This document shows, one piece after another, positions 1 through 64,000 of a stretch of 64,000 nt of DNA. A model generated the notes under the pieces. It saw nothing but the letters and a program-made list of their open reading frames with translations, had not been told where the DNA came from and searched no databases. The DNA is from a virus. Each line of letters begins with the position of its first letter. The first letter of the stretch is position 1. The stretch lies in the IMG/VR virus record IMGVR_UViG_3300045988_131126; one strand, written 5' to 3'. Both the position numbers and the translations under genes were made by a program.

Positions 1-397
1 CTTGAGTATTTGATCCATATTCATGAGATGGATTTGGTTTAGACATAGCATTAGAAAAATATCTTTGAACAGAATCTCTATCAGGAGTTCTATTTGCTCT
101 TTCTGATATTTTATGCGAATCATAACGAGATGCGTCAGGGGATTTTAACGATCTTTCTGATATAACAGGTTTATCATATTTTGTGTTATTATCAAATACT
201 GATATACTTCTATTTGTAATATTATCATTATATTCTTTAGCAGGAATTGCAGCGTGTCCTCTTTCTGATATTTTAGGTGAATCGAATACACTAGTTTTAG
301 CAGCATAATTACCTCTATTAGATATTTTCGGATTATCTGTTACTGAGGTTTTAGATACTGCATTTCCTCGATTTGATATATTTGGAGTATCACTCAT
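1..397 (-). CDS. Partial CDS (N-terminal part; the gene continues past the window start). The protein carries five tandem P-[KN]-I-S-[NE]-R-G type repeats.
   Basis: I hand-translated the minus strand from the ATG at 397-395 (GGAGG at 410-406, 8-nt spacer). It is stop-free to position 2: MSDTPNISNRGNAVSKTSVTDNPKISNRGNYAAKTSVFDSPKISERGHAA..KPVISERS..SHKISERANR. It is absent from the ORF track because no stop lies inside the window. Confidence 0.6.
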   Translation of the reverse strand, partial: MSDTPNISNRGNAVSKTSVTDNPKISNRGNYAAKTSVFDSPKISERGHAAIPAKEYNDNITNRSISVFDNNTKYDKPVISERSLKSPDASRYDSHKISERANRTPDRDSVQRYFSNAMSKPNPSHEYGSNTQ

Positions 398-490
398 TCC
401 TAATACCTCCATTCTTGGTATAATTACTTTATTGTTTCGGGGCTTTAATATGTATAATAATTGTATATAATAAATATGAAAATAAGATAA

Positions 491-508
491 ACTTGTATAG
501 ATTCACCA
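491..508. repeat. Left arm of an 18-bp perfect inverted repeat (acttgtatagattcacca)
   Basis: It is the exact reverse complement of 895-912. Confidence 0.9.
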
Positions 509-615
509 TTATAAAATCAAAATGAGTTATATTTAAAGACTCCCTGACCTCACCGTATAGGCACACTTCATAATGATTTGTAACATTTCATCTAGGAAAG
601 AGGAGGATAATAATT

Positions 616-879
616 ATGACAACTAATGATTTTATGAAAGCGATTTTACCAGTAGCAGGAGACATCGTAAAGGATGTGGTTATGAATAAAATGGGTAATG
701 GTGAAAATAATAATATAGAAAAAACAAAAGTCGATATAGATAAGAAAAAATCTGGAATAGACATATTTTCTAAACCTGACAAGATTGTAGTTAATGTAAA
801 TATTTATATGAATATTTATAGTGGTTTAGGATCAAATGCTTTGTCTATGACAGGTAAAAATTACATAGAAGAATATTAA
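616..879 (+). CDS. Hypothetical small protein (87 aa)
   Basis: ORF track. GAGGAGG Shine-Dalgarno (SD) site about 7 nt upstream. No domain recognised. The gene is bracketed by an 18-bp perfect inverted repeat. Confidence 0.6.
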   Translation: MTTNDFMKAILPVAGDIVKDVVMNKMGNGENNNIEKTKVDIDKKKSGIDIFSKPDKIVVNVNIYMNIYSGLGSNALSMTGKNYIEEY

Positions 880-891
880 TTCTTCTATGTA
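862..891 (+). terminator. 13-bp perfect hairpin spanning the stop codon of 616-879 (no U-run)
   Basis: tacatagaagaat / attcttctatgta. Confidence 0.3.
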
Positions 892-894
892 ATT

Positions 895-912
895 TGGTGA
901 ATCTATACAAGT
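895..912. repeat. Right arm of an 18-bp perfect inverted repeat (tggtgaatctatacaagt)
   Basis: It is the exact reverse complement of 491-508. Confidence 0.9.
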
Positions 913-932
913 CCTTTATTTTTTGCGTTTAG

Positions 933-944
933 AACAATTGAGTA
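933..944 (+). promoter_or_regulatory. Late-type promoter word AACA-N6-TA (aacaattgagta)
   Basis: 41 nt upstream of ATG 985. Member of a nine-copy set. Confidence 0.4.
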
Positions 945-984
945 ATTATAATATTAATATGGACAGAAATGGAGGCACGTCTGT

Positions 985-2379
985 ATGATGAATCCTAAAG
1001 CTATTCATGAATCAATATTGGATACTATTATCAATGGTATACAAGACTTTCCAAAAAACTTAAAGAAAAGTATTGATAGTGGTGATCGAAAGAAATTAGC
1101 TAAAACTATAGATAATAAAGTGGCCAGTGCCACTTCTATTGCTAGAGCATCTGCTGGATTGATATTTACATATCCGGTATTATGTAGTTCATCTTTGGGA
1201 ATCAAATCATGTACTATGGTTTCTAAAGCTTTGGAACGTAGAAATGTTACAATGCTGCAGATATTATTAGCGGCAAATCAAAGAACAAATCAAAATATTA
1301 TGGATTATTTAAAAGATTTCCATACTAATTTAGATTTTGACAAAATGTCTTTAGAAGATTTTGTTGATGTAATTACAGAATCAGGGACTTATGCTAAAAT
1401 GATTAGCAAACCTGAATATTTATTAGAAATGATGCCATTAAGAGAAAAGAATGTGGCATTAGAAGATTTCAGAGAAAATACAAATTATTTTTTCGAAGAA
1501 GATGTGAATGAGAATTATATTGGAAGATTTAAATTATTAAAAAGAAACGGATATGATACTATTATAGAAGCTGATAGTAATACAGATTCCGATGATGATA
1601 AGAAAAAAAATCAAACTCAGACTAAAGATAAAGCTTTCAAAACCATAAATGTATCTGGAAGAGATTATACATACGACAGTGATGCTGATGATGTAAATAA
1701 AATGACTTCACCCAATATAGATTCAAACAGATTACTTAGTTCTGAAATTAAAAAAGCGAATGAAATGGTACCAACTTTAATGCTTATTAATACTATCGAT
1801 CCATCTACAGGTGCTAATATGCAGTCTGTAGTAGGTGTTAAGAGTAGAATGATATCAGTACCATCTGGAGAAGTTGTTGGAAGAATCCTTGCCAATTATC
1901 AGGATTCTAATAATCTTCTGAAATTTATAAAACTTACTACAAGAGAAACAAGTTTTATTAAAGATTTCTTACTTGCTGTAGATAATGCTAAATTAGACGC
2001 TATTAATAATTCTAAGAAAGGCTCTGCTACAGCATTATTTAATGCTCTTGAAAGAAGATCTCAAAACGGTAAAATCAGAAAAATGGCTAAAACCGAAAAG
2101 CAATTCGCCAAAGCTATTGCTACATTAGTTATTTCTCAGGAAGATGTAGAAGATCTTAAGAAAATGAATGGTATAGATGTAGAATCTATCAGAATAATTA
2201 AACCTATTATGGAAAAATTGAATTTATTGTATTTTGTAATTATAGACGAATCTTCTGAATCTATAAAGATTCTTATAGATGGATCTGATGATTATGAAGT
2301 ATATCCATTCAGTGCTCTGGAAAAAGAAAATAAAGATGATACATATAAAAAAGTAATAAATCTTATGGCTAAGATGTAA
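985..2379 (+). CDS. Hypothetical protein; first gene of the co-directional block 985-9767 (possibly virion or internal proteins)
   Basis: ORF track. GGAGG upstream. A late-type AACA-N6-TA motif lies at 933-944. Confidence 0.75.
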   Translation: MMNPKAIHESILDTIINGIQDFPKNLKKSIDSGDRKKLAKTIDNKVASATSIARASAGLIFTYPVLCSSSLGIKSCTMVSKALERRNVTMLQILLAANQRTNQNIMDYLKDFHTNLDFDKMSLEDFVDVITESGTYAKMISKPEYLLEMMPLREKNVALEDFRENTNYFFEEDVNENYIGRFKLLKRNGYDTIIEADSNTDSDDDKKKNQTQTKDKAFKTINVSGRDYTYDSDADDVNKMTSPNIDSNRLLSSEIKKANEMVPTLMLINTIDPSTGANMQSVVGVKSRMISVPSGEVVGRILANYQDSNNLLKFIKLTTRETSFIKDFLLAVDNAKLDAINNSKKGSATALFNALERRSQNGKIRKMAKTEKQFAKAIATLVISQEDVEDLKKMNGIDVESIRIIKPIMEKLNLLYFVIIDESSESIKILIDGSDDYEVYPFSALEKENKDDTYKKVINLMAKM

Positions 2380-2404
2380 AATAATTTTCTGGAGGTTTAT
2401 AAAA

Positions 2405-3559
2405 ATGATTAAAAAATATGCTGATATAGTATATGAATATTTTGATCCATCTAATAGTACAGAATTTCGTACTTTGATGAATCTTAATGAAGAACAACAA
2501 GATCGTGTATTAGCTAACTTAGCTACTAAATTATACGATCATATTGTAAATGAAATTACTGATATTGATTTTGGAGATATTCCAACTTCCAAAGGAGATA
2601 TCACAAGAATTCCAAATTATTTGGATATGGTAGATTGTATTAATATTATACATGATATATGTGTAAGATTTAAACAGCCTACAACTGCTACTGATACATT
2701 ATTTAAAGCAATTCAAAACTTAAAAGATACTAAAGAAATATGGAGAAAGTCATTTGATATTAAAGCTGGGCTAGGCATGAATACTTATAATACTTTAGCT
2801 TTAGGTATCGTATGTAGTGTTTCTCTATTGATTTCTTCTGCTATCGAATTTATTAAGAATCAAGAAGGAGACTTTGAATTCTTAATAAATAAAGTTGGTA
2901 TGCAGAAATCTTTAGATTCTGTATTATTTAAATCATTAAAAGAATTTAACGATGGATGCGCTGATGGTACATTCATGAAGGCTATTATTATTGCCAATAA
3001 TTCTAAAGTAAATATATCTGAAGCTGAAGTTGTATCATTCGACGAAGCTGCTATGATTGATACTTTAGTAAGAACAGCTAAAGAATTTATTAATTCGCAT
3101 GGACCAGGTTTCATGAAAAATGGATTTAATAAAGCAAAAGCCTTTGCTAGTGATATTGCTAAGGGAGCAGATGCTACTATGACAGGTGCTGGTATTGTAA
3201 CTGGTATTGGCGGATTAATTGTGATAGTTGCTGTATTATTACCTACAATAAGAAATGCTGTTCATTGGTTTTTCTCATCAAAACAAAAACTTTCTGATTA
3301 TTTTGCGATTCAGGCTTCATTGTTAGAGATCAATGCTAATAATGTAAAATATATGAATTCTAAATCTTCTACAGAAAGAGAAAAGATTGCTGAAAAACAA
3401 ATGAAATGGGTTTCCAGATTTAGAGAAATTTCTAATAAATTATCTGTAAATATGAGTAAAGCAGAAAAGAGTGCTAAAAATAAATTAGAGCAAGAATCTA
3501 ATCAAAAATTAACTATGAATGACGTAGAAAAGCCAAGTAATGTGTCTGCTTTATTTTAA
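2405..3559 (+). CDS. Hypothetical membrane-anchored protein
   Basis: ORF track. GGAGG SD. Hydrophobic segment GAGIVTGIGGLIVIVAVLLPTI followed by a charged helical tail. Confidence 0.75.
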   Translation: MIKKYADIVYEYFDPSNSTEFRTLMNLNEEQQDRVLANLATKLYDHIVNEITDIDFGDIPTSKGDITRIPNYLDMVDCINIIHDICVRFKQPTTATDTLFKAIQNLKDTKEIWRKSFDIKAGLGMNTYNTLALGIVCSVSLLISSAIEFIKNQEGDFEFLINKVGMQKSLDSVLFKSLKEFNDGCADGTFMKAIIIANNSKVNISEAEVVSFDEAAMIDTLVRTAKEFINSHGPGFMKNGFNKAKAFASDIAKGADATMTGAGIVTGIGGLIVIVAVLLPTIRNAVHWFFSSKQKLSDYFAIQASLLEINANNVKYMNSKSSTEREKIAEKQMKWVSRFREISNKLSVNMSKAEKSAKNKLEQESNQKLTMNDVEKPSNVSALF

Positions 3560-3565
3560 ATGCTC

Positions 3566-3577
3566 AACAAATAAGTA
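3566..3577 (+). promoter_or_regulatory. Late-type promoter word (aacaaataagta)
   Basis: 37 nt upstream of ATG 3614. Confidence 0.35.
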
Positions 3578-3613
3578 AATAATGAAAACTTTATCCCATA
3601 AGGAGGACTAAAA

Positions 3614-4768
3614 ATGTTTTTTGAAAGTATTTTAGAGGAAGTAAATATAGATGAGCCTGTATCTGAATCTACTATGGAAGAGATCAGACAGCTCAGTATT
3701 CCGAATTTTATGGAGTCAGCTTTATCTCCATTCGATCTTGTAGATAAAGGTATATATGAAAATGCTAAAGCCTATAATGATATGGTTTCAAAAATTAGTA
3801 AAATTGAACTTAATTATTTAAGAGAAAATGGTGAAGAACCAGTATGGGAAGCATCTGATCATCAGTCTATTTTTGCTAGATTTATTGCTGGAATAAAACA
3901 TATTATCCAGGTTATTGCTGGAGCATTCCAGAAACTTATCAAATCTATTGATGATATGATTACAAATCGGTATAAAAAGCTTGGTGCTGAATTTGTAAAA
4001 CAAATGCAAAGTGCTGAGATTCGTGGTGTCGATCTTAGTAATAAAACATTTACACTTATAAAATATGAACCTGAAGTAGGTATCAGACTTCTTCATAATG
4101 CCGAAAATGTTCAGGGAAATATTAATAAGGTAGATGCTTATAAGAAAGCATGGTCTTATGTATTCACTGGTGAATCAACGAGATCTTCAGAAGGACTTAA
4201 AGAAGTAGAAGGTAATGCAGTAGATTCTTTGAGAAAAGTATTATTCAATCACTCTGCAATTGATACTTCCAAATTAAATAGCAATGCTGCTGCTAGAGAC
4301 GCATTAAGATCTGCTATGTGTCCTGCAAGAGGAAGTGCTTCTTTTGGTGAAGCTATGTATTATGTAAAAGCTTATAGAGCTGATCCTAGAGCGCAGAAAC
4401 TTAAAGCTGGACTTAAACAAATGTACCAGCGAATCAACAAAGTTTTAGGAAAACAGATCGACGTTGCTAAATCTTTACAGAAATCTATTGATGGTAAAAA
4501 AGAACCTGTACCATCTCAGGTTACAGGAAGCATCGTTTCTGGACTTAATGCATACTCTTCAATGGTAACTAGTATTTATAACGAAACAGTTAGATGCGCA
4601 TCTAAGAGATGGTCCCAGTCTTGTACTCTTACATCTAAACTTCTTAAATCTGCAAAAGGTGAATTAAAAGGTAACGCTAAAGAACAGAAATCTGCAGCCA
4701 AAGATATGAAGAATTTCGATAAAGATCAGGAAAAGAAAGCATCTAAAGCTACAAAAGAAAACAAATAA
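3614..4768 (+). CDS. Hypothetical protein
   Basis: ORF track. AGGAGG SD. AACA-N6-TA at 3566-3577. Confidence 0.75.
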   Translation: MFFESILEEVNIDEPVSESTMEEIRQLSIPNFMESALSPFDLVDKGIYENAKAYNDMVSKISKIELNYLRENGEEPVWEASDHQSIFARFIAGIKHIIQVIAGAFQKLIKSIDDMITNRYKKLGAEFVKQMQSAEIRGVDLSNKTFTLIKYEPEVGIRLLHNAENVQGNINKVDAYKKAWSYVFTGESTRSSEGLKEVEGNAVDSLRKVLFNHSAIDTSKLNSNAAARDALRSAMCPARGSASFGEAMYYVKAYRADPRAQKLKAGLKQMYQRINKVLGKQIDVAKSLQKSIDGKKEPVPSQVTGSIVSGLNAYSSMVTSIYNETVRCASKRWSQSCTLTSKLLKSAKGELKGNAKEQKSAAKDMKNFDKDQEKKASKATKENK

Positions 4769-4845
4769 TATATAATTGCAAGCATTAAGGAATCCTTTTA
4801 TAGGGTTCCTTAATGCCCTATTTAATAAATTGGAGGTTTAAAGAT

Positions 4846-7218
4846 ATGAGTAATATATTTGATATAAATACATTACTTCAAGAGAATACTTTAGCTAGTG
4901 AATTATTAGCTAAAACTTTTCCAAAAGAAACGTATATGTATTCTGCTATTAACTCATTAAATTCTTTTAATGAGTCTGTAATCGGATTTAACAAAGATCT
5001 TTATAAATCTTTAAACGAAGCAAACTCCAAATCAGAAGAGAATGCTGTTTTTGGAGATTTCTATAATAAATATGGATCTGTATTAGAAAAATATATCAAT
5101 GAGATCAATTCTATGGTTGGTAGATTTTCTATTACATTAGATAATTTGGTAGACGCTAATGCTGCTCTTTTAAAAGATCAGAATATATTAAGCTCTACGA
5201 CAGAGTTTACTGTACCTGCTAAGAAATATAAAAATCTTACAGGTGGAAAGTATCCTAAATTTAATCCATTAGAATTATATCAAAAAGAATTTGATTATAT
5301 TGGTCAGATGATGCAAGACTTAGGCCCTGTAGCAACTGATATTGCTAAGATGGAAGTATTAGCAACTGTATCAAATTCATTTTGCAATAAAATGAAAAAT
5401 AAATGGTTAGAAAAATGCATTGAGATGATCACTGGAGAAGAAGATTGTGAAAATCTTACATGCTATGCAAAAATTCTTCAAGGGATTTTTATTGAAGAAG
5501 ATACAGCTGATATTACCATAAATAGAGGTACTATTTATGCAATGAAATCTGAGATAGATGGATACGAGAAATATAAAGATAGTATTCTTGGTATTGCGAA
5601 TAAACTTATATCAGATTTCTCATATATGTCTAAGAATATAGGATCAATGTTCTACAGAAATAAAGATAACGTTCTTGCTATAAGAAGCGATTCTAATGAT
5701 GTAGAAAGTAGAGATTATAAACTTAATACATATGGAATGAATCAGTTAGATATCTTTATGAAATCCAAAGTAAATCAGGTATCCCAGTTATGTAGTTTAT
5801 ATGTAATTGCGTTATCTGTAATGATGGATAGTATAATTGGATATGTAACTCAGTGCAAAGAAATTCTTGAAAAAGTTCAGGAGGAAGTTAACAAACCTGA
5901 AGTTGAAGAAGAACCGAAAGAATGCGAATCTATGGAAACAGATTCTGATATCGAGAATAATGATGATATAGAAGAAGAGCCTGAGGAGTCTGATGAAGAT
6001 GAAGAAACAATCGACATCGACGATGATGAAGAATTCGAAGGATCTGTATCTGACGATAACGACGAACCTGCTTTTGAAGGTGAAGAAATGCCTAAGGAGT
6101 CAGAACTTGAAGGAGATGAACCTGAAACTCCTGATGATACACAGGTAGAAGAACCAGTAGAACTTGAAATGGATGAAGATTCTGCTGATTTTGAAAATGA
6201 ATCTTATTTATTTGAATATATGGATTATGCTGTCCAGAATATGCTTGAGCAGAATTCTTTGATTGAATATGTACACAAAGAAATTCTTAAAGAAGCAGAC
6301 CTTCCGAATAGCCCAGGATTAAGTAAAGATAATTCATTTATTGAAAATATACTTATAGCATTCACTAATATTATTTCTAAATTCCAGCAATTATTCCAGA
6401 AAAAGAGATCAGCTCAAGCAGAGTTTATCAAAAATAGCCAGAATAATATTAAGGAATGCAATAATTTTGGTGGATCTAAGTGTACAAGATATAACCAGAT
6501 TCAAAAACTTTATGGAATTAAACTTTATCAGTTTAATTATGAGCAATTTAAAGATTGCCTAAACTCACAAGAAGATTTTCTTGCTAAGAAATTTACACCA
6601 ATCAGCGATGCAATGAAAGCTGCCGGAGAAAATAAAATATCCATTAAAGAAGCTGTAATGAAAATGATTGGTGATGATGGATCTGAAAATCCGCCTGCAG
6701 TAGATGCCGGAAGTCTTAGTGATATGGTATCATATTGTGTAGAATATGGTAATAGAATTAAAGACGTTATGGAAGACAATAAAGCCATAAATAATTCTAA
6801 GAATACAACAAAAACTATTGTTAAGCAAGTACAACAGCAAACTGCCCAACAGAATAATACACAGGCTCAACAACAAGGAAGTAGCAATAATCTTCCAGCT
6901 CCGCAGAATGCATCTGCTTATATGACTGCTGATGATTATTTGAACGAAGCTATTGTAAAACCTGATACATCACAAGCTCCTAAACAGACAGGAAGCACTA
7001 ATGGAGATATTACTAAACAAGTACAATTATTCTTTAGTGTATCTACCAAAGTATCAAGTGCAAGAATGACAGCATACAATAAAGTATTTACAGAATACTT
7101 TACAATAATTAATGATATACTTAAACTGAACGGAAAACCTACTTATAGTAGTAAGGCTGGTAATGCTGATCAAAATAACAATAATCAGCAAACATCTCAG
7201 ACCGCCGCTACTAAATGA
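4846..7218 (+). CDS. Hypothetical large protein with a D/E-rich block of about 110 aa and a Q/N-rich C-terminus
   Basis: ORF-track frame 4813..7218. I moved the start to ATG 4846, which has TGGAGG about 8 nt upstream. Confidence 0.75.
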   Translation: MSNIFDINTLLQENTLASELLAKTFPKETYMYSAINSLNSFNESVIGFNKDLYKSLNEANSKSEENAVFGDFYNKYGSVLEKYINEINSMVGRFSITLDNLVDANAALLKDQNILSSTTEFTVPAKKYKNLTGGKYPKFNPLELYQKEFDYIGQMMQDLGPVATDIAKMEVLATVSNSFCNKMKNKWLEKCIEMITGEEDCENLTCYAKILQGIFIEEDTADITINRGTIYAMKSEIDGYEKYKDSILGIANKLISDFSYMSKNIGSMFYRNKDNVLAIRSDSNDVESRDYKLNTYGMNQLDIFMKSKVNQVSQLCSLYVIALSVMMDSIIGYVTQCKEILEKVQEEVNKPEVEEEPKECESMETDSDIENNDDIEEEPEESDEDEETIDIDDDEEFEGSVSDDNDEPAFEGEEMPKESELEGDEPETPDDTQVEEPVELEMDEDSADFENESYLFEYMDYAVQNMLEQNSLIEYVHKEILKEADLPNSPGLSKDNSFIENILIAFTNIISKFQQLFQKKRSAQAEFIKNSQNNIKECNNFGGSKCTRYNQIQKLYGIKLYQFNYEQFKDCLNSQEDFLAKKFTPISDAMKAAGENKISIKEAVMKMIGDDGSENPPAVDAGSLSDMVSYCVEYGNRIKDVMEDNKAINNSKNTTKTIVKQVQQQTAQQNNTQAQQQGSSNNLPAPQNASAYMTADDYLNEAIVKPDTSQAPKQTGSTNGDITKQVQLFFSVSTKVSSARMTAYNKVFTEYFTIINDILKLNGKPTYSSKAGNADQNNNNQQTSQTAATK

Positions 7219-7233
7219 CAGGGGGTGGCTCCT

Positions 7234-8097
7234 ATGGATATTTATGAATCTAAGTTAATTGATGTATTTAACGAGAATCAATTAATCAATAATTCAGATA
7301 TTATAGTTAACGAATTATCGTTACCGAAAGAAATAAATGCTGCCGATAAAGCAAGATACACCGATATTATCATAAGAGCTAATAAAGTATTGGAAGATAA
7401 CGGTGGCTCTAAAGAAACAAGAACAGAAACTACCATTACTAATATTATATTGGACGCATTGAAGTTTTTAGTTGGTGTATATGCGTCTGGGATAAGTGGA
7501 GTTAAAATAAACGCTGCTACTCCGAACGCGCTTAAAATAAATATGAAAGTGAATACTGCTCAAGGAAAAAAGACTTTAAGATTCAATCCTTTAAAGTATA
7601 TACTTGGGTTTGTGATAGATAGACTAGTCAATAAATTATTTGAGATCGTAGTTGCTCCAGCTCGTAGAGCGTCTATGATAAATAACTATAGAAAAATGGT
7701 GGATTCTTTACAAAAAATAAAAAGAACTTGCAAAGATGATTCTGTAGAAAAAAAATGTGATAGATTAATTGAACGTATAAATAAAGAAATACTAAAAATC
7801 TCTAATCAGAAAGGAGACAAAAATATGAATACAATTGAAGAAATGTTACAGGATGAAGATTTTGGTTTAAGTTTTGCTGAATCTAGCGATGACAGTTTAA
7901 ACGAAGCTGAATCTATTATAGAAGATACTTTACAGGAATTAGAAGAGGCTTGTGGTTCTTGCAATAAGTCTGTAAAGAAAGAAACTGCAGATGACGAAGA
8001 TGGTGAAGATGATATAGATGTGGATCCAGAAGATGAATCTGCTGAAATTGAAAATGAATCATCAGTTATTGATATAGAAGATGATTTTGAATTTTAA
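7234..8097 (+). CDS. Hypothetical protein with an acidic C-terminal module
   Basis: ORF-track frame 7225..8097. I moved the start from GTG 7225 to ATG 7234 (G-rich SD 8 nt upstream). An internal in-frame SD plus ATG sits at 7811-7827. Confidence 0.7.
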   Translation: MDIYESKLIDVFNENQLINNSDIIVNELSLPKEINAADKARYTDIIIRANKVLEDNGGSKETRTETTITNIILDALKFLVGVYASGISGVKINAATPNALKINMKVNTAQGKKTLRFNPLKYILGFVIDRLVNKLFEIVVAPARRASMINNYRKMVDSLQKIKRTCKDDSVEKKCDRLIERINKEILKISNQKGDKNMNTIEEMLQDEDFGLSFAESSDDSLNEAESIIEDTLQELEEACGSCNKSVKKETADDEDGEDDIDVDPEDESAEIENESSVIDIEDDFEF

Positions 8098-8115
8098 TTA
8101 GGAGGTAAATATACA

Positions 8116-8907
8116 ATGATTTACAGTACTAATTTTGACAATGATATGCTTGTGAATGAGGCTGTTGATGAACTGAGAGATGCCTCCATTGATTATATTT
8201 TAGCAAAAGAATCTGGTGATGCAAATTTATCAGAGCTTGCAGAATTATTAATCGAAGCAGAGCAGAAAGTTGAAAATACTAAAAAACTTTCTCTTATCAA
8301 AAGAATACAAGCTTATATTGCACGTACAAAAAAGAATAAAGAAATAATTGAAAAATATAAAGAAAAAGCGTTAAGTGCTGATGTCTCTGGATTAACTGTA
8401 AAGGTTTATGACACTAGTGATGCAAGTATTAATAAGTATATAAAAGCTTGTAATGCAGCTACAGCTAAACTTAAGCCGTTACTGAAAAAGTCATCTGGAG
8501 ACTATAATAAAGAAACAGATAAAGAAATTAAAGCTCAGATTAAAGAAATTTTAGCTGAAAGAAATAAAATTGTTAAAGAAGTGGAATCTACTACAGAAAG
8601 AAAAAGTACGGAGATGACTATTTCTAATACTGAAGTAAAGAAAGCTATTAATTTTATTGAATCTGGAAAAGCTGAGAAGATGATTAATAAAGTTTCTCAT
8701 GATCTTAATACAGCTGTAGTCGATAATAAAGATGACCAAAGAAAACTGAAAAATGGTACTCATTATGACGTAATCAATGCTATCAATGGTAATAGATATA
8801 TGATTTCTTGCGTTAAACTTATGGCAGCATATCACGCTCAGGATAATGCTAAAACTATTATCACTACAGCTGCATATGCATCCGGAAAAAAGAAAAAAGA
8901 CGAATAG
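8116..8907 (+). CDS. Hypothetical protein (coiled-coil rich)
   Basis: ORF track. TAGGAGG SD. Confidence 0.75.
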   Translation: MIYSTNFDNDMLVNEAVDELRDASIDYILAKESGDANLSELAELLIEAEQKVENTKKLSLIKRIQAYIARTKKNKEIIEKYKEKALSADVSGLTVKVYDTSDASINKYIKACNAATAKLKPLLKKSSGDYNKETDKEIKAQIKEILAERNKIVKEVESTTERKSTEMTISNTEVKKAINFIESGKAEKMINKVSHDLNTAVVDNKDDQRKLKNGTHYDVINAINGNRYMISCVKLMAAYHAQDNAKTIITTAAYASGKKKKDE

Positions 8908-8918
8908 GAGGTCTTGTT

Positions 8919-9767
8919 ATGACTATCGATGAAATGATGAATAGCATTGATGAAGATTTTGAAATTGATCCTAAAGTCGAAGAATTCACAAATAGAATTA
9001 CAGAATTTGCTTCAGAATTACCGGAGGTAGATGAAGATTTTTTATCTGAAAGTACCGAAGATGAATCATCTGAGATAAATATCACAAAATTCTATGATTT
9101 GTGTGAATCTGTACAAGAATATTTTGAAAATGTTTCAGAAGCTGCAGAAGAACTTGAAATTTCCACAGTTCTCGAAACAACTTCAAAAGAAATGCTCAAC
9201 GAATATAAAGCCAAGAAAAAAGAATATAAAGAATGTATAAAGACAGTCAAGAAATCTATTAAATCTGGAGATATTGCTACGGCAAAGAAATCACTCAAAG
9301 ATGCTCAAGATATTATTTCTGATTTTGAAAAATTAATAAAATCATACGATGCCGAGCATCAGAATGATTCTTTCTCACAAGCTTTGCTCAGTTCGTGGTA
9401 TGCTACCGTAGCACAAATTGGAACATTTACAGTCGAAGCATTGAAATGGGTGGGAATCTCAAAAGCTGCAAGAATAATATTTCCTGTTAGCAATATCGCC
9501 AAGAGCGCACTTGTAATTGGAACTTGTGTTTCTGGACTTATGATGACTATAAAAGCTAACAGCAATGCTAAAGAAGCAGAGAAAAATAAGACAATCAAAT
9601 CCAGTACTAAAATTGACGACATGACTAATGCTTCACTTAGTCTTCTTGCAAAAATGAAAGAGGCACTTTCTAAGTTAGAATCAAATTTAAGATTAAAAGA
9701 GAAAAAGACAGTAGAAGAATCTTTTGATTTATACAATTCTGATCTTTTTGGATTTCCTACAATGTAA
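8919..9767 (+). CDS. Hypothetical protein with an acidic N-terminus and hydrophobic segments
   Basis: ORF track. TAGGAGG SD. The N-terminus MTIDEMMNSIDEDFEI resembles the internal MNTIEEMLQDEDFGL of the gene at 7234-8097. Confidence 0.75.
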   Translation: MTIDEMMNSIDEDFEIDPKVEEFTNRITEFASELPEVDEDFLSESTEDESSEINITKFYDLCESVQEYFENVSEAAEELEISTVLETTSKEMLNEYKAKKKEYKECIKTVKKSIKSGDIATAKKSLKDAQDIISDFEKLIKSYDAEHQNDSFSQALLSSWYATVAQIGTFTVEALKWVGISKAARIIFPVSNIAKSALVIGTCVSGLMMTIKANSNAKEAEKNKTIKSSTKIDDMTNASLSLLAKMKEALSKLESNLRLKEKKTVEESFDLYNSDLFGFPTM

Positions 9768-9776
9768 TTAAAATAT

Positions 9777-9805
9777 AGGACTAGTAGAATTATTCTACTA
9801 GTCCT
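9777..9805. terminator. Bidirectional hairpin between convergent genes
   Basis: aggactagtagaat-t-attctactagtcct. Confidence 0.6.
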
Positions 9806-11036
9806 CTTTTACTGGATCAACTTTGGTTAAATCAAAGCTCATCGCTGATATAAATATACCTTCTTGCTTTAATAATATTTCTTTCTTAGATACCAATAAG
9901 TATCTACCGTCGTATTTTCTATTTTCAGTTTTATTTTTTACTATATATTCTTTATTAGGTGTAAGCATACTACCATCTAACTCAGTTTTAACTATCTTCA
10001 TCATTACATTAGTTCTTTCTAATGTATTCTTTTGAGCAGATATACTTCTAGTATTTTCATTATTCACCCTTTGAATCTTTACTTTTTCTGTAGAATATTT
10101 GTTTTTCGGAATATTTATATCGTATTGAGATACTTTTCCGTCTGTTGTGACACCGACAATTTTGTTATAGCTTTTTTCTTTAGTAGTATTAGTATCTATA
10201 GTGACTCTACTAGAATCTATTGTTATAACGTAAGAATTGTCTTCTATATTAATTTGCGTAGAATTTATGTTTCCTTCTACATCTACATTATCTGCTATTT
10301 TAATAATAATAGTATTAATGGAATTAGTTCCATCACTAACAGGATTTCCATCACACGATAATAGATAAGTTTTATCAAAGTCTCTAAAATATCTATATCC
10401 AGAATTATATATAGCATAATTAAGATCTAGATATTCTAGAAATTTAGTTATACTATCCATAGGTGGTAAAACTAATTGACTTATATTTACATTATTTGAT
10501 ATAGGTTCTATAACCATATTCATATGCTTTGTATAAGTATATATAAGAGAAGATAAATTAATATTTCGTACTATACCATTAATTATTTGCTTCTTATTGT
10601 CATTTAGTGACTGTATCTTTATTAAAGCTATATATCCCTTTTTATAAGCTTGACCGGTAGAATCAGAACCTTTAAAAGTTTCATTTACCAAAGTAGTATT
10701 ATAAGAAGTATCTTTATTCATTTCATAAACAAAGTTATCTTCTATATAAGGTTTCTGTAATTGAGTAGTAGAGTTCTTATTGTATTTATATATAGATAAT
10801 TTAATAGTAGCATCATTTTTATTTTTTACTAATTTATTATATAACTTAGTATTTACTTTTATACCTATATAAATAGTAGGCATATGCTTAGTCCCATATT
10901 CAAAATTTAATAATACATCAGATATAGTTTCTGTTATAAGATCTTCTACATCATCATTTGTTATAAGAGAAGCTTTTACGGTATAATTATATGCTGCAAT
11001 GATAGCATCTTTATTATCTTTAGCAACACTAGTCAT
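9798..11036 (-). CDS. Hypothetical protein (412 aa)
   Basis: ORF track. GAGGAG SD lies inside the end of the upstream gene. Confidence 0.75.
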   Translation of the reverse strand: MTSVAKDNKDAIIAAYNYTVKASLITNDDVEDLITETISDVLLNFEYGTKHMPTIYIGIKVNTKLYNKLVKNKNDATIKLSIYKYNKNSTTQLQKPYIEDNFVYEMNKDTSYNTTLVNETFKGSDSTGQAYKKGYIALIKIQSLNDNKKQIINGIVRNINLSSLIYTYTKHMNMVIEPISNNVNISQLVLPPMDSITKFLEYLDLNYAIYNSGYRYFRDFDKTYLLSCDGNPVSDGTNSINTIIIKIADNVDVEGNINSTQINIEDNSYVITIDSSRVTIDTNTTKEKSYNKIVGVTTDGKVSQYDINIPKNKYSTEKVKIQRVNNENTRSISAQKNTLERTNVMMKIVKTELDGSMLTPNKEYIVKNKTENRKYDGRYLLVSKKEILLKQEGIFISAMSFDLTKVDPVKED

Positions 11037-11042
11037 TAGTTA

Positions 11043-11903
11043 TCACTCCTCTCTATCATCAGTTTTAAATTTATTCAATATACGATTTTCCATATCATCT
11101 ATAGACTTTATAGCGCCGTATATATTAGAATCTCTTATCAATCTTGTATAATGCTGCAATAGTCTAACCAGAGCTATTTTGGTTTCGCTATCATAATTAT
11201 TACAGTTTTTATTTATCATACTTTTCATTTTATTCACATCTACCATTATCTTATTCGTGACATTAGTAAAATATTCTATTGCCCATTCTTTTATATCAGA
11301 TATAAGTTTTAAATCTTTGCCTAATTGAGTGGAATATAAATCGCCATTAGAAGATCTCAATTCTGCTTTAATTTGGCTTGTTTTCAAAAAACGTGTGATA
11401 CTTCTATCACTCATGATATATGATAAGCATTTATTTAAATCCTCTTTATCTTTACATTCACGTTTGAACACTCTAGACAAATAATTGCTTATACCAAGCA
11501 AATAATTATTATTATCGGAATAAGTATCACAAGGATACTTACCGAATAATTCTATATACATTTCTTTGGTTTTCCCTTGATTAGCCATCATAATGGATTT
11601 CATTACAATACCATTATAAGATTCTGTGTATATAGAATTTAAATATAATTGTATAGATGGTTTATTCGGTATATAATAATCAAAGTCGGCCTTTATTTTT
11701 TCCAAATCTATCTTTTTCAATTTATTATTTAATCTTTTAAGGCTAGATTCTTTCCTAAATTCTCTAATCTGCAATCTGAGTTTTCGCAAAAGATTTATAA
11801 TTTTTTCTGCAAGTTTATCCACGATATTCCAGAATCCATCAATTATCTTGGATTCGTTTATATAATTAATATCAAAAGACATCATTAATTCATTATCTAT
11901 CAT
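11043..11903 (-). CDS. Hypothetical protein (286 aa)
   Basis: ORF track. AAGGAG SD. Confidence 0.75.
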   Translation of the reverse strand: MIDNELMMSFDINYINESKIIDGFWNIVDKLAEKIINLLRKLRLQIREFRKESSLKRLNNKLKKIDLEKIKADFDYYIPNKPSIQLYLNSIYTESYNGIVMKSIMMANQGKTKEMYIELFGKYPCDTYSDNNNYLLGISNYLSRVFKRECKDKEDLNKCLSYIMSDRSITRFLKTSQIKAELRSSNGDLYSTQLGKDLKLISDIKEWAIEYFTNVTNKIMVDVNKMKSMINKNCNNYDSETKIALVRLLQHYTRLIRDSNIYGAIKSIDDMENRILNKFKTDDREE

Positions 11904-11948
11904 AACTTATCTCCTTAATAAAAAATAAATGTCATATTAATAAAATGT

Positions 11949-11980
11949 AGGGAATATGGATTTTTATCTCCATATTCCCT
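11949..11980 (-). terminator. Hairpin downstream of 11993-13102
   Basis: agggaatatgga / tccatattccct. Confidence 0.5.
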
Positions 11981-11992
11981 TATAATTAAACT

Positions 11993-13102
11993 TTATAAAT
12001 TATTAAGATCTATCTCATGATTTACAAATACTTTACTTACTATCTCCTTAACGGCTGCTGGATTATATAGATTTATCATTCTACCATATTGATTAATATC
12101 CATTTGATCTCCAATTATATTATTAAAGAAAAACATAGATTGCATAGCTGCACTTAAACAATTAAATCTATCTACAATCTGTTTATTATTAATTGCTCTT
12201 TTTGGATACATAGATGATATCAGCATTATAACTCTATCAACACTGGTAGGATTTCCTGGTGAAATTAATCCATCAGAAAATAATTTGTTGATAGCCGATA
12301 CGGTCTGAGATATAGAATATATAGATTTAAACCCTCTATTTTTACATCCCGACATAGCACCCATTAATGGTATATAAAAATACGGATCAGATTCAAATAA
12401 AGCTGCACTTGATATTCTTTTCTTAGATATATAATAAGATACAGCATCTTTTTGACCTAATAACGCAGAATTATCTTCACTACCACTTTTAGATGGTATT
12501 AATACGCATACATCTTTAGGAGTAGTTGCACATAATTGAAGATTTATCATATCATCAGATATGATCATTGCTGGTATATCATCATTTTGCCTCATATTCA
12601 TTATATATAATGCTTTAGAATTGAAATCGTAATTGGTCCGTACTATTTCCATATTCGGCACATACAATATGACATCGTTAATTATATCCATATTATAATT
12701 AAATATAGTTGTCCAAGCTTCGCTAGCCATACCTCTGTCATATTCAACACAGTTTATTAGTCTTCTAAATTCACTCCCATTGTTTCCGATATCTCTACAA
12801 ATTAAGAATATTGTAGTTTCTACACTATATCTAGTTCTAAAGAACCGTCTATAGTGTGCACACATATTGAGTATCCATGCAGAAATAAATAGATTATCAC
12901 CAGTATTTATTTTATTCTGCATTTGATCAGCTTTCTTAATGAGCTGATCAATAAAACTAGATACGTCTATATATAATTCTATTTGATTAGAATCTGAATT
13001 TTTATAATAATCATTTATCAAATTAGATAAACGTTCATATTTAACCATAGACTTATAACACAAATATTTCTCAGGTTCTAGTATATAAGAATTATTATTC
13101 AT
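11993..13102 (-). CDS. T4 RNase H / FEN-like 5'-3' nuclease (tentative)
   Basis: By eye, LYIDVSS, TTIFLICRD and AMIISDDMINLQL line up with T4 Rnh CLIDFSQ, KIVLCID and LIISSDGDFTQL. The acidic cluster equivalent to YEADD is not obvious. The start overlaps the stop of the upstream gene (TAATG). Confidence 0.5.
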   Translation of the reverse strand: MNNNSYILEPEKYLCYKSMVKYERLSNLINDYYKNSDSNQIELYIDVSSFIDQLIKKADQMQNKINTGDNLFISAWILNMCAHYRRFFRTRYSVETTIFLICRDIGNNGSEFRRLINCVEYDRGMASEAWTTIFNYNMDIINDVILYVPNMEIVRTNYDFNSKALYIMNMRQNDDIPAMIISDDMINLQLCATTPKDVCVLIPSKSGSEDNSALLGQKDAVSYYISKKRISSAALFESDPYFYIPLMGAMSGCKNRGFKSIYSISQTVSAINKLFSDGLISPGNPTSVDRVIMLISSMYPKRAINNKQIVDRFNCLSAAMQSMFFFNNIIGDQMDINQYGRMINLYNPAAVKEIVSKVFVNHEIDLNNL

Positions 13103-13497
13103 TACTCAAACATCTCCTCTGGATTATATAACTTTTCATCTGTTTCATCTTCTAAATCGTCATCTGGAATTTCAATAGTTCCATCAGATAATTTCTTTGC
13201 TAATCTTTTAAGAATGTCTTCTCTTTTTTCTGATATCGCTGTAGCTAATTCTTCAGCGTCGCCATATCCATTTTCTATTAATACTTTAGCTAATTCTCCA
13301 GGTCCTTCTTCGGTAAGGAATGATACTCCTTTACCCATTTGCTCACCATTTTCTGTAGATATATATTTTCTTAAATCTAATCTATAATCTCCTTTATTAT
13401 TCCATTGAATCTTTCTTAAAGATATAAAAGAGTTACCTTTTTCATCTATAGGAAAATTAAAATCTGGATCTACATTATAGCTAAATTCTTTACTCAT
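13102..13497 (-). CDS. PC4 / YdbC-like ssDNA-binding protein
   Basis: FISLRKIQWNNKGDYRLDLRKY..GEQMGKGVSFLTEEGPGELAKVL fits the bacterial YdbC/PC4-like pattern as I remember it (isWn...ydLR.w....mgKGitl..eE...L). AAGGAG SD. Confidence 0.6.
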   Translation of the reverse strand: MSKEFSYNVDPDFNFPIDEKGNSFISLRKIQWNNKGDYRLDLRKYISTENGEQMGKGVSFLTEEGPGELAKVLIENGYGDAEELATAISEKREDILKRLAKKLSDGTIEIPDDDLEDETDEKLYNPEEMFE

Positions 13498-13510
13498 TTT
13501 ATTATCTCCT

Positions 13511-13557
13511 TTATATTAAAAAATAATTGGATAGGTGGAATTTCTCCACCTATCCAA
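13511..13557 (-). terminator. Intrinsic terminator after 13571-14356
   Basis: 13-bp stem ttggataggtgga / tccacctatccaa, followed on the minus strand by TTATTTTTT. Confidence 0.7.
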
Positions 13558-13570
13558 CTTGATAGTTTGT

Positions 13571-14356
13571 TTATACAGTGATGAATCTGTTACGAATTGT
13601 AGGATCTTGCACGCCAACACCGCATTCTCTTAATACGTTATTCATAGCCGTAAGATCATACTGTGTAATGGATAACAGATAGTTTGATCCTCCAAAGTTT
13701 CCGAATGATGGGATATAGTTTACAGGTTTAATTTCATAAACTACTTTATTACCTTTTTCATTCTTCTCTGGAAGAAGCGCTTTCATTAATACGTTGACAT
13801 CGATGCATCTTACATATTCGTGAATAACATTTACTACTCTACTAAATCCTCCAGCAGTAGGTGTAGCAACTACATCTTCTACGTAGATTCCTTTGGATTG
13901 GAAAGATCTTGGATCTGCTTTCATTCTAGATCTGATATCTGGAATGATTAAATCATATAACAGATCTGCAGCATCCTGTGTAATTACGAATGATTCTTTT
14001 GTGTCGATCATCTGGTTATGTGCTTTCATACTCTCGATGATAGGGCCAGCTCCCCTTTTACCATCTTCTTCTGTAATTTTTCTGAATGCTTCGAATTCAG
14101 CATCAGAATTATTAATACTTCCTGGGGTGAAATCCATTACTACAGAAATAGGCACTTCCTGCTGACTGATGTTTCCTACTTCGATATAGCATCCGTGATA
14201 ATCTTTAAAAAGATTTTTAAAGATCGAATTAATGGTTGATGCTAATGTGTTTGAGGATCTGTAATCAGTGTAAGTAGTACCGGTAAAATCCTCTTTCTGC
14301 TCGATGTTGAGAGTTAATTTTTCTCTCTCCTGTTTCTGGTTGTTCTGTTCGCTCAT
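13571..14356 (-). CDS. Hypothetical protein, probably abundant (261 aa)
   Basis: ORF track. AAGGAGG SD. Visibly GC-richer codon usage than its neighbours. Both an early-type and a late-type promoter word lie upstream, and a strong terminator lies downstream. Confidence 0.8.
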   Translation of the reverse strand: MSEQNNQKQEREKLTLNIEQKEDFTGTTYTDYRSSNTLASTINSIFKNLFKDYHGCYIEVGNISQQEVPISVVMDFTPGSINNSDAEFEAFRKITEEDGKRGAGPIIESMKAHNQMIDTKESFVITQDAADLLYDLIIPDIRSRMKADPRSFQSKGIYVEDVVATPTAGGFSRVVNVIHEYVRCIDVNVLMKALLPEKNEKGNKVVYEIKPVNYIPSFGNFGGSNYLLSITQYDLTAMNNVLRECGVGVQDPTIRNRFITV

Positions 14357-14399
14357 GGTATGAGTCCTCCTTTTTATTTTTATGATTAAACTCTAGTTC

Positions 14400-14411
14400 T
14401 ACCTAATTGTT
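14400..14411 (-). promoter_or_regulatory. Late-type promoter word (aacaattaggta on the minus strand)
   Basis: About 44 nt upstream of ATG 14356. Confidence 0.4.
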
Positions 14412-14428
14412 ATGAATCAGGTACAAGT

Positions 14429-14447
14429 TTATCTCTTATATAATATA
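14429..14447 (-). promoter_or_regulatory. Early-type promoter word (tatattatataagagataa on the minus strand)
   Basis: Member of the family of about 14 TATATTAT..TGA(A/T)AA words. Confidence 0.4.
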
Positions 14448-14466
14448 TATTTATTGATAAATTTAA

Positions 14467-15489
14467 TTAAATGTATTTTGACTTATTAAATACAATATGG
14501 TCATAAGCCTGTTTGATATTATTATCATGCTTGCCAGCTTTGGTCATAATATTATTCATCTTTATTACATTTTCTTCACCAAGACTTTCGATATTAACTA
14601 CATATGGTTTAGTTCTATCTTCAGTATACGCTATAGCATATAACTTAGCATTCTTGTCTGCTACTAATATGACACTATTTGATAAGTTTGTCAAATCTAT
14701 ATCGTATCCGTATTTTACTATAACCGATGAATTAATATTTTTACAAAGCAAAGCAGATACAACTTCAGCTTCTTCATTAGTTAGAGCTGTATTATCTCTA
14801 TCTGTAAAATCGAAGTCAAGATTATAGATATTAAAAGCTCTATAAAAGTCGTGCATGAAGTTATTAGTTTCTAATAATATTTTCAAAGACTTGCAATATC
14901 CATTATAGCAATCTTGATTGATAATATTATTATACATGAAATTACCAAATTTATCTGATTGATGTTTAGCATAATCCATCATTGTGGCATATAATGTATT
15001 ATCAAAATCTTTAGTTTTAATAAATGATAATATTTTATCTAAACTATAATCAAGATAAACTGCTATCATAGTTCCGCTATGGACTTTATCACAACTAAGC
15101 ATGTAACTAAAATCTACGTTAGCTGGACAAGTATCTTTGCTTACGCTTATACCAAGCATTTCAGATCTAGGATCAATCTGTTGATAGATAAAGTCTACTA
15201 TACATTGTCTACATATAGCATATGGAATAGCTGGAGTTTCTTCCAAATCTTCTGGTTTGAAAAGAGATACAATTACATCCTGTAGATTAGCTTTTAGATC
15301 TACTATATTAAATCCTATATATCCTACTGGATTCAATAAAGTATACTTCTCCACAATATCTTTTACAAGAAGTGTTTTCTTTTCTCCTGTTTCTAAGTTT
15401 CTTACATTCGCGTTTTCTCTGTTTTTGAATGACAATATCTCGTATGTGCTTTCTGAATCATATACGATATGTCCTGGAAATAAGTTCAT
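14467..15489 (-). CDS. Hypothetical protein (340 aa)
   Basis: ORF track. AAGGAGG SD. Early-type promoter word at 15510-15529. Confidence 0.75.
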   Translation of the reverse strand: MNLFPGHIVYDSESTYEILSFKNRENANVRNLETGEKKTLLVKDIVEKYTLLNPVGYIGFNIVDLKANLQDVIVSLFKPEDLEETPAIPYAICRQCIVDFIYQQIDPRSEMLGISVSKDTCPANVDFSYMLSCDKVHSGTMIAVYLDYSLDKILSFIKTKDFDNTLYATMMDYAKHQSDKFGNFMYNNIINQDCYNGYCKSLKILLETNNFMHDFYRAFNIYNLDFDFTDRDNTALTNEEAEVVSALLCKNINSSVIVKYGYDIDLTNLSNSVILVADKNAKLYAIAYTEDRTKPYVVNIESLGEENVIKMNNIMTKAGKHDNNIKQAYDHIVFNKSKYI

Positions 15490-15509
15490 TGCAAAATTCC
15501 TCCTTTTAT

Positions 15510-15529
15510 TTATTCGTATATATAATATA
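15510..15529 (-). promoter_or_regulatory. Early-type promoter word (tatattatatatacgaataa on the minus strand)
   Basis: About 20 nt upstream of ATG 15489. Confidence 0.45.
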
Positions 15530-15533
15530 TACT

Positions 15534-16100
15534 TTATATTATTTTTGACATTTTTAAAGCGGTCAAATGTTCAGGCTTTAGTATATGTAGAACGTCATCT
15601 AATACATAAAATTTACCTTGATGATGCATATTATAATCATATACAGTTTCGTTTACACGTCCTCTATATAGATGATCATATTCTGCTAAATATACTTCAT
15701 TATAAGTTCCATGCCATGACATTCTTTTGTTCGATGGTTTAGTGTATCTACTAAATATAGTTACATAACTAAGTCCAGTATAGTATATATTTTTCGATAT
15801 TATTTTAGCTTCTTCTTTAATTTCATTATACACTTGATCTGTATGAGATCTTCTTATATCAAAAGATCCACCCGGTATTCTATATCTTTGCTCATTGATA
15901 TCCATATATATCTTATTATCTTTAAATAGAAATACTTCTACTCTTCCACGAAATATTTTATCTGGATATCCTTCTACTGTTACAATACTATTCCAATTAT
16001 TATTTACGTCATAATATCCCCCGTATCGTATAAATTTTTCAATATTAACCTGTTTAGATCTAGGTATTCTTTTTTGATGCTCATATTCCGTATAGTCCAT
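15534..16100 (-). CDS. Nudix-like protein (degenerate Nudix box)
   Basis: GRVEVFLF...RIPGGSFDIRRSHTDQVYNEIKEEAKI resembles a Nudix beta-strand plus REUxEExGU box, with N replacing R and K replacing G. It is a paralog of the C-terminus of the 35407-37731 protein. I moved the start from 16115 to ATG 16100 (GGAGGA 8 nt upstream). Confidence 0.5.
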   Translation of the reverse strand: MDYTEYEHQKRIPRSKQVNIEKFIRYGGYYDVNNNWNSIVTVEGYPDKIFRGRVEVFLFKDNKIYMDINEQRYRIPGGSFDIRRSHTDQVYNEIKEEAKIISKNIYYTGLSYVTIFSRYTKPSNKRMSWHGTYNEVYLAEYDHLYRGRVNETVYDYNMHHQGKFYVLDDVLHILKPEHLTALKMSKII

Positions 16101-16122
16101 AATAGCATCCTCCATACATAAT

Positions 16123-16134
16123 TACGTGATTGTT
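16123..16134 (-). promoter_or_regulatory. Late-type promoter word (aacaatcacgta on the minus strand)
   Basis: 23 nt upstream of ATG 16100. Confidence 0.35.
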
Positions 16135-16164
16135 TCCGTATTTGTAAAATACGGAAATTTCAGT

Positions 16165-16184
16165 TATATAATATTATAGTGAAA
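16165..16184 (+). promoter_or_regulatory. Early-type promoter word (tatataatattatagtgaaa)
   Basis: In the intergenic region upstream of 16306. Confidence 0.45.
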
Positions 16185-16305
16185 TAGTAGCAAGAGTATA
16201 AAGAACAAGATCTATTATTGACAACTAAAGATGTACCTGGACACGCCAGGGTAAACAAATCTAAATTAAAAAGTCCCTGAAGAAGGGCAGAAAGAGGTAT
16301 TTAAT

Positions 16306-16716
16306 ATGTCAGCACAGAACACAAACGGAACAACAGAAAATGTAACAATGGAACAGATCTTAGCAGCAATTAACGGTGTTAATACAAAAATTGATACCAT
16401 GCAAAAAGATATTGACTCAATGAAAGAAGATATGATCAATCTCAAAAAGCGCCAGAACGACACTGACGAGAGGTTTGAGAAAATGGAATCTGTTATTAAT
16501 GAGGCTGTTGAAGAGGAGAAATCATCAGATCGGTCAGCTCCAGCAGCAAAAGAAACAATCAAAGATAAAATCAAGGGCAACCTTAAGTTTATCATTCCAG
16601 CAGGTGTCGTTCTTACAGCTGCTGGCGGGGCACTGGCGTACGCAATCTATAAAAATAAGAATGCGTCTGTTGATGTTATCGATGACGTCGATGGAGGCGA
16701 CGTTATCGACATGTAA
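16306..16716 (+). CDS. Hypothetical coiled-coil protein with a C-terminal TM anchor
   Basis: ORF track. AAAGAGG SD. TM segment FIIPAGVVLTAAGGALAYAIY. Noticeably GC-richer than its surroundings. Confidence 0.75.
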   Translation: MSAQNTNGTTENVTMEQILAAINGVNTKIDTMQKDIDSMKEDMINLKKRQNDTDERFEKMESVINEAVEEEKSSDRSAPAAKETIKDKIKGNLKFIIPAGVVLTAAGGALAYAIYKNKNASVDVIDDVDGGDVIDM

Positions 16717-16725
16717 TATAAAAAG

Positions 16726-16753
16726 AAGAGATACCCAGAAATGGGTATCTCTT
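16726..16753. terminator. Bidirectional hairpin
   Basis: aagagataccca-gaaa-tgggtatctctt, between convergent genes. Confidence 0.6.
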
Positions 16754-16764
16754 CAAATTCAATA

Positions 16765-16881
16765 TCATGAATATTTTTTTATAAATTCATCTATTTCTTT
16801 TTTGTATTCTGGATAAGCTTCTACTACTGTAGAATATTCCATTTTACCAGATACTATCTGTTTAGCAAAATACTCTGCCAT
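16765..16881 (-). CDS. Unannotated small ORF (38 aa): MAEYFAKQIVSGKMEYSTVVEAYPEYKKEIDEFIKKYS
   Basis: Hand translation. AAAGGAGG SD 8 nt upstream of ATG 16881. It sits 19 nt downstream of the 16900-17283 gene and is below the ORF-track size cut-off. Confidence 0.5.
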   Translation of the reverse strand: MAEYFAKQIVSGKMEYSTVVEAYPEYKKEIDEFIKKYS

Positions 16882-16899
16882 TTTGTATGATACCTCCTT

Positions 16900-17283
16900 T
16901 TAATCTATCAAAGAAGTCAATAATTCGTATACATCGCATAATGCAGTTTGAACTTCTGTAACCTGTTTATTAGTATCATCTTTATTTTTTTGATATTTTA
17001 ATAGAAATTCGTTTAAAGCATTCTCCATATATGATATCTTATCATCAGCAGAATCAGGAATTAATACATATTCATACGATACTTTCTTTGTATATATATC
17101 ATAATATGCAATAGCTCTCTTTCCTTCTACTAATTTAGGTTCTGGAAAATCTTCAATAAGGAATCCTTCTTTCAATAACTCAGCTCTTGATTTATTTAAA
17201 CCATTTACAGGATCGAATGGACAAGAATGAATGAAAGTAATCATTCCTTTATTAGCTCTATCTATTCTTATGAATGTCTCCAT
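16900..17283 (-). CDS. Hypothetical protein (127 aa)
   Basis: ORF track. AAGGAGG SD. Confidence 0.75.
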   Translation of the reverse strand: METFIRIDRANKGMITFIHSCPFDPVNGLNKSRAELLKEGFLIEDFPEPKLVEGKRAIAYYDIYTKKVSYEYVLIPDSADDKISYMENALNEFLLKYQKNKDDTNKQVTEVQTALCDVYELLTSLID

Positions 17284-17335
17284 AATACGAAACCTCCTTT
17301 AAATTACTTATTTGTTTCACTTATATTTATTTAGG

Positions 17336-17415
17336 TTCTGAATCCCTCAGAATGTAAAACTAAACACTCTGAATGATATATTATTACAATGAATAAGTTC
17401 AGAATGATTCTGAAC
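17336..17415. promoter_or_regulatory. Cluster of TCWGAAT half-sites, including the perfect palindrome GTTCAGAAT-G-ATTCTGAAC
   Basis: tctgaat at 17337-17343, tcagaat at 17347-17353, tctgaat at 17368-17374, palindrome at 17397-17415. Confidence 0.55.
17377..17396 (+). promoter_or_regulatory. Early-type promoter word (tatattattacaatgaataa)
   Basis: Upstream of 17484 and flanked by TCWGAAT sites. Confidence 0.55.
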
Positions 17416-17483
17416 TTATAAACTATTAAAATCTTATGTAAGAGCTATGGCGCCATCATTCCATAGCGAGAAAGGAGAACATT

Positions 17484-18188
17484 ATGGGAACAAAATTAGG
17501 ATTTGAAGATTCAATTAGAGGGCTGGACGAATCAAAAAGAAACGGATATGGCCCGATCGTAAACTCCATAAATAGAAATGGAGGTTTAAAAAGAGACCGA
17601 TATAATTTTGGTAAATATGGAGAGAAACCATATTTACCGGAACTTGAAAGAAGATCTAACCAAGAATTTATGCCAGAACCTTACGATCCAGATTACAAGC
17701 TTTTCATTAAAGCTATGATAGATGATATCATTGGTTTACACAAACCAGTATCTGGATACATTTTGAAATTGATTTTTGATGAATATCAGAGAGGTAAAAC
17801 CTCTACAGATATTTATACTAATTTCTATACCAATTACATTAGTGGGAAGAATGATTCCACTCACTGTAATATAGCAAATAATAATCTTTATTTACTTTTT
17901 ATAAATACTTGGAATGATATTATCCCAAGAAGAGTATTAAAAGAATCAGACATAGTACTGCCTATCTTGCAGAGTTTATCAGGAGAAACAAAATTACCTG
18001 AAAAAGAAATATTTGCGAGAGAAATTGCAATTAGGATACACAATAAAGTTCCTGGTGATGATTGGAGAGAAGAAATGGACGGTAATATCCATTTATGGGA
18101 TAAACCAATCCATATTAAATATCTTTTAATTGCAAAAGATATCATCTCTTGGAATATATTCAATAAAGCAGAAGATGAGGAGGAATAA
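17484..18188 (+). CDS. Hypothetical early protein (234 aa)
   Basis: ORF track. AAAGGAG SD. Early promoter word and TCWGAAT sites upstream. Confidence 0.75.
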   Translation: MGTKLGFEDSIRGLDESKRNGYGPIVNSINRNGGLKRDRYNFGKYGEKPYLPELERRSNQEFMPEPYDPDYKLFIKAMIDDIIGLHKPVSGYILKLIFDEYQRGKTSTDIYTNFYTNYISGKNDSTHCNIANNNLYLLFINTWNDIIPRRVLKESDIVLPILQSLSGETKLPEKEIFAREIAIRIHNKVPGDDWREEMDGNIHLWDKPIHIKYLLIAKDIISWNIFNKAEDEEE

Positions 18189-18191
18189 ACG

Positions 18192-19019
18192 ATGGCAGAA
18201 GTAAGAGAAATGGTAGAAAATCCACAAGTTACAGCTGACGATATACAGAAGAACTATGAAAGAGTTTTGAAACTTATGAAAGAAGTTGCTGGTCCATTCA
18301 TTGATGAAAACTATAGATATATGAATGGTTTAGGAAGTACAGGTTGGAACTCAACCTGTACTAATAAAGTAATCGAAACTATTTTAAAGAAGTGGGGAAT
18401 AGATGAAGATATTTATTCCATCACCGGAGAAGAGAAAGATACTACTTTTATTAGTGGTCTTATCCTTATCGAAGACTTATTAAAGAATTTCTCTGTAAAT
18501 GAAATTCTTTTAATGTTTTACAGAACTTTTGATCTTCTGTCATATGACGATCTTATGTCTGATTATTCCGAAGAAATACAGGAGCAATTATACTCTGAAT
18601 TATCTAATAAACTTAGAAGGTTCATTATGGGTATGATGAATAAGTTTAATATAGATAAAAGTATATTAAAACTTCTTCCTGATTTTCATAATGCTAGATA
18701 TACATCAGAAGATCAGGTGCGTATCTTGTGGTTTAATCATTGTACTCATATTAACGTAATGGTCAGATACGGTCATCTTTATTCAGAAGAATTTACAGAT
18801 TATCTTATTGATCATATGGTTAAAAAGATGAAAAGTGTAAAAACTGATAGAGAAAGAAACGATATTCTGTTGATGATACATACGTTAATGGAAAGTCGAA
18901 GATTTATGCCTATAAGTGAAATGTTTAAAAAGAAACATGCGGAAATTATTGATAAAGCTGAAAAGAGAGTAATTTCTAATTGCTATTCTTTAAAAGAAAT
19001 TTTTAACGATTATATTTAA
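18192..19019 (+). CDS. Hypothetical protein (275 aa)
   Basis: ORF track. GAGGAGG SD. Confidence 0.75.
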   Translation: MAEVREMVENPQVTADDIQKNYERVLKLMKEVAGPFIDENYRYMNGLGSTGWNSTCTNKVIETILKKWGIDEDIYSITGEEKDTTFISGLILIEDLLKNFSVNEILLMFYRTFDLLSYDDLMSDYSEEIQEQLYSELSNKLRRFIMGMMNKFNIDKSILKLLPDFHNARYTSEDQVRILWFNHCTHINVMVRYGHLYSEEFTDYLIDHMVKKMKSVKTDRERNDILLMIHTLMESRRFMPISEMFKKKHAEIIDKAEKRVISNCYSLKEIFNDYI

Positions 19020-19038
19020 TACTAAGGAGAAAATGATT

Positions 19039-19272
19039 ATGGATACAAAAGAACTAGACAGAATCTATATAGAATTACAGAAAAGATGTGATTCAAGAAG
19101 GATTACAAAAGAACAGATCGACAATATTACAAAAAGATTCAATAAAGCTTATGATAGCTATATCGAATTTAGAAAGATATCATATATGACACCGGTTTAT
19201 ACAAACGAACTCAAAGCTATGTGTACAAACTTTTCTTCATTAAGAAGAAAAGCATTAGAGATGGTTATATAG
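19039..19272 (+). CDS. Hypothetical small protein
   Basis: ORF-track frame 19033..19272. The second ATG (19039) has better spacing to the AAGGAGA SD. Confidence 0.65.
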   Translation: MDTKELDRIYIELQKRCDSRRITKEQIDNITKRFNKAYDSYIEFRKISYMTPVYTNELKAMCTNFSSLRRKALEMVI

Positions 19273-19284
19273 GAGGGATGTGAT

Positions 19285-19557
19285 ATGAGAAAACTAGATT
19301 ATTTACGTAATAAATTAAAAACTGTAAAAACGGTTTATGATATAGATCCAAAACCGTTTTTGAAACCGAACGATTATGATATCTATCTAGCTCCTTTGAT
19401 AGATATCAACACCCATCTTAATATTGGTATTGTTATTCAGCATTACAAAATATATGATGACGGATCCGGACAGGGTAGTTATATTGATGAAGCTGAGAAG
19501 TATCTTCTAGACTTTCCAGACCGACTCAAAAAAGATAATCCGTGGTTTTGGCGTTGA
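19285..19557 (+). CDS. Hypothetical small protein; its N-terminus is paralogous to the 50867-51130 product
   Basis: ORF track. AGGAGGG SD. MRKLDYLRNKLKTVKT compared with MRRLDTMRNILKKAKT. Confidence 0.7.
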   Translation: MRKLDYLRNKLKTVKTVYDIDPKPFLKPNDYDIYLAPLIDINTHLNIGIVIQHYKIYDDGSGQGSYIDEAEKYLLDFPDRLKKDNPWFWR

Positions 19558-19562
19558 AAAGA

Positions 19563-19606
19563 AACCAGCAGAGAATATTCTCTGCTGGTTTTATCTTTTA
19601 TTTTTT
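19563..19606 (+). terminator. Intrinsic terminator after 19285-19557
   Basis: aaccagcagaga / tctctgctggtt followed by a T-rich run. CTACGATAC follows at 19607-19615. Confidence 0.75.
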
Positions 19607-19618
19607 CTACGATACCGA

Positions 19619-20392
19619 TTAAATAGTAAACATGATCGGTTGATTTTTATTAGAAGCACTTACATAAGAGTCTTTAATATAATTTAATATTTCTTCACGT
19701 TTACCAGCTTCTGTTTCAAGATCTTGCAATTTAAGATCTACATTAGCGTATACGGTTTCCATACCATCAAAATACTTAAGATTCTTATATAAGAAGTTTG
19801 CTACATCCGCTTGTGCAAGTGCTTCAAATGTTTCCATTTGAGTTGCACTAATAGTAGTTAAGCTAGGATTATGCTCTACGAATATATATATTGGATAAGC
19901 ATTAATTCTAGTACTTATATTTCCACCACCAGCACTCATTAATCTAACTCTATTAGGCGGTTCAAAGTCTACATATATACTATTATTATATAATGATAAT
20001 GAATCTGCTCTCATTTGAAGCATAAGGATATCATCTGTATTATAATAACCATTGGCTACATCGTACATACCATATCCACTTACAACATTTTGAGCCACCC
20101 CGTTACCATTAAATTTTTCCCAGTCTATATCTTTTACACCTAATATTTTATTATCTCCAATAATATCTTCATCTAAATAATACCATCCATTCTTATATGG
20201 GGTTACTCCTTGATGAAGTATATATCGTACTTGATGAGGATAATATCTAGAGAAAGTAACAAGTGTATCCTTTATTATAATATCAGCCCATTTATCCTTT
20301 CCTAAATAGTCAGGAAGGTTCAATTGTTGGGTCCCTAATCTCCATTCTATTTTTTCTAATAAAAGGGTCATATTATTAGAATATCCATTCAT
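19619..20392 (-). CDS. Hypothetical protein (257 aa), possibly structural
   Basis: ORF track. AAGGGG SD. Confidence 0.7.
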   Translation of the reverse strand: MNGYSNNMTLLLEKIEWRLGTQQLNLPDYLGKDKWADIIIKDTLVTFSRYYPHQVRYILHQGVTPYKNGWYYLDEDIIGDNKILGVKDIDWEKFNGNGVAQNVVSGYGMYDVANGYYNTDDILMLQMRADSLSLYNNSIYVDFEPPNRVRLMSAGGGNISTRINAYPIYIFVEHNPSLTTISATQMETFEALAQADVANFLYKNLKYFDGMETVYANVDLKLQDLETEAGKREEILNYIKDSYVSASNKNQPIMFTI

Positions 20393-20412
20393 AAAACGTC
20401 ACCCCTTATTTC

Positions 20413-21069
20413 CTATTCTTCAATAAAAGATTCAGACACATACTCTCCAGTCTTTTTGTTTATTTTCTTTTTCTCTTTGTTTATTTCAAGGAATATATAT
20501 CCCATAGATAGATATACTCTGTAATATGGAACAGTTGTTCCTTTTCTATTAAATATTTTTCCTTTTTTAACAAACCCTCCAAGCTCGGATAATGCTTCGT
20601 TAGCTTCTTGTACTATTTTTCTTACAACAGCTTCGCATTTTCTATATTCATCGGATTTAGTTGTTGTTGTAGAAGTGGTTAAATTGCCATTTAAATCTGT
20701 ACCTACAGTTCTCTGATAATCTTCACTTATATTGAAAGTATACAAAACCATATAATCTGCAGTTTGTTTTAAGAAGTCTGCCTTTTTATTGCCAGATTTT
20801 AATACAGCATAATCGTACTCTTTATATTTACCATTTAAAGCTTTATCGAAAACACCTTGGGCTATATTGTAAGCCTCTTCTCTAGAAACTTCTGGTTCAA
20901 CTTTTACATTTTTATATTTGAATAATTCTTGCAAAGATTCTTCTGTACAATCATAACTTACATCTTCGTCAAGCATGTCTCCGACTGTAAAAGTTTCAGG
21001 TTCATTAACCTCTTCTTTTATAGAATCGATATAATTGTTATCATCTAATAAATCACCTATATTGTTCAT
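20413..21069 (-). CDS. Hypothetical protein with repeated [IV]GD[LM]LD[DE] N-terminal motifs
   Basis: ORF-track frame 20413..21105 (TTG start). ATG 21069 (MNNIGDLLDD) is an alternative start, so the start is uncertain. Confidence 0.65.
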   Translation of the reverse strand: MNNIGDLLDDNNYIDSIKEEVNEPETFTVGDMLDEDVSYDCTEESLQELFKYKNVKVEPEVSREEAYNIAQGVFDKALNGKYKEYDYAVLKSGNKKADFLKQTADYMVLYTFNISEDYQRTVGTDLNGNLTTSTTTTKSDEYRKCEAVVRKIVQEANEALSELGGFVKKGKIFNRKGTTVPYYRVYLSMGYIFLEINKEKKKINKKTGEYVSESFIEE

Positions 21070-21105
21070 ACCAACACTCTCTTTCTGTGTATCATTATAC
21101 ACCAA

Positions 21106-21272
21106 ATCTATTATATAATCGTCCTAATCTCCATCAGTATCTAAGCTATATTCTTTTGGTAAAAGGTTTTTATTATTTATATCTTTTACTGTTTTGAAAA
21201 TTGGTTCTAATTTTTATCGGTTTCATTCAAAGATTCATCACAATTACTTTCTAATAAATCTCCTACTGTCAT
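21106..21272 (-). pseudogene. Decayed 5' gene fragment, or a recoded leader, upstream of 20413-21069
   Basis: SD plus ATG at 21272 gives MTVGDLLESNCDESLNETDKN then a stop. The -1 frame then reads KLEPIFKTVKDINNKNLLPKEYSLDTDGD, a single TAG (21126-21124), and continues in frame into the downstream ORF. Confidence 0.4.
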
Positions 21273-21283
21273 AAAAATCTCCT

Positions 21284-22150
21284 TTATAAATATTTTTTAG
21301 TACAGAAATCTATTATTTCATCTCTTACATGATCTTCTATATTAACCATTGCTATATCTCCGGTAGTTTTATTTACCAATCTTACTTGATTAGCATTTTC
21401 TGTAAGAGATATATCATTATACTCAAATTCTAATGATTCTGTAAACATTTTAAGATTAGCGGATTCCTGTTTGACGAAATCTATCACTCCTGGAGTAATA
21501 ATAGGAATAAGCAAACCAGAATCATTTTCTGTAAGATATAATCTGTTTCCATTATCGCATATTCCAGATTCTTGAATACAAGCACCTTCAGATACAATCT
21601 TTTCTGTATATGCTTTATCATGGGATGGATAAATTACTCTATCATAAGTAATTAATTTAAGACCTTTTACCTCTCCACCTCTAGCAGTCTGTTCTATTCT
21701 ACCTAAAGCGCGTAAAGACCAAGATGGAAGAAATCCATCAAGCAAATCTTGATTAAATTCTGCTCCTTTAGCATTATTAGTTCCTCTATATCTACCTTTA
21801 ACAAAATTACCTTCTGTCCATAAAGCTGTAAATATAGCAACTGTATTGTTCGGATCAATAGTTTGCTGTCTTTGTAAACTACTATCCATAGGATGACCAT
21901 TTTCTGCTCTCATATTACCAGTTTTAACTAATTCTTGTGTTCTTGAACAAGTAATCTGAGGGAATAATTCGTTATCACTATACCACCTTAAGTTTCTATT
22001 TCTCATATTAGCTTCCTGCAAAATACCTTCTGCAGTAACCTTATTAGTACCATTTCTATCTACGTCTATTTTTACGGGAAATTCCTTGTTCGTAAGACCC
22101 GTTTCAATGATTATATAACCCATATTTTTTAAAGGATTAGTACGAATCAT
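21284..22150 (-). CDS. Prohead core protease, T4 gp21-like
   Basis: By eye, QEANMRNRNLRWY, RAENGHP and LPSWSLRALG align with T4 gp21 QAEVVNRNKRLY, GELNHP and IPGVSSRGLG (the catalytic His and Ser regions). AAGGAGG SD. AACA-N6-TA upstream. Confidence 0.75.
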   Translation of the reverse strand: MIRTNPLKNMGYIIIETGLTNKEFPVKIDVDRNGTNKVTAEGILQEANMRNRNLRWYSDNELFPQITCSRTQELVKTGNMRAENGHPMDSSLQRQQTIDPNNTVAIFTALWTEGNFVKGRYRGTNNAKGAEFNQDLLDGFLPSWSLRALGRIEQTARGGEVKGLKLITYDRVIYPSHDKAYTEKIVSEGACIQESGICDNGNRLYLTENDSGLLIPIITPGVIDFVKQESANLKMFTESLEFEYNDISLTENANQVRLVNKTTGDIAMVNIEDHVRDEIIDFCTKKYL

Positions 22151-22179
22151 GACTCTAATTCCTCCTTTTAATATTCAAT

Positions 22180-22191
22180 TAATAAATTGTT
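22180..22191 (-). promoter_or_regulatory. Late-type promoter word (aacaatttatta on the minus strand)
   Basis: 30 nt upstream of the protease ATG at 22150. It is divergent with the word at 22223-22234. Confidence 0.45.
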
Positions 22192-22222
22192 TCGGATCAT
22201 AGCCTATAAATGTACCAGGGTA

Positions 22223-22234
22223 AACAATATTATA
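22223..22234 (+). promoter_or_regulatory. Late-type promoter word (aacaatattata) with the upstream ATGTACCAGGGTA element
   Basis: 30 nt upstream of ATG 22264. Confidence 0.45.
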
Positions 22235-22263
22235 ATTATTGAACTAAATGGGAGGAATAAGGT

Positions 22264-24756
22264 ATGCATAGATATATCCCAATGCAAACGGTAGTATTCA
22301 GAAAACAATCTCTGACTGGTATGAATAATTTGGTATATATGAATGAAAGCAGATTTATCAATTATGCTTTCATTGAACCGAAGAAGAACAGTCCTTACAA
22401 AGCCAAAAAAGAATATCTAAATGCTTGCGATAATTCCAAATTTTTAAATGAAACTGGAAGTATATCAAAAGTTACAAAAGTAATTAATAGTATAATGGAA
22501 TCGGGAAGCAATAGTCAAAAAGAAGAAACTATGAGATATATAAATAATAACTTGATTCCAAAATTAAACAGAGATGCTACATCTATATTTGTAAATCAGA
22601 TTAATAAAAAGTTTTTGAACGAAAATTACACTAATAGTATTAATGATACTATTAGTATTTATAAAGAATGTGATCGTGTATTAAATAATGACAAGAAATT
22701 AGCAAAGAGATTTAATTTTGATAAATTTATTCAGGAGAATTACAATAGGAAAACTCCTAAAGAATTGGTCTTCTCTTTATGTGAAATGATAGATACATAT
22801 AATATCAGTCCAAAACAAAAATATTATATAGCTTTAGAGTCTGTACAATACGCTTTATATAATTCTCCAGTAAAAATGGATAATGTGGCTAAAGATATAA
22901 CTGATTATTTTTTATTGAGGGAATCAATTATACCGGATAGTATAATGTCTGGCTATATATCTTGTGCTAAAGATAACCAATTTTTAAGCCCAGAAGAATT
23001 ATCCAAATTAAAAATAATCAAAAATGATTATAGGGATTCGTATTTAACAAAGATAAATTATATTTCATCTACATTAGATAACGAAAGAGCAAGAAATATG
23101 CTCAATAGAATTCAAAATATTAGTACGGAGGAAGATGCTTCCCAGTATATAAAAGATGTATATAATTCTATTATGAATGACGTTACATTATCAGATTCGG
23201 ATAAAACAGAATTGGAGAATTCTATATATATGATACCATTAGTATCTGGTATAGATCAATTATTTATTGACTACGAGATTAAGAAAATAGATGGAGCACT
23301 ACTGGCAACAAGAGATTTAACTGAAACTGTAAACTATATAAACGAATATTTTGAGGATACTGGAATGGTAAGTGCTCCGAATATTCGTGATACTATAGAA
23401 AGTTTCAAATGCTCACAAGATAAGACACCGAAAAGATTTGCAAGATTAATCGGTAAGTTTAATATAAACAGCGAATATGCTATTGATGTACTTATAGAAT
23501 CTTTGCCTGAATTATATCTTATAATGAGATCTATATATGTAGCGGTATATTCTAATTCTGATTTAGAATATGTAATGCAAGAATATTTGTATTTATTCGA
23601 TAGAATTGACGAATATGCTGATCAGAAGCAATATGCCGATATATATAAAGCAATATCTAAAGAGATATCATGTGTTGATAAGATATTAAACGATGGAATA
23701 CCAGACCAAGAGATATCTGAAAGATATATAGAATATAAATCTACTCTCGATAAATCTTTACAAAAAATAGATAAATTGATGAGTACCCACCACGATATTT
23801 TATCGGAAAATACAAGTTTATTTAATGATATGAGTATAGAAGAATGTGAAAGTCTAATTACTACTTTAGCTAATGGAATGGATTCAGTAAATAGATTAAA
23901 TAAAGAAGAATTGCTATCATCTATATCCGATAATATAAGATTATTTACTATAAATTCTGATAATCTTAGAAATCTTTCTAATATATTGATGATAAGCAAA
24001 TGTGTAGATAAATCTGCCTATCAAAGTTGTTTGATTCAAAGAGCTTCTAATGATGATTGTACCAAAGCTGAAAATCTTATTATTGCAAATGAATTATCTT
24101 ATCTTAAAGATTATTGCTATCCAAAAGTAGACGAGATAACCGAATGTGTAATGATAATAGAATCAGTAAAATTATTAGAAGAATGCTTTTTTGAAGATAT
24201 AGTAAATGAAGCCACAGGAAAACCAATTGGTAAAAAGAAAAAGAAGAAATTGACATTTAATGACCTTCAGATAGCCATGAAAGCATTTGGAGCTAAATTA
24301 AGACAAATAAATACTAAAGCTGCGTCTATGTGGCAAAATATAGATGCTAAAGCAGCTAATATAACCAAAGGAATGCAGAGGGCGTTGACATCAGATAGAA
24401 GAGAAGCCATTATAAAAGGATCTATTATACCATCGATGTCTTCTTGCATTAAATCTATTATAGCTATATCTGGTACAACATTAGTCGGATCATTCTTTGG
24501 CGCACCATATGTAGGAATATTAACAGCTGTAGGTATATTTGCAGTTAATAAAAAATTAAACGATAGAGAGAGACTTTTAATTTATGATGAAATAGATACA
24601 GAGTTAAAAGTTGTAGATAAAGAAATAGAGATGGCACTTCAAGATGGGGATACTAAGAAGTATAGATTTCTATTAAATTATCAGAAAAAATTAAATAGGG
24701 AAAAAACTAGAATAAAATATCACACTACACCAATAGCCAGAAAGATTCCAGTATAA
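22264..24756 (+). CDS. Hypothetical large head-module protein with C-terminal TM segments
   Basis: ORF track. GGGAGG SD. AACA-N6-TA at 22223-22234. It lies between the protease and the acidic / major-capsid genes. Confidence 0.75.
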   Translation: MHRYIPMQTVVFRKQSLTGMNNLVYMNESRFINYAFIEPKKNSPYKAKKEYLNACDNSKFLNETGSISKVTKVINSIMESGSNSQKEETMRYINNNLIPKLNRDATSIFVNQINKKFLNENYTNSINDTISIYKECDRVLNNDKKLAKRFNFDKFIQENYNRKTPKELVFSLCEMIDTYNISPKQKYYIALESVQYALYNSPVKMDNVAKDITDYFLLRESIIPDSIMSGYISCAKDNQFLSPEELSKLKIIKNDYRDSYLTKINYISSTLDNERARNMLNRIQNISTEEDASQYIKDVYNSIMNDVTLSDSDKTELENSIYMIPLVSGIDQLFIDYEIKKIDGALLATRDLTETVNYINEYFEDTGMVSAPNIRDTIESFKCSQDKTPKRFARLIGKFNINSEYAIDVLIESLPELYLIMRSIYVAVYSNSDLEYVMQEYLYLFDRIDEYADQKQYADIYKAISKEISCVDKILNDGIPDQEISERYIEYKSTLDKSLQKIDKLMSTHHDILSENTSLFNDMSIEECESLITTLANGMDSVNRLNKEELLSSISDNIRLFTINSDNLRNLSNILMISKCVDKSAYQSCLIQRASNDDCTKAENLIIANELSYLKDYCYPKVDEITECVMIIESVKLLEECFFEDIVNEATGKPIGKKKKKKLTFNDLQIAMKAFGAKLRQINTKAASMWQNIDAKAANITKGMQRALTSDRREAIIKGSIIPSMSSCIKSIIAISGTTLVGSFFGAPYVGILTAVGIFAVNKKLNDRERLLIYDEIDTELKVVDKEIEMALQDGDTKKYRFLLNYQKKLNREKTRIKYHTTPIARKIPV

Positions 24757-24772
24757 GGAGGTGTATATAAAC

Positions 24773-25705
24773 ATGGGACTTATTAGCAACTTATTTACAG
24801 AATCTGAATTTGACGATTATAGATTTATCGAAAAAGTATTAAGAGAAGCAGATAATGATGATGAAGATAACTTTGATATGCCTGACGATAATACTGACGA
24901 TAACGAAAACCAACCTGATAATACCCCAGAACCTGAAGATGGTAATGCATCAAACGATGATAATGCTGGGGATGAATCTAGCGATGAAGATAACTTCGAT
25001 ATGCCTGATGATACAACGGATCCCCAAAGTGACGAAGGCGTAGATACGCAGTCTATGGATAATCCCGACTCACAATCTACCGATACACCGGACACACAAT
25101 CGAATGATACATCGGGCGAGAGCGGAGAAGAAGATAACTTTGACTTACCAGACGATGACACTGGTGGGCAAGCTCAAGACGCTAATGGTGGGGATACAAC
25201 AGGAGATCAATCTACTGATGACGATATGTCTGGAGGAGACGATGATAACTTCGATATGGATGATAGTACTGCTGATAGCGGAGATGGAACTGCCGATGAT
25301 ATGTCTGGAGATAATGCAGGAGATATGTCAGGCGGAGAAGATCCAGATCAAGATTTAAAAGATGCAGAAAATGATATATTCAATGGATTATCAGATCAAG
25401 ATAAAGTTATCAAGATTAATGAATTAAAAGATCTATATCAAGATTTATATAATCGTATAATAACCTTATATGATAAAGTAAATGATATACCTAAAGACGA
25501 TGAATTGATTAAAGTATATAATTTTGTCATAGATAATCTTAGTGATCTTAAGCAATTTGTTTATGATTACCTTACAAATACATTTGATAATAAAACTTAT
25601 CTTGAGAATATGGTTAATTATAAAAAGTATCTTAGCACTTTGAACGTTATAAATGGTATTCTTGAAGAGATAAGAAAAGGGCTATATAAAGAGTCAGGTA
25701 ATTAG
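24773..25705 (+). CDS. Highly acidic repeat protein (4 x [DE]DNFD[ML]PDD); scaffold-like by position
   Basis: ORF-track frame 24761..25705. I moved the start to ATG 24773 (TAAGGAGG SD). It lies immediately upstream of the capsid gene. Confidence 0.7.
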   Translation: MGLISNLFTESEFDDYRFIEKVLREADNDDEDNFDMPDDNTDDNENQPDNTPEPEDGNASNDDNAGDESSDEDNFDMPDDTTDPQSDEGVDTQSMDNPDSQSTDTPDTQSNDTSGESGEEDNFDLPDDDTGGQAQDANGGDTTGDQSTDDDMSGGDDDNFDMDDSTADSGDGTADDMSGDNAGDMSGGEDPDQDLKDAENDIFNGLSDQDKVIKINELKDLYQDLYNRIITLYDKVNDIPKDDELIKVYNFVIDNLSDLKQFVYDYLTNTFDNKTYLENMVNYKKYLSTLNVINGILEEIRKGLYKESGN

Positions 25706-25715
25706 GTCTTTATAT

Positions 25716-25727
25716 AACAATTTAGTA
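25716..25727 (+). promoter_or_regulatory. Late-type promoter word (aacaatttagta) upstream of the capsid gene
   Basis: 59 nt upstream of ATG 25786. Confidence 0.45.
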
Positions 25728-25785
25728 AATATTTAAGTAAAATATTATGTTATATTTGATATAAATTTGAAAGGAGATTCCCGAA

Positions 25786-27558
25786 ATGATCGCAGGAAAT
25801 ACTACTAATACAGTCATGGGTGGTTCTTATAGTGCTGATCACGCACTTTATAACTTCTCAGAACAAGTTAAAAACTTATTTGAAGATATGGAGCAGACAT
25901 CTCAGCACAACATTCTCAGTGAGACATGTAAAGTGCTTAAAGATGATCTTGCTTCTGATCAGCTCAAGAAATTCTTCGTTGAAAATTCTTGTGATGTAAA
26001 CGAATACGTTGAAAGACCTCAGGCTCTTGAGGAACACTACAACGATATGGAACAGCTGTATGAAAACGATAAGAAAGCTCTTATGGAGAATACAGCTATG
26101 GGAACAATCAACCCTATCGTTGGTCTTACATTCCCAATGCATAAACTTATTCTTATGAATATGGTTTTTGATAAAGGTGCTATTCAGAAAATGATCGCTC
26201 CACAGCAAGCATTCACTGTTGCTATGGAAAGACGTATCATGATTGATACTGAAGGAAATGAGCTTGACCTTTACAAAGATCAGAATAAACTTACTGCAGC
26301 TATTAAGAAAACTGCAGCTGTTAAAGAGATCGAACTTCAGCTTCCTGTAACTGATGATACAGAAATTGTAAATCAGTATCTTGATGGTATGGCTGGTGTT
26401 GATCATCTTAACGTTGAAACATATGTATGTGCTGTTAAAGTACCTAACGTATATTTCGAAAAAGGTGATATTCTTCCGGATGAAAATGGATATCTTGGAG
26501 AGGGAGAAGAAGCTACAGAAGCTACAACAAAAGATGTTTGGGTTCGTACAAAAGCTAACTTCGTTCCGATCTATGATGATGACGGAAGAGGACTTACACA
26601 TAAATTCAAATTCACCCACAAAGTACTTGAGGGTTCAGAAGTAAAAATTAAAGATGACTGTGATGTACTGACAGGTTATATGAAGAAAGACCGTCTGATG
26701 ATCCAGTCTAACAAGGGTGTTGTTACAGCTGTTAAGGTATATGCAAGACTTGATACATCTTCTGCAAACCTTACTACATGCTCTGCATCCTGGAAACAGA
26801 TCACAAGCCTTGTAGAGATTCCTGAAGGTATGCCAATCAATACCACAATCTCTCCGCAGGAAGTTAAAGATATTGCAGCAATGTATAATATCAACCAGAT
26901 TACAAAAGTTCTGGATATTACAAAAACATTACTTGCAAACTATAAAGATGATGATATTAAAGAATCCCTTGATACGTCTTATCTTGGATTATCTGAGGAC
27001 GAGAAATTCTTTAATACATACGATTTTGCTCCAAGAGCATCTTACTACAGTGACCATGTAAATTGGAGACGTGATACATTCTTCGATTTCTTCGATGAAT
27101 TCGTTGAAAGAATGCTTCGTGTACTCAATGATCCGAACGTTACTGTTACTATCTTCGGTGATGCTTCCATCATCAGAAAGATTGCTCCGGTAGAATATAG
27201 CTATCAGTCTCCATCCAACATTGGACCAGTAGAACTGGATTATGTTAAGACTGTAACTACATCTCACCATAGAGTATATCAGTTCATCGCATCTGATAAG
27301 ATGAGATTCTCTAATGATCTTATTGTAATTCTCTGCCCAAGAGGAACAGATAGAATCATATACAGAATCTATGATTATCAGACATATGTATCCAATGAGA
27401 TCCGTAATGCAAATAATCCATCCCTGCCAGCTATTCATGCATTTGAAAGATACAAATTCTATGAATATCAGCCAGTTCAGGGACGTATTAAGATTAAGAA
27501 TCCTACAGGTCTTATTCCAGAAACATATGATGTTGTTCCGGTTAAACATATTGCTTAA
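25786..27558 (+). CDS. Major capsid protein, T4 gp23-like (putative)
   Basis: INPIVGLTFPMHKLILMNMVFDKGAIQKMIAPQQAFTV resembles gp23 GPAVMGMVRRAIPNLIAFDICGVQPMNSPTGQVF. C-terminal NPSLPAIHAFERYKF resembles DPKNFQPVMGFKTRYG. Biased codon usage, a late motif upstream and a strong terminator downstream. Confidence 0.7.
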   Translation: MIAGNTTNTVMGGSYSADHALYNFSEQVKNLFEDMEQTSQHNILSETCKVLKDDLASDQLKKFFVENSCDVNEYVERPQALEEHYNDMEQLYENDKKALMENTAMGTINPIVGLTFPMHKLILMNMVFDKGAIQKMIAPQQAFTVAMERRIMIDTEGNELDLYKDQNKLTAAIKKTAAVKEIELQLPVTDDTEIVNQYLDGMAGVDHLNVETYVCAVKVPNVYFEKGDILPDENGYLGEGEEATEATTKDVWVRTKANFVPIYDDDGRGLTHKFKFTHKVLEGSEVKIKDDCDVLTGYMKKDRLMIQSNKGVVTAVKVYARLDTSSANLTTCSASWKQITSLVEIPEGMPINTTISPQEVKDIAAMYNINQITKVLDITKTLLANYKDDDIKESLDTSYLGLSEDEKFFNTYDFAPRASYYSDHVNWRRDTFFDFFDEFVERMLRVLNDPNVTVTIFGDASIIRKIAPVEYSYQSPSNIGPVELDYVKTVTTSHHRVYQFIASDKMRFSNDLIVILCPRGTDRIIYRIYDYQTYVSNEIRNANNPSLPAIHAFERYKFYEYQPVQGRIKIKNPTGLIPETYDVVPVKHIA

Positions 27559-27571
27559 TCAAACAAAAAAT

Positions 27572-27610
27572 AAACCACATACGGGAAATCCCGTATGTGG
27601 TTTTTCTTTC
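27572..27610 (+). terminator. Intrinsic terminator after the capsid gene
   Basis: 15-bp stem aaaccacatacggga / tcccgtatgtggttt followed by tttttcttt. Confidence 0.8.
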
Positions 27611-28197
27611 TACTTAGTGTCCGGATATAATACATATTTGAATATATCCTGAATTGAATCTTTTAGAATATTCGATATTGAATAATTCAAATATTCTTTT
27701 ACCTCCTCTGGAAGGTTGGATACACTGTTTAATCTGTTATTAGCGTCGCATTCCAGTTTATTTATCAGGAATTCTTTTTCAAACTGAATTGCATCAGATT
27801 TTTGTGTATCCTTATCTTTCTTATTTACTTCGTGCAATAAATAAGATGAGCAAGCTCCTACGAATTCTAAATTCGTCGGTTTGTTCATCTTTTTGTAGTA
27901 TTTGAAGACTGCATCAAAAGTTTCAGTATGTGGTTCCTTCCACAATTTTTCTACTACAAACCTTAAATTTCTTTCGGACTTATTCATAGTCCTGATTTCT
28001 GTATCGTTATATTTAGAAACATATTTTGTTGTTTCTATGTATAAAGCCATCATCTTTGGTCTTTCCTTGTTATTGACCAAACTTTCACAATATCTTTTAA
28101 GTATATACTTAAAAGATATTTCTCCTTTGTACGCATTAGGTATTATACCTAATCTTTCAGTAAATTCATTAATTTCATTTTCTGTCGGTACTCTCAT
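27610..28197 (-). CDS. Hypothetical early protein (195 aa)
   Basis: ORF track. GGAGGA SD. Early promoter word and a TCTGAAT palindrome upstream. Confidence 0.75.
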   Translation of the reverse strand: MRVPTENEINEFTERLGIIPNAYKGEISFKYILKRYCESLVNNKERPKMMALYIETTKYVSKYNDTEIRTMNKSERNLRFVVEKLWKEPHTETFDAVFKYYKKMNKPTNLEFVGACSSYLLHEVNKKDKDTQKSDAIQFEKEFLINKLECDANNRLNSVSNLPEEVKEYLNYSISNILKDSIQDIFKYVLYPDTK

Positions 28198-28239
28198 TTT
28201 GTTTCCTCCATTCTTTTATCCAATTATCCAAGCAAAATA

Positions 28240-28278
28240 GAATAACGTGTAGATATATAATGTATCTACACGTTATTC
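28240..28278 (-). terminator. 16-bp hairpin. It is either a terminator for 28333-28977 or a leader hairpin of the 28197 transcript.
   Basis: gaataacgtgtagata / tatctacacgttattc. It overlaps the 3' end of the early promoter word. Confidence 0.4.
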
Positions 28279-28292
28279 ATTATAATAATATA
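28273..28292 (-). promoter_or_regulatory. Early-type promoter word (tatattattataatgaataa on the minus strand)
   Basis: Upstream of 28197 and next to the TCTGAAT palindrome. Confidence 0.55.
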
Positions 28293-28303
28293 CAATTCAA
28301 TAC

Positions 28304-28330
28304 TCTGAATTATTCAGAATGGTTCTGAAT
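28304..28330. promoter_or_regulatory. TCTGAAT-T-ATTCAGA palindrome plus an extra TCTGAAT half-site
   Basis: Palindrome at 28304-28318, half-site at 28324-28330. It is adjacent to the minus-strand early promoter word. Confidence 0.55.
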
Positions 28331-28332
28331 GT

Positions 28333-28977
28333 CTACTTTTGTGTATCTCTACAATGCATAGAAGTCCTGTGAAGGTATTTATTAAAGGTTACCAATGGAG
28401 ACGTAGTGCTGCCACATTTAGGGCACACCATATTGTTTATATGAGTTTTTAAATCTGGTACATCAGATAGTCTTTGATCAGAAATACATCCGCAATTAAG
28501 ACAAAGTACATCATCTTCTGTCATTATAGCTATAATATTTTCTTTATCTGAAATACTATACTTTTTACTATAATAATTAGCAATCATTTCTGGATCTTTT
28601 TCCATAGTATCATATGTAGCTTTATATGGTTTAGCCACTATTTTTTGTTTAGATTCTTTCCTTGGAGATTTATCTAAATCTCTTTGTAAAGTTAAGAACT
28701 TGTAATTATTTCTTTTAGCATTAATAAAATAGTAGATATCATCTTTAATAGCTTTAGGGCCTGTGCAGTATTTCGTAAAGAATTTTTGTATACCGTTATA
28801 ATCTATTGCTATATTCCCAACAGGTTTAGGTATTCTATCAGGATTTTCTGCAGATATTGCTGTCATCGTTATACTCGTAGTTGGTGGGTAATTCATCATA
28901 TACTCTTTAATGTATTTACCTTTTACACTAAACTTGTCTATACAGTTTAAATCGAACCCAAAATCGTTTTCTTCCAT
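28333..28977 (-). CDS. Hypothetical protein with a C-terminal zinc ribbon
   Basis: ORF track. CLNCGC...CPKCGS near the C-terminus. AAGGAG SD. Confidence 0.7.
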   Translation of the reverse strand: MEENDFGFDLNCIDKFSVKGKYIKEYMMNYPPTTSITMTAISAENPDRIPKPVGNIAIDYNGIQKFFTKYCTGPKAIKDDIYYFINAKRNNYKFLTLQRDLDKSPRKESKQKIVAKPYKATYDTMEKDPEMIANYYSKKYSISDKENIIAIMTEDDVLCLNCGCISDQRLSDVPDLKTHINNMVCPKCGSTTSPLVTFNKYLHRTSMHCRDTQK

Positions 28978-29054
28978 ATTTTTAACTCCTTTTCTTTATC
29001 CTCTTAGGTGTGAAAACCTATTATTTTATATAAGAGTTACGGATAGAGTAATAG

Positions 29055-30854
29055 TTAAAACTTAGGATCTGTAAGCTTTACTTTATCCTCATTCAATACT
29101 TTAGTTAAATTATATATGGCTTGTACTGCTTCATTTGTAGAAACTTTAATATTATTTCCACCAAGATCTATATATACTGCTTTAGAATTAATCTGCTCCC
29201 TTAACTCTCTATTGGCTTCTTCTGACCAAACAGCTTTTACAGAACACTGGTCACCATCATAGTCACCACCAATGGATTTAAGATAAACATTACTGAATAC
29301 TAATGTATCAATGAACTTATTGGAAGTATCACTTCCAATATCAGATTCTCTAATCTTTGGATAGAATGGATAATATGTATTATTTACATATATCTTTTCG
29401 GTTTCTTTTGTTGTACTTACTCTTACTAGTATCGGAAACTCGTTGAAGTAAGAATCCATAGGGAATCGAGTAATAAGAATGGTTTTATCCTTACATGCTT
29501 CACATGCTGCCATATATAATACATCACACCATGTAAGCGGCCTATTAATAAGAGAAGATTCTCCCATTATATCACCGCCAGTTTTAGCATACTTAGCTTT
29601 AGATACTTTCTTACCTTTAAATACTAATCCTAAAGTTCTTCCTGTCTTTTGATCGGTTAATGTAACTGGTTCTAATCTCTTAGAGAAAGAGAAGATAAAT
29701 TTATCTATTTGAGAATCTATCTCTTCATCAGAAAAAGTTATAAGTGGATCTTTAGGTTCAAACGGTACTAATTTTTTAGCTTTCGGATCGTAGACTTGCA
29801 TCAATTCTACATTTTGAAATAGATTTTCAAATAATCTTTTAGTCTGGAATATAATAAATGGCTTAAAGTTTACCAATGCAGATGCTAATGGTAATGCTGC
29901 ATGGTCTGTATCTACCATTAAATCTTCCATAGCTTCTACTTTTAAATCTGGAGCTGATAATACCAAACGTGTACCCATATCTGTAGATTTACTTAATACA
30001 GCTTCACGTATAATACCTGTCTTACCAGCTAATCCAATGCCATCATCTTTATTTTTAGAAGTACCAAATAAAGCATTAGATATATTTAATAAAGTTTCTT
30101 GTATTCTAGCATTAGTAGTATTCTCTATAGATAATCCGTAATCCTGAGTTTCTTGTATAGCTTTAGATGATATTATTAATGATTGATAATACTTATTAAT
30201 ACCACCAGCTCCAACAGCACCTTTAACCTTAGTATCCATATCTCTATAGAACGGAGGTATTACAAGAAATTTATCAAGAAACATCATTTTCTTGCATTTA
30301 TATAAGAATTGTATCTTTGTTGATCTAGTTCTTGTACCAGTTTCTTTTATTTTTATTTTATTTATATTTTTTCTAAGGAATTCTATACCAGTATCACCGC
30401 CAGATTGTACCTCTTGAATTAAACCATCCTGGTCTACTTTATAGAATCCTATCCCTGATACTATATTTCTAATTCTTTTATCTATACTGCACCATACTTT
30501 GTAGCAAAATGGATGCATGAACCACCCATGTAAATCAATATAACCAAATATATTAGCTCTATCATCTTTAGTTATACCGAATATTTCTTGAGATAATAAT
30601 CCTTTCGGAGCAGGATAGCCATCTCTAATAAATAATAAAGTATCTGTGATCTCTTCTACATTATTTTTCTTTATAAAATCTTGATAATCTAATAAGTCTA
30701 CCTTAAGGTGATTCATTTCTGCTTCATTCAAAACTCTACGACCATTGGTAGACACCCCATGAACAACAAGATTTACTATATTAAACTCTTCTTTAGTTAA
30801 AGTGAATTGTCCAGATTTACGCTGATAGTTTAGTGCACCTAAAATACCTGTCAT
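29055..30854 (-). CDS. RNA polymerase beta-prime subunit, N-terminal half (phage multisubunit RNAP)
   Basis: FLVIPPFYRD (compare VLPPDLRP), GKTGIIREAVLSKSTDMGTRLVLSAPDL (compare [24 protein letters not shown]), ITRFPMDS (compare NRAPTLH), IGGDYDGDQCSV (compare NADFDGDQMAVH). Confidence 0.85.
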   Translation of the reverse strand: MTGILGALNYQRKSGQFTLTKEEFNIVNLVVHGVSTNGRRVLNEAEMNHLKVDLLDYQDFIKKNNVEEITDTLLFIRDGYPAPKGLLSQEIFGITKDDRANIFGYIDLHGWFMHPFCYKVWCSIDKRIRNIVSGIGFYKVDQDGLIQEVQSGGDTGIEFLRKNINKIKIKETGTRTRSTKIQFLYKCKKMMFLDKFLVIPPFYRDMDTKVKGAVGAGGINKYYQSLIISSKAIQETQDYGLSIENTTNARIQETLLNISNALFGTSKNKDDGIGLAGKTGIIREAVLSKSTDMGTRLVLSAPDLKVEAMEDLMVDTDHAALPLASALVNFKPFIIFQTKRLFENLFQNVELMQVYDPKAKKLVPFEPKDPLITFSDEEIDSQIDKFIFSFSKRLEPVTLTDQKTGRTLGLVFKGKKVSKAKYAKTGGDIMGESSLINRPLTWCDVLYMAACEACKDKTILITRFPMDSYFNEFPILVRVSTTKETEKIYVNNTYYPFYPKIRESDIGSDTSNKFIDTLVFSNVYLKSIGGDYDGDQCSVKAVWSEEANRELREQINSKAVYIDLGGNNIKVSTNEAVQAIYNLTKVLNEDKVKLTDPKF

Positions 30855-30909
30855 TATATTAGACCTCCTAATATTAATATTATAATAAAGTTACAGATAG
30901 CAGAAAATA

Positions 30910-30937
30910 AGCTAGTATGGGTTAACCCATACTAGCT
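30910..30937 (-). terminator. Hairpin overlapping the stop of 30922-31239
   Basis: agctagtatgggt / acccatactagct, followed on the minus strand by a T-rich tract. Confidence 0.5.
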
Positions 30938-31239
30938 GTATTTAAAATATTTATTCGTATTGATTTATCATCAACTACACTGTTTATGAAATACTTATCT
31001 CCATAAATATGTAGAAAGGTTCCATTAATTAATCCTTGCATTTCATTAGCGTCTTTTTTGTTCTTAAATGCTATTACGAAAGGATTAATTATTTTATTAT
31101 CAACAGATATATTCACAGTATCACAGTTACCAAATAGATTATATAGAAGCATAACCTCTTCAAAATGATTAAGTATATATTCTTCTATACTTATATCAGA
31201 GGAACTGGACAACGAGTTTATGAATCTACATCTATCCAA
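30922..31239 (-). CDS. Hypothetical protein (105 aa, TTG start)
   Basis: ORF track. AAGAGGAGG SD 9 nt upstream of the TTG. Confidence 0.65.
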   Translation of the reverse strand: MDRCRFINSLSSSSDISIEEYILNHFEEVMLLYNLFGNCDTVNISVDNKIINPFVIAFKNKKDANEMQGLINGTFLHIYGDKYFINSVVDDKSIRINILNTASMG

Positions 31240-31439
31240 AATCTTAATCCTCCTCTTTTACATGTCTCCATTGACAGCATCTTCTAATACTTCGGCTTGT
31301 TTAGCTTGCTGTGCTCTCTTACTTCTAGATTCACGATCTATTATATATTTCAATGTATTGACATGCCCAAAAGGTATATTAGTCAATTCAAATATAGTAG
31401 TTCTTCCTCTAAAATAAGTAGCTATACCGACACACTCTC

Positions 31440-32990
31440 CTATAAAGCCGCCAGTGCTGCCAATCTGTGACGCGTAAAAACCAATTCATCTGCAGAGATA
31501 GCTGTAGCTGGAATAACTGCATTACATTCAATACATGTTGTTTCAGGAATCTGATAAGAGATAGATTCGTCACGTTTACTGATCTCCTGAATATACATAA
31601 GAATTGCATGATACTGGTCAGAAGACAGTTTACGAATAGTCTTACCAAACTGAATGATTTTAGATTTAGCTGTTTTAGCTGTATTATTTGTATAATGACG
31701 ATACTCGATAGGATCAAGAGTCATTGTATTCTTATTAATATAATAAATAGAATCAATATAAGATACAAGTGCAATAATATCTCTATATTTCTCTACGAAT
31801 GCTGTATCAAGCATAGCAATTTCAAATACCATATTGAAGATAGATGGTTCTCTAAATCCAATAGCAAAATCTTCAGATACAGGTACAACCTCAGATTTAT
31901 ATAATCCTTTAGGTTTAGCGATATTTCCATTATAAATATTATAGAATTTTGTTTTAGCTTCATCATTCTCAAACTTAACGAAATCCATAATATCAAGATT
32001 ATCAGTTAAGAATACATGCTTATTATCTGTAGGACAGTTTGTAATCGGCATATATGCTTCTCCTTCAAATGTAGCACGAAAAGCACCAAACCAATAATGC
32101 TCGATATCGAAGAAGCTTGTGCACTTAGCCCACTCTTCCATTGAAGCAGGCTTATCTCTATCAATAATATGATCATAAAGCATTTTATATCTTACAGATT
32201 CAGAATTCATTCTACTTCCGCCAGGATTATTGAGCTTATCAATTTCTGCACCTGTGAAACCAAGCATTCTAAATCTGTTACCTGTATTATATGCTACCCA
32301 ATCTGCAGCTTTTCTATTAGGATTTTCTACTGTATCAAGTACAGCATTTAATGCTACTGGCTTCTTAGATATTGTAAATGCAGAAAGGTCATATTTTTTA
32401 GCTACAACCTTAATTTTGGATTTTACTGAAGCTTTTAATTTCTCATTGATAATTTCATCATCTCTTGTTTCCTGAGTAGTGGTTGCAGTATTTTCATCTT
32501 CATCCTCGTCGTCATCAGGAAATTCGATATCATCAAGATTAGTAGGAATATTATACTCTTCTTTTTTAGGAGCATTATCAAATCCAATTATTTTCTCAGG
32601 ATCTGCATCTACTTTTACATCTGCCATTTCTTTAAGTTCATCGTTTGATGTAGGAGTCGCAGACGTTGTTAATACTGGCTTTTCTTCTTCATTCGTATGA
32701 TCTGATTCAATTTCAAATTCTTCTTCATTTGTATATTCATCATCTTCTATGATATTAGAATAACCTGTTGTGTATTTAACGGTTTTTTCTACTTCTTCTT
32801 GCTGATCTGGTTCTTTTTTAGCTACGCTTTTTGTTACTGATCTACCAGTAATAGCACTAGCTACTGTTTCTTCGTCTCTTTCCTGCGGATAAGCATAATG
32901 TACTTCGTTTCCATCATTCTTAAGATCACTAAGAGATACGGAATCTTCTGGTCTTGCGTTGTCTGTAAAAACTTTGTTTTCTGTGGACAT
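31440..32990 (-). CDS. Hypothetical protein (516 aa) with an acidic N-terminal third; possible -1 frameshift extension
   Basis: ORF track. AAGGAGG SD. See the finding on 31258-31482. Confidence 0.75.
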   Translation of the reverse strand: MSTENKVFTDNARPEDSVSLSDLKNDGNEVHYAYPQERDEETVASAITGRSVTKSVAKKEPDQQEEVEKTVKYTTGYSNIIEDDEYTNEEEFEIESDHTNEEEKPVLTTSATPTSNDELKEMADVKVDADPEKIIGFDNAPKKEEYNIPTNLDDIEFPDDDEDEDENTATTTQETRDDEIINEKLKASVKSKIKVVAKKYDLSAFTISKKPVALNAVLDTVENPNRKAADWVAYNTGNRFRMLGFTGAEIDKLNNPGGSRMNSESVRYKMLYDHIIDRDKPASMEEWAKCTSFFDIEHYWFGAFRATFEGEAYMPITNCPTDNKHVFLTDNLDIMDFVKFENDEAKTKFYNIYNGNIAKPKGLYKSEVVPVSEDFAIGFREPSIFNMVFEIAMLDTAFVEKYRDIIALVSYIDSIYYINKNTMTLDPIEYRHYTNNTAKTAKSKIIQFGKTIRKLSSDQYHAILMYIQEISKRDESISYQIPETTCIECNAVIPATAISADELVFTRHRLAALAAL

Positions 32991-33010
32991 ATTTTACTTC
33001 CTCCTTAAAA

Positions 33011-33436
33011 TTATAAATCGTCTTCATCATCGAAGTCATCTTCAAATCCAGTTTTAACTGAACCCAAGATATTATCTATTTCATCAGCAGACTGTTTAGT
33101 TTCTGCTGCAATTTTCTCTTTGTTTTTATTTCGAGCTTTTATAACTCTTTCCATAGGTTTAGTATTTAATGGAATAGGTTTATCACCTAATAAGACATTA
33201 GCATATCCATATCCAAGCAATTCATTCATTTCCTGTTTAGAAATATTACCATCTGTCTCTTCCATAATTTCATTAAATTTTTTAGCTTCCGCTATTTTCT
33301 TAGGAATAATAACTTTATCGAACACATCCAAAGCTCTATCAGCATCATCTTCTTTTTCTGGATGAAGCATTGGATCATCTTCCTTAGGAGCAGGTTTGAA
33401 ACCGAGTTCTTCAGGAGTCATTTCTACTAAAGCCAT
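33011..33436 (-). CDS. Hypothetical acidic protein (141 aa)
   Basis: ORF track. AAAGGAG SD. Confidence 0.7.
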   Translation of the reverse strand: MALVEMTPEELGFKPAPKEDDPMLHPEKEDDADRALDVFDKVIIPKKIAEAKKFNEIMEETDGNISKQEMNELLGYGYANVLLGDKPIPLNTKPMERVIKARNKNKEKIAAETKQSADEIDNILGSVKTGFEDDFDDEDDL

Positions 33437-33454
33437 AAATATATCTCCTTTCTT

Positions 33455-33841
33455 TTATCCGTTATATAATTCGGTTAAAGTAACTTCATTATTTTTGGAT
33501 ATATTAGCTTTTAATGTATAAATAGAATCATCAATATCTAATTCTATTAAAAGAATTTTGTTTTCTTGTAAACTTATATTTACGTCTACTTGAGTAAAAT
33601 ACGGAAGAAATCTATTTATTTGATCCTCAATATTTTCTTCTAAGTCAACAATAGTTTCAGAATTCATATATCTATATTTACTAACCAGTCCTACTCCAGC
33701 TTCTGGGGCAATGGAAATAGTACCTGGTTCTAATAATATTAATCTACATACTAAAGTTAGTATTGCATCTTTATCTTTTATAACTAGAGGTTTATTGAAC
33801 GTACTTGTCGTAAACAAGTGATCTGTAAAAGTTTGCATCAT
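33455..33841 (-). CDS. Baseplate wedge protein, gp25 / GPW-like
   Basis: AILTLVCRLILLEPGTISIAPEAGVGLVSKY...LEENIEDQINRFLPYFTQVDVNIS follows the gp25 pattern (sIknsLlgiitTrkGsRpfdPeFGcdL....ve.nIesav..yEPRi....V.v). Confidence 0.6.
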   Translation of the reverse strand: MMQTFTDHLFTTSTFNKPLVIKDKDAILTLVCRLILLEPGTISIAPEAGVGLVSKYRYMNSETIVDLEENIEDQINRFLPYFTQVDVNISLQENKILLIELDIDDSIYTLKANISKNNEVTLTELYNG

Positions 33842-33885
33842 TTACCTCCTTTAAATCTTACTATAAAGTTATTCAAATACAATTA

Positions 33886-33904
33886 TATATTATAATAGTG
33901 AATA
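33886..33904 (+). promoter_or_regulatory. Early-type promoter word (tatattataatagtgaata)
   Basis: About 33 nt upstream of ATG 33937. Confidence 0.5.
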
Positions 33905-33936
33905 CGAAGACAAAAATATAAAAGGAGGAAGTCAAT

Positions 33937-34656
33937 ATGAAAAATATATTAGCCGTATTTAATTGTGTACTTAAAGTTATGCATACAGAAGAAGATTGGA
34001 CGGAAGATGACAGATATTTTATGATATCACGTCAGGATTTATTTGCTGCTTTAGAAGAAGCAGAACAGTATATTTCAGACGTGTTTAATGAAGTGTATGG
34101 GAAAATCAATAATACCGAATGGCCATATAAACTGGTGAATGATGAGTATGATATTTATATAAAAATACTTAATGATAAATTTGAGTCGACCGGATATGAA
34201 CCAGATTCTGTAGATATGCTGACATTTGACCATGATATTAGATCAAATGATGAGTATCTGAAATATGTAGATTATGTGGAATATAGGTATGACTTCAAAA
34301 CAAGAAAAAGCAAAAGATATGAGAATGTTTATGGATGTGAACCTATAAGGCGGGATATTGGAGATAGCAAAAAATATCCAAGCTTTAAAATAGGCGATAT
34401 AGTAAAGCTTCAATATTCTGATAAATTATATGTTGTAAGCGGTGCTCCAACTATTAACAGTTTAAATAGAACTGTATGGAATCTGACATATTGTATACTT
34501 CCGTATATATGTGGTAAAGAAACCGATTTGTTTGTTGATGGTGAAAAAGAAGGAGTACATGAAAGCGAATTAGAACTTGTGTCTAAAGGTAATAATAAAC
34601 ATTTGCATTTAGATTATAAAAAGGGTACGTATATTATAACTGATAAGGAGAATTAA
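33937..34656 (+). CDS. Hypothetical protein (239 aa)
   Basis: ORF track. AAGGAGG SD. Early promoter word at 33886-33904. Confidence 0.75.
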   Translation: MKNILAVFNCVLKVMHTEEDWTEDDRYFMISRQDLFAALEEAEQYISDVFNEVYGKINNTEWPYKLVNDEYDIYIKILNDKFESTGYEPDSVDMLTFDHDIRSNDEYLKYVDYVEYRYDFKTRKSKRYENVYGCEPIRRDIGDSKKYPSFKIGDIVKLQYSDKLYVVSGAPTINSLNRTVWNLTYCILPYICGKETDLFVDGEKEGVHESELELVSKGNNKHLHLDYKKGTYIITDKEN

Positions 34657-34657
34657 A

Positions 34658-35098
34658 ATGCGTATGAATTACTTAGAATTAGCTGATAAATTAAAAGAAA
34701 ACACTATAACTCGTTTAAAAGAGGAAGTGATCCCATTAAATGAATTTACAGTAAGTAAAGATATAACCGGACTGGATCATAATATAATGATGGGAAATGC
34801 AAGCGAAAATCATCCAAACAGAATCAAAATATTTATTGGCAAGAAACCGGCCATTACTATAGCTTCTACTGGAGGAGAGGATGAACCTGCTGAAGTAAAA
34901 ATATTACCAAATAAACAAAGAGCCGAAGGATTAATTGGAGGTCCGAAAGAATTAAATAAATATATAAAATTTTTCAAAGAAAACTATGATCTTGTATTGC
35001 GTATAACTGATGACATGATGAATTCGGTAGATAAAGGAATTAGTAAACAATTGGAAAATGAAATTAAAGAAGAATTAAAAAGAAGGAGCAAAAAATAA
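34658..35098 (+). CDS. Hypothetical protein (146 aa)
   Basis: ORF track. AAGGAG SD. A terminator follows. Confidence 0.75.
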   Translation: MRMNYLELADKLKENTITRLKEEVIPLNEFTVSKDITGLDHNIMMGNASENHPNRIKIFIGKKPAITIASTGGEDEPAEVKILPNKQRAEGLIGGPKELNKYIKFFKENYDLVLRITDDMMNSVDKGISKQLENEIKEELKRRSKK

Positions 35099-35104
35099 TT
35101 TAAG

Positions 35105-35149
35105 CAGTATGAGATGGAGTAAAACCCGTCTCATACTGTTTTATTTTTT
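35105..35149 (+). terminator. Intrinsic terminator after 34658-35098
   Basis: cagtatgagatgg / ccgtctcatactg (one G-U pair) followed by ttttatttttt. Confidence 0.8.
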
Positions 35150-35318
35150 GTGATATTTTAATAAAATATAAATTTTAGCAAATGAGAAATATATTATGTA
35201 TTTAGGAACAAACCAAAATAGAATACAAAGAAGTACAGTATTCCTTAAATGATGTAAAAATTTACAAAAGATGATCTAAATTATATTTGCAAATGTATAG
35301 AAAATGACTAAATATATG

Positions 35319-35354
35319 GTAGTAAGACCGAATATTCGGTCTTACTACTTTTTT
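35319..35354 (+). terminator. Second, orphan intrinsic terminator
   Basis: gtagtaagaccgaa / ttcggtcttactac followed by tttttt. No ORF lies between it and the previous terminator. Confidence 0.7.
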
Positions 35355-35406
35355 GTATATCTGAAACATTTCAGTAATTAATCAAATAAAGGAGAGTACA
35401 GTTATT

Positions 35407-37731
35407 ATGAACGAAATAGCATTAATGGAAGCAGCCTCTTCTGTATATAAAAGAAAATATCAATGCCCTTACTGTAACGAAAAATATGATAGAATTAAAC
35501 TTGTGGATCATATAGAAAAGAAACATTCGGAATTCATTCCAAAAGACTTTACTGCATCTAGAATAGTATTTAATACCGTAAATAAAAAAGAAAAAGGCAA
35601 ATGCACTATATGTGGAAAAGAATCTCCATGGGACGAAGATAAATGTAGATACGATAGATTTTGCAGTGATAAATGTAAAAAAGCTTACGAGCAACTAGCT
35701 GCAGAAAGATTAAAAAGGGTAAGAGGAATGACTAAGCAAGAAATGCTTAAAGATCCAGAATATCAAAATAATGTAATGCTTGCCAATAGAAGTATATCAG
35801 GAAAATATAAATTTCAAGATGGAACCATAAGAACTTATGTAGGTTCTTATGAGCATAAGTTTTTGGAATTTATGGATAAATTTTTAAATGTAAAAAGCGA
35901 GGACCTAGAAACTCCTGGGCCTATAATAGAATATAAGTTTAAAGGAGAAACTCATAAGTGGATTACTGATGCTTATTATGCTCCATATAACTTAGCATTT
36001 GATATTAAAGATGGCGGAGATAATCCAAATAAAAGAGAAATGCCTGAATATAGAGCTAAACAAATAGCAAAAGAAGATGCTATTAGAAAACAAGGTAAAT
36101 ATAATTATATAAGATTAACCGATAACAAGTTTGAGCAATTGATAGAATTAATGCTTGAATTAAAAGAATTATATATAGAGAATAATGGAGAATATAATCC
36201 TATTATAAGAATCAATGAATCTACTGTATTAGAAAGCAAGAAAGCCAAAGACTTAGGACCTAAAGTATGTAGTAAATGTGGATCTAAAAACATAGGAGTA
36301 TTTTTCCAAGGAGAACCTATCTACAAATGTAAAGATTGCGGAGAATATTTAGGAGTAGTACCATTTAACGAATCTGCTTCAAACGATATAATCCAAAATG
36401 CGTTTAATTCAGTAATTCATACTATTAAATGGTGCAGAATGGATGACTCTGCTTTTTGCAGTATAAATGAATATAACAAGCCAAAGATAATTAGCGATAA
36501 TTCATTCTCTGCTGGTAAATTTGCGTATGAATCTGGAATTGATGCTGTAGTAAAAACTATTAACTATAACAATATTTTCGAAAATGGAAAATATTCTGCA
36601 AGATGTGATAATAATGAATTAATTATCACGATTGATAAATTGAATAACATGAATGAATCATATATTATAGATGAAATATATAAAGGAGATAATAATATGA
36701 TTCGTGAAAATAAATCTACACTTGATCCAAATCATAAAACTAAAAAGACTGATACAACTTTTAAGTTTATAGATCTTAAAGATCCTAGCGTAGATAAATA
36801 TTTAAAACAAGACAAATATTGTACAGAGTATTGGGATTATATTCATAAAAGTTGCATAGGTGAAATAGTTATAGATGCTGATAGCGATTGTATAGCAGGA
36901 TATGTATTCTTAGATAATAAGAAATATCCGGGATTTATAACTCCGGTTGTAGTGATTAAGAAATATAGAGGATATGGATTATCTTCTAAGCTTGTAAAAG
37001 ATGCCATAAATAAATATAAGGCCATAGATTTAACTGTAACGAAAGATAACGAAGTTGCTATTAAATTATATAAAGATAACGGGTTCGTTATAATTGGAGA
37101 CGGTAATTCCAAAAATGAGTATTGGATGAAGCTCAAAAGCAAGCTTACTGATGAAGAGAAATCTAAATCACTAAAAGAATTTTCTATAATAACTCCATCA
37201 TCTGATAAACCTTCTCAAGAAGGATTTATTGGTCATGGATCTTGGAATGCTATTAAGAAAGTTAATGGAGAACCATATAGAGAGCGTGTAGAAGTAATTA
37301 TATTTAATAAGGAATTAGATAAAGTACTTATTGGTACTAGAAAATCTGATGGTAGTGTTAAACTACCTGGAGGTGGTACTGATAAGAATTCTTCATTAGA
37401 GTCTCAAGCTGCTAAAGAATGTCAAGAAGAAGTAAAGGTAAATATAGATAATCTTAAGTATATCGGAAGTTATTCTATGTCTAATGAACAGGCTAGGTAT
37501 AAGGATGATGTATATAAAGGACAATACACGTATCTATATTTAGCAATTTATGATTCTGATTATACTGGATATATTAGACCAGAAGATCTTGATTCTTTAT
37601 ATGATACAGCTGAATGGATGAGTATTTATGATGCTAAAAAATTATTAAAGAAGAGATCTGTAGATTTATACAACTTATTTAACTATAATTATAAATTATA
37701 TATTAATGATTTATCGTATTTAAAATTATAA
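35407..37731 (+). CDS. Multidomain protein: C2H2 and FCS-type zinc fingers, PD-(D/E)xK-like nuclease, zinc ribbon, GNAT acetyltransferase, Nudix-like domain
   Basis: - Zinc fingers: CPYCNEKY..HIEKKH and RFCSDKCKKAY.
- Nuclease: SYEHKFLEFMD..IEYKFKGETHKWITDAYY..LAFDIKD (D..DxK).
- Zinc ribbon: CSKCGS..CKDCG.
- GNAT motif A: VVIKKYRGYGLSSKLV..
- Nudix-like: RVEVIIF..LPGGGTDKNSSLESQAAKECQEEVKV. Confidence 0.6.
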   Translation: MNEIALMEAASSVYKRKYQCPYCNEKYDRIKLVDHIEKKHSEFIPKDFTASRIVFNTVNKKEKGKCTICGKESPWDEDKCRYDRFCSDKCKKAYEQLAAERLKRVRGMTKQEMLKDPEYQNNVMLANRSISGKYKFQDGTIRTYVGSYEHKFLEFMDKFLNVKSEDLETPGPIIEYKFKGETHKWITDAYYAPYNLAFDIKDGGDNPNKREMPEYRAKQIAKEDAIRKQGKYNYIRLTDNKFEQLIELMLELKELYIENNGEYNPIIRINESTVLESKKAKDLGPKVCSKCGSKNIGVFFQGEPIYKCKDCGEYLGVVPFNESASNDIIQNAFNSVIHTIKWCRMDDSAFCSINEYNKPKIISDNSFSAGKFAYESGIDAVVKTINYNNIFENGKYSARCDNNELIITIDKLNNMNESYIIDEIYKGDNNMIRENKSTLDPNHKTKKTDTTFKFIDLKDPSVDKYLKQDKYCTEYWDYIHKSCIGEIVIDADSDCIAGYVFLDNKKYPGFITPVVVIKKYRGYGLSSKLVKDAINKYKAIDLTVTKDNEVAIKLYKDNGFVIIGDGNSKNEYWMKLKSKLTDEEKSKSLKEFSIITPSSDKPSQEGFIGHGSWNAIKKVNGEPYRERVEVIIFNKELDKVLIGTRKSDGSVKLPGGGTDKNSSLESQAAKECQEEVKVNIDNLKYIGSYSMSNEQARYKDDVYKGQYTYLYLAIYDSDYTGYIRPEDLDSLYDTAEWMSIYDAKKLLKKRSVDLYNLFNYNYKLYINDLSYLKL

Positions 37732-37736
37732 ATTGT

Positions 37737-37767
37737 AACCCCATAATCTGTATTGGATTATGGGGTT
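37737..37767 (+). terminator. Hairpin after 35407-37731
   Basis: aaccccataatc / gattatggggtt. Confidence 0.55.
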
Positions 37768-37777
37768 TCTTAATGGC

Positions 37778-37811
37778 TCTGAATATATTCAGAATATGAT
37801 AGATTCAGAAT
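37778..37811. promoter_or_regulatory. TCTGAAT-AT-ATTCAGA palindrome plus a TCAGAAT half-site
   Basis: Palindrome at 37778-37793, half-site at 37805-37811. It sits directly upstream of the promoter of the HTH protein gene. Confidence 0.55.
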
Positions 37812-37820
37812 ATATAATTG

Positions 37821-37840
37821 TATATTATTACTGTGAATAA
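37821..37840 (+). promoter_or_regulatory. Early-type promoter word (tatattattactgtgaataa)
   Basis: 34 nt upstream of ATG 37874 and next to the TCTGAAT palindrome. Confidence 0.55.
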
Positions 37841-37873
37841 ATAAAATTTTTCAACACTAAGGAGGAAAAACTT

Positions 37874-39034
37874 ATGAAGAGATCTAAAACAAACACATAC
37901 TATAATTTTAACGCTCCAACAGTAGAAGAACTGGATCCCGTCAGTAAAAAGATTTATGATGGGTTATGTAATGGTGAAAACAAAAAGGTACTTTCGAATA
38001 AGTATAAAGTACCAATGACTGCAATCATCGCATTGCAGAAAAGGTTTAAAACCGGTACAATTGCAAATTCGCAGTTACCTGAAATGGTGCAGAAAACGGA
38101 AACTACTGACAAATCCAAAGTAATTCAAATCGGAAACGATTCAGATTCTAGCAAAGATAGTGTAGAAACTAAATCTAGAAAGAAGAGAAAAACTGTTAAC
38201 GAGGATGATATAGATTTAGTTATCGAATTTGTCAAAGATGGATATACATCTAAACAAATCGCTGAATTGACAAATTTATCAATATCTACAATATCTAGGA
38301 TACGAACCAATAATCGGTCAGAGTGTCAGTCTTCCAAAACAAACACCGAGAATACTATCAGCACTACTGAAGATCATAAAACTCATTCAGATATAGTACC
38401 TATAGGTACTTCTATCAGAGTTGGGTTAGTAGCTGACAGGCATAATATGCCTGTAAATGATTTTATCTTCAAGACATCTTTATCTAAGTCGATCATGTTC
38501 GATTATGATAAAATTGAAGATATCTGTAGAGAATACATCGACGAGATGGTTGATTTCATCAATGGAGAAGCTCAACAGAAGTTAGTAGTGTACGTGACTG
38601 GTATTCAGTGTGTATTATCTTCTTTGATCAAAGTAGCTAATGAAAAGAAGGTAAATTTAACACTGAGACACTATGACTCAGACACTAATACTTATCACAC
38701 TCATGTGATATGGGATCAATTTGGTGGTTCCACACCTGTAGAGATAGATGAGTTATTAGTAAACTCAAAAAGTTCTTATACATATAAGTGTGATATAAAA
38801 GAACTTATTGAGAATAAATCATGCATAAAGATAGTAGAGGTTCATTATAATAATGATACCGTGGTCTATCAAGATGCATACTTGGTAAAAAATACTGATG
38901 ATATGTTTATGCTTGTGTCTGACATGATGAAGAAATCAGACAAAGATGTATCAATCTATGCCAAAGGCTATGATTTGATTAAAGGTCGATTCGTGTTAAA
39001 CGGAATTGATCTTAAGTTAAAAAATAAAAATTGA
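37874..39034 (+). CDS. Putative transcription regulator with two HTH-like segments
   Basis: KKVLSNKYKVPMTAIIALQKRF and DGYTSKQIAELTNLSISTISRIR look like HTH motifs. TCTGAAT palindromes and an early promoter word lie directly upstream. Confidence 0.5.
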   Translation: MKRSKTNTYYNFNAPTVEELDPVSKKIYDGLCNGENKKVLSNKYKVPMTAIIALQKRFKTGTIANSQLPEMVQKTETTDKSKVIQIGNDSDSSKDSVETKSRKKRKTVNEDDIDLVIEFVKDGYTSKQIAELTNLSISTISRIRTNNRSECQSSKTNTENTISTTEDHKTHSDIVPIGTSIRVGLVADRHNMPVNDFIFKTSLSKSIMFDYDKIEDICREYIDEMVDFINGEAQQKLVVYVTGIQCVLSSLIKVANEKKVNLTLRHYDSDTNTYHTHVIWDQFGGSTPVEIDELLVNSKSSYTYKCDIKELIENKSCIKIVEVHYNNDTVVYQDAYLVKNTDDMFMLVSDMMKKSDKDVSIYAKGYDLIKGRFVLNGIDLKLKNKN

Positions 39035-39064
39035 GGAATTAGGTCCTCATTTGTGTCCAAACGG

Positions 39065-39106
39065 AAACCCAGGTACTAATATTAGTACCTGGGTTTATTT
39101 TTTTTT
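39065..39106 (+). terminator. Intrinsic terminator after 37874-39034
   Basis: aaacccaggtacta / tagtacctgggttt followed by a run of nine T. Confidence 0.85.
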
Positions 39107-39150
39107 AGGAATACATTAAAATAAAGAGAAATCGAAGGTAGGTGATATAA

Positions 39151-42100
39151 GTGCCAATATTTGTTGACGATACAGAAGCTGTTAATGAAAAAGTTAACAG
39201 TTTCTCAGCATTCATATCTACTAAAATAATAATTGATGAAAAAGAAAATAAGATATTTATCAAAGGAATTAATTATGATAAATTTCTTATAAGAATAAAA
39301 GATATGTATGAAACTAAATCGGTAAATAAATTATTTACAAAAAACTATACTCCATTTACACAAAAATTATGGGAGAAAAAGAAAATACCTGGATATAAGA
39401 GAAAAGTTACAAATTTAGAAGTAGATTTATTTTTTGCTAGCGAATTATATAATATATTAATGCAATTAGCTGATTATTATAATCTCAGATATTATCGTAG
39501 AATGGCAGAATATATAAAGAAAAATACTTATTTGGATAATCTCGATAAAAATATTGATGTAAAAGTTGATATAAATAGACTAAATAGTATATTGAACGAA
39601 GATTACAAGCCTAAAGATTTTCAAGAAGAATTTATCAAAAAATATTTCGAATATAAAGAAATATATGATCTAGATGGGTATATATTATCGTTTGATCAAG
39701 GTTTGGGAAAGACATTTACCGCAGCTTGTATATCGGAACTTATACATCCAGATCAAACAATAATAGTATGTATGAATACGCTTAAAGAGAACTGGGCTAA
39801 TGAATTAAGATTATATTTCAAAAAATATAATGATATCGAAAGATTCAAAAGAGAAGTATATGTATATGGAGTTTCTAAACCAAAAGAATACTCCAACGAT
39901 ACAAGATATATTATCGTAAATAATGAATCAATAAATAAAATATTTCCATTAGTTAAGAATACAAATTCTACTATGATAATAGTCGATGAATGCCAAAATT
40001 TTAGAAATTTAGATTCATTGCAAACCAAAAACATGCTCAAATTAAAGCAAATAACTAAGTCCAAAGACAATCTTATGATGTCCGGTACACCTATAAAAGC
40101 TAATCCGAGCGAAATAGTACCAGCTATGATGATGATTGATAGAACCTTCACTTTAGATTTAGCCAAACTATATATAAAAGCATTTACAAGTAATACCGAT
40201 ACATTGTCTGATGTGGTTCAGACAAGGTTTAATAGAACTATATATAGAAAAACAAAAGATCAAGTTTTGGATTTACCATCTAAAACTGTAACTAATTTTA
40301 AATTAGAGTATAAAGATGAAGATCCTTATTTGATGATAAATGTAAAAAAGAAAGTAGCGGATAGATTTCAAGAAATACTTGAAAGCTATAAAGACGAGGT
40401 AGATTCTGTTAAAGATGAATTTAGAGAAACGACTTTAAAATATTCATCACAAGATAGAACTACTACGTTAGACTATATAAAATTTGTTGATAAAGGACAA
40501 GATTATGAATCTGTACATGATTCGTTATATGACTTATATGATGGATTTATCAAGAATAATGTATATCCTAATATAAAAGATAAAGATGAATTAAAAAGAT
40601 ATAAATACGTAGTAAGTGTATATGTATATATAACTCAAAAATGTTTTTTCTTAGCTATGGGAGAAGTTCTACCAAAAATAAAAGCTAAAGCATTTAATGA
40701 GTTATATGATAATAATAAAGATCTTATATATAAAATGATCAATAATAATCCAAAGAAAACAGTTATTTTTTCTACTATAGTAGAAGTTGTAGATCATATT
40801 TGTGATGATCTTAATAAAAACGATATAAAAGCTGTAAAGATAACTGGATCTGTAAAAAATCGAATGAATATTATTAATCAATTTAGAGAAGATGATACTG
40901 TAGATGTATTAGTAGCAACCTCTCAAACTATGGGAACTGGTGTTACATTAGTAGAAGCAAACCAAATGATGGTATTTTGTCCTCCGTATAGAAAAGCAGA
41001 TTTTGATCAAGCCTGTGATCGTATATATAGAATAGGACAAACTCATCCGGTAAATATTTATAATATAATAGGATCTACTTCATCTAAAGACATAACTACA
41101 AGAATGACAGATATATTAGATTGGTCAGATCAAATGGTTTCTTCTGTATTAGATAATATAGTTAATGAAGAAGCTTTAATAGAAAAATATAAAGGAGAAG
41201 ATACTAATATGATCATGTTTGAAGAAGCTATATATGATTCTAAACATACAGAACCGGTATATATAGTATTGATGCATACCGGAACTATGCTGGCTAATAC
41301 CATAAAGGCTGTAACAAAAGATGAATTTTCCCATTCATGTATATCATTTACAAGTAAACTTGATCCGATGTTTTCTTTTGGTAACAAGAAAACGTCATAT
41401 ATTGCCGGGCAACCTGGATTTGTTCAGCAAAATACCAAGGACGAGTTTTTTAAGAAGAAAAAATCTGTTTATGAAATATATGTAATGTTTGTAAGCAAAA
41501 GTCAAAAACAGAAGATGATAGATAGATTAAAATGGTTCAAAGAAAAAGATAAATATTTAGGGTATGATATTATAGGATTAATTAAATATAAATTAGGCAT
41601 ATCTAGCGATGATAATCTTAAAAAATGGTTCTGTTCAAGATTTGTAGCAGAATTATTAGGCCAAGCTGAAGATTTGGGCAGGGATGCTAGTTTATTTAGT
41701 CCTCAAGATTTTAAAAATGATTTGAATTTTATTTCTTTAGTTAATAAAGGCGATGATTTATATAATTATGATTACAAAGTGACAGAGCGAAACTTAAAAA
41801 AAATAAAGGAAGGAGATTATTCGTATAACGAATCTGATGCAAATATGGGAATAATAGAAAAAGCTTTACTAGAAATGGACAATACAGATGATATTAAAGA
41901 ATCAACTTTATTAACTGAGACACTAGAAGATTTTCTTAATAACGGTATGACTGTAAGTGAATCTTTAGCATTAAATGAAGCCACATTATCTTCTAAAGAA
42001 AGAAAATCTTTACCTGATAAAACATTTGGTTTACCAGAAAAAAGAAAATTTCCTTTAAACGATTACGATCATGTAATTTTAGCTATTAAATTCTTCAATA

Positions 42101-43737
42101 GATGCGACAAGAAAGATCAAGAGGAATTAGCTAAAAATATAATTAAAGCTATGAAAGTATATAAAGTTCCTACTGATAAGATAGGTAAAAATAATAAATT
42201 AAGAAATTATATAAATGGGTCTTTAAAGGAATTTGCTATTCATGAAGGATTGCTTAGTAAATATAAAACAGAAAAAAGAGAGATAACTCCTAAAGTTTCT
42301 AAAAAAGAAGCTGCTAATAAAATGGTGAATTATTTAAATAGCTTACTGAATGGAAAATATAAGCAATTTAAAAAGTATATAGAAATTGCAATTGATGATA
42401 AATATATAACCAATTTTATTAAAGATTCAGATTCTAGATATGTTCATATAGATTTATACTATTTCAATGTACCTGAAAAAGATCAGGATATACAGATTAT
42501 ATCATACGGAAAATGCAAAACATTTGATGATTATGAAGATAAGCTTCCTAAAAACATGATAGACGATCTATTTGGAGACCTCGAAAAATTTGCGAAAAAT
42601 TTATCCGGAGACGGTGTATATGATGTATACAGTATTCCCGATCAAGGATGGTCTTTAGAAGGAACCGTAGGATTTGATTATACAAAAAAATATGAAACTG
42701 TTAAAGTTAATAAGAAAACAGGAGAAGTAATGAAAGAATCAGTTTTGGATGAGGGATTATTCAAAAAAGATCCTTACAAAGATACAATTAAGAAATACAG
42801 AAAATATAATCCTTCAAGACCAGATTGTGATAAAACGATGAAAGACATAGAAAATACTCTGGTTAACGATATAGCTAAAAATATTAGAACGAAATTAATT
42901 AAAGTTGAAAATAATGAAGACGACACTGTATCTGTAATATTTAAAACAGATAAAGTATCTGGGTTAAATAAAAGATGTTTTGACGCTGTTATTAGATCTA
43001 AAGGAGTAACACTTCTAAATGAATCGTATAAGCTAATTACAGTTAAATATAAAGATTGTATTTTACTTGTATCGACTAGTGATGAAGATGATGACGATAT
43101 CGAATCAATTTTTAGAATAGATCTATCTGTTTTATATTGTAAAGAGTATTCTGATGCTTGCAAGATTTCTATATCATCTATAGAGGTTTTATGTAAAAAT
43201 GTAAATATAACATATACGTCTTTAGTAAATCCTGCGTTTGTGTCATTCTCCGTAGCCGGAGGAGGAAATGCTTATACAGATAAATATCCGAATATAGAAA
43301 AAAATACCGGATGTAAAATAATACCTAAAGCATTCGCGATATATGTATTTTCTAATAATGCAATACATGAATCTGTAGGAGTTCCTGTTGTAGGTCTTAC
43401 TAGCAAAACACCAGTAATAGTAGATAATATGTATAATAATGCATTTACTTCATTAGAAATGGATGAAGAAATAATACGTAATTGCATGATGTCTTCTACT
43501 AAAGCATTACTAAATAAAGAGGATAAATTCTACGTTCCTTATATTCCATATATACAGGAATCTTTAAATATAGATCCTAACATAGGATTTTATAGAGATA
43601 GAAATGGTATATTTGTAATGAACGAGAATACCAAATTAAGATCTCCTTCATATAATGACGTAGATGATATAGATGATAGAACTATATTATATGTAACATA
43701 TGGAGAATTAAACGATTCTAAATTAAACGATTTATAA
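39151..43737 (+). CDS. SNF2-family helicase fused to a permuted papain-like (YiiX/YaeF, C92-type) domain and a long C-terminal region
   Basis: SNF2 motifs: FDQGLGKTFTA, IIVDECQNFRN, MSGTPIKANPSEI, TGVTLVEANQMMVFCPPYRKADFDQACDRIYRIGQ. Then FSHSCISF...KWFCSRFVAELL, with His before Cys as in permuted NlpC/P60. GTG start. Confidence 0.8.
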   Translation: MPIFVDDTEAVNEKVNSFSAFISTKIIIDEKENKIFIKGINYDKFLIRIKDMYETKSVNKLFTKNYTPFTQKLWEKKKIPGYKRKVTNLEVDLFFASELYNILMQLADYYNLRYYRRMAEYIKKNTYLDNLDKNIDVKVDINRLNSILNEDYKPKDFQEEFIKKYFEYKEIYDLDGYILSFDQGLGKTFTAACISELIHPDQTIIVCMNTLKENWANELRLYFKKYNDIERFKREVYVYGVSKPKEYSNDTRYIIVNNESINKIFPLVKNTNSTMIIVDECQNFRNLDSLQTKNMLKLKQITKSKDNLMMSGTPIKANPSEIVPAMMMIDRTFTLDLAKLYIKAFTSNTDTLSDVVQTRFNRTIYRKTKDQVLDLPSKTVTNFKLEYKDEDPYLMINVKKKVADRFQEILESYKDEVDSVKDEFRETTLKYSSQDRTTTLDYIKFVDKGQDYESVHDSLYDLYDGFIKNNVYPNIKDKDELKRYKYVVSVYVYITQKCFFLAMGEVLPKIKAKAFNELYDNNKDLIYKMINNNPKKTVIFSTIVEVVDHICDDLNKNDIKAVKITGSVKNRMNIINQFREDDTVDVLVATSQTMGTGVTLVEANQMMVFCPPYRKADFDQACDRIYRIGQTHPVNIYNIIGSTSSKDITTRMTDILDWSDQMVSSVLDNIVNEEALIEKYKGEDTNMIMFEEAIYDSKHTEPVYIVLMHTGTMLANTIKAVTKDEFSHSCISFTSKLDPMFSFGNKKTSYIAGQPGFVQQNTKDEFFKKKKSVYEIYVMFVSKSQKQKMIDRLKWFKEKDKYLGYDIIGLIKYKLGISSDDNLKKWFCSRFVAELLGQAEDLGRDASLFSPQDFKNDLNFISLVNKGDDLYNYDYKVTERNLKKIKEGDYSYNESDANMGIIEKALLEMDNTDDIKESTLLTETLEDFLNNGMTVSESLALNEATLSSKERKSLPDKTFGLPEKRKFPLNDYDHVILAIKFFNRCDKKDQEELAKNIIKAMKVYKVPTDKIGKNNKLRNYINGSLKEFAIHEGLLSKYKTEKREITPKVSKKEAANKMVNYLNSLLNGKYKQFKKYIEIAIDDKYITNFIKDSDSRYVHIDLYYFNVPEKDQDIQIISYGKCKTFDDYEDKLPKNMIDDLFGDLEKFAKNLSGDGVYDVYSIPDQGWSLEGTVGFDYTKKYETVKVNKKTGEVMKESVLDEGLFKKDPYKDTIKKYRKYNPSRPDCDKTMKDIENTLVNDIAKNIRTKLIKVENNEDDTVSVIFKTDKVSGLNKRCFDAVIRSKGVTLLNESYKLITVKYKDCILLVSTSDEDDDDIESIFRIDLSVLYCKEYSDACKISISSIEVLCKNVNITYTSLVNPAFVSFSVAGGGNAYTDKYPNIEKNTGCKIIPKAFAIYVFSNNAIHESVGVPVVGLTSKTPVIVDNMYNNAFTSLEMDEEIIRNCMMSSTKALLNKEDKFYVPYIPYIQESLNIDPNIGFYRDRNGIFVMNENTKLRSPSYNDVDDIDDRTILYVTYGELNDSKLNDL

Positions 43738-43746
43738 AAAATAAAA

Positions 43747-43772
43747 CGGAATACTCCATATGGAGTATTCCG
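43747..43772 (+). terminator. Hairpin after the SNF2 fusion gene; first module of an early cassette
   Basis: cggaatactcca-ta-tggagtattccg. Confidence 0.55.
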
Positions 43773-43793
43773 TAATATCTTTATTTTTTGATC

Positions 43794-43813
43794 GTATACT
43801 ATCATATTGAAAA
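43794..43813 (+). promoter_or_regulatory. Early-type promoter word, divergent copy (gtatactatcatattgaaaa)
   Basis: It occupies the same cassette position as the copies at 50791 and 58507. Confidence 0.4.
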
Positions 43814-43870
43814 AATAAATAATAATATAAATCATACTTATTTAAATAAGTGTGTAGAAAGAGGTATGAT

Positions 43871-44089
43871 ATGAGAAGAGATGAATTCATGAACGCGCAC
43901 GAAGTAAGAATGAGCGAGCTTGAAAAAGCTTGCGAGGATCTTAACGAGATTCTCGGCTCCGATCCTGTAGAAGGATTTGAAGATGATATCCTGGATCCTT
44001 CCCTAGAAAGCGAAAGAGGAATCCAGGATATCCAGACAAAGAATTCTCAAGATTTGGATGACTTATTGAAGGGTCTTGAGAATTTATAA
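43871..44089 (+). CDS. Hypothetical small acidic protein (72 aa) in an early cassette
   Basis: ORF-track frame 43850..44089. ATG 43871 follows the conserved TAGAAAGAGG block. Confidence 0.7.
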   Translation: MRRDEFMNAHEVRMSELEKACEDLNEILGSDPVEGFEDDILDPSLESERGIQDIQTKNSQDLDDLLKGLENL

Positions 44090-44098
44090 AAAATAAAT

Positions 44099-44124
44099 AA
44101 CGGATAAGTAAATGCTTATCCGTT
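44099..44124. terminator. Bidirectional hairpin
   Basis: aacggataag / cttatccgtt, between convergent genes. Confidence 0.55.
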
Positions 44125-44848
44125 ATTCTTTCCCAAAAGCTGATTTATTTTTTCTTGCTCCAGGTATCTGTCTTCCCTTAGATGCTTTTACTGGAGCACT
44201 CATAGCTTTTTCTGATTTTTGTTGATCTCTTTCAAAATCTGATAAATTAAATCCGTTCTCCGGTCTACCTAAATAATTTACCATATTTTGAGCATATCCA
44301 AACATATCTACTGTATCTATTAGATATTTAAATCCTAGAAATAGATCTGATATCATATCTACATATATAGATGGATCTGATATAGTTATTCTTACTCCTT
44401 GATTTTGGATATTATTCCATTCGATCACTACTGGATCGAACCATAAATATTTACCATCTGGTAATGACATTTTTAATGTATTTCTTCTTTTACAAGTTAA
44501 ATTACCATCTTTAACTTCAAAAGTATTATCTATCATCCATTTAGATGCCATACTTACTAATTCTCTTAATATAATAATATCTTGTATACGGATCATTACA
44601 CTTCGATCCCAATTGTCACCTCCTACGTCTATAGACATATAATACGAAAAACATCTTTTAATAGTTACTGCTACCTGAGTATCGTCATATTTCGATTCAT
44701 AACGATACTCACTGTGAAAAAACCTTCTACTATTATCTATACTTGAATTCTTTTTGGATAATAGTACATTAAATCGCAGATTAATATTATTCCCTAAATA
44801 CATCATATCATCTGTGATTTTATCATAATCTACGTATTCAACTTGCAT
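44123..44848 (-). CDS. Hypothetical protein (241 aa)
   Basis: ORF track. GGGAG SD. Confidence 0.7.
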   Translation of the reverse strand: MQVEYVDYDKITDDMMYLGNNINLRFNVLLSKKNSSIDNSRRFFHSEYRYESKYDDTQVAVTIKRCFSYYMSIDVGGDNWDRSVMIRIQDIIILRELVSMASKWMIDNTFEVKDGNLTCKRRNTLKMSLPDGKYLWFDPVVIEWNNIQNQGVRITISDPSIYVDMISDLFLGFKYLIDTVDMFGYAQNMVNYLGRPENGFNLSDFERDQQKSEKAMSAPVKASKGRQIPGARKNKSAFGKE

Positions 44849-44897
44849 ATTAACTGTTTAACTCCCTATTATTTATAAAAATATATTATTAAACAGT

Positions 44898-45641
44898 TTA
44901 TCTGGATATAAATTTCCAATTAAGATCTTTCTTCCAACTGATATCATAAGTTCCATTAGATACAGCTATAATTACATCATCTGTCATTCTTCCATAAGAA
45001 TCTAATGATGACAGCATGAAAGAATCCGGATTATTATATATTTTTAACCCAAAATATAAATCTGGGTTTCTAGAAACTTTTCTGGCTTTTTCTACTAAAG
45101 GTATATAACCAGCCAATACGTCAGTAAATGTAATAATCTCCTCTCCCCATTTATCTTCATAAAACTTTATCGGTATTTTATAATAAGGCTCAAGCCTTAT
45201 ATCTGATCCATGCTTTGGACCATTCTGCCTGAATCTAAATACAGAACTTCCAAATATATTATCCCCATCTGGAGATTCTGATAATCTAACTATTGGATAT
45301 TCTGTATCAAGCTCTAATCTTTCTGACGGATATTCTGAAGTATCTCCAGTATACGTGACATATTCCGTAACTTCCTTATCTTTGCACTTATCATTAATAT
45401 CACGTACAATGCTCGGTAATGATTCTTCTACTATAGCATCTGCTACCTTTGTTGCCGTTTTAACAGCACTATTTAATATTGTATCTGCTATACTTGGTTC
45501 TTCTTTCCTCTCCTCCTTAAGTTCTTCATTATCAGAAAAGCACTCTGATAATCTTTGTAATTTTGTTTTGTTATTTACGGAATTACCCTCATAAAAAGTT
45601 TCATAAATTTTATCCGTAAGTGCATCAATAAAAATTCCCAT
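44898..45641 (-). CDS. Hypothetical protein (247 aa)
   Basis: ORF track. AAGGAGAG SD. Early promoter word at 45662-45681. Confidence 0.75.
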   Translation of the reverse strand: MGIFIDALTDKIYETFYEGNSVNNKTKLQRLSECFSDNEELKEERKEEPSIADTILNSAVKTATKVADAIVEESLPSIVRDINDKCKDKEVTEYVTYTGDTSEYPSERLELDTEYPIVRLSESPDGDNIFGSSVFRFRQNGPKHGSDIRLEPYYKIPIKFYEDKWGEEIITFTDVLAGYIPLVEKARKVSRNPDLYFGLKIYNNPDSFMLSSLDSYGRMTDDVIIAVSNGTYDISWKKDLNWKFISR

Positions 45642-45661
45642 TGTTTTCTCTCCTTTTCATT

Positions 45662-45681
45662 TTATTCATCTATATAATATA
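45662..45681 (-). promoter_or_regulatory. Early-type promoter word (tatattatatagatgaataa on the minus strand)
   Basis: 21 nt upstream of ATG 45641. Confidence 0.5.
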
Positions 45682-45698
45682 TAAAGAAAAGAAATTTT

Positions 45699-45724
45699 GG
45701 AAGTATACTTTTCAGTATACTTCC
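45699..45724 (-). terminator. Hairpin overlapping the helicase stop codon
   Basis: ggaagtatac / gtatacttcc. Confidence 0.5.
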
Positions 45725-47256
45725 GATTCATAATCATGATATAATATTTTTCCTTTTTCTTTTTTAGACTCTAATCTAGCATGTCTATTTATTAATTCCA
45801 AATCACCTATCTCTACTTCTGTACATCTAGTAGCATATTTATCGAATATAGGTTTCTTATAATTATAATATTTCTTTATCTGATGAAAACTTTTATCTAC
45901 TATTTCTATATACATAGTATTATTTGCTCTGGTTCTACCTAATGTCTGTCTAGCCAAAACCTCTGATTTAAATGGTTCTGCTAATACTACAGTCATCTTT
46001 AATCCATCTATATCTACTGCAGCTCCTGCTGATTTAGTTGTAGATAATATTAATCTTTTATTTAAAGCTTGTTGTTTTTCTTCTTCTGATACCATAGAAG
46101 TATATACACCGACGTTATTTCTAAATTCCTGATGGTTTTCTATGATCCAGTTGTATACTTCTGATATGGCATTATTTGTACCTATATATACCAGGCATTT
46201 TTCATATAATCCAACATTTTCTTCTATTATTTCGAATAATATATCAAGCATCATATAGAAATTATCATTAGTTACTATTAGATTAGTGTACTTATTTCTG
46301 TCTAATCCATATTGGTTTTTACAGCTCGATATCTGTTGCGGAGTAGGTTTACTACTATACAATATACTTAAATATTCAGTATGAGGATCAGTTTCAGGAT
46401 CAAATAAATCTATTGCTAATACATTTTTAAATGATAATTGATAAATATTGTTTTCAAATTCATTTGATCTTAATGCTGTTGCAGTAATATAATAATTCTT
46501 ATAGGTATTTGTATAGTAATCTATTTTCATCATATTATCAAAATTTTGATGAGCCTCGTCGTAGAATTTCAATCCTATTCTTAAATATTGAAATAATTCA
46601 GTTATTTTATCCCATCCATGAGTATCACCATAACTCTTTAATGTAGAATGAGTTACTGTAAAATATTTGATTTTCCTTATTTCTTCTGGTGTTTTGGTTA
46701 ATAATCTATATATACAACCAGAGCCTTTTATATTATATATCTCCTTATCTGTTACATTCGTGTACTGCTTAATTCTATCTATCCATTGAGTTAACCAAGA
46801 ACTTTGCGAGGTTATAATGATAGATTTAATACCTAAATAAGCACTAGTAGCTATAGCTATATAAGTTTTACCTTTACCTGTATATAGATTTAATTGTAAT
46901 TGAGATTTAGTAGCTGTATCTCTATATTCTTCTTTACCTATAGTAAATCTTAATGCTTCTTTTTGTACATCGTTTCTTGGTAAAGTCTTTATCATAATAT
47001 CATTATACATATCGAACTCATCACTCATATTACGTTCTACAATAGCTTTTTGCTCCATTATTTTTTCGACAAAATAAACGTCTATACCTCTCGGGAGATA
47101 TAGAGTACGATTTTCCGTGTCATAAAATAATCCCTGATAGTAATATTGGTGATTCGTTGGGTTAAACATTAAGAAATATTTCTCTAAATCTGGATGTGAT
47201 CCAAATTCATAATCAGTTATTTTTATACATGTATTTTTAACTATTATTTTACTCAT
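45712..47256 (-). CDS. SF2 DEAH-box DNA helicase (UvsW/RecG-like class)
   Basis: LYTGKGKTYIAIA (motif I), KFYDEAHQNF (motif II), YYITATALR (motif III), LSTTKSAGAAVDIDGL (motif V), RQTLGRTRA (motif VI). Confidence 0.8.
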   Translation of the reverse strand: MSKIIVKNTCIKITDYEFGSHPDLEKYFLMFNPTNHQYYYQGLFYDTENRTLYLPRGIDVYFVEKIMEQKAIVERNMSDEFDMYNDIMIKTLPRNDVQKEALRFTIGKEEYRDTATKSQLQLNLYTGKGKTYIAIATSAYLGIKSIIITSQSSWLTQWIDRIKQYTNVTDKEIYNIKGSGCIYRLLTKTPEEIRKIKYFTVTHSTLKSYGDTHGWDKITELFQYLRIGLKFYDEAHQNFDNMMKIDYYTNTYKNYYITATALRSNEFENNIYQLSFKNVLAIDLFDPETDPHTEYLSILYSSKPTPQQISSCKNQYGLDRNKYTNLIVTNDNFYMMLDILFEIIEENVGLYEKCLVYIGTNNAISEVYNWIIENHQEFRNNVGVYTSMVSEEEKQQALNKRLILSTTKSAGAAVDIDGLKMTVVLAEPFKSEVLARQTLGRTRANNTMYIEIVDKSFHQIKKYYNYKKPIFDKYATRCTEVEIGDLELINRHARLESKKEKGKILYHDYESEVY

Positions 47257-47370
47257 TGCACCTAATTCCCTTCTTTGAGAGCTTTATTTACTTATTTGTA
47301 CGTACAAAAATGATTCCGTAATATCTTTATTTTTGTCAAAATTATAGATCTTAATAAATCCTAATACAAA

Positions 47371-47390
47371 TATATATTATATAGGTGAAA
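47371..47390 (+). promoter_or_regulatory. Early-type promoter word (tatatattatataggtgaaa)
   Basis: Followed by AATAAAAAGAAAGGAG, a leader shared with the copy at 48154. Confidence 0.5.
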
Positions 47391-47414
47391 ATAAAAAGAA
47401 AGGAGCCGATAATT

Positions 47415-47720
47415 ATGGCTAAATTTATAACAGACGATACCAAAGATTCATTGGCAAAAGATTTTTATGATTTTTGTAACGGGATAATTTCTCAAGTTGA
47501 AAGTTTACATGGTATTTTTAATGACGATGTGTATAGTAATATTATACACGAATTTATCAACGTAGTTAAAAAAGAATATGAATTATACGATAAGTTTGTA
47601 GGACCTATTAATCACGTAAGAAGATTCTATCCAAATGCTACTTATAAAAATACCATTAATAAACTAAATAAACTAGATCCCGAAGTAATACGTAAAGAAA
47701 TAGAACGATACGGAGATTAA
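47415..47720 (+). CDS. Hypothetical small protein (101 aa)
   Basis: ORF-track frame 47385..47720. I moved the start to ATG 47415 (AAAGGAG SD). The GTG at 47385 lies inside the promoter word. Confidence 0.7.
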   Translation: MAKFITDDTKDSLAKDFYDFCNGIISQVESLHGIFNDDVYSNIIHEFINVVKKEYELYDKFVGPINHVRRFYPNATYKNTINKLNKLDPEVIRKEIERYGD

Positions 47721-47760
47721 TACAAAATATATAATTACAAGAAAGGGGTATTATGTTTAT

Positions 47761-48093
47761 ATGGGACGTTATCGTAATATTAATGTGTGTGAAAATTTTG
47801 GCTGGATATCTGATTCTATTGTACTGAAAGCCGAAGAAGAATTGCTAGACTATATAAATAAAACGATAGAATATTTGGACAATCTCTGGAAAAGCGGAAA
47901 AATATCAGCTGAAGACTTTAAATCAATTATACTCAACTATGAAGTTCAATATGATTTATATACAAAAACTTTTCTTGATACTTTTGGTTATTCCATAGAA
48001 GTAGAAGAGGATAAATGTAGCTTTGTCAAATATTTTAATAAAGCTATAGATAACGATTATTATACCTATTCATATGGATATATAAAAATATAA
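47761..48093 (+). CDS. Hypothetical small protein (110 aa)
   Basis: ORF track. AAAGGGG SD. Confidence 0.7.
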   Translation: MGRYRNINVCENFGWISDSIVLKAEEELLDYINKTIEYLDNLWKSGKISAEDFKSIILNYEVQYDLYTKTFLDTFGYSIEVEEDKCSFVKYFNKAIDNDYYTYSYGYIKI

Positions 48094-48153
48094 TTAATGA
48101 CGAAAACAAGCTACCTGAATAGCTTATTTTCAGTTTATTATTTTTATGAGTTA

Positions 48154-48174
48154 TATATATCATATATGTGAAAA
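48154..48174 (+). promoter_or_regulatory. Early-type promoter word (tatatatcatatatgtgaaaa)
   Basis: Upstream of the MazF-like gene. Same leader as the copy at 47371. Confidence 0.5.
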
Positions 48175-48196
48175 TAAAAGAAAGGAGTATTATATT

Positions 48197-48853
48197 ATGG
48201 ATAATACAAAATATTTAAAAAGTGATATTGTTTCTAAACCAGTTATTAGAAGATGGGATCTTCATTATTGCTCATTAGATCAGGATATACTTCCTGATTC
48301 TGGTTCTGTTTTAATTGGGAAAGCTAATAGGCCATGCTTAATAGTTAGCTCTAATGAATATAATCAGATGTCAGATAAAGTATTAGTAATGCCTTATTGC
48401 AGTAATAACAGAGATGATTTAACAGATGAAGAGTACGTAAAGCAGGCTGCAGAAAGAGGAGAAACTTTAATACCAATGGTATTAAATAGAAATGCCAGAT
48501 CATTTCTTATCATTGATCAACCTAGATTAATTGCAAGAAAGATGCTCAGAGGATATGTAGGAACACTTGATGTAGAAGCAAACGAAAAATTAGCAATTAA
48601 AGTAACGGAAGCTGTATTTAATTATATGATTGATCCTGAAGTGTTTACGAAAACAGAAATATTCAAATCAATGGTTAACGAATACTTTGCTAATAATTTT
48701 ACTGTTGATGCTACAGACGAAAGTATTTCAACTCCTCCAAAAGATGTCGATGAAAAACCAAAGTCGGTCCCTAATACTATTCAGGAAGATTACGGAATAA
48801 TATGCATGAGAAGATCTAAAGAGGAAAATGCTAAATATGCATTAGCAATTTAG
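48197..48853 (+). CDS. MazF/PemK-like (CcdB/MazF fold) protein with a C-terminal extension of about 90 aa
   Basis: RRWDLHYCSLDQ..GSVLIGKANRPCLIVSSNEYNQMSDKVLVMPYCSN...FLIIDQPRLIARKMLRGYVGTLDVEANEKLAIKV parallels E. coli MazF GDLIWVDFDP..GSEQAGHRPAVVLSPFMYNNKTGMCLCVPCTT...LADQVKSIAWRARGATKKGTVAPEELQLIKAKI. I moved the start to ATG 48197 (AAAGGAG SD). Confidence 0.65.
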   Translation: MDNTKYLKSDIVSKPVIRRWDLHYCSLDQDILPDSGSVLIGKANRPCLIVSSNEYNQMSDKVLVMPYCSNNRDDLTDEEYVKQAAERGETLIPMVLNRNARSFLIIDQPRLIARKMLRGYVGTLDVEANEKLAIKVTEAVFNYMIDPEVFTKTEIFKSMVNEYFANNFTVDATDESISTPPKDVDEKPKSVPNTIQEDYGIICMRRSKEENAKYALAI

Positions 48854-48883
48854 ATTAATTAAATACGAAAGAAGGAAGTATAA

Positions 48884-49447
48884 ATGTTAAAGGGAGAGGG
48901 AAAGTACGGATTGAAGGAATTTGTAAAGAAAGAAGGTGTAAATTATCATAATAGAAATTTAAAAACTGGAGCATGTTTTGAGCAATATGATAGACAGGGT
49001 AACCTTATATATTATAATTGCTCATTCTTGCTTGCATCTAATGCTGTATTAAATTATAAACAGGAATATGCTTATAATCATATAGCACATATAGTATCAT
49101 ATAGAGATTCTGATGGGGTTAAATGGGAAAAGCAGTATACTCCAGAGGGATTTGATATTGTATACAAAAATAAAATATTTAAAGTAGCTTTTAGATTTAA
49201 ATATAAAACCAATAAAATCATAGCTATAGAAAGCAATGGTCATAAAGATATTATAGATATATCCAAATGTAAATCTATATCAATAATAAACGGAATAGAT
49301 TTTTCTGATAGATTCTTATTAGAAAACAAAAGTTTATTCGATTATTTTATATCAGATTTACCAGCGACCGATTTACAAGAAAAAATAATAGCTTTTAAAG
49401 ATGATGAATTATCCGATAAAGTATTAAATTATTTGAAAGAGGTATGA
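48884..49447 (+). CDS. Hypothetical protein with one YD-repeat-like unit
   Basis: ORF track. FEQYDRQGNLIYY and SYRDSDGVKWEKQY. Confidence 0.6.
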   Translation: MLKGEGKYGLKEFVKKEGVNYHNRNLKTGACFEQYDRQGNLIYYNCSFLLASNAVLNYKQEYAYNHIAHIVSYRDSDGVKWEKQYTPEGFDIVYKNKIFKVAFRFKYKTNKIIAIESNGHKDIIDISKCKSISIINGIDFSDRFLLENKSLFDYFISDLPATDLQEKIIAFKDDELSDKVLNYLKEV

Positions 49448-49450
49448 CTA

Positions 49451-49645
49451 ATGGAACATTCAAAATCTACTAAAAAAGATCTAATGAAACAAATGATCAA
49501 GAAATTAAATAAGCAGGATAAAGAAATAAACCAATTAAAATTGCTACTCTATAATAATATTCAAACTAAGAGATTAATTCAAGATGAAAAACCTTCTCGC
49601 CAAATTAGTTTTCTTAGAGGGGAGGATGAAACATTTTATGATTAA
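49451..49645 (+). CDS. Hypothetical small basic protein (64 aa)
   Basis: ORF track. AAAGAGG SD. Confidence 0.6.
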   Translation: MEHSKSTKKDLMKQMIKKLNKQDKEINQLKLLLYNNIQTKRLIQDEKPSRQISFLRGEDETFYD

Positions 49646-50354
49646 ATCATTCTATGCTGTTTTGGATTTAAAGAATCCAGATTTAGTTATTCAGAAAATA
49701 GATCCAGTAAATTTTAAACTATATAGAAAATGGAAGAATGGAGTAGAAGAATGGATCACATTCTATTATCTTGCAGATGGAAAACGTATTCTTATTAAAG
49801 AATATAAAAACTCTACTGGATACGAATTTAAGATTGATACCGAAAATAAAGAATTCATGTATAATGATAATCTTGGTAATTGGTATAAATATAATATAAT
49901 TACCCATGATTACGAATCTGTAGACTTAACTCATAGATATGATAATAATGGAAATCTTATATATTATAAGTCTCCAGAAGGAGTAGAAGAATCTTATCAG
50001 TACGATGACAATAACCTGATACAGAAATATGAAAAGAGAGTAGATGGAGAAATAGTATTAACCCGTACATATCAAAGATACATAGCGAGAGGTTCATCAG
50101 AAGAATATTTTATGGATGAACCTTTAACTCAAATTCAAGAGAATACTAAAGATTTATACTCTGAAAGAACTTATGATATGAAAGGAAGAGAGATTCTTTA
50201 TGAAGACGAAGATAGAAACGGAGATAGAATAATGGTTGGAACTAAATATGAAGATAAAAGAGCACATGTAATGGTGTGGAAGAATGGAAAGTTTATTTAC
50301 GAATACTATGTCAAAGAAGGAGACGAAAATTATGGAAAAGGATTCAAAAAATAA
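49638..50354 (+). CDS. YD-repeat-like protein
   Basis: ORF-track frame 49584..50354. The start is probably ATG 49638 or 49626, after GGGGAGG. Repeat units: HRYDNNGNLIYYKSPEGVEESYQYDDNNLIQKYE and RTYDMKGREILYED. Confidence 0.6.
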   Translation: MIKSFYAVLDLKNPDLVIQKIDPVNFKLYRKWKNGVEEWITFYYLADGKRILIKEYKNSTGYEFKIDTENKEFMYNDNLGNWYKYNIITHDYESVDLTHRYDNNGNLIYYKSPEGVEESYQYDDNNLIQKYEKRVDGEIVLTRTYQRYIARGSSEEYFMDEPLTQIQENTKDLYSERTYDMKGREILYEDEDRNGDRIMVGTKYEDKRAHVMVWKNGKFIYEYYVKEGDENYGKGFKK

Positions 50355-50718
50355 TATGGTTATAGATGATAAGCCAGGACAGGCATTTTCTATGGTTTCA
50401 CCATACGGAGTTATGCCACACGATGTTTTGTGTAAACCACGTAAAAGAATAGAATATATTTTATCTCCTAAAAACTGTCCTGATGAGGGAATTATACCGT
50501 TACCGTTTTTACTTAAAATAAAAGATGAAGACAATTATTTAATATTTAAAGGTTTACAAACTGTAAAATTATCTAGCGAAGAATCTTATGATAAAATAAC
50601 AAATAAAAACATCATAAGATATATACTAAAAGAGCACATTGCTGCAGTATTTCGAGCAAGCTATAAAAATAATATCGATTTTTTAAAAGCACAAGAATAC
50701 GGAGAATTAACAGATTAA
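50332..50718 (+). CDS. Hypothetical protein (128 aa)
   Basis: ORF-track frame 50284..50718. ATG 50332 has AAGGAG 9 nt upstream. Confidence 0.65.
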   Translation: MEKDSKNNMVIDDKPGQAFSMVSPYGVMPHDVLCKPRKRIEYILSPKNCPDEGIIPLPFLLKIKDEDNYLIFKGLQTVKLSSEESYDKITNKNIIRYILKEHIAAVFRASYKNNIDFLKAQEYGELTD

Positions 50719-50725
50719 AAAACGA

Positions 50726-50756
50726 GAAAGCTATCCAATGGATAGTTTTCTTTTTT
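50726..50756 (+). terminator. Intrinsic terminator; first module of an early cassette
   Basis: gaaagctatcc / ggatagttttc (one G-U pair) followed by tttttt. Confidence 0.8.
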
Positions 50757-50790
50757 CTACGATACGCGTAATATCTTTATTTTTTGATCA

Positions 50791-50809
50791 TATAATATTA
50801 TAGTGATAA
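50791..50809 (+). promoter_or_regulatory. Early-type promoter word (tataatattatagtgataa)
   Basis: Inside the modular cassette 50726-50866. Confidence 0.55.
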
Positions 50810-50866
50810 TAATAAAAAATAATACATAAATCCTATATAATAAATATAGGTAGAAAGAGGAACAAT

Positions 50867-51130
50867 ATGAGAAGACTTGATACCATGAGAAACATTTTAA
50901 AGAAAGCTAAGACCAACGATCTAACAAAAATAAAATCGAAAGCGCTTACGCCGCTTATGTATGATAAAGATAAGCATACATTTTTACAACTCTCTCCATT
51001 GTGGGAGGGACATGGATGGAACTCAAAACTAATAGGTGTGAGAGTACCTCACACCTATTGGATTGGGGAAGTACTTGTAACAAAATATGAGGATTTTAAA
51101 TTAACACTTCCTCGGAGATACTATAGATAA
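50867..51130 (+). CDS. Hypothetical small protein (87 aa) in an early cassette
   Basis: ORF track. The conserved TAGAAAGAGG block lies 6 nt upstream. Confidence 0.7.
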   Translation: MRRLDTMRNILKKAKTNDLTKIKSKALTPLMYDKDKHTFLQLSPLWEGHGWNSKLIGVRVPHTYWIGEVLVTKYEDFKLTLPRRYYR

Positions 51131-51135
51131 ATTAT

Positions 51136-51169
51136 AAAGAGGTGTAAGGATTATACCTTACACCTCTTT
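51136..51169. terminator. Bidirectional hairpin
   Basis: aaagaggtgtaagg / ccttacacctcttt, between convergent genes. Confidence 0.7.
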
Positions 51170-51194
51170 ATACCCAAAACTATTTTATTTTTTA

Positions 51195-53315
51195 TTAAAT
51201 ACTCATTATATTACTATATGGAATATTGTTGTTTCCGTTAGTCTGAATATTTACAGACTTAAGCGGGAAATTACCAATATTATCATTTATAATAGTTGTA
51301 TAATCAATAAACTCTACAACCCATTTAGGTACTGCTACATCTAACGGTATTGCTAATGATGTAAATTCATTACCTTTACTTGTAGCTTTTCCTTTAAAAA
51401 TACTTGTATCCTTTAATACGTTCTTTATCTTTTCGTATGTTTCTGGATAAGTATCTTTTATTTTTTCTACAGTTTCTTCATTTACAACTACTTTTACAAT
51501 ATCCATACTATTTCTAGCTGTTAAGTCAAATCCTTCAAGACCATCATCTTTAATATCATTCCATATAACCGCAGCTTTTATACCTTGTATACCCATAGGA
51601 TCATCATAATGATCCATAGATTTTACATTTACCGGTTTATAGAATTCTTTTTCTCCATTATTAAGAGATCTAAATATCTTTTTATCTAATATCGCTAATC
51701 TCTTTATAATTCTAACTTGATCTATTACATCTGTATCAAGTATCTCTTCATATAATATCTTAGATAAAGCTGACTGTATAGATTTATTTAAGGTTACCTT
51801 TCTAATTTGTAAACCTTTAATATCCATACTTTCTTCTTCTGGTACTTTATGACCTTCCTGAAGTTCCTGTTTAGATGCATAGTTCTTCATACCTTCTGTT
51901 AATAATGCTCTTTTCATAAGAAACTCATTTTTCATATAGATAAGACATTTTCTATCTTCTCCATAAGAATGATTAGCTTTAGTATATTCTACCATATAAT
52001 CATTTACCAAAGCACCTACTATATAAGCCATAATATTAACCAATGAATATCTTAAATTATCAGAACCAGTTTGCTTATTAGGATTTACCAATCTTTTTCT
52101 AATTACAATATCATCATTAATGAAATCATAATCTTCATAATCTTCTTCAATAGGTTTAGTTTCTCCTAATACTGGATTATCTATTTCATTTAAGATTTTG
52201 AATTTGTGACCTTTACATTTCTCAAGACCAAATCTGAACCAAGCTTCAAGACTAATAATAGCACTATCTGTATCAGAGATACCAGCAATATTTTTAATCA
52301 TATTATCGCATCTATCAACTTTATCCATATATTGATATTTAAAATATACAAACTCTTTTAAGATATCTACTAAAGTATCTATCTCTACTTTGATTTCTTT
52401 TGGTGGCTCGTTTGGATCCATAAATGGTTGATCTAATTTTTCCAATAAAATTAATAATGCATTCGTCATTGATGCATTATCCATGAACTCGTAAAGGTTA
52501 TTTTTGTAATACAGTCTATTTATATCTTCTTGATCAAGTCTATTAATAATATCCCATATGATCTGTAAATCCATTTCATCAGGTAACCATTTTATTAATC
52601 CTTGCTTATAATCACCTATAGTAAGTACAATTTTATTGAAACATTCTTCTTTAGAAATATTACGATCTAATATATCGCAGTCTCTATATCTTCTTTCTTT
52701 TCTTTCACTTACTACACTATCAATAAACCATACAACTTCTTCAAGAGAAGCAAATTTAACGTTATTAGATAGAAAGCTTTCGAAAAACATAGTTGCTGTA
52801 CTAATGAGTTCTCTACCTGTTGTAGTAATGGATTCTGCTACAAAGATATTATAAAACATTGCTTGACATTGACCAAGTACACCGTATATTCCATTACAGT
52901 CAATTTTATCAAGTAATTGCAATAGATTATATTTCACAAACATTTCAGATCCTTTTGGATACTTAAACATTTCTGCTTTATGAACACCTCGCATTTCCAT
53001 AAATCCTCTAATCATTTCTATTAAAGGATTAGGAACTGTTCCATGTCTCATAAACATTACTCCAGATGGAGTACATATTGGTTGCTGAGATGCTATATAA
53101 TTTGTAAACTCTGATAATAACATCTCATGTTCTTTCTTATTGTAGTTATTGACTATTTTACATTTAGTATCAACAAATCTTTTCTTTACAGAATAATCAA
53201 TAGCATCTTTTATCTCTTGATTATTTAGGCTTGGATATATTAAAGACATTACTGTATGCATTTGCTGCATATATCTCATAACGCCAGCCGAATTATCTAC
53301 TGCTGAATTAACCAT
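51195..53315 (-). CDS. Family B DNA polymerase, polymerase (palm/fingers/thumb) part only
   Basis: MSLIYPS (motif A-like) at residues 23-29, KIDCNGIYGVLGQ (motif B, KxxxNSxYG), GISDTDSAI (motif C, DTDS). It has its own SD, AAAGGAAG. No exonuclease motifs are present. Confidence 0.75.
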   Translation of the reverse strand: MVNSAVDNSAGVMRYMQQMHTVMSLIYPSLNNQEIKDAIDYSVKKRFVDTKCKIVNNYNKKEHEMLLSEFTNYIASQQPICTPSGVMFMRHGTVPNPLIEMIRGFMEMRGVHKAEMFKYPKGSEMFVKYNLLQLLDKIDCNGIYGVLGQCQAMFYNIFVAESITTTGRELISTATMFFESFLSNNVKFASLEEVVWFIDSVVSERKERRYRDCDILDRNISKEECFNKIVLTIGDYKQGLIKWLPDEMDLQIIWDIINRLDQEDINRLYYKNNLYEFMDNASMTNALLILLEKLDQPFMDPNEPPKEIKVEIDTLVDILKEFVYFKYQYMDKVDRCDNMIKNIAGISDTDSAIISLEAWFRFGLEKCKGHKFKILNEIDNPVLGETKPIEEDYEDYDFINDDIVIRKRLVNPNKQTGSDNLRYSLVNIMAYIVGALVNDYMVEYTKANHSYGEDRKCLIYMKNEFLMKRALLTEGMKNYASKQELQEGHKVPEEESMDIKGLQIRKVTLNKSIQSALSKILYEEILDTDVIDQVRIIKRLAILDKKIFRSLNNGEKEFYKPVNVKSMDHYDDPMGIQGIKAAVIWNDIKDDGLEGFDLTARNSMDIVKVVVNEETVEKIKDTYPETYEKIKNVLKDTSIFKGKATSKGNEFTSLAIPLDVAVPKWVVEFIDYTTIINDNIGNFPLKSVNIQTNGNNNIPYSNIMSI

Positions 53316-53400
53316 TTAAATATCTTCCTTTCTTTTAGAATTATTCTTATGTGTTCGCAAAGATAATATATCATTAAAACTAGTATAAGGTTAAAATAAG

Positions 53401-53412
53401 AACATATGTGTA
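53401..53412 (+). promoter_or_regulatory. Late-type promoter word (aacatatgtgta)
   Basis: 64 nt upstream of ATG 53476. Confidence 0.35.
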
Positions 53413-53475
53413 AAAATGGCTTGTTAAAGTTATGATTCTAAAAATAAAGATTATGAATTTAAGGAGGACAATATC

Positions 53476-53946
53476 ATGTCATTATTTGATACAGGTTCTG
53501 AAAAGATTACTTTAGAAAATACATTTGATGAAGATCAGAAAGATTTAGTTATTGAAGCTCTTATTTATGACGAAGTTTCTCATCTTCCTCAAGAGAAAAT
53601 TGAAGAGTTCTGTAAACCGAATGGAGTTGGAGAAGAACTTGTTATGGAAGGTAAGATCTCTAAGAAAACTATTGTACGTCTTAATAGACAGGACGACCTT
53701 GCTAGACGTAAAAAGATTATGGCTCTTAATCTTGCTAAAGAAGCTAATGATCCATTATATGCTAAATCTGTTATGTTTCGCCAGAAACAGAAAGAATATG
53801 TAGCAAAGATTATGCAGAAATATGGAAATAAAGCTGAGAGACTTGCTAAGCAGGCTCAGCAGGAATTCTTACATCCTGCATCTGATAAGAAAGTTCTTCC
53901 AGCATCCTTTATGAAAGCTGGCGGAGCTGAACGTGTTGGCCAATAA
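53476..53946 (+). CDS. Hypothetical protein, probably abundant late protein (156 aa)
   Basis: ORF track. AAGGAGG SD. AACA-N6-TA at 53401-53412. GC-richer codons. A terminator lies downstream. Confidence 0.75.
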   Translation: MSLFDTGSEKITLENTFDEDQKDLVIEALIYDEVSHLPQEKIEEFCKPNGVGEELVMEGKISKKTIVRLNRQDDLARRKKIMALNLAKEANDPLYAKSVMFRQKQKEYVAKIMQKYGNKAERLAKQAQQEFLHPASDKKVLPASFMKAGGAERVGQ

Positions 53947-54010
53947 TTAATATAAACATATAAGTAATTCTGATAAGTAAAATACCTTCAATAATAATCA
54001 ACGAAAGATA

Positions 54011-54059
54011 TGAGAGTAAGTGGATTAATTTCCACTTACTCTCATTATTTGTTTTATTG
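54011..54059 (+). terminator. Intrinsic terminator after 53476-53946
   Basis: atgagagtaagtgga / tccacttactctcat followed by a T-rich tract. Confidence 0.7.
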
Positions 54060-54149
54060 ATATATTATAAAAATAATTAAGTTATAGGATTTTGAAAAAT
54101 ACATACAGTTCTACAACTTAATAAGTATAAATAGGGAGGATTAGAACTT

Positions 54150-56357
54150 ATGGACGAATTATTTAATGATCTTTTAAATCCGGAGCCATTTATATCAAAG
54201 ATTCAATCTCGATTTAATGAGATACAACCTTTGATAATTGATGATCTGACGCACTATGAAAATTATGGTGAATATGTACCGCTAGTTAATACTGGAGCGA
54301 TCAGTATTAACACTTCTAATTTGAGTAAAGAGAATATTGATTCTCATTTTACTTGGATTTATAATATCATTGCTGATGGCATTGAGCAGAAAAAAGTTCA
54401 TGATATGATAGTATATATTACATTTATGGATAATGTACAAATTAGATTATCTATATTTGATTATATGCTTAATCTTATTATGTGGAAACTACCTTTGCAA
54501 GCCGGAGATTCTTTAACAAGTAATTTCCTATTCTTTGATGATTGCATCACGCAGGATTCTATCAAAGATTATATTGATTTTAAATTCATTGATATTCACA
54601 GAAGAGATTTTAATAACTGTGATATGAATCAAATGATTGATGAGACAATATACAAATTTATGTATATTGATGACTTTGCTTATTATCTTATCAATACTAT
54701 CAATGAAAAAGATACTATTGATTTAATGAAGAAGTCCCAAGTAGCATGGGATACATTGCATTTTTCTACGGTACAATATCCGTTGGAAGACAAGAAAGAT
54801 GCTGCTATGGATATGACAAACAAATTAATTGCAGTAATAAAAGCACCTGATTCTGAGCATTGTTTAAGGGATTCGTTCAGAGCTAGAGAAGGTGTTAACC
54901 CAAAACAGTTCAGGGAAATGATTTGCAATATTGCAACTAAACCCGATGGTAATGGAAGTATCTTTAGTATCGACCTCGATACAAACTATATGCAAGAGGG
55001 TGTAGCAAAACCTGAATATTATACTATTGATAGTAGTGCAGCAAGACAAGCACAGATCTTAAATAAAGAGAATGTAGGACAATCTGGAGCATTTTCTAGA
55101 AAATTAAGATTAAATAATATGCACGCTAAAATTCATCCAAACCCAAAATACGTTTGTAATTCAAAAAGATTCTTGCCAATATTTATTAAAGATATGAAAG
55201 TATTAGTAAGATTCAAAAACAGATATTTCAGATTTAATCCAAAAGGAATGGAGTATAAAGTATCTCCACATCCAGAAAGAGATAATGTAAATCTTATAGG
55301 AAAGACTTTATATTTTAGATCTCCGGAAACATGTGCTTCACATGCTAGAGGAGAAGGGATTTGTTATAGATGCTATGGGGATTTGGCATATACGAATGCA
55401 GATATTAACCCAGGATGTATGGCATCAGAGTTATTGTCTTCTGTATTAACCCAGCGATTATTGTCTGCTAAGCACTTATTAGAGACAAATGTAAAAGCAT
55501 TAAACTGGGTTCCGGAATTCAAAGATATTTTTGCTGTAAACTGGAATATGATTATGATTATGGATGATTTCATTCCAAAGAAATGGAAACTTATTATATC
55601 ATCAGATGATATTTATCAGGAATCAGAATATGATGAGTTTGATTATAACTCATGCATAACTACTTTCAATGTAATGGATCCTGATGGAAATACCATTCTT
55701 ATCAAAACAGAGGATTTAGACAACTTATATATTTCTCCAGAGTTAAGAAAAGTAATGGATAATCAGAAACTTGTAGATGATCAGTATATAATCGATTTCT
55801 CTGATATTATGGGGATTCATTTATTTATGGTCAATATTACAAATAATGGATTATCTGCAACTCTTGAACGATGCAAAGCTACTCTTGATAAACAAGCTAT
55901 TATTAAAGAGTATAAAAATGATATCGGATTATTTACACAAGGATTTATCAATACTATTATTGAGGGTGGACTTGATACAGATGCAGTTCATTGTGAAGTA
56001 CTTATATCAAATCAGTTACGTAGAGTCACAGACGATTTAGGAGATTCTATGTTACAACCTGAGTGGGAATATCCAAATGAACCATACAAGATCGTAACTC
56101 TTGATACAGCGTTAAAAGAGAACCCAAGTATCACTACATCATTGAATTATCAGTATATACAGAAACAGTTATTCAAACCAATTACATTTAAGAAAAATAA
56201 ACCTGGTATGATGGATTTATTCTTTATGGAAAAACCACAAGAATATATGAATGTAGAATTGGATTATAACCCGAAATTCAAAGATGACGTTGATGATGCA
56301 ATTGATGGATTTATTAATCCTATTTATCACGTAGATGAAAATGGTAATAAATTATAA
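54150..56357 (+). CDS. RNA polymerase beta-prime subunit, C-terminal half (phage multisubunit RNAP)
   Basis: SAARQAQILNKENVGQSGAFSRKLRL (compare [27 protein letters not shown]). RSPETCASHARGEGICYRCYGDLAYTNADINPGCMASELLSSVLTQRLLSAKH (compare RSxxTCxxxxGVCxxCYGRDLAxGxxVxxGEAVGxIAAQSIGEPGTQLTMRTFH). Confidence 0.8.
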   Translation: MDELFNDLLNPEPFISKIQSRFNEIQPLIIDDLTHYENYGEYVPLVNTGAISINTSNLSKENIDSHFTWIYNIIADGIEQKKVHDMIVYITFMDNVQIRLSIFDYMLNLIMWKLPLQAGDSLTSNFLFFDDCITQDSIKDYIDFKFIDIHRRDFNNCDMNQMIDETIYKFMYIDDFAYYLINTINEKDTIDLMKKSQVAWDTLHFSTVQYPLEDKKDAAMDMTNKLIAVIKAPDSEHCLRDSFRAREGVNPKQFREMICNIATKPDGNGSIFSIDLDTNYMQEGVAKPEYYTIDSSAARQAQILNKENVGQSGAFSRKLRLNNMHAKIHPNPKYVCNSKRFLPIFIKDMKVLVRFKNRYFRFNPKGMEYKVSPHPERDNVNLIGKTLYFRSPETCASHARGEGICYRCYGDLAYTNADINPGCMASELLSSVLTQRLLSAKHLLETNVKALNWVPEFKDIFAVNWNMIMIMDDFIPKKWKLIISSDDIYQESEYDEFDYNSCITTFNVMDPDGNTILIKTEDLDNLYISPELRKVMDNQKLVDDQYIIDFSDIMGIHLFMVNITNNGLSATLERCKATLDKQAIIKEYKNDIGLFTQGFINTIIEGGLDTDAVHCEVLISNQLRRVTDDLGDSMLQPEWEYPNEPYKIVTLDTALKENPSITTSLNYQYIQKQLFKPITFKKNKPGMMDLFFMEKPQEYMNVELDYNPKFKDDVDDAIDGFINPIYHVDENGNKL

Positions 56358-56366
56358 TTAAATATT

Positions 56367-56395
56367 GTCTCACTAGTATATCATACTAGTGAGAC
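56367..56395 (+). terminator. Hairpin after the beta-prime C-terminal-half gene
   Basis: gtctcactagtat / atactagtgagac. Confidence 0.55.
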
Positions 56396-56422
56396 TTTAA
56401 TCTAGAAAGGAGAATTTAATTT

Positions 56423-57442
56423 ATGAGCAACGTATCTATGTTTTTATTTAATGATGATGAGGAAATGAAACCTAAACCATCAGAAATTAAACGTTTACAG
56501 GAAGGTAGTGTGAAATGTATTGAAAAGAAGAAAGAACCATATGTAGAAGGAATGATCTTCGTATTACAAATGGATAGAGAGATTGATAAAGATAAGCATT
56601 GCATTATATCTCCAGGAGGATATGAGTTTAAATCCAGTAAAAGTGAAAAATCTTTACAGTTTGATTTCTTTGACTATGCAGGATATATAGATTCAAATGA
56701 TAAGACAAAGATATTATTTGAAACTGAAGTATTAGACAGACAGTCTTTTCCAGGAACTATAGATAAATTAAATAAATCATTTTGTGAAGATATAAACGAA
56801 ATTACAGAATTTTATGTTTATACTGGAGAAGATGAAGATCCAGAACTAAACTTATCTAAAATTATAGACATAAGTTTATTATTTACAGATGGTACTAAAA
56901 TTGATATCAAAGAAGAAGTTATAAATAAATACAACGAAAAGATTACTAAAACTAAAGAAAAGAAGAAGATGCCGATGATTAATAGATTATCGAGCATGTC
57001 TTTAACATTAAAATTTAAAAATCTTCCAGATGATATTATGTATAAATCTTTAAGTGAAAGTAAATCTATAACTATATTTGACATAATACAATTATCATCA
57101 TCAAGATTAGGAAAATCTGCAAAGTTTGCATTCTGTGGAGAGGTGGAAAATCATTTCTTCGAGCATGACAAATCCATATTAATAGAAAAGCAGAATTATT
57201 TGGATAATAGTGCATTCTATGATGACATAGATATACTTACAGAAGATTTTATCAAATCGGTTGATGTAATAAATTATATATCCTTCGATGATGTATTATT
57301 AATGCCGAATCTTCCGATACAGTCTATTCTTACAATTAAATATGAATTCGAAAATGGCGATGAATACTACGCAAATGATTATGTAATAGACGAGTTCAAT
57401 AGAAGAATTAAAGAAAATATGAACTTAATCCATATTAATTAA
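56423..57442 (+). CDS. Hypothetical protein (339 aa)
   Basis: ORF track. AAAGGAG SD. Confidence 0.75.
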   Translation: MSNVSMFLFNDDEEMKPKPSEIKRLQEGSVKCIEKKKEPYVEGMIFVLQMDREIDKDKHCIISPGGYEFKSSKSEKSLQFDFFDYAGYIDSNDKTKILFETEVLDRQSFPGTIDKLNKSFCEDINEITEFYVYTGEDEDPELNLSKIIDISLLFTDGTKIDIKEEVINKYNEKITKTKEKKKMPMINRLSSMSLTLKFKNLPDDIMYKSLSESKSITIFDIIQLSSSRLGKSAKFAFCGEVENHFFEHDKSILIEKQNYLDNSAFYDDIDILTEDFIKSVDVINYISFDDVLLMPNLPIQSILTIKYEFENGDEYYANDYVIDEFNRRIKENMNLIHIN

Positions 57443-57461
57443 TAAAAGGAGAATGATTACA

Positions 57462-58106
57462 ATGAAAAGCAATGAAAATAAAGAAATTTGTAGCAAATGT
57501 AGAGGAATTTGTTGTAGAAACATGCCGGGACAATACGTCCCGGATGATCTCTTTGATCATGAAATGACGAAAGAAGAGTTGAAGAAATTTATATTAGAAG
57601 TTGGGAATATATCTATAGACTGCTGGGAGCCAGATGAAGAATCAGGTTACGAATCATATTATTATTTAAGACCAATGAGAAGAAAATTAACTCTTGAAGA
57701 AGCAAAGCAAAATGTAATAACGATAGACGAGAAGGATCCTGATAATTTATCATTAGAAGATAAAGAGAAAATAGCAGAAGTGTGGGCAAATATACTCAGT
57801 TATTCGATCAAGAATTTCAGAAATCAGGATCTTACGGTTGATTATGGATATAACGAAGTTGCACTAGTATGCTGTCATTTAACCGAAAATGGGTGTGATT
57901 TAAAGTTTGATAAAAGGCCTACCAATTGCAAAGAATTAATCCCAGCAAGAGATACGGAATGCTATATAGAAGGATTATCCGAAAATGATTCAGCGAAATT
58001 ATATTATGCTAAGAAATGGGAGAAATATAATGATATGCTGAATGATATAGCAAATGAAATTGAATTCGGAAAAGACTATAAAGAATATATTGGAGAGGAA
58101 GAATAA
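57462..58106 (+). CDS. YkgJ-type CxxCxxxCC zinc/iron-chelating domain protein
   Basis: CSKCRGICCRNMPG near the N-terminus and VCCHLTENGCDLKFDKRPTNCKEL later, as in the UPF0153/YkgJ family. I moved the start from 57453 to ATG 57462 for SD spacing. Confidence 0.55.
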   Translation: MKSNENKEICSKCRGICCRNMPGQYVPDDLFDHEMTKEELKKFILEVGNISIDCWEPDEESGYESYYYLRPMRRKLTLEEAKQNVITIDEKDPDNLSLEDKEKIAEVWANILSYSIKNFRNQDLTVDYGYNEVALVCCHLTENGCDLKFDKRPTNCKELIPARDTECYIEGLSENDSAKLYYAKKWEKYNDMLNDIANEIEFGKDYKEYIGEEE

Positions 58107-58107
58107 T

Positions 58108-58455
58108 ATGATACAGGTATTTCCTAAAGATGAAAATGTAAATATGAATCTAGAAGTTCCTACATTTGTAAATACTAGGAAAAATGATTACATATTATCT
58201 AAGAAATATACTAAAGAAAAGGAGGGTCTTACAATGAAAAGACTCAATAAGAAAATCGAAACTATAAACAATATTATTCTGGCAGTTGCCATTGCCGGAA
58301 TAATATTCTGGCTCCTTGGAGATGGCCTTTTTGGTCATCTCGGAGGACTTATAGTTACTATTATAGTAACTATAAGCATTTCCTTATTGACAGTAAGGAA
58401 ACTTCAATTGAAGAATAAGAAACTTCAATTGAAGTTAATGAAAGCAAGACGATAA
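58108..58455 (+). CDS. Small membrane protein with two TM helices and a basic tail (holin-like topology; function unproven)
   Basis: ORF-track frame 58054..58455. ATG 58108 follows GGAGAGG. The internal ATG 58234 has a very strong AAGGAGGG SD. TM segments IILAVAIAGIIFWLL and LGGLIVTIIVTISISLL. Confidence 0.6.
   Translation: MIQVFPKDENVNMNLEVPTFVNTRKNDYILSKKYTKEKEGLTMKRLNKKIETINNIILAVAIAGIIFWLLGDGLFGHLGGLIVTIIVTISISLLTVRKLQLKNKKLQLKLMKARR
58398..58434. repeat. Two copies of GAAACTTCAATTGAAG, each containing the 12-bp palindrome CTTCAATTGAAG, 21 bp centre to centre
   Basis: Copies at 58398-58413 and 58419-58434, inside the 3' end of the membrane-protein gene. Confidence 0.9.
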
Positions 58456-58472
58456 GTCTTGCTTTCTTTTTT
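58441..58472 (+). terminator. Intrinsic terminator; first module of an early cassette
   Basis: aaagcaagac / gtcttgcttt followed by cttttttt. Confidence 0.75.
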
Positions 58473-58506
58473 CTACGATACTCGTAAAATCGTTTTTTTT
58501 TGAGTG

Positions 58507-58525
58507 TATATTATTATAGTGATAA
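58507..58525 (+). promoter_or_regulatory. Early-type promoter word (tatattattatagtgataa)
   Basis: Inside the modular cassette 58441-58574. Confidence 0.55.
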
Positions 58526-58574
58526 ATAATAATAAATCCTACTTTTAAAATAAGTAGGTAGAAAGAGGTATAAT

Positions 58575-58802
58575 ATGTGGAATTTATTTGGCATAGATGA
58601 TTTTTTAACAGACCAATTTTCTGAGGAGGCTTCTGCATTATTAGAAGACCCTCAGGAAGGGGATTTAGAAAAACTAAAAGATATTTTTAAGAAATATTCC
58701 TGCAACGCTATGTGGTGGGAGATAAAACCGGTGTATGACCGGTATTATTCTGAGATTGAATATAAGCTCAGAAAAATAAAAAATAAATTAGAAGAAAGCT
58801 AG
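58575..58802 (+). CDS. Hypothetical small protein (75 aa) in an early cassette
   Basis: ORF track. The conserved TAGAAAGAGG block lies upstream. Confidence 0.7.
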   Translation: MWNLFGIDDFLTDQFSEEASALLEDPQEGDLEKLKDIFKKYSCNAMWWEIKPVYDRYYSEIEYKLRKIKNKLEES

Positions 58803-58820
58803 TAATGCTAGCTTTCTTCT
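58790..58820 (+). terminator. Hairpin after 58575-58802
   Basis: agaagaaagctag / ctagctttcttct. Confidence 0.6.
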
Positions 58821-58854
58821 AATTATACTAATTTACGTATACTCTTTATTTTTT
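58818..58854 (+). repeat. 37-bp direct repeat, copy 1 (tctaattatacTaatttacGtatactctttatttttt)
   Basis: Matches 59090-59126 with 2 mismatches. Confidence 0.9.
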
Positions 58855-58904
58855 CTACGATACTATGGCAAAATTGTATTTGTAATATCTTTATTTTTTA
58901 ATTA

Positions 58905-58923
58905 TATATTATTATAGTGATAA
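58905..58923 (+). promoter_or_regulatory. Early-type promoter word (tatattattatagtgataa), identical to 58507-58525, with no ORF downstream
   Basis: Inside the ORF-less cassette upstream of the terminase gene. Confidence 0.5.
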
Positions 58924-59089
58924 GAATAGAAAATCTATATCTTATCCGGTAGTATGTCCGAAACATACATAAAAGGAAAGAGCACTTCATAGTGCTCATT
59001 ATATTACTTTACTTTATTAAGGCGGGCTTAGGTTGCGATCTTTTTGGTCGTAACCTAGGCTCAAAATCAAATAATAATATTTTATTTTT
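58924..59089 (+). ncRNA. Candidate structured non-coding RNA downstream of an orphan early promoter
   Basis: There is no SD-preceded ORF. Hairpin gagcact-tcat-agtgctc lies at 58980-58997. A 15-bp stem at 59026-59040 / 59046-59060 has three G-U pairs that form only in the plus-strand transcript. Confidence 0.35.
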
Positions 59090-59126
59090 TCTAATTATAC
59101 CAATTTACATATACTCTTTATTTTTT
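59090..59126 (+). repeat. 37-bp direct repeat, copy 2
   Basis: Matches 58818-58854 with 2 mismatches. Confidence 0.9.
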
Positions 59127-59132
59127 GTCTAA

Positions 59133-59144
59133 AACAACACTGTA
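59133..59144 (+). promoter_or_regulatory. Late-type promoter word (aacaacactgta) upstream of the terminase gene
   Basis: 26 nt upstream of TTG 59170. Confidence 0.4.
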
Positions 59145-59169
59145 ATATTGATTGAGGAGATGATGTAAA

Positions 59170-61386
59170 TTGGTAATACCTGCTGAGAAACAACAAGTAC
59201 AACCTATTACTATATATTATCAGACATCTACTACTAATCAAAGTTTCATGGATATGCATTTTCAATTAAAACAACAAGGACGTGTTAATAATAGATTTTT
59301 CCTTGCATTATACGATAGAGACTTGATAGGAGTAGATCCAAGGGATCCTAGACTTCCACAATATATGAAAGCTAAAGTGCTTAATGAATGTGCACATAAC
59401 TATTGGTATTTTATTAGAGAAGTAATACGTATTCCAGATCAAGGTGGTGCTGCTAACTCTGGTGTAAGGTACAAATTACATAGAGGAAACTTAGCATTAT
59501 CTTTTTGCTTATTAAATAACTGGAATATTTTTTTGGAATTACCTCGTCAGCATGGTAAAACCATGGCTGCGTTATGTTGGTATTTATGGGTATTTAACTT
59601 TAGAACTACCAACTCAGAAATTATGTTTATGAATAAGAAACATGATGACTCTAAAATGAACTTACAGAGATTAAAGATACTTAGAGCTGCTCTTCCTACA
59701 TATTTACAATTTGCAAATCAATATGGTAAAGATGGTACAAAATTAAGAGCATCTAATACATTAGAGACAATTACTCATATTATAAATAATAACAAGATTA
59801 CTACTAAACCTAGTGCTAGAAGTAAGACTATAGCTAATAACCTTGGTCGTGGTTGTACTATGCCTATGCATTGGTATGACGAGTATGCATTTATTGTATA
59901 CAATAAGATCATATATCAAGCTGCTACTCCTGCATACAAGACAGCATCAGAAAATGCTAAAAAGAACCATGCACCATATGGTATTCTTATAACAACAACA
60001 CCTGGCGATTTAAGTACCGATGAAGGAATGGATGCTTATGAAACAAGAAACTCTGCTACGCCATTCCTGGAAGAATTCTATGATTATACTCCACAGCAAT
60101 TAAAAGAAGTTGCTGAAGCTAATACGGATTCTTCTTTCTTTTATATAAGATTTACTTATCAACAATTAGGTTCTTCCGAACAGTACTTCAAAGAAATGGT
60201 TCGAGATCTTAAGAAAGATTGGGCTGCTATCAGACGTGAAGTTTTACTTGAGTGGTCTCTTACATCTGATAATTCTCCATTTGATCCTAATGACCTTGAG
60301 CTTATTGCTACTATGGTAAGAGAACCTATTAGAAGAATAGTATTAAGAAAAGGATTCGCTATTGATCTTTATAAACAAATAGAAGATCCTCATTATCCTC
60401 CTATTATAGGTGTCGACGTTTCTGGTGGTTATAGTAGGGACTCTTCTGCTGTAACTATTATAGATAGCAAGACTACAGATGTGGTAGGAGACTTTAACTG
60501 TAACTATATATCTACTAATGATTTGGCTCATTTACTGTATGAATTAGTAGTTAAGTTTATGCCTAATGCTATAGTAAATGTAGAGCGAAATGGTGGTTTT
60601 GGTGCTTCTGTATTATCAACACTAAAAGAAACCAAAATAAAACGTAATCTATATTATGAAATCAAAGATAGAATATTCGAGGAACGAACGTTTGGTGGAA
60701 TGAATCAAACTATAAAACATACTCAGAAATGTAAAGTATACGGATTCGATGAAACAAAGAATAGTCGAGATCTGTTAATGCAGATATTAAGAGAAAGGGT
60801 AGATAACCATAAATCTAAATTCTTATCTCCTAAGATATTAGCAGAATTACGTACATTGGAATATAAGAAGAATGGTAGAATTGAGCATACTGCTCAAGGA
60901 CACGATGACCAGATATTCTCTTATCTAATGGCTATGTATGTATGGTATGAAGGAAAAGAACTTACTGAAAGATATGGTTTACAGAAAGTAACTATACATA
61001 CGGATGAAGATGATGAAGATAGAATTGATATTGATAATAACTATACAGATATATCTGAAGCTATTAATGAAGAATCTGATATGGTTCAAGAGCAATTAGA
61101 TGTACTATCTTCTAATAAAGCTATACTATATGATGAATGGAGAGCGCAAGAAAAAGCTAAAGACCAAGAAGCTGTAAATAGGTTATTACAGACTAAAGTT
61201 GGTCAGCAAGCTTATATCGAAAAATATCATATAGATCCAGATGATCTTCCGATATTAGGGCAAGCCTATTCTATTCCACAGGATGTATTTGATGATTATT
61301 ATGATGATTTTCAAGTAGATCCATTAACTAAACAAAAGTTAGTAGAAGAAGAAAGATTAAGTAAAATATATAGTATGAAATATTAA
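59170..61386 (+). CDS. terL: Terminase large subunit, T4 gp17-like
   Basis: LPRQHGKTMAA (compare gp17 SRQLGKT, Walker A), MHWYDEYAF (Walker B, DE), ILITTTPGD (coupling motif). Nuclease part: IGVDVSGGYSRDSSAV, NVERNGGFG, GHDDQIFS. TTG start after GAGGAG, so the start is uncertain. Confidence 0.85.
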   Translation: MVIPAEKQQVQPITIYYQTSTTNQSFMDMHFQLKQQGRVNNRFFLALYDRDLIGVDPRDPRLPQYMKAKVLNECAHNYWYFIREVIRIPDQGGAANSGVRYKLHRGNLALSFCLLNNWNIFLELPRQHGKTMAALCWYLWVFNFRTTNSEIMFMNKKHDDSKMNLQRLKILRAALPTYLQFANQYGKDGTKLRASNTLETITHIINNNKITTKPSARSKTIANNLGRGCTMPMHWYDEYAFIVYNKIIYQAATPAYKTASENAKKNHAPYGILITTTPGDLSTDEGMDAYETRNSATPFLEEFYDYTPQQLKEVAEANTDSSFFYIRFTYQQLGSSEQYFKEMVRDLKKDWAAIRREVLLEWSLTSDNSPFDPNDLELIATMVREPIRRIVLRKGFAIDLYKQIEDPHYPPIIGVDVSGGYSRDSSAVTIIDSKTTDVVGDFNCNYISTNDLAHLLYELVVKFMPNAIVNVERNGGFGASVLSTLKETKIKRNLYYEIKDRIFEERTFGGMNQTIKHTQKCKVYGFDETKNSRDLLMQILRERVDNHKSKFLSPKILAELRTLEYKKNGRIEHTAQGHDDQIFSYLMAMYVWYEGKELTERYGLQKVTIHTDEDDEDRIDIDNNYTDISEAINEESDMVQEQLDVLSSNKAILYDEWRAQEKAKDQEAVNRLLQTKVGQQAYIEKYHIDPDDLPILGQAYSIPQDVFDDYYDDFQVDPLTKQKLVEEERLSKIYSMKY

Positions 61387-61390
61387 AATA

Positions 61391-61420
61391 TACCCCATAG
61401 ATATTAATATCTATGGGGTA
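61391..61420 (+). terminator. Hairpin after the terminase gene
   Basis: taccccatagata / tatctatggggta. Confidence 0.6.
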
Positions 61421-61478
61421 ATTATTTATGGATAATTAAACCATATTATAATTTAAAATAGATAAGGAGAGAAAATCT

Positions 61479-62243
61479 ATGGGAAGTAAAATAGGGTTAT
61501 GCACCATTTATAAAAGCGATAGCGGTTATAATAGAGAAACCGCAACTTGGTATACAAGTTCCGAACCGAAATTTGTATTATTCGAGCTATTACTAAATAA
61601 TTATTGTGCAATAATGGTAGAAGATAAAAAAACATTAGAAAAACCGATCAACTATACTTATCGATTATTAACAGTAGAACACGCCGAATTATATAAACTT
61701 GCAATCTCAGCAGCCTCTGATATACATGGTATATTGAAATATAATGGGTATTTTAAAAAAGAAGCTGAAGATGCAAAAATGAATGGAATATCTAATGGAG
61801 ATAAAAGAAAAATGATGAATGAAATATGGAAAGAACTTGATATTGTAAATGTCAATTCTTCTATATATGATTTAGCAGTCGATCAAAAAGTATCTATACT
61901 TGCAAAAGGTGAATCTGGTATGCATTTATATTTGTACAATAGCGCTATTAAAGATATTTTAAATTCTGATTTCTGCGCAAAAATAGCCGGAATATATAGT
62001 GAAACATATGACTTGGGATATATTTCTGATATTGATGATTTGAAAAAAGAATTGGGCCAGTATGCCAAAGAAGTATTATGTCCCATAGACGATTATATAA
62101 GAGTAATATCATCTTCAATAGATCAAATCAAAGACGCTTTAAATGAAGATAATAAAAAAGAATTTTTAGAGAAAGTAAAATTAATTATGAATTTACCTGA
62201 AAACTTTTTGGAGGAATATAAAGATGGCGTTCAAGAGCAATAG
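61479..62243 (+). CDS. Hypothetical protein (254 aa)
   Basis: ORF track. AAGGAGAG SD. Confidence 0.75.
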   Translation: MGSKIGLCTIYKSDSGYNRETATWYTSSEPKFVLFELLLNNYCAIMVEDKKTLEKPINYTYRLLTVEHAELYKLAISAASDIHGILKYNGYFKKEAEDAKMNGISNGDKRKMMNEIWKELDIVNVNSSIYDLAVDQKVSILAKGESGMHLYLYNSAIKDILNSDFCAKIAGIYSETYDLGYISDIDDLKKELGQYAKEVLCPIDDYIRVISSSIDQIKDALNEDNKKEFLEKVKLIMNLPENFLEEYKDGVQEQ

Positions 62244-62997
62244 TAACGATTACACAATTATTACAGAAGGAGAATTAGGTGCTGTATTACAGAACTTTGA
62301 TCCTGATATGGTATTCTCTGTATTAGAGAATAATCTTGAAAATAAATACAGAGAATATGAATTAAATTTAACTAATTTGGTTACTTCATACGAATATCAG
62401 TTTAAAGAATTAGCTGATCAGTATGGACAAGATAATCAGATATTTGTAACTAGAGATCAGACATATGGAATTATCATAGAAAGAATATGTAGATTCCATG
62501 ATTTAGATATGCCTATCACTACAGATAATGTAGATATTTATACGTTAGCTTCTATAATGTATGAATTCTTTGTATCAAGTTTCACTAAATATATATCAAG
62601 ATTTTTTATCTCTTATATTTATAGGGAGAAAGATTCTATATATAAAATGATTCTTAGTTTTGATGAGGATAAAAAAGTTAAAAATAACAGTATAACTTAT
62701 GCTAAAAAGATATACGACAACGATCCTCAATTAGCAGCTATTCATGCATATATACCTAAGGTTGTAGAAAGTATATGCCAATTTCCTATTACATTACACG
62801 AATACATATCTGGTGTATATAAAACAGAGCCTCAGAAAGCTGATTTTTTAAGATCGGTATTACCCGACAATGAATATTTTTATTCTAATTTTGTAGTACC
62901 GTTTATTAATAACCACAGTAGTAGAATCATTATGGATATTAGATTTGCATTACAATCTGATGTATGTCCTACTTTAAGTTTTCCACAAAATCAATAG
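62224..62997 (+). CDS. Hypothetical protein (257 aa)
   Basis: ORF track. GGAGGA SD. 20-nt overlap with the upstream gene. Confidence 0.75.
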   Translation: MAFKSNSNDYTIITEGELGAVLQNFDPDMVFSVLENNLENKYREYELNLTNLVTSYEYQFKELADQYGQDNQIFVTRDQTYGIIIERICRFHDLDMPITTDNVDIYTLASIMYEFFVSSFTKYISRFFISYIYREKDSIYKMILSFDEDKKVKNNSITYAKKIYDNDPQLAAIHAYIPKVVESICQFPITLHEYISGVYKTEPQKADFLRSVLPDNEYFYSNFVVPFINNHSSRIIMDIRFALQSDVCPTLSFPQNQ

Positions 62998-63009
62998 AGG
63001 TGATATTTT

Positions 63010-63219
63010 ATGAAGAAAAATGAGTTGGTCGTATACAGACCACCCGAATATTATTTGAATTACTCTAAAACTACTAATATTAGTCTTATTTGTAATTCAA
63101 ATCGAATGGAAAATGTAGTATTACCAATATTAACTCTTTATAATTTACTACAAAGACTACGAGGTGGAACAAATGAACAAACGACAGAAAAAGAAACTGA
63201 AGAAAAGACATACACCTAA
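63010..63219 (+). CDS. Hypothetical small protein (69 aa)
   Basis: ORF track. AGAGGTGA SD. Confidence 0.55.
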   Translation: MKKNELVVYRPPEYYLNYSKTTNISLICNSNRMENVVLPILTLYNLLQRLRGGTNEQTTEKETEEKTYT

Positions 63220-63436
63220 TATAATCACAGAATTTAGAGATACAACTCGAATAGAAGGGGCTTCTTTACCAGATGAAATATTACAAGAAATATCAGATAG
63301 TATTAAAAAGATTATGGGTACATTCAAACCAATTTCATTTAAAGATATACCATATATAGTACCTGTTATTCTAGATGAGGATACCAAAATTGAAGTATAC
63401 GATATAATTATTCAGGAGGATAATAAAAATGAATAA
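63173..63436 (+). CDS. Hypothetical small protein with a basic N-terminus
   Basis: ORF-track frame 63164..63436. ATG 63173 follows GAGGTGG. It overlaps the preceding ORF by about 47 nt. Confidence 0.55.
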   Translation: MNKRQKKKLKKRHTPNIITEFRDTTRIEGASLPDEILQEISDSIKKIMGTFKPISFKDIPYIVPVILDEDTKIEVYDIIIQEDNKNE

Positions 63437-64000
63437 CGAGAATTTAAAAACAGTATTAACAGATGAGCAAGTAGATCAAATTGCAGAGAAATTAGAAGAA
63501 AGTAGATCAGAAGATAATAGAAAGATTGAAAATCTTCCTTCTAATAAAGATACTAATGAAAGAGTACCAGAAGATCCAAATGCTTATGAATCAGAAACAG
63601 TAACAGCCTATGTAGATCCTATGACAGGAGAAAAGAAACCGGTTCCTACAGAGATCGAACCATTGACTAATATTGATTTAGATACTTCTGGATTTGATAA
63701 TTTATTAAATATGAGTGACGATGAAATCAGAAACTTAGAGATATCCGATGAGGAACTTAAAGAATCTTTACCAGTAAAAGCATCTAAAGAAGATTTCGTT
63801 ACTTTCAGAAAAGTATTCGATAGATATAGAAAAGGAGAAGACTTCTCTGTATATAATGCATTACCACCATCATTTAAGAGATTCGTAGATGAAAGCATTG
63901 CATCTATTTCTATGGAGAGTCTATCCAAAGCACAGATTAAAGATGTAAGATCAGTTATTACTAAATCCATCTTTGATGAGATTATCCAAGATACTTATCA
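63429..64000 (+). CDS. Partial CDS (N-terminal 190 aa; continues past the window end)
   Basis: Hand translation from ATG 63429 (CAGGAGGA SD) is stop-free to the window end: MNNENLKTVLTDEQVDQIAEKLEESRSEDNRKIENLPSNKD... Confidence 0.65.
   Translation, partial: MNNENLKTVLTDEQVDQIAEKLEESRSEDNRKIENLPSNKDTNERVPEDPNAYESETVTAYVDPMTGEKKPVPTEIEPLTNIDLDTSGFDNLLNMSDDEIRNLEISDEELKESLPVKASKEDFVTFRKVFDRYRKGEDFSVYNALPPSFKRFVDESIASISMESLSKAQIKDVRSVITKSIFDEIIQDTY

Follow-up and report, generated by a model that had tools for sequence, protein, structure and literature searches.

A putative 5′-3′ closing RNA helix abutting a terminator-like U-tract in a predicted early mRNA of a jumbo phage related to AR9

To our knowledge, bacterial mRNAs whose two ends pair with each other have been described in a handful of cases (hbs, icaR, RNAIII and hok), most of them known from one species each. 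The pairing in the hbs mRNA of B. subtilis has been validated by compensatory mutations and limits cleavage by RNase Y (Braun, Durand and Condon 2017, PMC5737220). The 3′ UTR of S. aureus icaR itself masks the ribosome-binding site of the same mRNA, and the duplex that results is a substrate of RNase III (Ruiz de los Mozos 2013, reviewed in PMC7821165). In the hok mRNA of plasmid R1, which is about 400 nt long, the extreme 5′ and 3′ ends pair through the tac and fbi elements, and an upstream anti-Shine-Dalgarno box masks the Shine-Dalgarno (SD) sequence (PMC9841398).

A second point of reference is phage AR9, whose early promoters follow the consensus AAATATATATTAT-(6N)-G(+1) and whose late promoters follow AACA-(6N)-TA/G (PMC5312081). 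An early start, G181724, has been mapped experimentally 340 nt upstream of g214 (Lavysh 2017, PMC5312081), and a late start has been mapped at 182012, right after a T-run (PMC5312081). Because g214 is silent at 5 min (0.69, versus 1427 at 40 min; PMC5312081), the early RNA evidently ends before this gene.

The DNA analyzed here, hereafter the window, is a stretch of 64,000 nt from a gut-metagenome jumbo phage that is a distant relative of the Bacillus phages AR9 and PBS1. Positions 1-3000 of the window match no Rfam family, even at E-values up to 10, and no phage record in a megablast search. This region contains a perfect 18-bp inverted repeat, composed of a left arm, ACTTGTATAGATTCACCA (491-508, + strand), that is complementary at 18/18 positions to 895-912, and a right arm, TGGTGAATCTATACAAGT (895-912, + strand), that is its exact reverse complement, with 386 nt between the two. 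An earlier note on this DNA had reported the repeat as very unlikely to arise by chance, and both the repeat and this judgment hold: base composition predicts ~2e-5 perfect 18-nt inverted repeats within the 422-nt span, and ~0.02 per window for arms no more than 1500 nt apart. The arms form the only perfect inverted repeat of at least 16 nt with widely separated arms in the whole window, and the arm 18-mer occurs at only two sites in the 64 kb when up to three mismatches are allowed, versus 0.07 expected from shuffles. The arm helix includes six G-C pairs, and the duplex between the 5′ and 3′ arms has an energy of -31.7 kcal/mol, compared with -8.8 (sd 2.5) when the 3′ ends are shuffled. With a probability of roughly 0.6, the arms pair with each other as RNA within a single short, monocistronic early mRNA (about 445 nt) of this AR9-like jumbo phage, in a long-range helix that closes the 5′ end upon the 3′ end and is the only stem that abuts a terminator U-tract.

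Between and beside the arms, the earlier note had placed a strong SD, an 87-aa ORF, a GC-rich stretch, a hairpin over the stop codon and a T-run. The SD is indeed strong (AGGAGG at 601-606, 9 nt upstream of the ATG), the ORF is present in the list of open reading frames (616-879, + strand), and the T-run TTTATTTTTT follows the right arm at a distance of 2 nt (915-924). The GC-rich stretch is present as well, although at 538-566 rather than about 539-567. The hairpin, given as 13 bp at 862-891, is instead a perfect 17-bp stem (858-874 with 879-895, + strand) that is capped by a 4-nt loop, carries the stop codon (877-879) at this loop, and adjoins the right arm without a spacer.

An early-promoter-like element, AATTGTATATAAT-(6N)-G, occupies 459-478 on the + strand (element 459-471) and places the predicted transcription start at G478, so that the left arm begins 13 nt past this start. 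The element fits the AR9 early consensus with one deviation in the core (TATATAAT), and for this reason the promoter is described as predicted; exact and near-exact copies of the consensus occur elsewhere in the window, and the homologous promoter site in three related lineages (L043, L034 and L026) has the canonical core TATATTAT. A scan for sigma-70-type promoters returned background levels only. Between the predicted start and the left arm lies an A-rich 5′ leader, GAAAAUAAGAUAA (478-490, + strand); when 478-926 is folded, the minimum-free-energy structure has nucleotides 478-486 of this leader paired to the U-tract region. Late-promoter-like elements are found on both sides: AACAATTGAGTA (933-944, + strand), which matches the AR9 late consensus and would serve the downstream virion gene at 985-2379, and AACAATAAAGTA (425-436, - strand), which would serve the divergent upstream gene (start codon 397-395). 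Since the start predicted for the latter, position 425, precedes the left arm in window coordinates, the minus-strand mRNA would contain neither arm. From the predicted promoter and the predicted end we infer that both arms reside in one plus-strand transcript. Around the arm repeat, these divergent late-promoter-like elements themselves constitute a second, imperfect inverted repeat (419-436 with 933-950). Burial of the 5′ end was also considered as a general rule for the early RNAs of this phage and was dropped, the mean pairing probability of nucleotides 1-5 being 0.35 at 14 early starts and 0.42 at random G starts.

The pairing of the arms is retained as the sequences diverge. Among nine relatives, the 13 arm pairs that could be counted are 100% paired, and five of them vary, four by G-U and one by a change from C-G to U-A. 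Changes confined to one arm are G-U wobbles, and only on the + strand; in L015 and L016, where every arm difference is likewise G-U on this strand, one extra base pair has been added across both arms. In two more diverged relatives, the arm sequences differ from those of the window and are nonetheless complementary (16/16 in L042 and 13/13 for the core in L043), and the synonymous sites of the ORF are saturated in both comparisons (dS about 1.1-1.2). Distant lineages contain unrelated but complementary arms, with 14/14 paired positions in L034, 13/13 in L026, 23/27 in L025 and 8/8 in L035; L027 and L028, in which the complementarity is weak and AT-rich, were left uncounted. When the 5′ and 3′ arms of eight lineages were combined in a cross-duplex matrix, the most stable pair was the lineage's own in 8/8 rows, with a mean of -27.0 kcal/mol on the diagonal and -14.2 (sd 4.9) off it. 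The position of the helix is maintained too. With +1 positions predicted from the AR9 promoter rule, independently of the helix, the predicted folds of the window, L015, L017, L034 and L026 have the helix beginning at +1, whereas it begins at +3 in L043, +7 in L025 and +17 in L042 (the start assumed for L042 being off by a few nucleotides). The two arms show pairing that is kept by compensatory change, and the long-range RNA duplex that the earlier note had listed as one possibility is strongly supported by the co-varying arms, the + strand wobbles, the inserted pair and the unrelated yet complementary arms of distant lineages. Judged by these substitutions, selection acts on the pairing of the arms in the + strand RNA.

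At the 3′ end, the right arm is followed by CC and the U-tract UUUAUUUUUU (913-925, + strand), the putative termination point of the early transcript. A U-tract immediately after a strong hairpin is the canonical form of an intrinsic terminator. The run TTTATTTTTT occurs 27 times in the window, versus 2.7 expected, and 7 of the 27 copies lie directly 3′ of strong local hairpins; on the evidence of these occurrences, UUUAUUUUUU is the terminator-type tract of this phage. The block CCTTTATTTTTTG at the tract is kept in all relatives. The tract at 915-925 is touched by the long-range helix only and by no local hairpin, the stop-codon hairpin (858-895) ending 19 nt short of it. This hairpin has three pairs changed on both sides among relatives, one of which is tied to an amino-acid change in L010. 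Folding of the 3′ end alone yields no hairpin that reaches the U-tract in the window, L015, L034 or L025, a weak 4-bp stem in L017 and a local AU-only hairpin in L026. A G-C-containing helix thus stands within 2 nt of a U-rich tract with 7 U of 8 (TTTATTTT, 915-922), where intrinsic terminators have such a helix 0-2 nt before a tract with at least 5 U in 8, but the two strands are 386 nt apart rather than joined in a contiguous stem-loop with a short loop.

This copy of the T-run is the only one with a far-upstream partner (-28.2 kcal/mol, versus -19.8 for the next best), and a search for long-range partners at the other early units and the other TTTATTTTTT sites returned only AT-only matches. 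Four sites (11929-, 44144+, 51184+ and 59081+) have a hairpin, a spacer of 11-19 nt and TTTATTTTTT but no long-range partner, and so the T-run may work, or do something else, without a helix. Of the 27 T-runs, three are fused to early promoters, and three have a late-promoter-like motif within 60 nt downstream, at 8 nt for the locus described here and at 6 and 27 nt for two others. Given these 3/27 and the presence of other late-promoter-like sites without a T-run, the idea of a general role for the T-run upstream of late promoters was dropped.

The region between the arms also appears to be structured. In predicted folds, a second helix pairs 509-519 with 627-637 (both + strand), the latter within the first codons of the ORF, and so encloses the 5′ UTR, the SD and the start codon; both strands are invariant in close relatives, and covariation speaks neither for nor against this helix. 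The conserved G+C-rich core of the 5′ UTR (538-566, + strand) contains the anti-SD motifs CUCCCU (540-545) and CCU (548-550), which are predicted to pair with 599-605 and 594-596, respectively. The SD region itself, read from the sequence as GAAAGAGGAGG (596-606, + strand), is invariant across all aligned relatives. The 5′ UTR block CTCCCTGAYCTCACC is kept in L015, L016, L017 and L042 and takes the form CCTCCCAATCTCACC in L043, and an analogous anti-SD pairing, UUUCUCC/GGAGGAA, is present in L034.

The 87-aa ORF has homologues of 52 to 99% identity. Its indels among relatives are in frame, and dN/dS is 0.25-0.5 against diverged relatives and 0.70 against the near-identical L010, substitution patterns that place the ORF under purifying selection. 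The protein family is tiny, with 5 representatives among 1.8 billion proteins; no match was found in Pfam, PHROGs or PADLOC, and tblastn against phage records gave a single chance-level match (E = 2). The AlphaFold model is unusable (pLDDT 48.7), its low-confidence features being an N-terminal helix and a C-terminal beta-hairpin with the motif VNVNIYMNIY.

Several readings treat the repeat as a DNA element. The earlier note had suggested an invertible segment; a site-specific recombinase might flip the 386 bp between the arms and so switch the small gene off and on, and a perfect 18-bp inverted repeat that encloses a complete gene, with a promoter-like element just outside its left arm, is what such a switch would present. 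Yet among 46 assembled loci, searched with inverted-junction patterns that included the outer flank, the inverted junction was seen in 0/46 and the normal junction in 23, and all contigs inspected agree on how the ORF is oriented with respect to its two neighbours. The arms of relatives share no sequence and still always include +1 and the U-tract, and where arms differ, G-U pairing accommodates the change on just one strand, a pattern that a DNA recombination site would not produce. No recombinase was found among the 10 window ORFs scanned against protein families. A rare inversion could escape notice in assemblies; the proposal is unsupported and very improbable. The related suggestion that a miniature mobile insertion lies here, with the arms as its terminal repeats, draws on their position at both ends of the cassette and on the absence of this promoter-gene-terminator cassette from some distant relatives (L031 and L038). 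Against it, the element is single-copy, the arms being their own sole matches in the 64 kb at up to three mismatches; the flanks, ATAAGATAA and CCTTTATTT, show no target-site duplication; the repeat leaves the promoter outside, and in the predicted fold the pairing of the leader already begins at +1; and the locus is syntenic in all cassette-bearing relatives, with arms that co-vary as RNA pairs. Neither further copies at unrelated loci nor an empty site in a close relative that ends exactly at the arm boundaries was found, and this claim of the earlier note is left with a probability close to nil. The arms could also be two DNA sites that a protein of phage or host recognizes, such as a regulator of the divergent late promoters, without any role in RNA, and the nesting of the repeat between late-promoter-like elements at 419-436 and 933-950 would suit such a regulator. 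The distances from arm to promoter are unequal, at 54 and 20 nt, and it is complementarity alone rather than arm sequence that is conserved between lineages, with strand-specific wobble, all of which makes a pure DNA role quite improbable.

Two further readings accept the RNA helix and assign it a different purpose. Stacked on the stop-codon hairpin, the duplex might be cut by host RNase III, which would trim leader and tail and leave the matured small mRNA stabilized or destroyed. The helix of the window suits this enzyme because of its length, 17-18 perfect bp coaxial with the 17-bp hairpin and 7-9 further pairs past a small internal loop, and known 5′-3′ UTR duplexes such as that of icaR are RNase III substrates (PMC7821165). 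Across the lineages, however, it is where the helix sits, from +1 and against the U-tract, that is conserved, rather than a length of about two helical turns of double-stranded RNA: the window has 17-18 bp plus its 17-bp hairpin, but the helix is 8 bp in L035, 13-14 bp in L026 and 14-15 bp in L034. RNase III processing is thus unlikely as the main function, although it is compatible with a 5′-3′ closing helix and not exclusive of it. Alternatively, the helix could keep the mRNA closed and inert with its SD masked, in the manner of hok, until 3′ trimming or another trigger opens the fold and times the synthesis of the small protein. The conserved CUCCCU and CCU motifs that pair with the SD region, the second helix around the start codon (both in predicted folds) and the analogous SD masking in L034 are consistent with a lock of this kind, as is the full-length hok mRNA, which joins the tac/fbi stem with SD masking (PMC9841398). 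On the other side, the anti-SD and SD segments are both invariant and so lack covariation, no competing open fold in which the 5′ arm is used again was found, and the 87-aa protein is not a hydrophobic toxin. A lock of this type therefore has a low probability as well.

For the transcript ends, the termination and the stabilization of the RNA under the preferred reading, that of an end-to-end helix, we infer the following course. Transcription would start at the AR9-type early promoter (predicted +1 = G478), and the polymerase would pass the A-rich leader and the left arm, followed by the structured 5′ UTR that masks the SD, the 87-aa ORF and the stop-codon hairpin. The left arm is predicted to be 40-90% unpaired before the right arm is synthesized, and the emerging right arm could then pair with a partner that had been largely free until that point. 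The arm helix would stack on the hairpin, 2 nt before UUUAUUUUUU, and would thereby be arranged like an intrinsic terminator with the entire mRNA body as its loop. We propose that this helix halts early transcription just ahead of the late promoter of the virion gene, after which the released RNA would zip its U-tail onto the A-rich 5′ leader, such that both ends are buried in helix and shielded from end-dependent RNases. The loops of intrinsic terminators are normally a few nucleotides in length, and pairing across 386 nt may be too slow to arrest the polymerase; no precedent for a terminator stem closed over such a distance was found in the literature searched.

A broader and more tentative proposal, which we consider possible but somewhat against the odds, is that this is a split intrinsic terminator. 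The extreme ends of the transcript would together make up its stem, so that stopping depends on the promoter of origin: only RNAs from the early promoter would carry the 5′ arm and end before the late virion genes, and the same helix would leave the mRNA as a closed panhandle. Such a design could be common to a clade of jumbo phages that resemble AR9 and transcribe by multisubunit polymerases of their own. Should the helix indeed act as a terminator, intrinsic termination would tolerate loops of hundreds of nucleotides and could be promoter-specific, which would bear on terminator prediction, phage genome annotation and the design of synthetic circuits. To the known cases of end pairing, the locus adds support from natural covariation across many phage lineages, a setting in the predicted early transcript of jumbo phages with their own RNA polymerases, and a helix that stands in the position of a terminator stem.

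Known systems share some features with this locus and differ in others. As is predicted for the RNA of this locus, hbs has a fully complementary stretch in its 5′ and 3′ UTRs (14 nt), a short monocistronic mRNA, a strong SD and a Firmicute setting. An ordinary terminator hairpin of its own follows the 3′ partner closely in hbs, and the 5′ partner sits within the leader, whereas the helix of the window runs from at or near +1 and adjoins the U-tract, on which there is no other stem; the support is phylogenetic covariation read from sequence here and experimental in hbs. The hok mRNA resembles the RNA predicted here in its length, in the pairing of its extreme ends and in its upstream anti-SD box, but it encodes a membrane toxin and is governed by the antisense RNA Sok and a 3′-trimming switch, none of which is evident at this locus, where the protein is not hydrophobic. 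With icaR, the locus shares an anti-SD motif rich in C and a predicted pairing between parts of one mRNA; in icaR, masking of the ribosome-binding site falls to the 3′ UTR, while at this locus the anti-SD belongs to the 5′ UTR and the partner of the 3′ end is the extreme 5′ leader. The canonical terminators of the phage (A-tract, stem-loop and UUUAUUUUUU; for example at 27566-27609, 39065-39103 and 43737-43789) have the same U-tract motif, an A-rich 5′ flank able to pair with the tract and a stem with G+C that stops 0-2 nt short of it, all as in the arm helix, but their loops are 2-8 nt rather than a gene-containing "loop" of 386 nt.

A further counterpart is an unannotated early unit between g213 and g214 of AR9, which begins at the mapped start G181724, is syntenic with the locus and lies between the same divergent virion genes. 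As at the locus, its early promoter is followed by a small ORF with an SD, by a local hairpin and a segment that can pair with the 5′ region, and finally by a T-run and the late promoter of the virion gene. Its ORF, in contrast, is 15 aa long and non-homologous, and the 12-bp partner of the segment adjacent to the T-run is found 57 nt past the start rather than at the start. The helices of AR9 and BpSp are also arranged differently from those of the window and partly cross, several of them doing so in AR9. With this unit now flagged, AR9 offers a model phage in which the idea can be tested directly.

The window has a G+C content of about 29% and codes for split multisubunit RNA polymerase subunits, a large terminase and virion proteins, the nearest named relatives of which belong to Bacillus phages AR9, PBS1 and BpSp (27-30% amino-acid identity). 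Near-identical contigs of up to 382 kb occur in the ENA, JGI/IMG and Logan metagenome assemblies, and several bear human-gut-type record or sample names. An upstream gene starts at 397 (-) and continues past the window's left edge, and a downstream virion gene starts at 985 (+), which places the inverted repeat in a divergent intergenic region. As an earlier note had described, the left arm (ACTTGTATAGATTCACCA, 491-508, +) is the exact reverse complement of the right arm (TGGTGAATCTATACAAGT, 895-912, +), and 386 nt separate the two. This is the sole perfect inverted repeat of at least 16 nt with far-apart arms in the window (arm distances up to 1500 nt), and the 18-mer has no further site in the 64 kb at three or fewer mismatches (0.07 expected). 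The note's view that chance is an unlikely source is borne out, as the number expected from base composition is about 0.02 for the window and about 2e-5 for a 422-nt span. The G+C-rich stretch (538-566), the strong Shine-Dalgarno sequence (AGGAGG, 601-606), the 87-aa ORF (616-879) and the T-run after the right arm (915-924) are confirmed as well. The hairpin over the stop codon is also present, its stem being a perfect 17 bp (858-874 with 879-895) rather than the 13 bp first described, and it directly adjoins the right arm.

In AR9, early promoters recognised by the virion polymerase follow the consensus AAATATATATTAT-(6N)-G(+1) and late promoters follow AACA-(6N)-TA/G (PMC5312081). Judged from sequence, both rules appear to apply in the window, where exact early-consensus copies lie at 14433-14452 (-) and 47368-47387 (+), with near-exact ones at other places. 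An early-promoter-like element with one core deviation (AATTGTATATAAT-AAATAT-G, 459-478, +) has its predicted start, G478, 13 nt upstream of the left arm. After the T-run is a late-promoter-like element (AACAATTGAGTA, 933-944, +), assigned to the downstream gene, and its mirror (AACAATAAAGTA, 436-425, -) is assigned to the upstream gene. The predicted start of the minus-strand mRNA lies outside the repeat, left of the left arm, so an RNA that includes both arms would have to be a plus-strand one begun at the early promoter. The two late-promoter-like elements, pointing outward to the divergent virion genes, themselves make up a second, nested inverted repeat (TATAATTACTTTATTGTT at 419-436 and AACAATTGAGTAATTATA at 933-950), complementary at 16 of 18 positions.

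Other early promoters of the window have features of their own. An extended block, GTAATATC-TTTATTTTTT-[GA]AT[CT][GA]TATA.TAT-(6N)-G, is found at 43772-43809, 50768-50805 and 58882-58919 (+), and in all three a terminator-type T-run is fused straight onto the early promoter core. At 28297-28234 (-), the promoter AATTGTATATTAT-TATAAT-G leads into a perfect 16-bp hairpin from +1 and then UAUUUU, a unit that would give either an RNA of about 45 nt or a 5'-terminal stabiliser; a hairpin likewise opens the transcripts from the early starts 58919 (+) and 17391 (+), at +1 or close to it. The leader sequence ATAAGATAAACTTGTA (481-497, +) nearly matches the promoter-to-leader junction ATAAGAGATAAACTTGTA (14440-14422, -) at start 14433, and this may reflect a duplicated promoter-leader segment. 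The unit of start 14433 (-) contains no downstream complement, and burial of the 5' end is not general among the phage's early transcripts.

Close relatives are near-identical and so uninformative for covariation, for which diverged relatives were used. In one locus (L019) the left arm alone changes from C to U, turning the pair into U-G. In two others (L015 and L016) a C-G pair is swapped to U-A, one base is inserted in each arm to give one extra base pair, and four further differences are all G-U on the plus strand, where the minus strand would have C-A. A fourth (L017) replaces A-U with G-C. Across a nine-sequence alignment, all 13 in-register countable pairs are paired (100%), five of them variable, and the stop-codon hairpin has three pairs altered on both sides. 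A profile search added two further family members, with arms AAGGTTTACACAGATT and AATCTGTGTAAACCTT in L042 (16/16 complementary) and cores AGGCTTGTATGAA and TTCATACAAGCCT in L043 (13/13). Compared with these two, the ORF has reached saturation at synonymous sites (dS about 1.1-1.2), with dN/dS of 0.25-0.5. The two-sided changes and plus-strand-only wobbles strongly support the long-range RNA duplex that the note had proposed, and our confidence that selection maintains the arms as a helix in plus-strand RNA is high, at roughly 0.85-0.9. One 111-aa database protein (P0017) has first 38 residues equal to those of the small ORF with two substitutions and is an unrelated hydrophobic sequence beyond them; it could be a frameshift, fusion or assembly chimera in one relative.

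Syntenic loci of distant lineages, retrieved by the downstream virion protein, repeat the architecture with unrelated arm sequences. In L034, TATATTAT-AAACGT-G1105 is followed by ATAAAAGACCTACC (1106-1119), paired at 14 of 14 positions with 1537-1550, and then a T-run; this locus also has a hairpin across the stop codon and an ORF with the same NINVTVNIY motif. In L026, AAATAAAGACCAC comes immediately after G2011 and pairs with GTGGTCTTTATTT (13/13), L025 has a 27-nt arm pair, 85% complementary, that begins 8 nt past the predicted start, and L035 has AGAGGTCG and CGACCTCT, then TTATTTTTTT. When predicted transcripts are folded, pairing with the U-tract region begins at nucleotide +1, the exceptions being L043 (+3), L025 (+7) and L042 (+17, with an assumed start a few nt off). 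The left arm is predicted to be 40-90% unpaired before the right arm is transcribed. In the window's family the 5'/3' duplex has about -30 kcal/mol, versus -9 (sd 2.6) with shuffled partners, and in a cross-pairing matrix the best partner of the 5' end is its own 3' end in all eight lineages (mean -27.0 on the diagonal, -14.2 off it, sd 4.9). Folded alone, the 3' end forms no tract-touching hairpin in the window, L015, L034 or L025, a weak 4-bp stem in L017 and a local AU-only hairpin in L026. Helix position is kept across lineages, from the predicted +1 and adjoining the tract, with the late promoter 4-17 nt further; helix length varies from 8 to 27 bp.

The syntenic region of AR9, between g213 and g214, has no annotated gene but does have an annotated early promoter. 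The early start mapped there is G181724, at a distance of 340 nt upstream from g214, and late transcription starts at 182012, immediately after a T-run; g214 expression is 0.69, 20.7 and 1427 at 5, 20 and 40 min (PMC5312081), which indicates that the early RNA stops before g214. The mapped start defines an unannotated early unit (L021 3072-3332, KU878088 181724-181984) with a BpSp counterpart (L020 3660-3906), each containing a Shine-Dalgarno sequence and a 15-aa ORF (MFKALRTVLSIIGLQ in AR9, MFKLVRIIVSLING in BpSp). The AR9 early RNA has a local hairpin, and the segment adjoining its T-run is complementary to the 5' region. Several helices of the unit show compensatory changes between AR9 and BpSp, and since these cross one another, they point to a pseudoknot or alternative folds. 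The wiring differs in detail from that of the window unit.

What the repeat does can be weighed against these data. An invertible segment, as the note had suggested, is improbable: the inverted junction occurs in none of 46 loci and the normal one in 23, in assemblies that a rare inversion could escape, and gene order is unchanged in every contig inspected. Nor do the arms look like the ends of a miniature insertion, being single-copy in the window and without a target-site duplication, with the promoter outside the repeat. In two distant relatives (L031, 2303-2440; L038, 1415-1590) a gap of just about 130-180 nt separates the divergent virion genes, and early promoter, small ORF and T-run are all absent from it, so that the whole cassette is missing; this agrees with an autonomous unit of promoter, gene and terminator that lineages can acquire or lose.

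An RNase III processing site, another of the note's proposals, would use the same duplex. Conservation of helix position and not of length favours termination and end protection over such cutting, though both may coexist. The decamer TTTATTTTTT has 27 copies in the window against 2.7 expected (about 10-fold over-represented), at least seven of them directly 3' of a strong local hairpin that is itself preceded by A-rich sequence, a combination that is probably the phage's ordinary terminator form. Site 915-924 has the ordinary tract, with its A-rich partner at the 5' end, and the sole stem abutting it is the long-range helix; among the T-runs it alone has a strong far-upstream partner (-28.2 kcal/mol, next best -19.8). 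The helix would act as terminator stem at this T-run and would join both mRNA ends in an end-protecting panhandle. At several other sites in the window a spacer of 11-19 nt separates a hairpin from a T-run that lacks a distant partner, and certain T-runs are fused directly to an early promoter or, in other cases, followed by a late-promoter-like motif. Closing over 386 nt, such a stem may form too slowly to terminate transcription well, and the literature searched offered no precedent for one. For the full proposal, combined terminator and end-protection function included, our confidence is moderate.

The G+C-rich stretch is a conserved 5'-UTR core, and predicted folds pair two of its motifs, CUCCCU and CCU, with the Shine-Dalgarno region; as both sides are invariant, this pairing remains a prediction. 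Such masking is reminiscent of hok mRNA in its closed form, where the Shine-Dalgarno sequence is likewise masked. The nearest known systems to the unit as a whole are the hbs 5'/3'-UTR interaction, icaR, RNAIII and the hok tac/fbi stem, whose pairing of ends inside one mRNA it probably shares. Unlike these, the window unit has a helix that is predicted to begin at +1, that appears to stand in for the terminator stem, and that has wide phylogenetic support among phages.

Follow-up and report, generated by a model that had tools for sequence, protein, structure and literature searches.

Intergenic AACA-N6-TA words are probable late promoters of an uncultivated jumbo phage distantly related to Bacillus phage AR9

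Between positions 22180 and 22234 of a 64-kb stretch of phage DNA (the whole stretch is referred to as the window), two copies of the word AACA-N6-TA form a divergent pair, and they raise the questions whether such words are the late promoters of this phage, which enzyme would read them and whether they tell anything about the bases in its DNA. The window has a GC content of ~30% and comes from an uncultivated jumbo phage of ~274 kb; near-identical contigs, 273-276 kb long, were found through exact-protein matches in several ENA assemblies. Including 10 kb on each side of the window, 84 kb of the ~274 kb (~30%) was examined, and genes were predicted with a greedy longest-ORF model, which is crude and not a curated annotation. 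We report that the AACA-N6-TA words are very likely (probability about 0.87) the late promoters of this phage, itself distantly related to Bacillus phage AR9/PBS1. The start site, the timing in infection, reading of the template strand and the identity of the specificity subunit are what we infer. The sites appear to belong to the known AR9-type late promoters, and they stand out by a lineage-specific element at the predicted start site and by how strongly the genes are purged of the word.

Distribution of the word in the window

The nine AACA-N6-TA copies listed in the original prediction are all present at the coordinates and on the strands that it gave, and its counts of extended copies (six of nine with AACAAT, eight of nine with TAA) are correct. 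All nine are non-coding and lie ahead of a start codon on the same strand, with a measured distance of 7-63 nt in place of the 23-64 nt claimed; the 7 nt refer to 16123(-) and become ~25 nt if the ATG with a preceding Shine-Dalgarno sequence is taken as the start. Four exact intergenic sites had been missed, 425(-), 17305(-), 35365(+) and 53955(+), together with a one-mismatch TACA site at 47289(-). There are thus 13 exact intergenic sites (Table 1), twelve of which aim at a start codon 7-63 nt away while 53955(+) is 183 nt from its gene. The flanks, which were unseen when the motif was defined, hold three further sites 25-57 nt upstream of genes (10 kb searched per side), one of them preceding a 618-aa gene that adjoins a tail-tube gene. 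Upstream of the virion RNAP β'N gene, which is expected to be late, no exact late site was found, only an AACT variant.

Most genes behind the late sites received no function from PHROGs or Pfam. The gene at 35407-37731 encodes an endonuclease/acetyltransferase/Nudix fusion, the N-terminal part of which is the ortholog of AR9 g233. Intrinsic terminators are enriched in the window (14 against 4.4±2.2 expected), and scans of the window for Rfam families and tRNA genes gave no matches.

Table 1. Predicted late-type and early-type promoter sites and RNAP subunit genes in the window
Feature	Position	Strand	Sequence	Context
Late-type	425..436	-	AACAATAAAGTA(ATTAT)	27 nt upstream of 693-aa gene running past window start
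Late-type	933..944	+	AACAATTGAGTA(ATTAT)	Upstream of virion structural gene 985-2379, AR9 g214 ortholog
Late-type	3566..3577	+	AACAAATAAGTA(AAT)	Upstream of 3614-4768, no assigned function
Late-type	14400..14411	-	AACAATTAGGTA(G)	Upstream of 13571-14356(-); early-type site 14440(-) just upstream
Late-type	16123..16134	-	AACAATCACGTA(ATTAT)	Upstream of 15534-16115(-)
Late-type	17305..17316	-	AACAAATAAGTA(ATTT)	Upstream of 16900-17283(-)
Late-type	22180..22191	-	AACAATTTATTA	~30 nt upstream of head maturation protease gene 21284-22150(-); predicted TSS 22180
Late-type	22223..22234	+	AACAATATTATA	30 nt upstream of 830-aa gene 22264-24756(+); predicted TSS 22234
Late-type	25716..25727	+	AACAATTTAGTA(AAT)	58 nt upstream of major capsid gene 25786-27558; AR9 g117 also has the word
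Late-type	35365..35376	+	AACATTTCAGTA(ATTAA)	Upstream of 35407-37731; directly after hairpin and T-run
Late-type, one mismatch	47289..47300	-	TACAAATAAGTA(AAT)	Upstream of SF2 helicase gene 45712-47256(-); lower confidence
Late-type	53401..53412	+	AACATATGTGTA(AAAAT)	Upstream of virion protein gene 53476-53946, AR9 g153 ortholog
Late-type	53955..53966	+	AACATATAAGTA(ATT)	183 nt upstream of nvRNAP β'C gene; early-type 54061 in between
Late-type	59133..59144	+	AACAACACTGTA(ATATT)	Upstream of large terminase gene 59170-61386, AR9 g121 ortholog
Early-type	53356..53370	-	TATATTAT-N6-G	Upstream of DNA polymerase gene 51195-53315(-); back to back with late-type 53401(+)
Early-type, intergenic sites	14440-, 15522-, 17377+, 28285-, 33886+, 37821+, 45674-, 47373+, 53363-, 54061+, 58507+, 58905+		TATATTAT-N6-G	
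Virion RNAP β' N-terminal subunit gene	29055..30854	-		AR9 gp145 / phiKZ gp180 homolog
Non-virion RNAP β' C-terminal subunit gene	54150..56357	+		AR9 gp154 homolog, 29% identity, E 2e-42

Comparing intergenic and coding counts with shuffled sequences, as the original prediction had proposed, we found on the 64-kb window an intergenic enrichment and a coding depletion, specific for the N6 spacing. In the window as a whole AACA-N6-TA is rarer than expected (30 copies against 72.2±8.8 in dinucleotide shuffles) because the genes avoid it: 16 copies are coding, where dinucleotide shuffles give 63.5±7.9, and the non-coding 9.6% of the window holds 14 of the 30 copies (13 sites; binomial p=1.8e-7). 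Shuffling the intergenic sequence alone gave an expectation of 7.2±2.6 for the 14 copies seen, with 13 of 1000 shuffles reaching 14; taken alone, the intergenic enrichment of the bare 12-mer is modest. Against a stricter null, synonymous-codon shuffles that preserve each protein and its codon usage, the word is depleted in genes on both strands (sense 12 against 40.5±4.7, antisense 4 against 18.5±3.5), as is AACA by itself (sense 267 against 378±12, antisense 147 against 213±10); with the same shuffles, other spacings and neighbouring words show far weaker depletion.

The spacing profile runs in opposite directions in the two compartments, with 16 copies at N6 against 27-53 at other spacings in coding sequence, and 14 at N6 against 2-12 at other spacings in intergenic sequence. 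Longer forms separate the two completely: AACA-N5-GTAA has 10 intergenic copies and none in genes, and AACA-N6-TAA has 12 and none, with 16.3±3.6 expected in coding sequence. Positions outside the search pattern are conserved among the intergenic sites (position 10 is G in 11 of 13, position 13 is A in 12 of 13, and positions 14-15 are T), which yields the consensus rAACAaT..aGTAAtTaT. GTAA is present in 10/13 intergenic and 0/16 coding copies (Fisher p=1.4e-5). In an unbiased k-mer comparison, the upstream regions yielded only the Shine-Dalgarno sequence, AACAAT/GAAACAA and AGTAATT/GTAATTA.

That the copies might be chance occurrences of a short AT-rich word was a caveat of the original prediction, and the genome is indeed 30% GC with merely six fixed bases in the word. 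The spacing specificity, the extra conserved positions, the absence of AACA-N6-TAA from genes and the conservation in relatives (see below) refute this explanation, the probability of which we consider practically negligible.

Correspondence with AR9 and other phage promoters

The late consensus of AR9 is AACA-(6N)-TA/G with the transcription start site (TSS) at the last base (Lavysh 2017, PMC5312081), and the original prediction gave it accurately. In AR9 the non-virion RNAP (nvRNAP), together with gp226, recognises the late word in its template-strand form, 3'-UUGU-5' at -11 to -8 (PMC9209446; PMC7598289); template-strand recognition and activity on single-stranded DNA are part of the biochemistry of the AR9 nvRNAP (Sokolova 2017, PMC5449584; Fraser 2022, PMC9209446).

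Using phmmer and tblastn we identified AR9 orthologs for 14 window proteins, with identities of 20-34%. These include head and packaging proteins (protease, g114; major capsid protein (MCP), g117; TerL, g121), the virion proteins g112, g153, g214 and g215, and the replication proteins DNA polymerase (g152) and helicase (g156); PHROGs are consistent with the assignments. The product of the major capsid gene is only ~21% identical to its best cultivated matches, from the Staphylococcus jumbo phages S6, PALS_2 and Machias.

Scanning the AR9 genome, we found the late word before g214, g114, g115, g117, g121, g153, g233 and g145; g152 and g154 are preceded by the early word, which corresponds to their annotated early promoters in AR9. 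Seven AR9 orthologs of genes with late sites carry the late word, among them g153, the promoter of which (P153) is an experimentally verified late promoter (PMC5312081), and two orthologs of genes with early sites (DNA polymerase and nvRNAP β'C) carry an early promoter. The promoter class is therefore the same in both phages for nine orthologous genes, despite a protein identity of 20-34%. For the protease gene the agreement extends to position, AR9 g114 having AACATATAATTA at the same place as the 22180(-) site. The synteny of g152, g153 and g154 is conserved together with the promoter classes: an early promoter for the minus-strand polymerase gene, a late one for the small virion gene lying back to back with it, and then an early one before the nvRNAP β'C gene.

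The split β' genes that had been reported for the window are both there, as homologs of gp145 (virion RNAP β'N) and gp154 (non-virion RNAP β'C). We propose that the product of 54150..56357(+) is part of the enzyme that reads the late sites, and that of 29055..30854(-) part of the enzyme that reads the early-type sites; the nvRNAP β subunits and nvRNAP β'N were not seen in the 84 kb (window ±10 kb). The suggestion of an AR9/PBS-like transcription system is well supported by these subunit homologs, by the agreement in promoter class with AR9 and by the retention of the word in diverged relatives.

The late sites share with those of AR9 the AACA block, the 6-nt spacer, T-A at -1/+1 and a location ahead of genes for virion proteins, protease, capsid and terminase, and in AR9, too, the word is denser in intergenic sequence (2.9 per kb) than in genes (0.88 per kb). 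They differ around the predicted start. Position -2 is G in the window (11/13) and A or T in AR9 (G in 2/74), +2 is A in the window (12/13) and mixed in AR9, and +1 is G at no intergenic site in the window compared with 12/74 in AR9, which leaves A as the sole predicted start base. The local element reads AACAaT..aGTAAtT, with G at -2, A at +2 and T at +3/+4.

A second motif of the window, TATATTAT-N6-G, was found at ~12 intergenic places, located before small non-structural genes and before the genes for DNA polymerase and nvRNAP β'C. The early promoter consensus of AR9 is AAATATATATTAT-(6N)-G (PMC5312081), and this is the form of the early promoters that the virion RNAP uses in AR9 and MarsHill-like phages; the TATATTAT-N6-G sites of the window precede comparable genes, as in AR9. 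They represent the complementary promoter class, distinct from the AACA word. A subset of the window's early-type sites bears an additional upstream block, CGTAATATCTTTATTTTTTGA. It had been stated that no gene of the early cassette has the AACA word; this is true for promoter positions, with the reservation that the genes at 13571(-) and 54150(+) carry both early-type and late-type sites. The dual arrangement of 53955(+) and 54061 resembles the "continuously expressed" class of AR9.

By analogy with AR9, the non-virion multisubunit RNAP would be made early from the TATATTAT-N6-G promoters, which the injected virion RNAP would read. The non-virion RNAP, with a gp226-like specificity subunit, would then bind AACA through its template-strand complement (-11 to -8) and initiate at the A of TA, 11 nt downstream, and the late sites would in this way switch on the virion, protease, capsid and terminase genes.

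A different reader is conceivable, namely host RNAP, for which the word would be a promoter or activator site, either of σA type or used with a σ-like late factor of the phage (T4 gp55-like). With its AT-rich composition the GTAATTAT part has a loose likeness to a -10 element, but no conservation is seen ahead of AACA at the place of a -35 element, and the 6-nt spacing between AACA and TA misfits the -35/-10 geometry. Matches of σ70/σA type, defined as -35 and -10 hexamers 16-18 nt apart, occur at chance level (98 against 91±9). Moreover, the phage has subunit genes of two RNAPs of its own, and transcription in the AR9 group is independent of host RNAP (PMC5312081; PMC7598289). We therefore judge a host-read site to be very unlikely.

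Two other phage systems bear comparison with the proposed late promoters. The phiKZ late promoters (TATG at the start site, read by an nvRNAP with gp68) likewise have a short start-proximal element and a phage RNAP with split subunits; the window sites lack TATG and have instead the start region (A)GTAA(TT) together with the AACA block at -11 to -8, and the RNAP subunits encoded in the window are nearer to those of AR9 than to those of phiKZ. In T4, the late promoters (TATAAATA) consist of one short AT-rich element near -10, through which host RNAP with the σ-like gp55 transcribes the late virion genes. Set against this established knowledge of T4, the present phage has its own RNAPs, and both word and geometry are different.

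Conservation in relatives and avoidance of the word in genes

We recovered 30 related IMG/VR loci and divided them into groups A, B and C, where group B comprises ten loci from five independent genomes with an MCP identity of 49-53%. Every group B locus has AACAATATAGTAA upstream of the MCP gene, in flanks that cannot be aligned, and there its distance to the MCP ATG ranges from about 50 to 110 nt. The site corresponding to 22223 is kept ahead of the orthologous 830-aa gene in all five independent group B genomes; on the protease side (22180) group B retains the AACA block, with a spacer that is sometimes 7 nt.

The N6 signature is also present in group B (coding, 51 copies at N6 against 71-108 at other spacings; intergenic, 41 against 10-25), and the coding dip extends to the more distant group C (62 against 119-217). 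With synonymous shuffles, genes of group B contain AACA-N6-TAA at an observed/expected ratio of 0.38, those of group C at 0.20 and those of other gp226-bearing lineages at 0.31; the purge from genes is clade-wide. AR9 differs in this respect. The ratio for AACA in genes is 0.70 in the window and 1.00 in AR9 (both strands), that for AACA-N6-TA 0.22-0.30 and 0.83-0.89, and that for AACA-N6-TAA 0 and 0.65-0.83, respectively. Since the word appears longer and better defined here, it may be nearer to sufficient for initiation, and stray copies would therefore be costly on either strand.

These data also bear on the possibility that the word acts in RNA, as a signal in the 5'-UTR for processing, stability or translation. 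Such a role would suit the sense orientation of the sites and the position of 12 of the 13 exact ones within 7-63 nt of a start codon. The antisense depletion in genes (4 copies, 18.5±3.5 expected) would not be expected of an mRNA signal and argues for a signal at the DNA level; the variation in start-codon distance among orthologs, about 20-110 nt, and the AR9 precedent, in which the TSS lies within the word (PMC5312081), also speak against it. An RNA-level signal is hence highly improbable.

The specificity subunit and the question of uracil in the DNA

With AR9 gp226 as query, phmmer and tblastn detected no homolog in the window, and HMMs of the gp226 family built from 11, 12, ~34 and ~258 members gave no significant match among the ORFs of the window, the group A and B loci and the ±10 kb flanks. 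Nor was a gp226-type subunit found on the contigs listed for the window's own subclade. The list of proteins homologous to gp226 (445 clusters) is dominated by group C-type sequences, and profile searches of related loci with gp226 alignments hit contigs of other lineages only. Two candidates were considered and rejected. The ORFs 17484-18188 and 18192-19019 (234 and 275 aa), which lie behind an early-type promoter, had been considered as a split gp226 on the basis of gene position in group C; the gene order there differs, and neither homologs nor matches to the family were detected for the ORFs. A group B ORF (L013, 2253-2762, 13.6 bits) is regarded as a chance match, since it is a solitary ORF of 170 aa that lacks a counterpart elsewhere.

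In AR9 gp226, V206 in helix 2.1bis excludes thymine, and a V206G mutant accepts T (PMC9209446). The gp226-like family comprises 770 clusters at 50% identity, and homologs are clear in the group C relatives (E 1e-44 to 1e-48). In an alignment anchored on the invariant W208, five group C loci have G at the position of V206, one has A and one T, and the residue varies across 39 further loci. Among 125 diverse family representatives, V occupies this position in 40 and the others include G, A, T, I and K, with W208 in 123 of the 125; the AR9-type "YSD.VIW" subgroup retains the valine.

It had been suggested that the promoter word might be linked to a genome carrying dU, and nothing that we found supports this link. 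By tblastn, no homologs of AR9 g104, g151 and g221 were detected in the window; g151 encodes the dTMPase and adjoins the DNA polymerase gene g152 in AR9. In the 10-kb flanks there were no Pfam calls for dU-pathway proteins such as Ugi, dTMP phosphohydrolase/deoxyribonucleotidase, dCMP/dCTP deaminase or dUMP kinase. Since neither gp226 nor a dU gene was detected in the 84 kb and V206 is often replaced in relatives, the balance leans slightly against dU in the DNA of this phage.

The combination of promoter function as proposed with dU in place of dT and a strictly uracil-dependent recognition as in AR9 is accordingly a tentative reading, somewhat on the improbable side. It would agree with the identity of the core word to that of AR9, with dU phages (S6, MarsHill-like, AR9 and PBS1) being the nearest cultivated ones in MCP and RNAP, and with the cultivated phages that have an AR9-type gp226 being all shown or presumed to contain dU (PMC9209446; PMC7598289). 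It is opposed by the lack of Ugi, dTMPase and dCMP deaminase homologs in the 84 kb, and by V being present in only 40/125 gp226 representatives together with the acceptance of T by AR9 V206G. The assembly of ~274-kb contigs from many ordinary metagenomes may argue weakly in the same direction; according to the MarsHill preprint, standard amplified libraries are reportedly obstructed by dU DNA.

Alternatively, the same word could function on ordinary thymine DNA, read by a gp226-like subunit without the thymine-excluding valine, and the purge would be explained by a word that is nearer to sufficiency: if so, each copy in the phage's own genome would be a competent promoter and therefore purged from genes. 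The variability of the V206 position across the uncultivated family, with G in five group C loci, points this way, as do the ready assembly of the phage from metagenomes and the extent of the purge (for AACA-N6-TAA, a window ratio of 0 and group B and C ratios of 0.38 and 0.20, where AR9 has 0.65-0.83; for AACA, 0.70 in the window and 1.00 in AR9). Against it, the specificity subunit of the phage itself was not found in the 84 kb, the alignment of the 2.1bis helix could be one residue off, and the purge could have other causes, its connection to base chemistry being a supposition. We regard this reading as unlikely. Doubtful, too, and to be held with still more reserve, is its extension to an uncultivated AR9-like clade, with the window as an example, that would have kept template-strand recognition of AACA, lost the need for uracil (G, A or T for the valine), have thymine DNA and have purged the word.

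Returning to the late promoters, the AR9 late word can be recognised by sequence alone in a phage whose proteins are 20-34% identical to those of AR9, which shows that both AR9 promoter classes and their assignment to genes are ancient and conserved. The sites provide a ready, predicted transcription map for a widespread uncultivated ~274-kb phage, and the spacing-specific purge of the word from genes is a test that needs nothing but sequence and is usable on other genomes. Finally, the gp226-like family is large and varies at the very residue on which uracil dependence rests in AR9, so that it becomes directly testable how U-dependent promoter recognition evolved.

Late-type words and their variants in the window

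The tetranucleotide AACA/TGTT, with which the late-type promoter word AACA-N6-TA begins, is approximately 30% less frequent in genes on both strands than in synonymous-codon shuffles (whole window), whereas AR9 genes do not show such an under-representation. Three words of the form AACT-N6-TAA, which share GTAACT(T/C)TTAT, precede successive minus-strand genes (see the table), among these the virion RNAP β'N gene, which is without an exact AACA site. These words may represent a variant late or middle promoter class; the enrichment of AACT-N6-TAA is weak (4 intergenic vs 7 coding).

The start of the terminase gene is uncertain: the leader that follows the late-type site carries GAGGAG and then a mini-ORF, ATGATGTAA, while the long ORF opens with TTG at 59170. 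A late-type promoter is also present upstream of the gene for a 774-aa fusion protein, of which the AR9 ortholog (g233) matches only the endonuclease part. In a second large protein (1528 aa), PHROGs matches identify both a helicase region and a segment resembling enoyl-CoA hydratase/crotonase.

Features in the window discussed in this part
Feature	Position	Strand	Remark
21-nt block	43771-43791	+
21-nt block	47317-47337	+
21-nt block	50767-50787	+
21-nt block	58483-58503	+
21-nt block	58881-58901	+
AACT-N6-TAA	33859-33870	-
AACT-N6-TAA	30881-30892	-
AACT-N6-TAA	29027-29038	-
774-aa fusion gene	35407-37731	+	endonuclease (AR9 g233-like), acetyltransferase and Nudix hydrolase domain
1528-aa protein gene	39151-43737	+
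Gene with weak MazF-like match	48146-48853	+
Terminase start region	59144-59172

Capsid-gene leaders and gp226-like proteins in relatives

In many of the more distant relatives that carry gp226 homologs (group C; L019-L021, L023, L024, L026, L031, L034 and L035) a hairpin, read by eye, is located roughly 40-80 nt upstream of the start of the major capsid protein gene. Its stems vary by lineage, the loop retains ACGTCCTTCA, and the AACA word is absent from the 130 nt preceding the gene in these hairpin-carrying relatives. The hairpin may represent a conserved element, either of the 5'-UTR or of the DNA itself.

The family of gp226-like nvRNAP specificity subunits (P0139-P0285; loci L038-L164) is very large in metagenomes: at 50% identity it comprises 770 clusters, and 297 loci of IMG/VR belong to it. 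Within the family W208 hardly varies, but the U-discriminating position V206 is highly variable. Among the contigs carrying the phage studied here, L081 (ENA ERZ27239846 k141_42202) is 381,972 bp long compared to 273-276 kb for the others, and may be a concatemer, a misassembly or a larger relative.

A recurrent block at early-type promoters

A 21-nt block, CGTAATATCTTTATTTTTTGA, occurs five times in the window (≤3 mismatches allowed) where 0.02 copies are expected by chance. Four of the five copies are followed directly by an early-type, TATATTAT-like promoter, and at these four a terminator hairpin usually precedes the block; for the copy at 47317 the exact octamer is found ≈35 nt downstream. 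Repeated "early cassettes" built on the block precede small genes. One gene situated among small genes behind early-type promoters has a weak match to MazF-like growth inhibitors (E-value 8e-6). The block could act as an upstream element for a subset of the early promoters.

Follow-up and report, generated by a model that had tools for sequence, protein, structure and literature searches.

The use of two split RNA polymerases (RNAPs), a virion enzyme (vRNAP) and a non-virion enzyme (nvRNAP), is a well-described hallmark of the phiKZ/AR9-like jumbo phages. Homologues of α and ω are absent from jumbo-phage RNAPs, and the site at which their β′ polypeptide is split coincides with the cyanobacterial γ/β′ split, after the β-barrel domain (PMC7598289). 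The late vRNAP genes of phage AR9 encode gp078, gp125, gp145, gp189 and gp264 (PMC5312081). Of the AR9 β subunits, gp189 and gp078 belong to the virion enzyme, gp105 and gp089 to the non-virion one. Since split two-polymerase transcription is well described, finding a gene for the N-terminal part of β′ (β′N) in a phage of this kind is in itself not surprising.

The DNA analysed here (the window, 64,000 nucleotides) derives from an uncultivated jumbo phage of about 274 kb. It is phage DNA, with genes for a major head protein, a prohead protease and terminase, and with synteny to AR9 in the portal region. A megablast search with 12 kb of it against deposited phages gave no match. A contig of 273,686 bp (ENA ERZ27262376, k119_88226) is 100% identical to the window. 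Identical copies of the β′N protein described below were counted in 56 blocks of the collection, the contigs measuring 259–274 kb, which points to selection.

The gene at 29055–30854 and its product

The gene (29055–30854, minus strand) begins with ATG, is intron-free and encodes 599 amino acids. The first-pass annotation had read the product as a stand-alone N-terminal half of β′ from a multisubunit phage RNAP of the phiKZ/AR9 kind, carrying four β′ landmarks in canonical order. All four are present in that order. FLVIPPFYRD (aa 196–205; 30240–30269, minus strand) corresponds to VIPPDLRP of bacterial β′, and GKTGIIREAVLSKSTDMGTRLVLSAPDL (aa 277–304; 29943–30026, minus strand) to the bacterial β′ segment ending in (A/G)RSVI, both according to HMM alignment, the latter to β′ chains. 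ITRFPMDS occupies aa 461–468 and is followed by the loop IGGDYDGDQCSV (aa 528–539; nt 29238–29273, minus strand), which holds D531-Y-D-G-D535. The codons of this stretch (29250–29264, minus strand) are assigned to the catalytic Mg2+-binding aspartate triad on the basis of the alignment and of family invariance: D531, Y532, D533, G534 and D535 are unchanged in 46 family members. Together with these catalytic residues, dozens of further positions are invariant among the 46 homologues, which are 47–76% identical.

A family profile was needed for remote comparison, because no Pfam domain above threshold was found in the 599-residue protein and phmmer with the single sequence gave no match in the PDB, 7S00 chain d included. 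With the profile built from the 46 sequences, the PDB search returned the nvRNAP β′N of AR9, gp270 (7S00_d), at E=3.4e-12; the E-values for bacterial β′ chains lay between 5e-11 and 1e-6. In these alignments, GGDYDGDQ falls on NADFDGDQ, VIPPFYRD on VIPPDLRP, and GKTG..R..LSK..D.GTRLV on the corresponding bacterial β′ segment. The DYDGD of the protein itself is aligned on bacterial NADFDGDQMAV and on SGDYDGDV of AR9 gp270, and the loop lies on NADFDGD residue for residue. Matches of this strength are not expected by chance. Among the PHROG families, the RNAP family phrog_2986 was matched at E=9.5e-84 over aa 47–582. In GenBank, a cluster mate (DAF93072.1) is already automatically annotated as β′.

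Fold comparison agrees with the profiles. When the AF2 model (pLDDT 77) was submitted to Foldseek, the AR9 nvRNAP β′N was the best match (3e-16), followed by cyanobacterial γ and plastid RpoC1 (~1e-14, TM ~0.48) and then by full-length bacterial β′; for matches over the full length, the γ and RpoC1 chains rank first. The stop codon is reached 60 residues past the catalytic loop, and collinearity with the AR9-type orthologue extends as far as its C-terminus. The annotated end shortly after the loop is thus correct, although the distance had been put at about 50 residues. We conclude that the protein is a homologue of the N-terminal half of β′ with an intact and correctly aligned catalytic loop. 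Very probably, it is the β′ N-terminal polypeptide of a virion-packaged multisubunit RNAP, a double-psi β-barrel subunit with the DxDGD Mg2+-binding triad.

For the assignment to the virion or non-virion enzyme, AR9 proteins served as the calibration set for the PHROG families. The match to phrog_2986 (virion β′N) stands against one of only 2.1e-5 to phrog_2987 (non-virion β′N). In BLASTP, the protein aligned end to end with the intron-free AR9 gp145 orthologue of Goe21 (6e-79, 31% identity), whereas the alignment with AR9 gp270 (E=0.002) covered only 27 residues around the catalytic loop. A tblastn search of the whole AR9 genome returned only the three exons of g145, labelled ‘virion RNAP subunit’. 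Judged by these reciprocal comparisons with AR9 subunits whose assignment is experimental, the protein is orthologous to the β′N of the virion RNAP (AR9 gp145/phiKZ gp180 type) and not to the non-virion paralogue.

Genomic setting, promoter-like motifs and the leader

Around the β′N gene are those for the major head protein, the protease and virion proteins, so that it lies in a region of head and virion genes. A Shine–Dalgarno sequence, AGGAGG, is read directly 9 nt upstream of its ATG (30864–30869, minus strand). Between the gene and the ORF at 30922–31239 lies a terminator-like hairpin with a 12-bp stem and a T-rich tail (30910–30937, minus strand); terminator-like hairpins number six in the region 27400–34200, as compared with 1.6 expected. 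No tRNAs or Rfam families were found in the window.

Two promoter-like motifs were analysed. The early motif, ATATATTAT-N6-GA, has eight exact sites in the window (0.79 expected), a number reached in none of 100 shuffles, and all sites are intergenic and face a gene. Its core is common with the AR9 early motif AAATATATATTAT-N6-G (PMC5312081). A promoter-like ATATATTAT-N6-GA at 53355–53371 (minus strand) faces the DNA polymerase gene (51195–53315). Another early promoter-like site, at 33885–33901 (plus strand), precedes the divergent plus-strand gene 33937–34656 and forms the boundary at the head of the block of minus-strand genes to which β′N belongs. No early-type site in the window faces the β′N gene or this block. 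The late motif, AACA-N6-TA, was found 13 times upstream in sense orientation (3.3±1.7 expected) and is depleted window-wide (30 versus 72±9). Directly upstream of the β′N gene, a canonical late motif was not found, only the variant AACT-N6-TA (AACTTTAT); this was rejected as the late promoter of the gene because the variant is not enriched (4 versus 3.6 expected). Promoters of the σ70 type show no enrichment around the gene.

Comparison of the homologues delimits a variable N-terminal leader of 44 residues (30723–30854, minus strand), which ends L42-N43-E44|A45. At the leader junction, 41 of the 43 leader-bearing homologues have [LIVMF]-x-E, the background of which is 0.017 per residue. In the model, pLDDT falls below 50 at residues 42–48, and the start of the AR9-type orthologue aligns to residue 50. 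A T4 gp21-like prohead protease (Peptidase_S77) is encoded at 21284–22150 (minus strand; phrog_207, 5.7e-22; AR9 g114 orthologue), and PF03420 was matched on the identical protease gene in L008–L013. The leader may therefore be a candidate propeptide or capsid-targeting segment which is removed by the prohead protease. This step is speculative, because the AR9 orthologue has no leader and most head proteins of SPN3US are uncleaved. If it is true, the leader would be the first sequence-level handle on the loading of a multisubunit RNAP into a capsid.

In AR9, the late AACA-N6-TA element is read on the deoxyuridine-containing template strand. As the clade keeps this element, the genomes of these phages, which are probably human-associated, may likewise consist of uracil-DNA. 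The combined proposal, that β′N is a precursor with a capsid-targeting leader cut at the conserved [LIVMF]-x-E|[A/S/G] by the T4-type prohead protease, in a clade which has kept both AR9 promoter classes and has genomes of uracil-DNA, is tentative, and we regard it as possible but rather doubtful.

The subunit might also be of virion type by descent and yet be unpackaged in this phage, serving for example in an additional intracellular RNAP or in an enzyme for the middle genes. A divergence of about 70% from the characterised orthologues and the absence of a canonical late promoter directly upstream would fit such a change of role. However, the surrounding genes are those of the head and virion, none of the early promoters is directed at the β′N gene, and the leader ends in a conserved junction motif of protease type; moreover, the AR9-type early promoters present in the window need an injected polymerase. 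An unpackaged enzyme is thus improbable, and we retain the assignment to a virion-packaged RNAP.

The gene at 54150–56357 and the question of pairing

A second β′ gene of 735 codons is located on the other strand (54150–56357, plus strand), 23.3 kb away. The first-pass annotation had given its position correctly and had taken it for the matching C-terminal half, leaving it undecided whether the two halves belong to the same enzyme. Profile, tblastn and synteny data show instead that it encodes the C-terminal β′ subunit (β′C) of the non-virion RNAP, whereas the 599-residue protein is the virion β′N. The product matched PDB 7S00_D at 5.5e-42 over residues 137–689. Values for the non-virion and virion counterparts differ widely, with 2e-42 for AR9 g154 versus 5e-4 for the virion β′C gp264, and with 4.4e-41 for phrog_3015 versus 7.7e-5 for phrog_2962 (virion β′C). 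Only g154 was matched by tblastn in the AR9 genome, and the gene order DNA polymerase, small virion protein, β′C is syntenic with AR9 g152–g154. On this evidence from sequence and gene order, the 735-residue protein is an orthologue of the non-virion β′C, AR9 gp154 (PDB 7S00 chain D).

Upstream of this gene, we found an early promoter-like ATATATTAT-N6-AA with one mismatch, in the start dinucleotide (54060–54076, plus strand), at a place equivalent to that of an AR9 early promoter before g154. A late (nvRNAP-type) promoter-like sequence, AACATATAAGTA, is located at 53955–53966 (plus strand). The combination of early and late sites matches the ‘continuous’ expression class of AR9 (PMC5312081).

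The two proteins are orthologous to subunits of different AR9 enzymes and are therefore not partners. The opposite paralogue matches answer the question of a shared enzyme in the negative, and the subunit bookkeeping is corrected accordingly: each of the two polymerases of the phage is represented in the window by a single piece, and the pieces are not halves of the same enzyme.

That the 599- and 735-residue proteins are nevertheless the N- and C-terminal halves of one β′, in a single and possibly chimeric phage RNAP, might be proposed because jointly they cover a complete β′ and both lie in one 64-kb window which has no other β′ piece. Against this, the E-values of each protein for the right and the wrong paralogue differ by 35 orders of magnitude or more, two separate promoter classes are present, and virion proteomics and crystal structure 7S00 of the nvRNAP show that the two AR9 enzymes are compositionally distinct. 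Further pieces of the virion set were also found outside the window. In a strain of 97–99% identity, a gp125-like ORF (phrog_2926, 2e-25; BLASTP, 6e-22) lies some 1.7 kb outside the end of the window, before the tail sheath gene, a position syntenic with AR9. Four IMG/VR contigs from related phages (45–49% identical) carry both a relative of the 599-residue protein and a gp264-like β′C gene. Both observations argue against the pairing, which we consider very unlikely, and the assignment of the two subunits to separate enzymes is maintained.

The search for the remaining subunits gave the following picture. Among the window ORFs just after the terminase, no gp125 orthologue was found. The small virion protein at 53476–53946 (AR9 g153 orthologue) had been considered as a C-terminal-most β′ fragment; this is unsupported, as the fifth vRNAP piece of AR9 is gp125 (PMC5312081). 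The virion β′C of the window's own genome was not recovered via AR9 gp264 homologues or candidate clusters. Of the candidates, P0213 was rejected since its records and relatives represent another species, and clusters P0310 and P0160 come from phages of about 260 kb and 250 kb, respectively. β-like subunits of the exact genome were not recovered either. In agreement with the first-pass annotation, the window contains no β-like match in a PHROG scan of ORFs of at least 150 residues (apart from three overlapping longer ORFs) and a few smaller ones, nor in tblastn of all window ORFs of at least 80 residues against the AR9 genome.

A decaying or inactive β′ fragment devoid of polymerase function, to which the empty Pfam and single-sequence PDB searches might point, is hardly credible for the 599-residue protein in view of the invariance of the catalytic residues, and of dozens of positions besides, in 46 homologues, the recurrence of the identical sequence in many independent assemblies, the full-length ORF with its strong Shine–Dalgarno sequence and the confident fold model.

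A possible transcription programme and comparison with known systems

By analogy with AR9 and phiKZ, β′N would be made late in infection. Its assembly partners would be a gp264-like β′C of the virion type, a piece resembling gp125 and two β-like pieces, with their genes elsewhere in the ~274-kb genome. Packaging of the complex into the capsid would follow, possibly once the 44-residue leader has been cut at LNE|A by the S77 prohead protease. Upon injection together with the DNA, the virion RNAP could transcribe the early genes from the ATATATTAT-N6-G(A) promoters without the host RNAP. If the analogy holds, these early genes would include those for the non-virion RNAP, and the latter enzyme would subsequently transcribe the late genes from AACA-N6-TA.

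The motifs occur in a distant (~30% identical) and widespread uncultivated clade, and AR9-type promoters may thus extend far past the Bacillus phages. If the motifs work as promoters, promoter specificity would be linked to regions which these σ-less enzymes have conserved. According to a 2020 review, purification of a jumbo-phage vRNAP had not been achieved by that time, and our sequence searches found no virion-type β′N among the solved structures. The present orthologue, which is intron-free and highly conserved and whose leader and candidate cleavage site lend themselves to testing, could serve as a convenient starting point for work on vRNAPs.

The closest described counterpart of the 599-residue protein is gp145 of AR9/PBS1 (Takahashivirus; phiKZ gp180 type). 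The two are collinear end to end with 31% identity, have the same catalytic loop, terminate alike about 60 residues past it and share what may be a late-type genomic setting. The AR9 genome also has the early-promoter core ATATATTAT-N6-G in common with the window. They differ in the 44-residue leader with its conserved [LIVMF]-x-E junction, which is absent from AR9 gp145, and in gene structure: AR9 g145 is interrupted by two group I introns, one of them inside the DxDGD codons, and the β′N gene of the window has none. AR9 gp270/phiKZ gp55 (PDB 7S00/7S01 chain d; phrog_2987) has the same fold, DYDGD loop and split point, but is a paralogue and not an orthologue. For the 735-residue protein, the counterpart is AR9 gp154 (~29% identity); in both genomes, the gene lies beside those for DNA polymerase and a small virion protein and is preceded by an early promoter or promoter-like site, and the window protein is about 100 residues longer at its N-terminus.

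Among cellular enzymes, cyanobacterial γ and plastid RpoC1 resemble the 599-residue protein in being stand-alone β′ N-terminal halves which end after the double-psi β-barrel. Their similarity to the model is structural rather than sequential (Foldseek ~1e-14, TM ~0.47–0.50 in both directions, ~15% identity). They belong, however, to enzymes with α, ω and σ partners, whereas the gene described here is located in a phage structural-gene context.

A stand-alone β′ N-terminal half

Protein 1, the candidate β′ N-half of a split RNA polymerase, is encoded by an ATG-initiated minus-strand gene (29055..30854) with a strong Shine-Dalgarno sequence, in a window whose G+C content is ~30% along its whole length. 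The four β′ landmarks quoted in the first-pass annotation were located in that order at residues 196–205, 277–304, 461–468 and 528–539. The annotated length of 599 aa also holds, but the stop lies 60 residues past the catalytic loop instead of about 50.

Protein 1 gave no match above threshold in Pfam and none to the PDB with single-sequence phmmer. Among PHROGs it matched phrog_2986 (‘RNA polymerase beta subunit’, E = 9.5e-84, residues 47–582). A homologue search returned at least 1158 relatives, chiefly on metagenomic contigs of 220–276 kb. In a family alignment of 46 sequences (47–76% identity to the query), D531, Y532, D533, G534 and D535 are invariant, as are many further positions. The resulting profile, compared with all PDB sequences, matched the non-virion β′N of the reference jumbo phage AR9 (7S00 chain d, 3.4e-12) and dozens of bacterial β′ chains (5e-11 to 1e-6). 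GGDYDGDQ of protein 1 falls on bacterial NADFDGDQMAV, VIPPFYRD on VIPPDLRP, and GKTG..R..LSK..D.GTRLV on a 23-letter stretch of bacterial β′. Because these alignments place DYDGD residue by residue on the NADFDGD metal-binding loop, the β′ reading of this loop stands.

In a Foldseek search of the PDB with an AlphaFold2 model (mean pLDDT 76.9), AR9 non-virion β′N ranked first (7S01_d, 3e-16), followed by split cyanobacterial γ and plastid RpoC1 (~1e-14, TM ~0.48 both ways) and then by full-length bacterial β′. PHROG match, family profile and structural comparison thus all bear out a stand-alone β′ N-half. In jumbo phages, virion and non-virion β′ are both split right behind the β-barrel domain, at the cyanobacterial position (PMC7598289).

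A 90% cluster mate of protein 1 is GenBank DAF93072.1 from Myoviridae sp. ctcyQ27, an unclassified species, entitled ‘MAG TPA: DNA-directed RNA polymerase subunit beta′’. No nucleotide-level relatives were found among deposited phages. Among the related contigs are some sampled by the Human Microbiome Project (IMG ids 7000000xxx), making a human-associated habitat likely.

Assignment to the virion and non-virion polymerases

A second ORF does lie on the opposite strand, 23.3 kb from the protein 1 gene, as first noted (about 23 kb): protein 2 (54150..56357, plus strand, 735 aa), which had been proposed as the matching C-terminal half. The AR9 subunit assignments are experimentally grounded (GenBank record; transcriptome paper, PMC5312081): gp105, gp089, gp270 (β′N), gp154 (β′C) and gp226 form the non-virion polymerase (nvRNAP), and gp189, gp078, gp145 (β′N), gp264 and gp125 the virion-packaged one (vRNAP). 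When every window ORF of at least 80 aa was compared with the AR9 genome by local tblastn, the hits of protein 1 were confined to g145, in its three exons (3e-46 and two small ones), with none to g270; protein 2 matched only g154 (2e-42), never g264. With BLASTP, protein 1 aligned with the intron-free g145 orthologue of phage Goe21, a virion β′N, at 6e-79 and 31% identity (residues 50–585 on 1–502), and with the non-virion gp270 at 0.002 over just 27 residues. Protein 2 aligned with the virion β′C gp264 at 5e-4 over ~60 residues (aa 378–437).

PHROG families were calibrated on the AR9 reference proteins and then set against the window protein scores. Protein 1 scored 9.5e-84 with virion β′N (phrog_2986) and 2e-5 with non-virion β′N (phrog_2987); protein 2 scored 4.4e-41 with non-virion β′C (phrog_3015) and 7.7e-5 with virion β′C (phrog_2962), and matched PDB 7S00 chain D at 5.5e-42. 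The window DNA polymerase (51195-53315, minus strand), a small virion protein (53476-53946, plus strand) and protein 2 correspond to AR9 g152, g153 and g154, a microsynteny that agrees with the sequence-based assignment of protein 2. Judged by sequence, the virion β′N is protein 1, the non-virion β′C is protein 2, and the two come from different enzymes. The pairing of the first-pass annotation was wrong: protein 2 goes with gp154, phrog_3015 and 7S00_D, protein 1 with g145 and phrog_2986.

Besides these two, no window ORF matched an RNAP family or an AR9 RNAP gene, in agreement with the earlier failure to recognise a β-like ORF. The window is 100% identical to part of ENA contig ERZ27262376 k119_88226 (273,686 bp). 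In a contig of a 97–99% identical strain (L169), followed for 10 kb past the right end, terminase is succeeded by sheath, tube, portal and a DNA polymerase exonuclease piece, an AR9-like order. Some 1.7 kb past the end, directly before the tail sheath gene and in the AR9-syntenic position, lies a 265-aa ORF (L169:13484-14281; window-equivalent ~65707-66504) matching phrog_2926 (2e-25) and, over its full length, AR9 gp125 (6e-22). Since gp125, the fifth virion-RNAP polypeptide, is counted among the AR9 vRNAP subunits (PMC5312081), this ORF is a predicted genuine virion-set partner adjoining the window. A gp264-like virion β′C of the window's exact genome was sought and not recovered; β′N and a gp264-like β′C occur together on four IMG/VR contigs of related phages with 45–49% identical β′N (3300012274_000057, 3300045988_103266, 7000000364_000020 and 3300014203_000012).

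The N-terminal leader of β′N

Residues 1–44 of protein 1 (window 30723-30854) form a leader. In the family, leaders comprise 9–59 residues and are conserved at the last three positions only, which read [LIVMF]-x-E in 41 of the 43 leader-bearing members (background 0.017 per residue); A, S or G comes next in 30 of those 41. The protein 1 junction, L42-N43-E44|A45, lies within a low-confidence linker of the AlphaFold2 model. The AR9 orthologue has no leader; the first residue of the AR9-type Goe21 protein aligns with residue 50 of protein 1. The junction resembles the classical specificity of the T4 gp21 prohead protease, and an S77 protease gene is present (21284-22150, minus strand). Giant-phage proteases strip N-terminal propeptides off some head proteins, at A-X-E in SPN3US (PMC10052503), and the vRNAP complex is carried inside the head and ejected (PMC10612078). 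The junction is a candidate for prohead-protease cleavage, which we infer, or for a capsid-targeting signal on a vRNAP subunit.

Promoter motifs and comparison with AR9

Annotated AR9 early promoters give the consensus AAATATATATTAT, continued by -(6N)-G+1 (PMC5312081). The core ATATATTAT is found preferentially between genes in the window, and ATATATTAT-N6-GA has eight exact sites against 0.79 expected (0 of 100 shuffles reached eight), all intergenic and facing a gene: 14432-14448, 15514-15530, 45666-45682 and 53355-53371 (minus), 17376-17392, 33885-33901, 47372-47388 and 58904-58920 (plus). Six additional intergenic sites carry one mismatch: 28277 (minus), 16166, 37820, 50790, 54060 and 58506 (plus). 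The sites at 53355-53371 and 54060 precede the DNA polymerase and protein 2 genes, as early-type sites do before the DNA polymerase and gp154 genes of AR9.

Two further repeats were noted. CTTTATTTTTT occurs nine times (0.55 expected), at 914, 11691, 16980, 43779, 50775, 58844, 58889 and 59116 (plus) and 41798 (minus); three copies (43779, 50775 and 58889) are placed 4 nt ahead of an early-promoter core. The repeat may serve as an upstream promoter element or be the T-tract of a terminator. The 15-mer TTTTTTCTACGATAC has four sites, all intergenic.

The AR9 late consensus, AACA-N6-TA (PMC5312081), is depleted window-wide (30 versus 72±9 expected). In the non-coding DNA upstream of genes (4.8 kb), 13 sites are in sense orientation against 3.3±1.7 expected, a count reached in 0 of 500 shuffles, and three are antisense; the extended form is AACAAT-N3-GTAATT. 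Such sites (933, 3566, 22223, 25716, 35365, 53401, 53955 and 59133, plus; 14400, 16123, 17305 and 22180, minus) occur in front of virion genes, including those for the major head protein, the protease and the terminase. ORF 22264-24756 has a late-type promoter and is flanked by protease and major head protein, so its product is probably a head component. It (830 aa), ORFs 4813-7218 (801 aa) and 9798-11036 (412 aa) and ~20 smaller ones have no PHROG match; the 412-aa ORF weakly matches AR9 g218, the 801- and 830-aa ORFs nothing in AR9.

Late-type (53955) and early-type (54060) sites both lie upstream of protein 2, as in the AR9 nvRNAP genes classed as ‘continuous’ (PMC5312081). No early-type site faces protein 1 or its minus-strand block from 33841 to 28333. 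Upstream of protein 1 are a hairpin terminator (30910-30937) and a sole late-like element, an AACT-N6-TA variant that is not enriched; σ70-type promoters show no enrichment near the gene.

ORF 27610-28197, weakly similar to Spo0A_C, converges with the major head protein gene on a bidirectional terminator with a perfect 14-bp stem (27572-27603); its leader carries a 16-bp hairpin (28240-28278, minus strand) right after the early-type promoter 28277-28293. An endonuclease, GNAT acetyltransferase and NUDIX fusion ORF (35407-37731, plus strand) has 774 aa in the window and 1139 aa in some assemblies with identical β′N protein (L008, L010); the SNF2-type helicase (39151-43737, plus strand) has 1528 aa in the window and 1348 aa in the 1139-aa-fusion variants. 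These differences are between-strain indel or insertion polymorphism.

Protein 1 is a distant member of an already described protein type, and only the promoter and leader side observations are moderately new. In AR9, group I introns break both β′N paralogues (g145 and g270) within the DxDGD codons (29250-29264 in the window gene), and the exons of g145 meet at the position of D533|G534 of protein 1. The window β′N gene is one uninterrupted ORF, unlike g145, and the terminase (59170-61386) is one ORF, whereas that of AR9 is joined from five pieces. Reading of the late element in AR9 takes place on a template strand that contains deoxyuridine; by analogy, the window phage might also have uracil-DNA. 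Despite polymerase subunits only ~30% identical, its early-type motif shares core, spacing and start nucleotide with AR9 AAATATATATTAT-N6-G.
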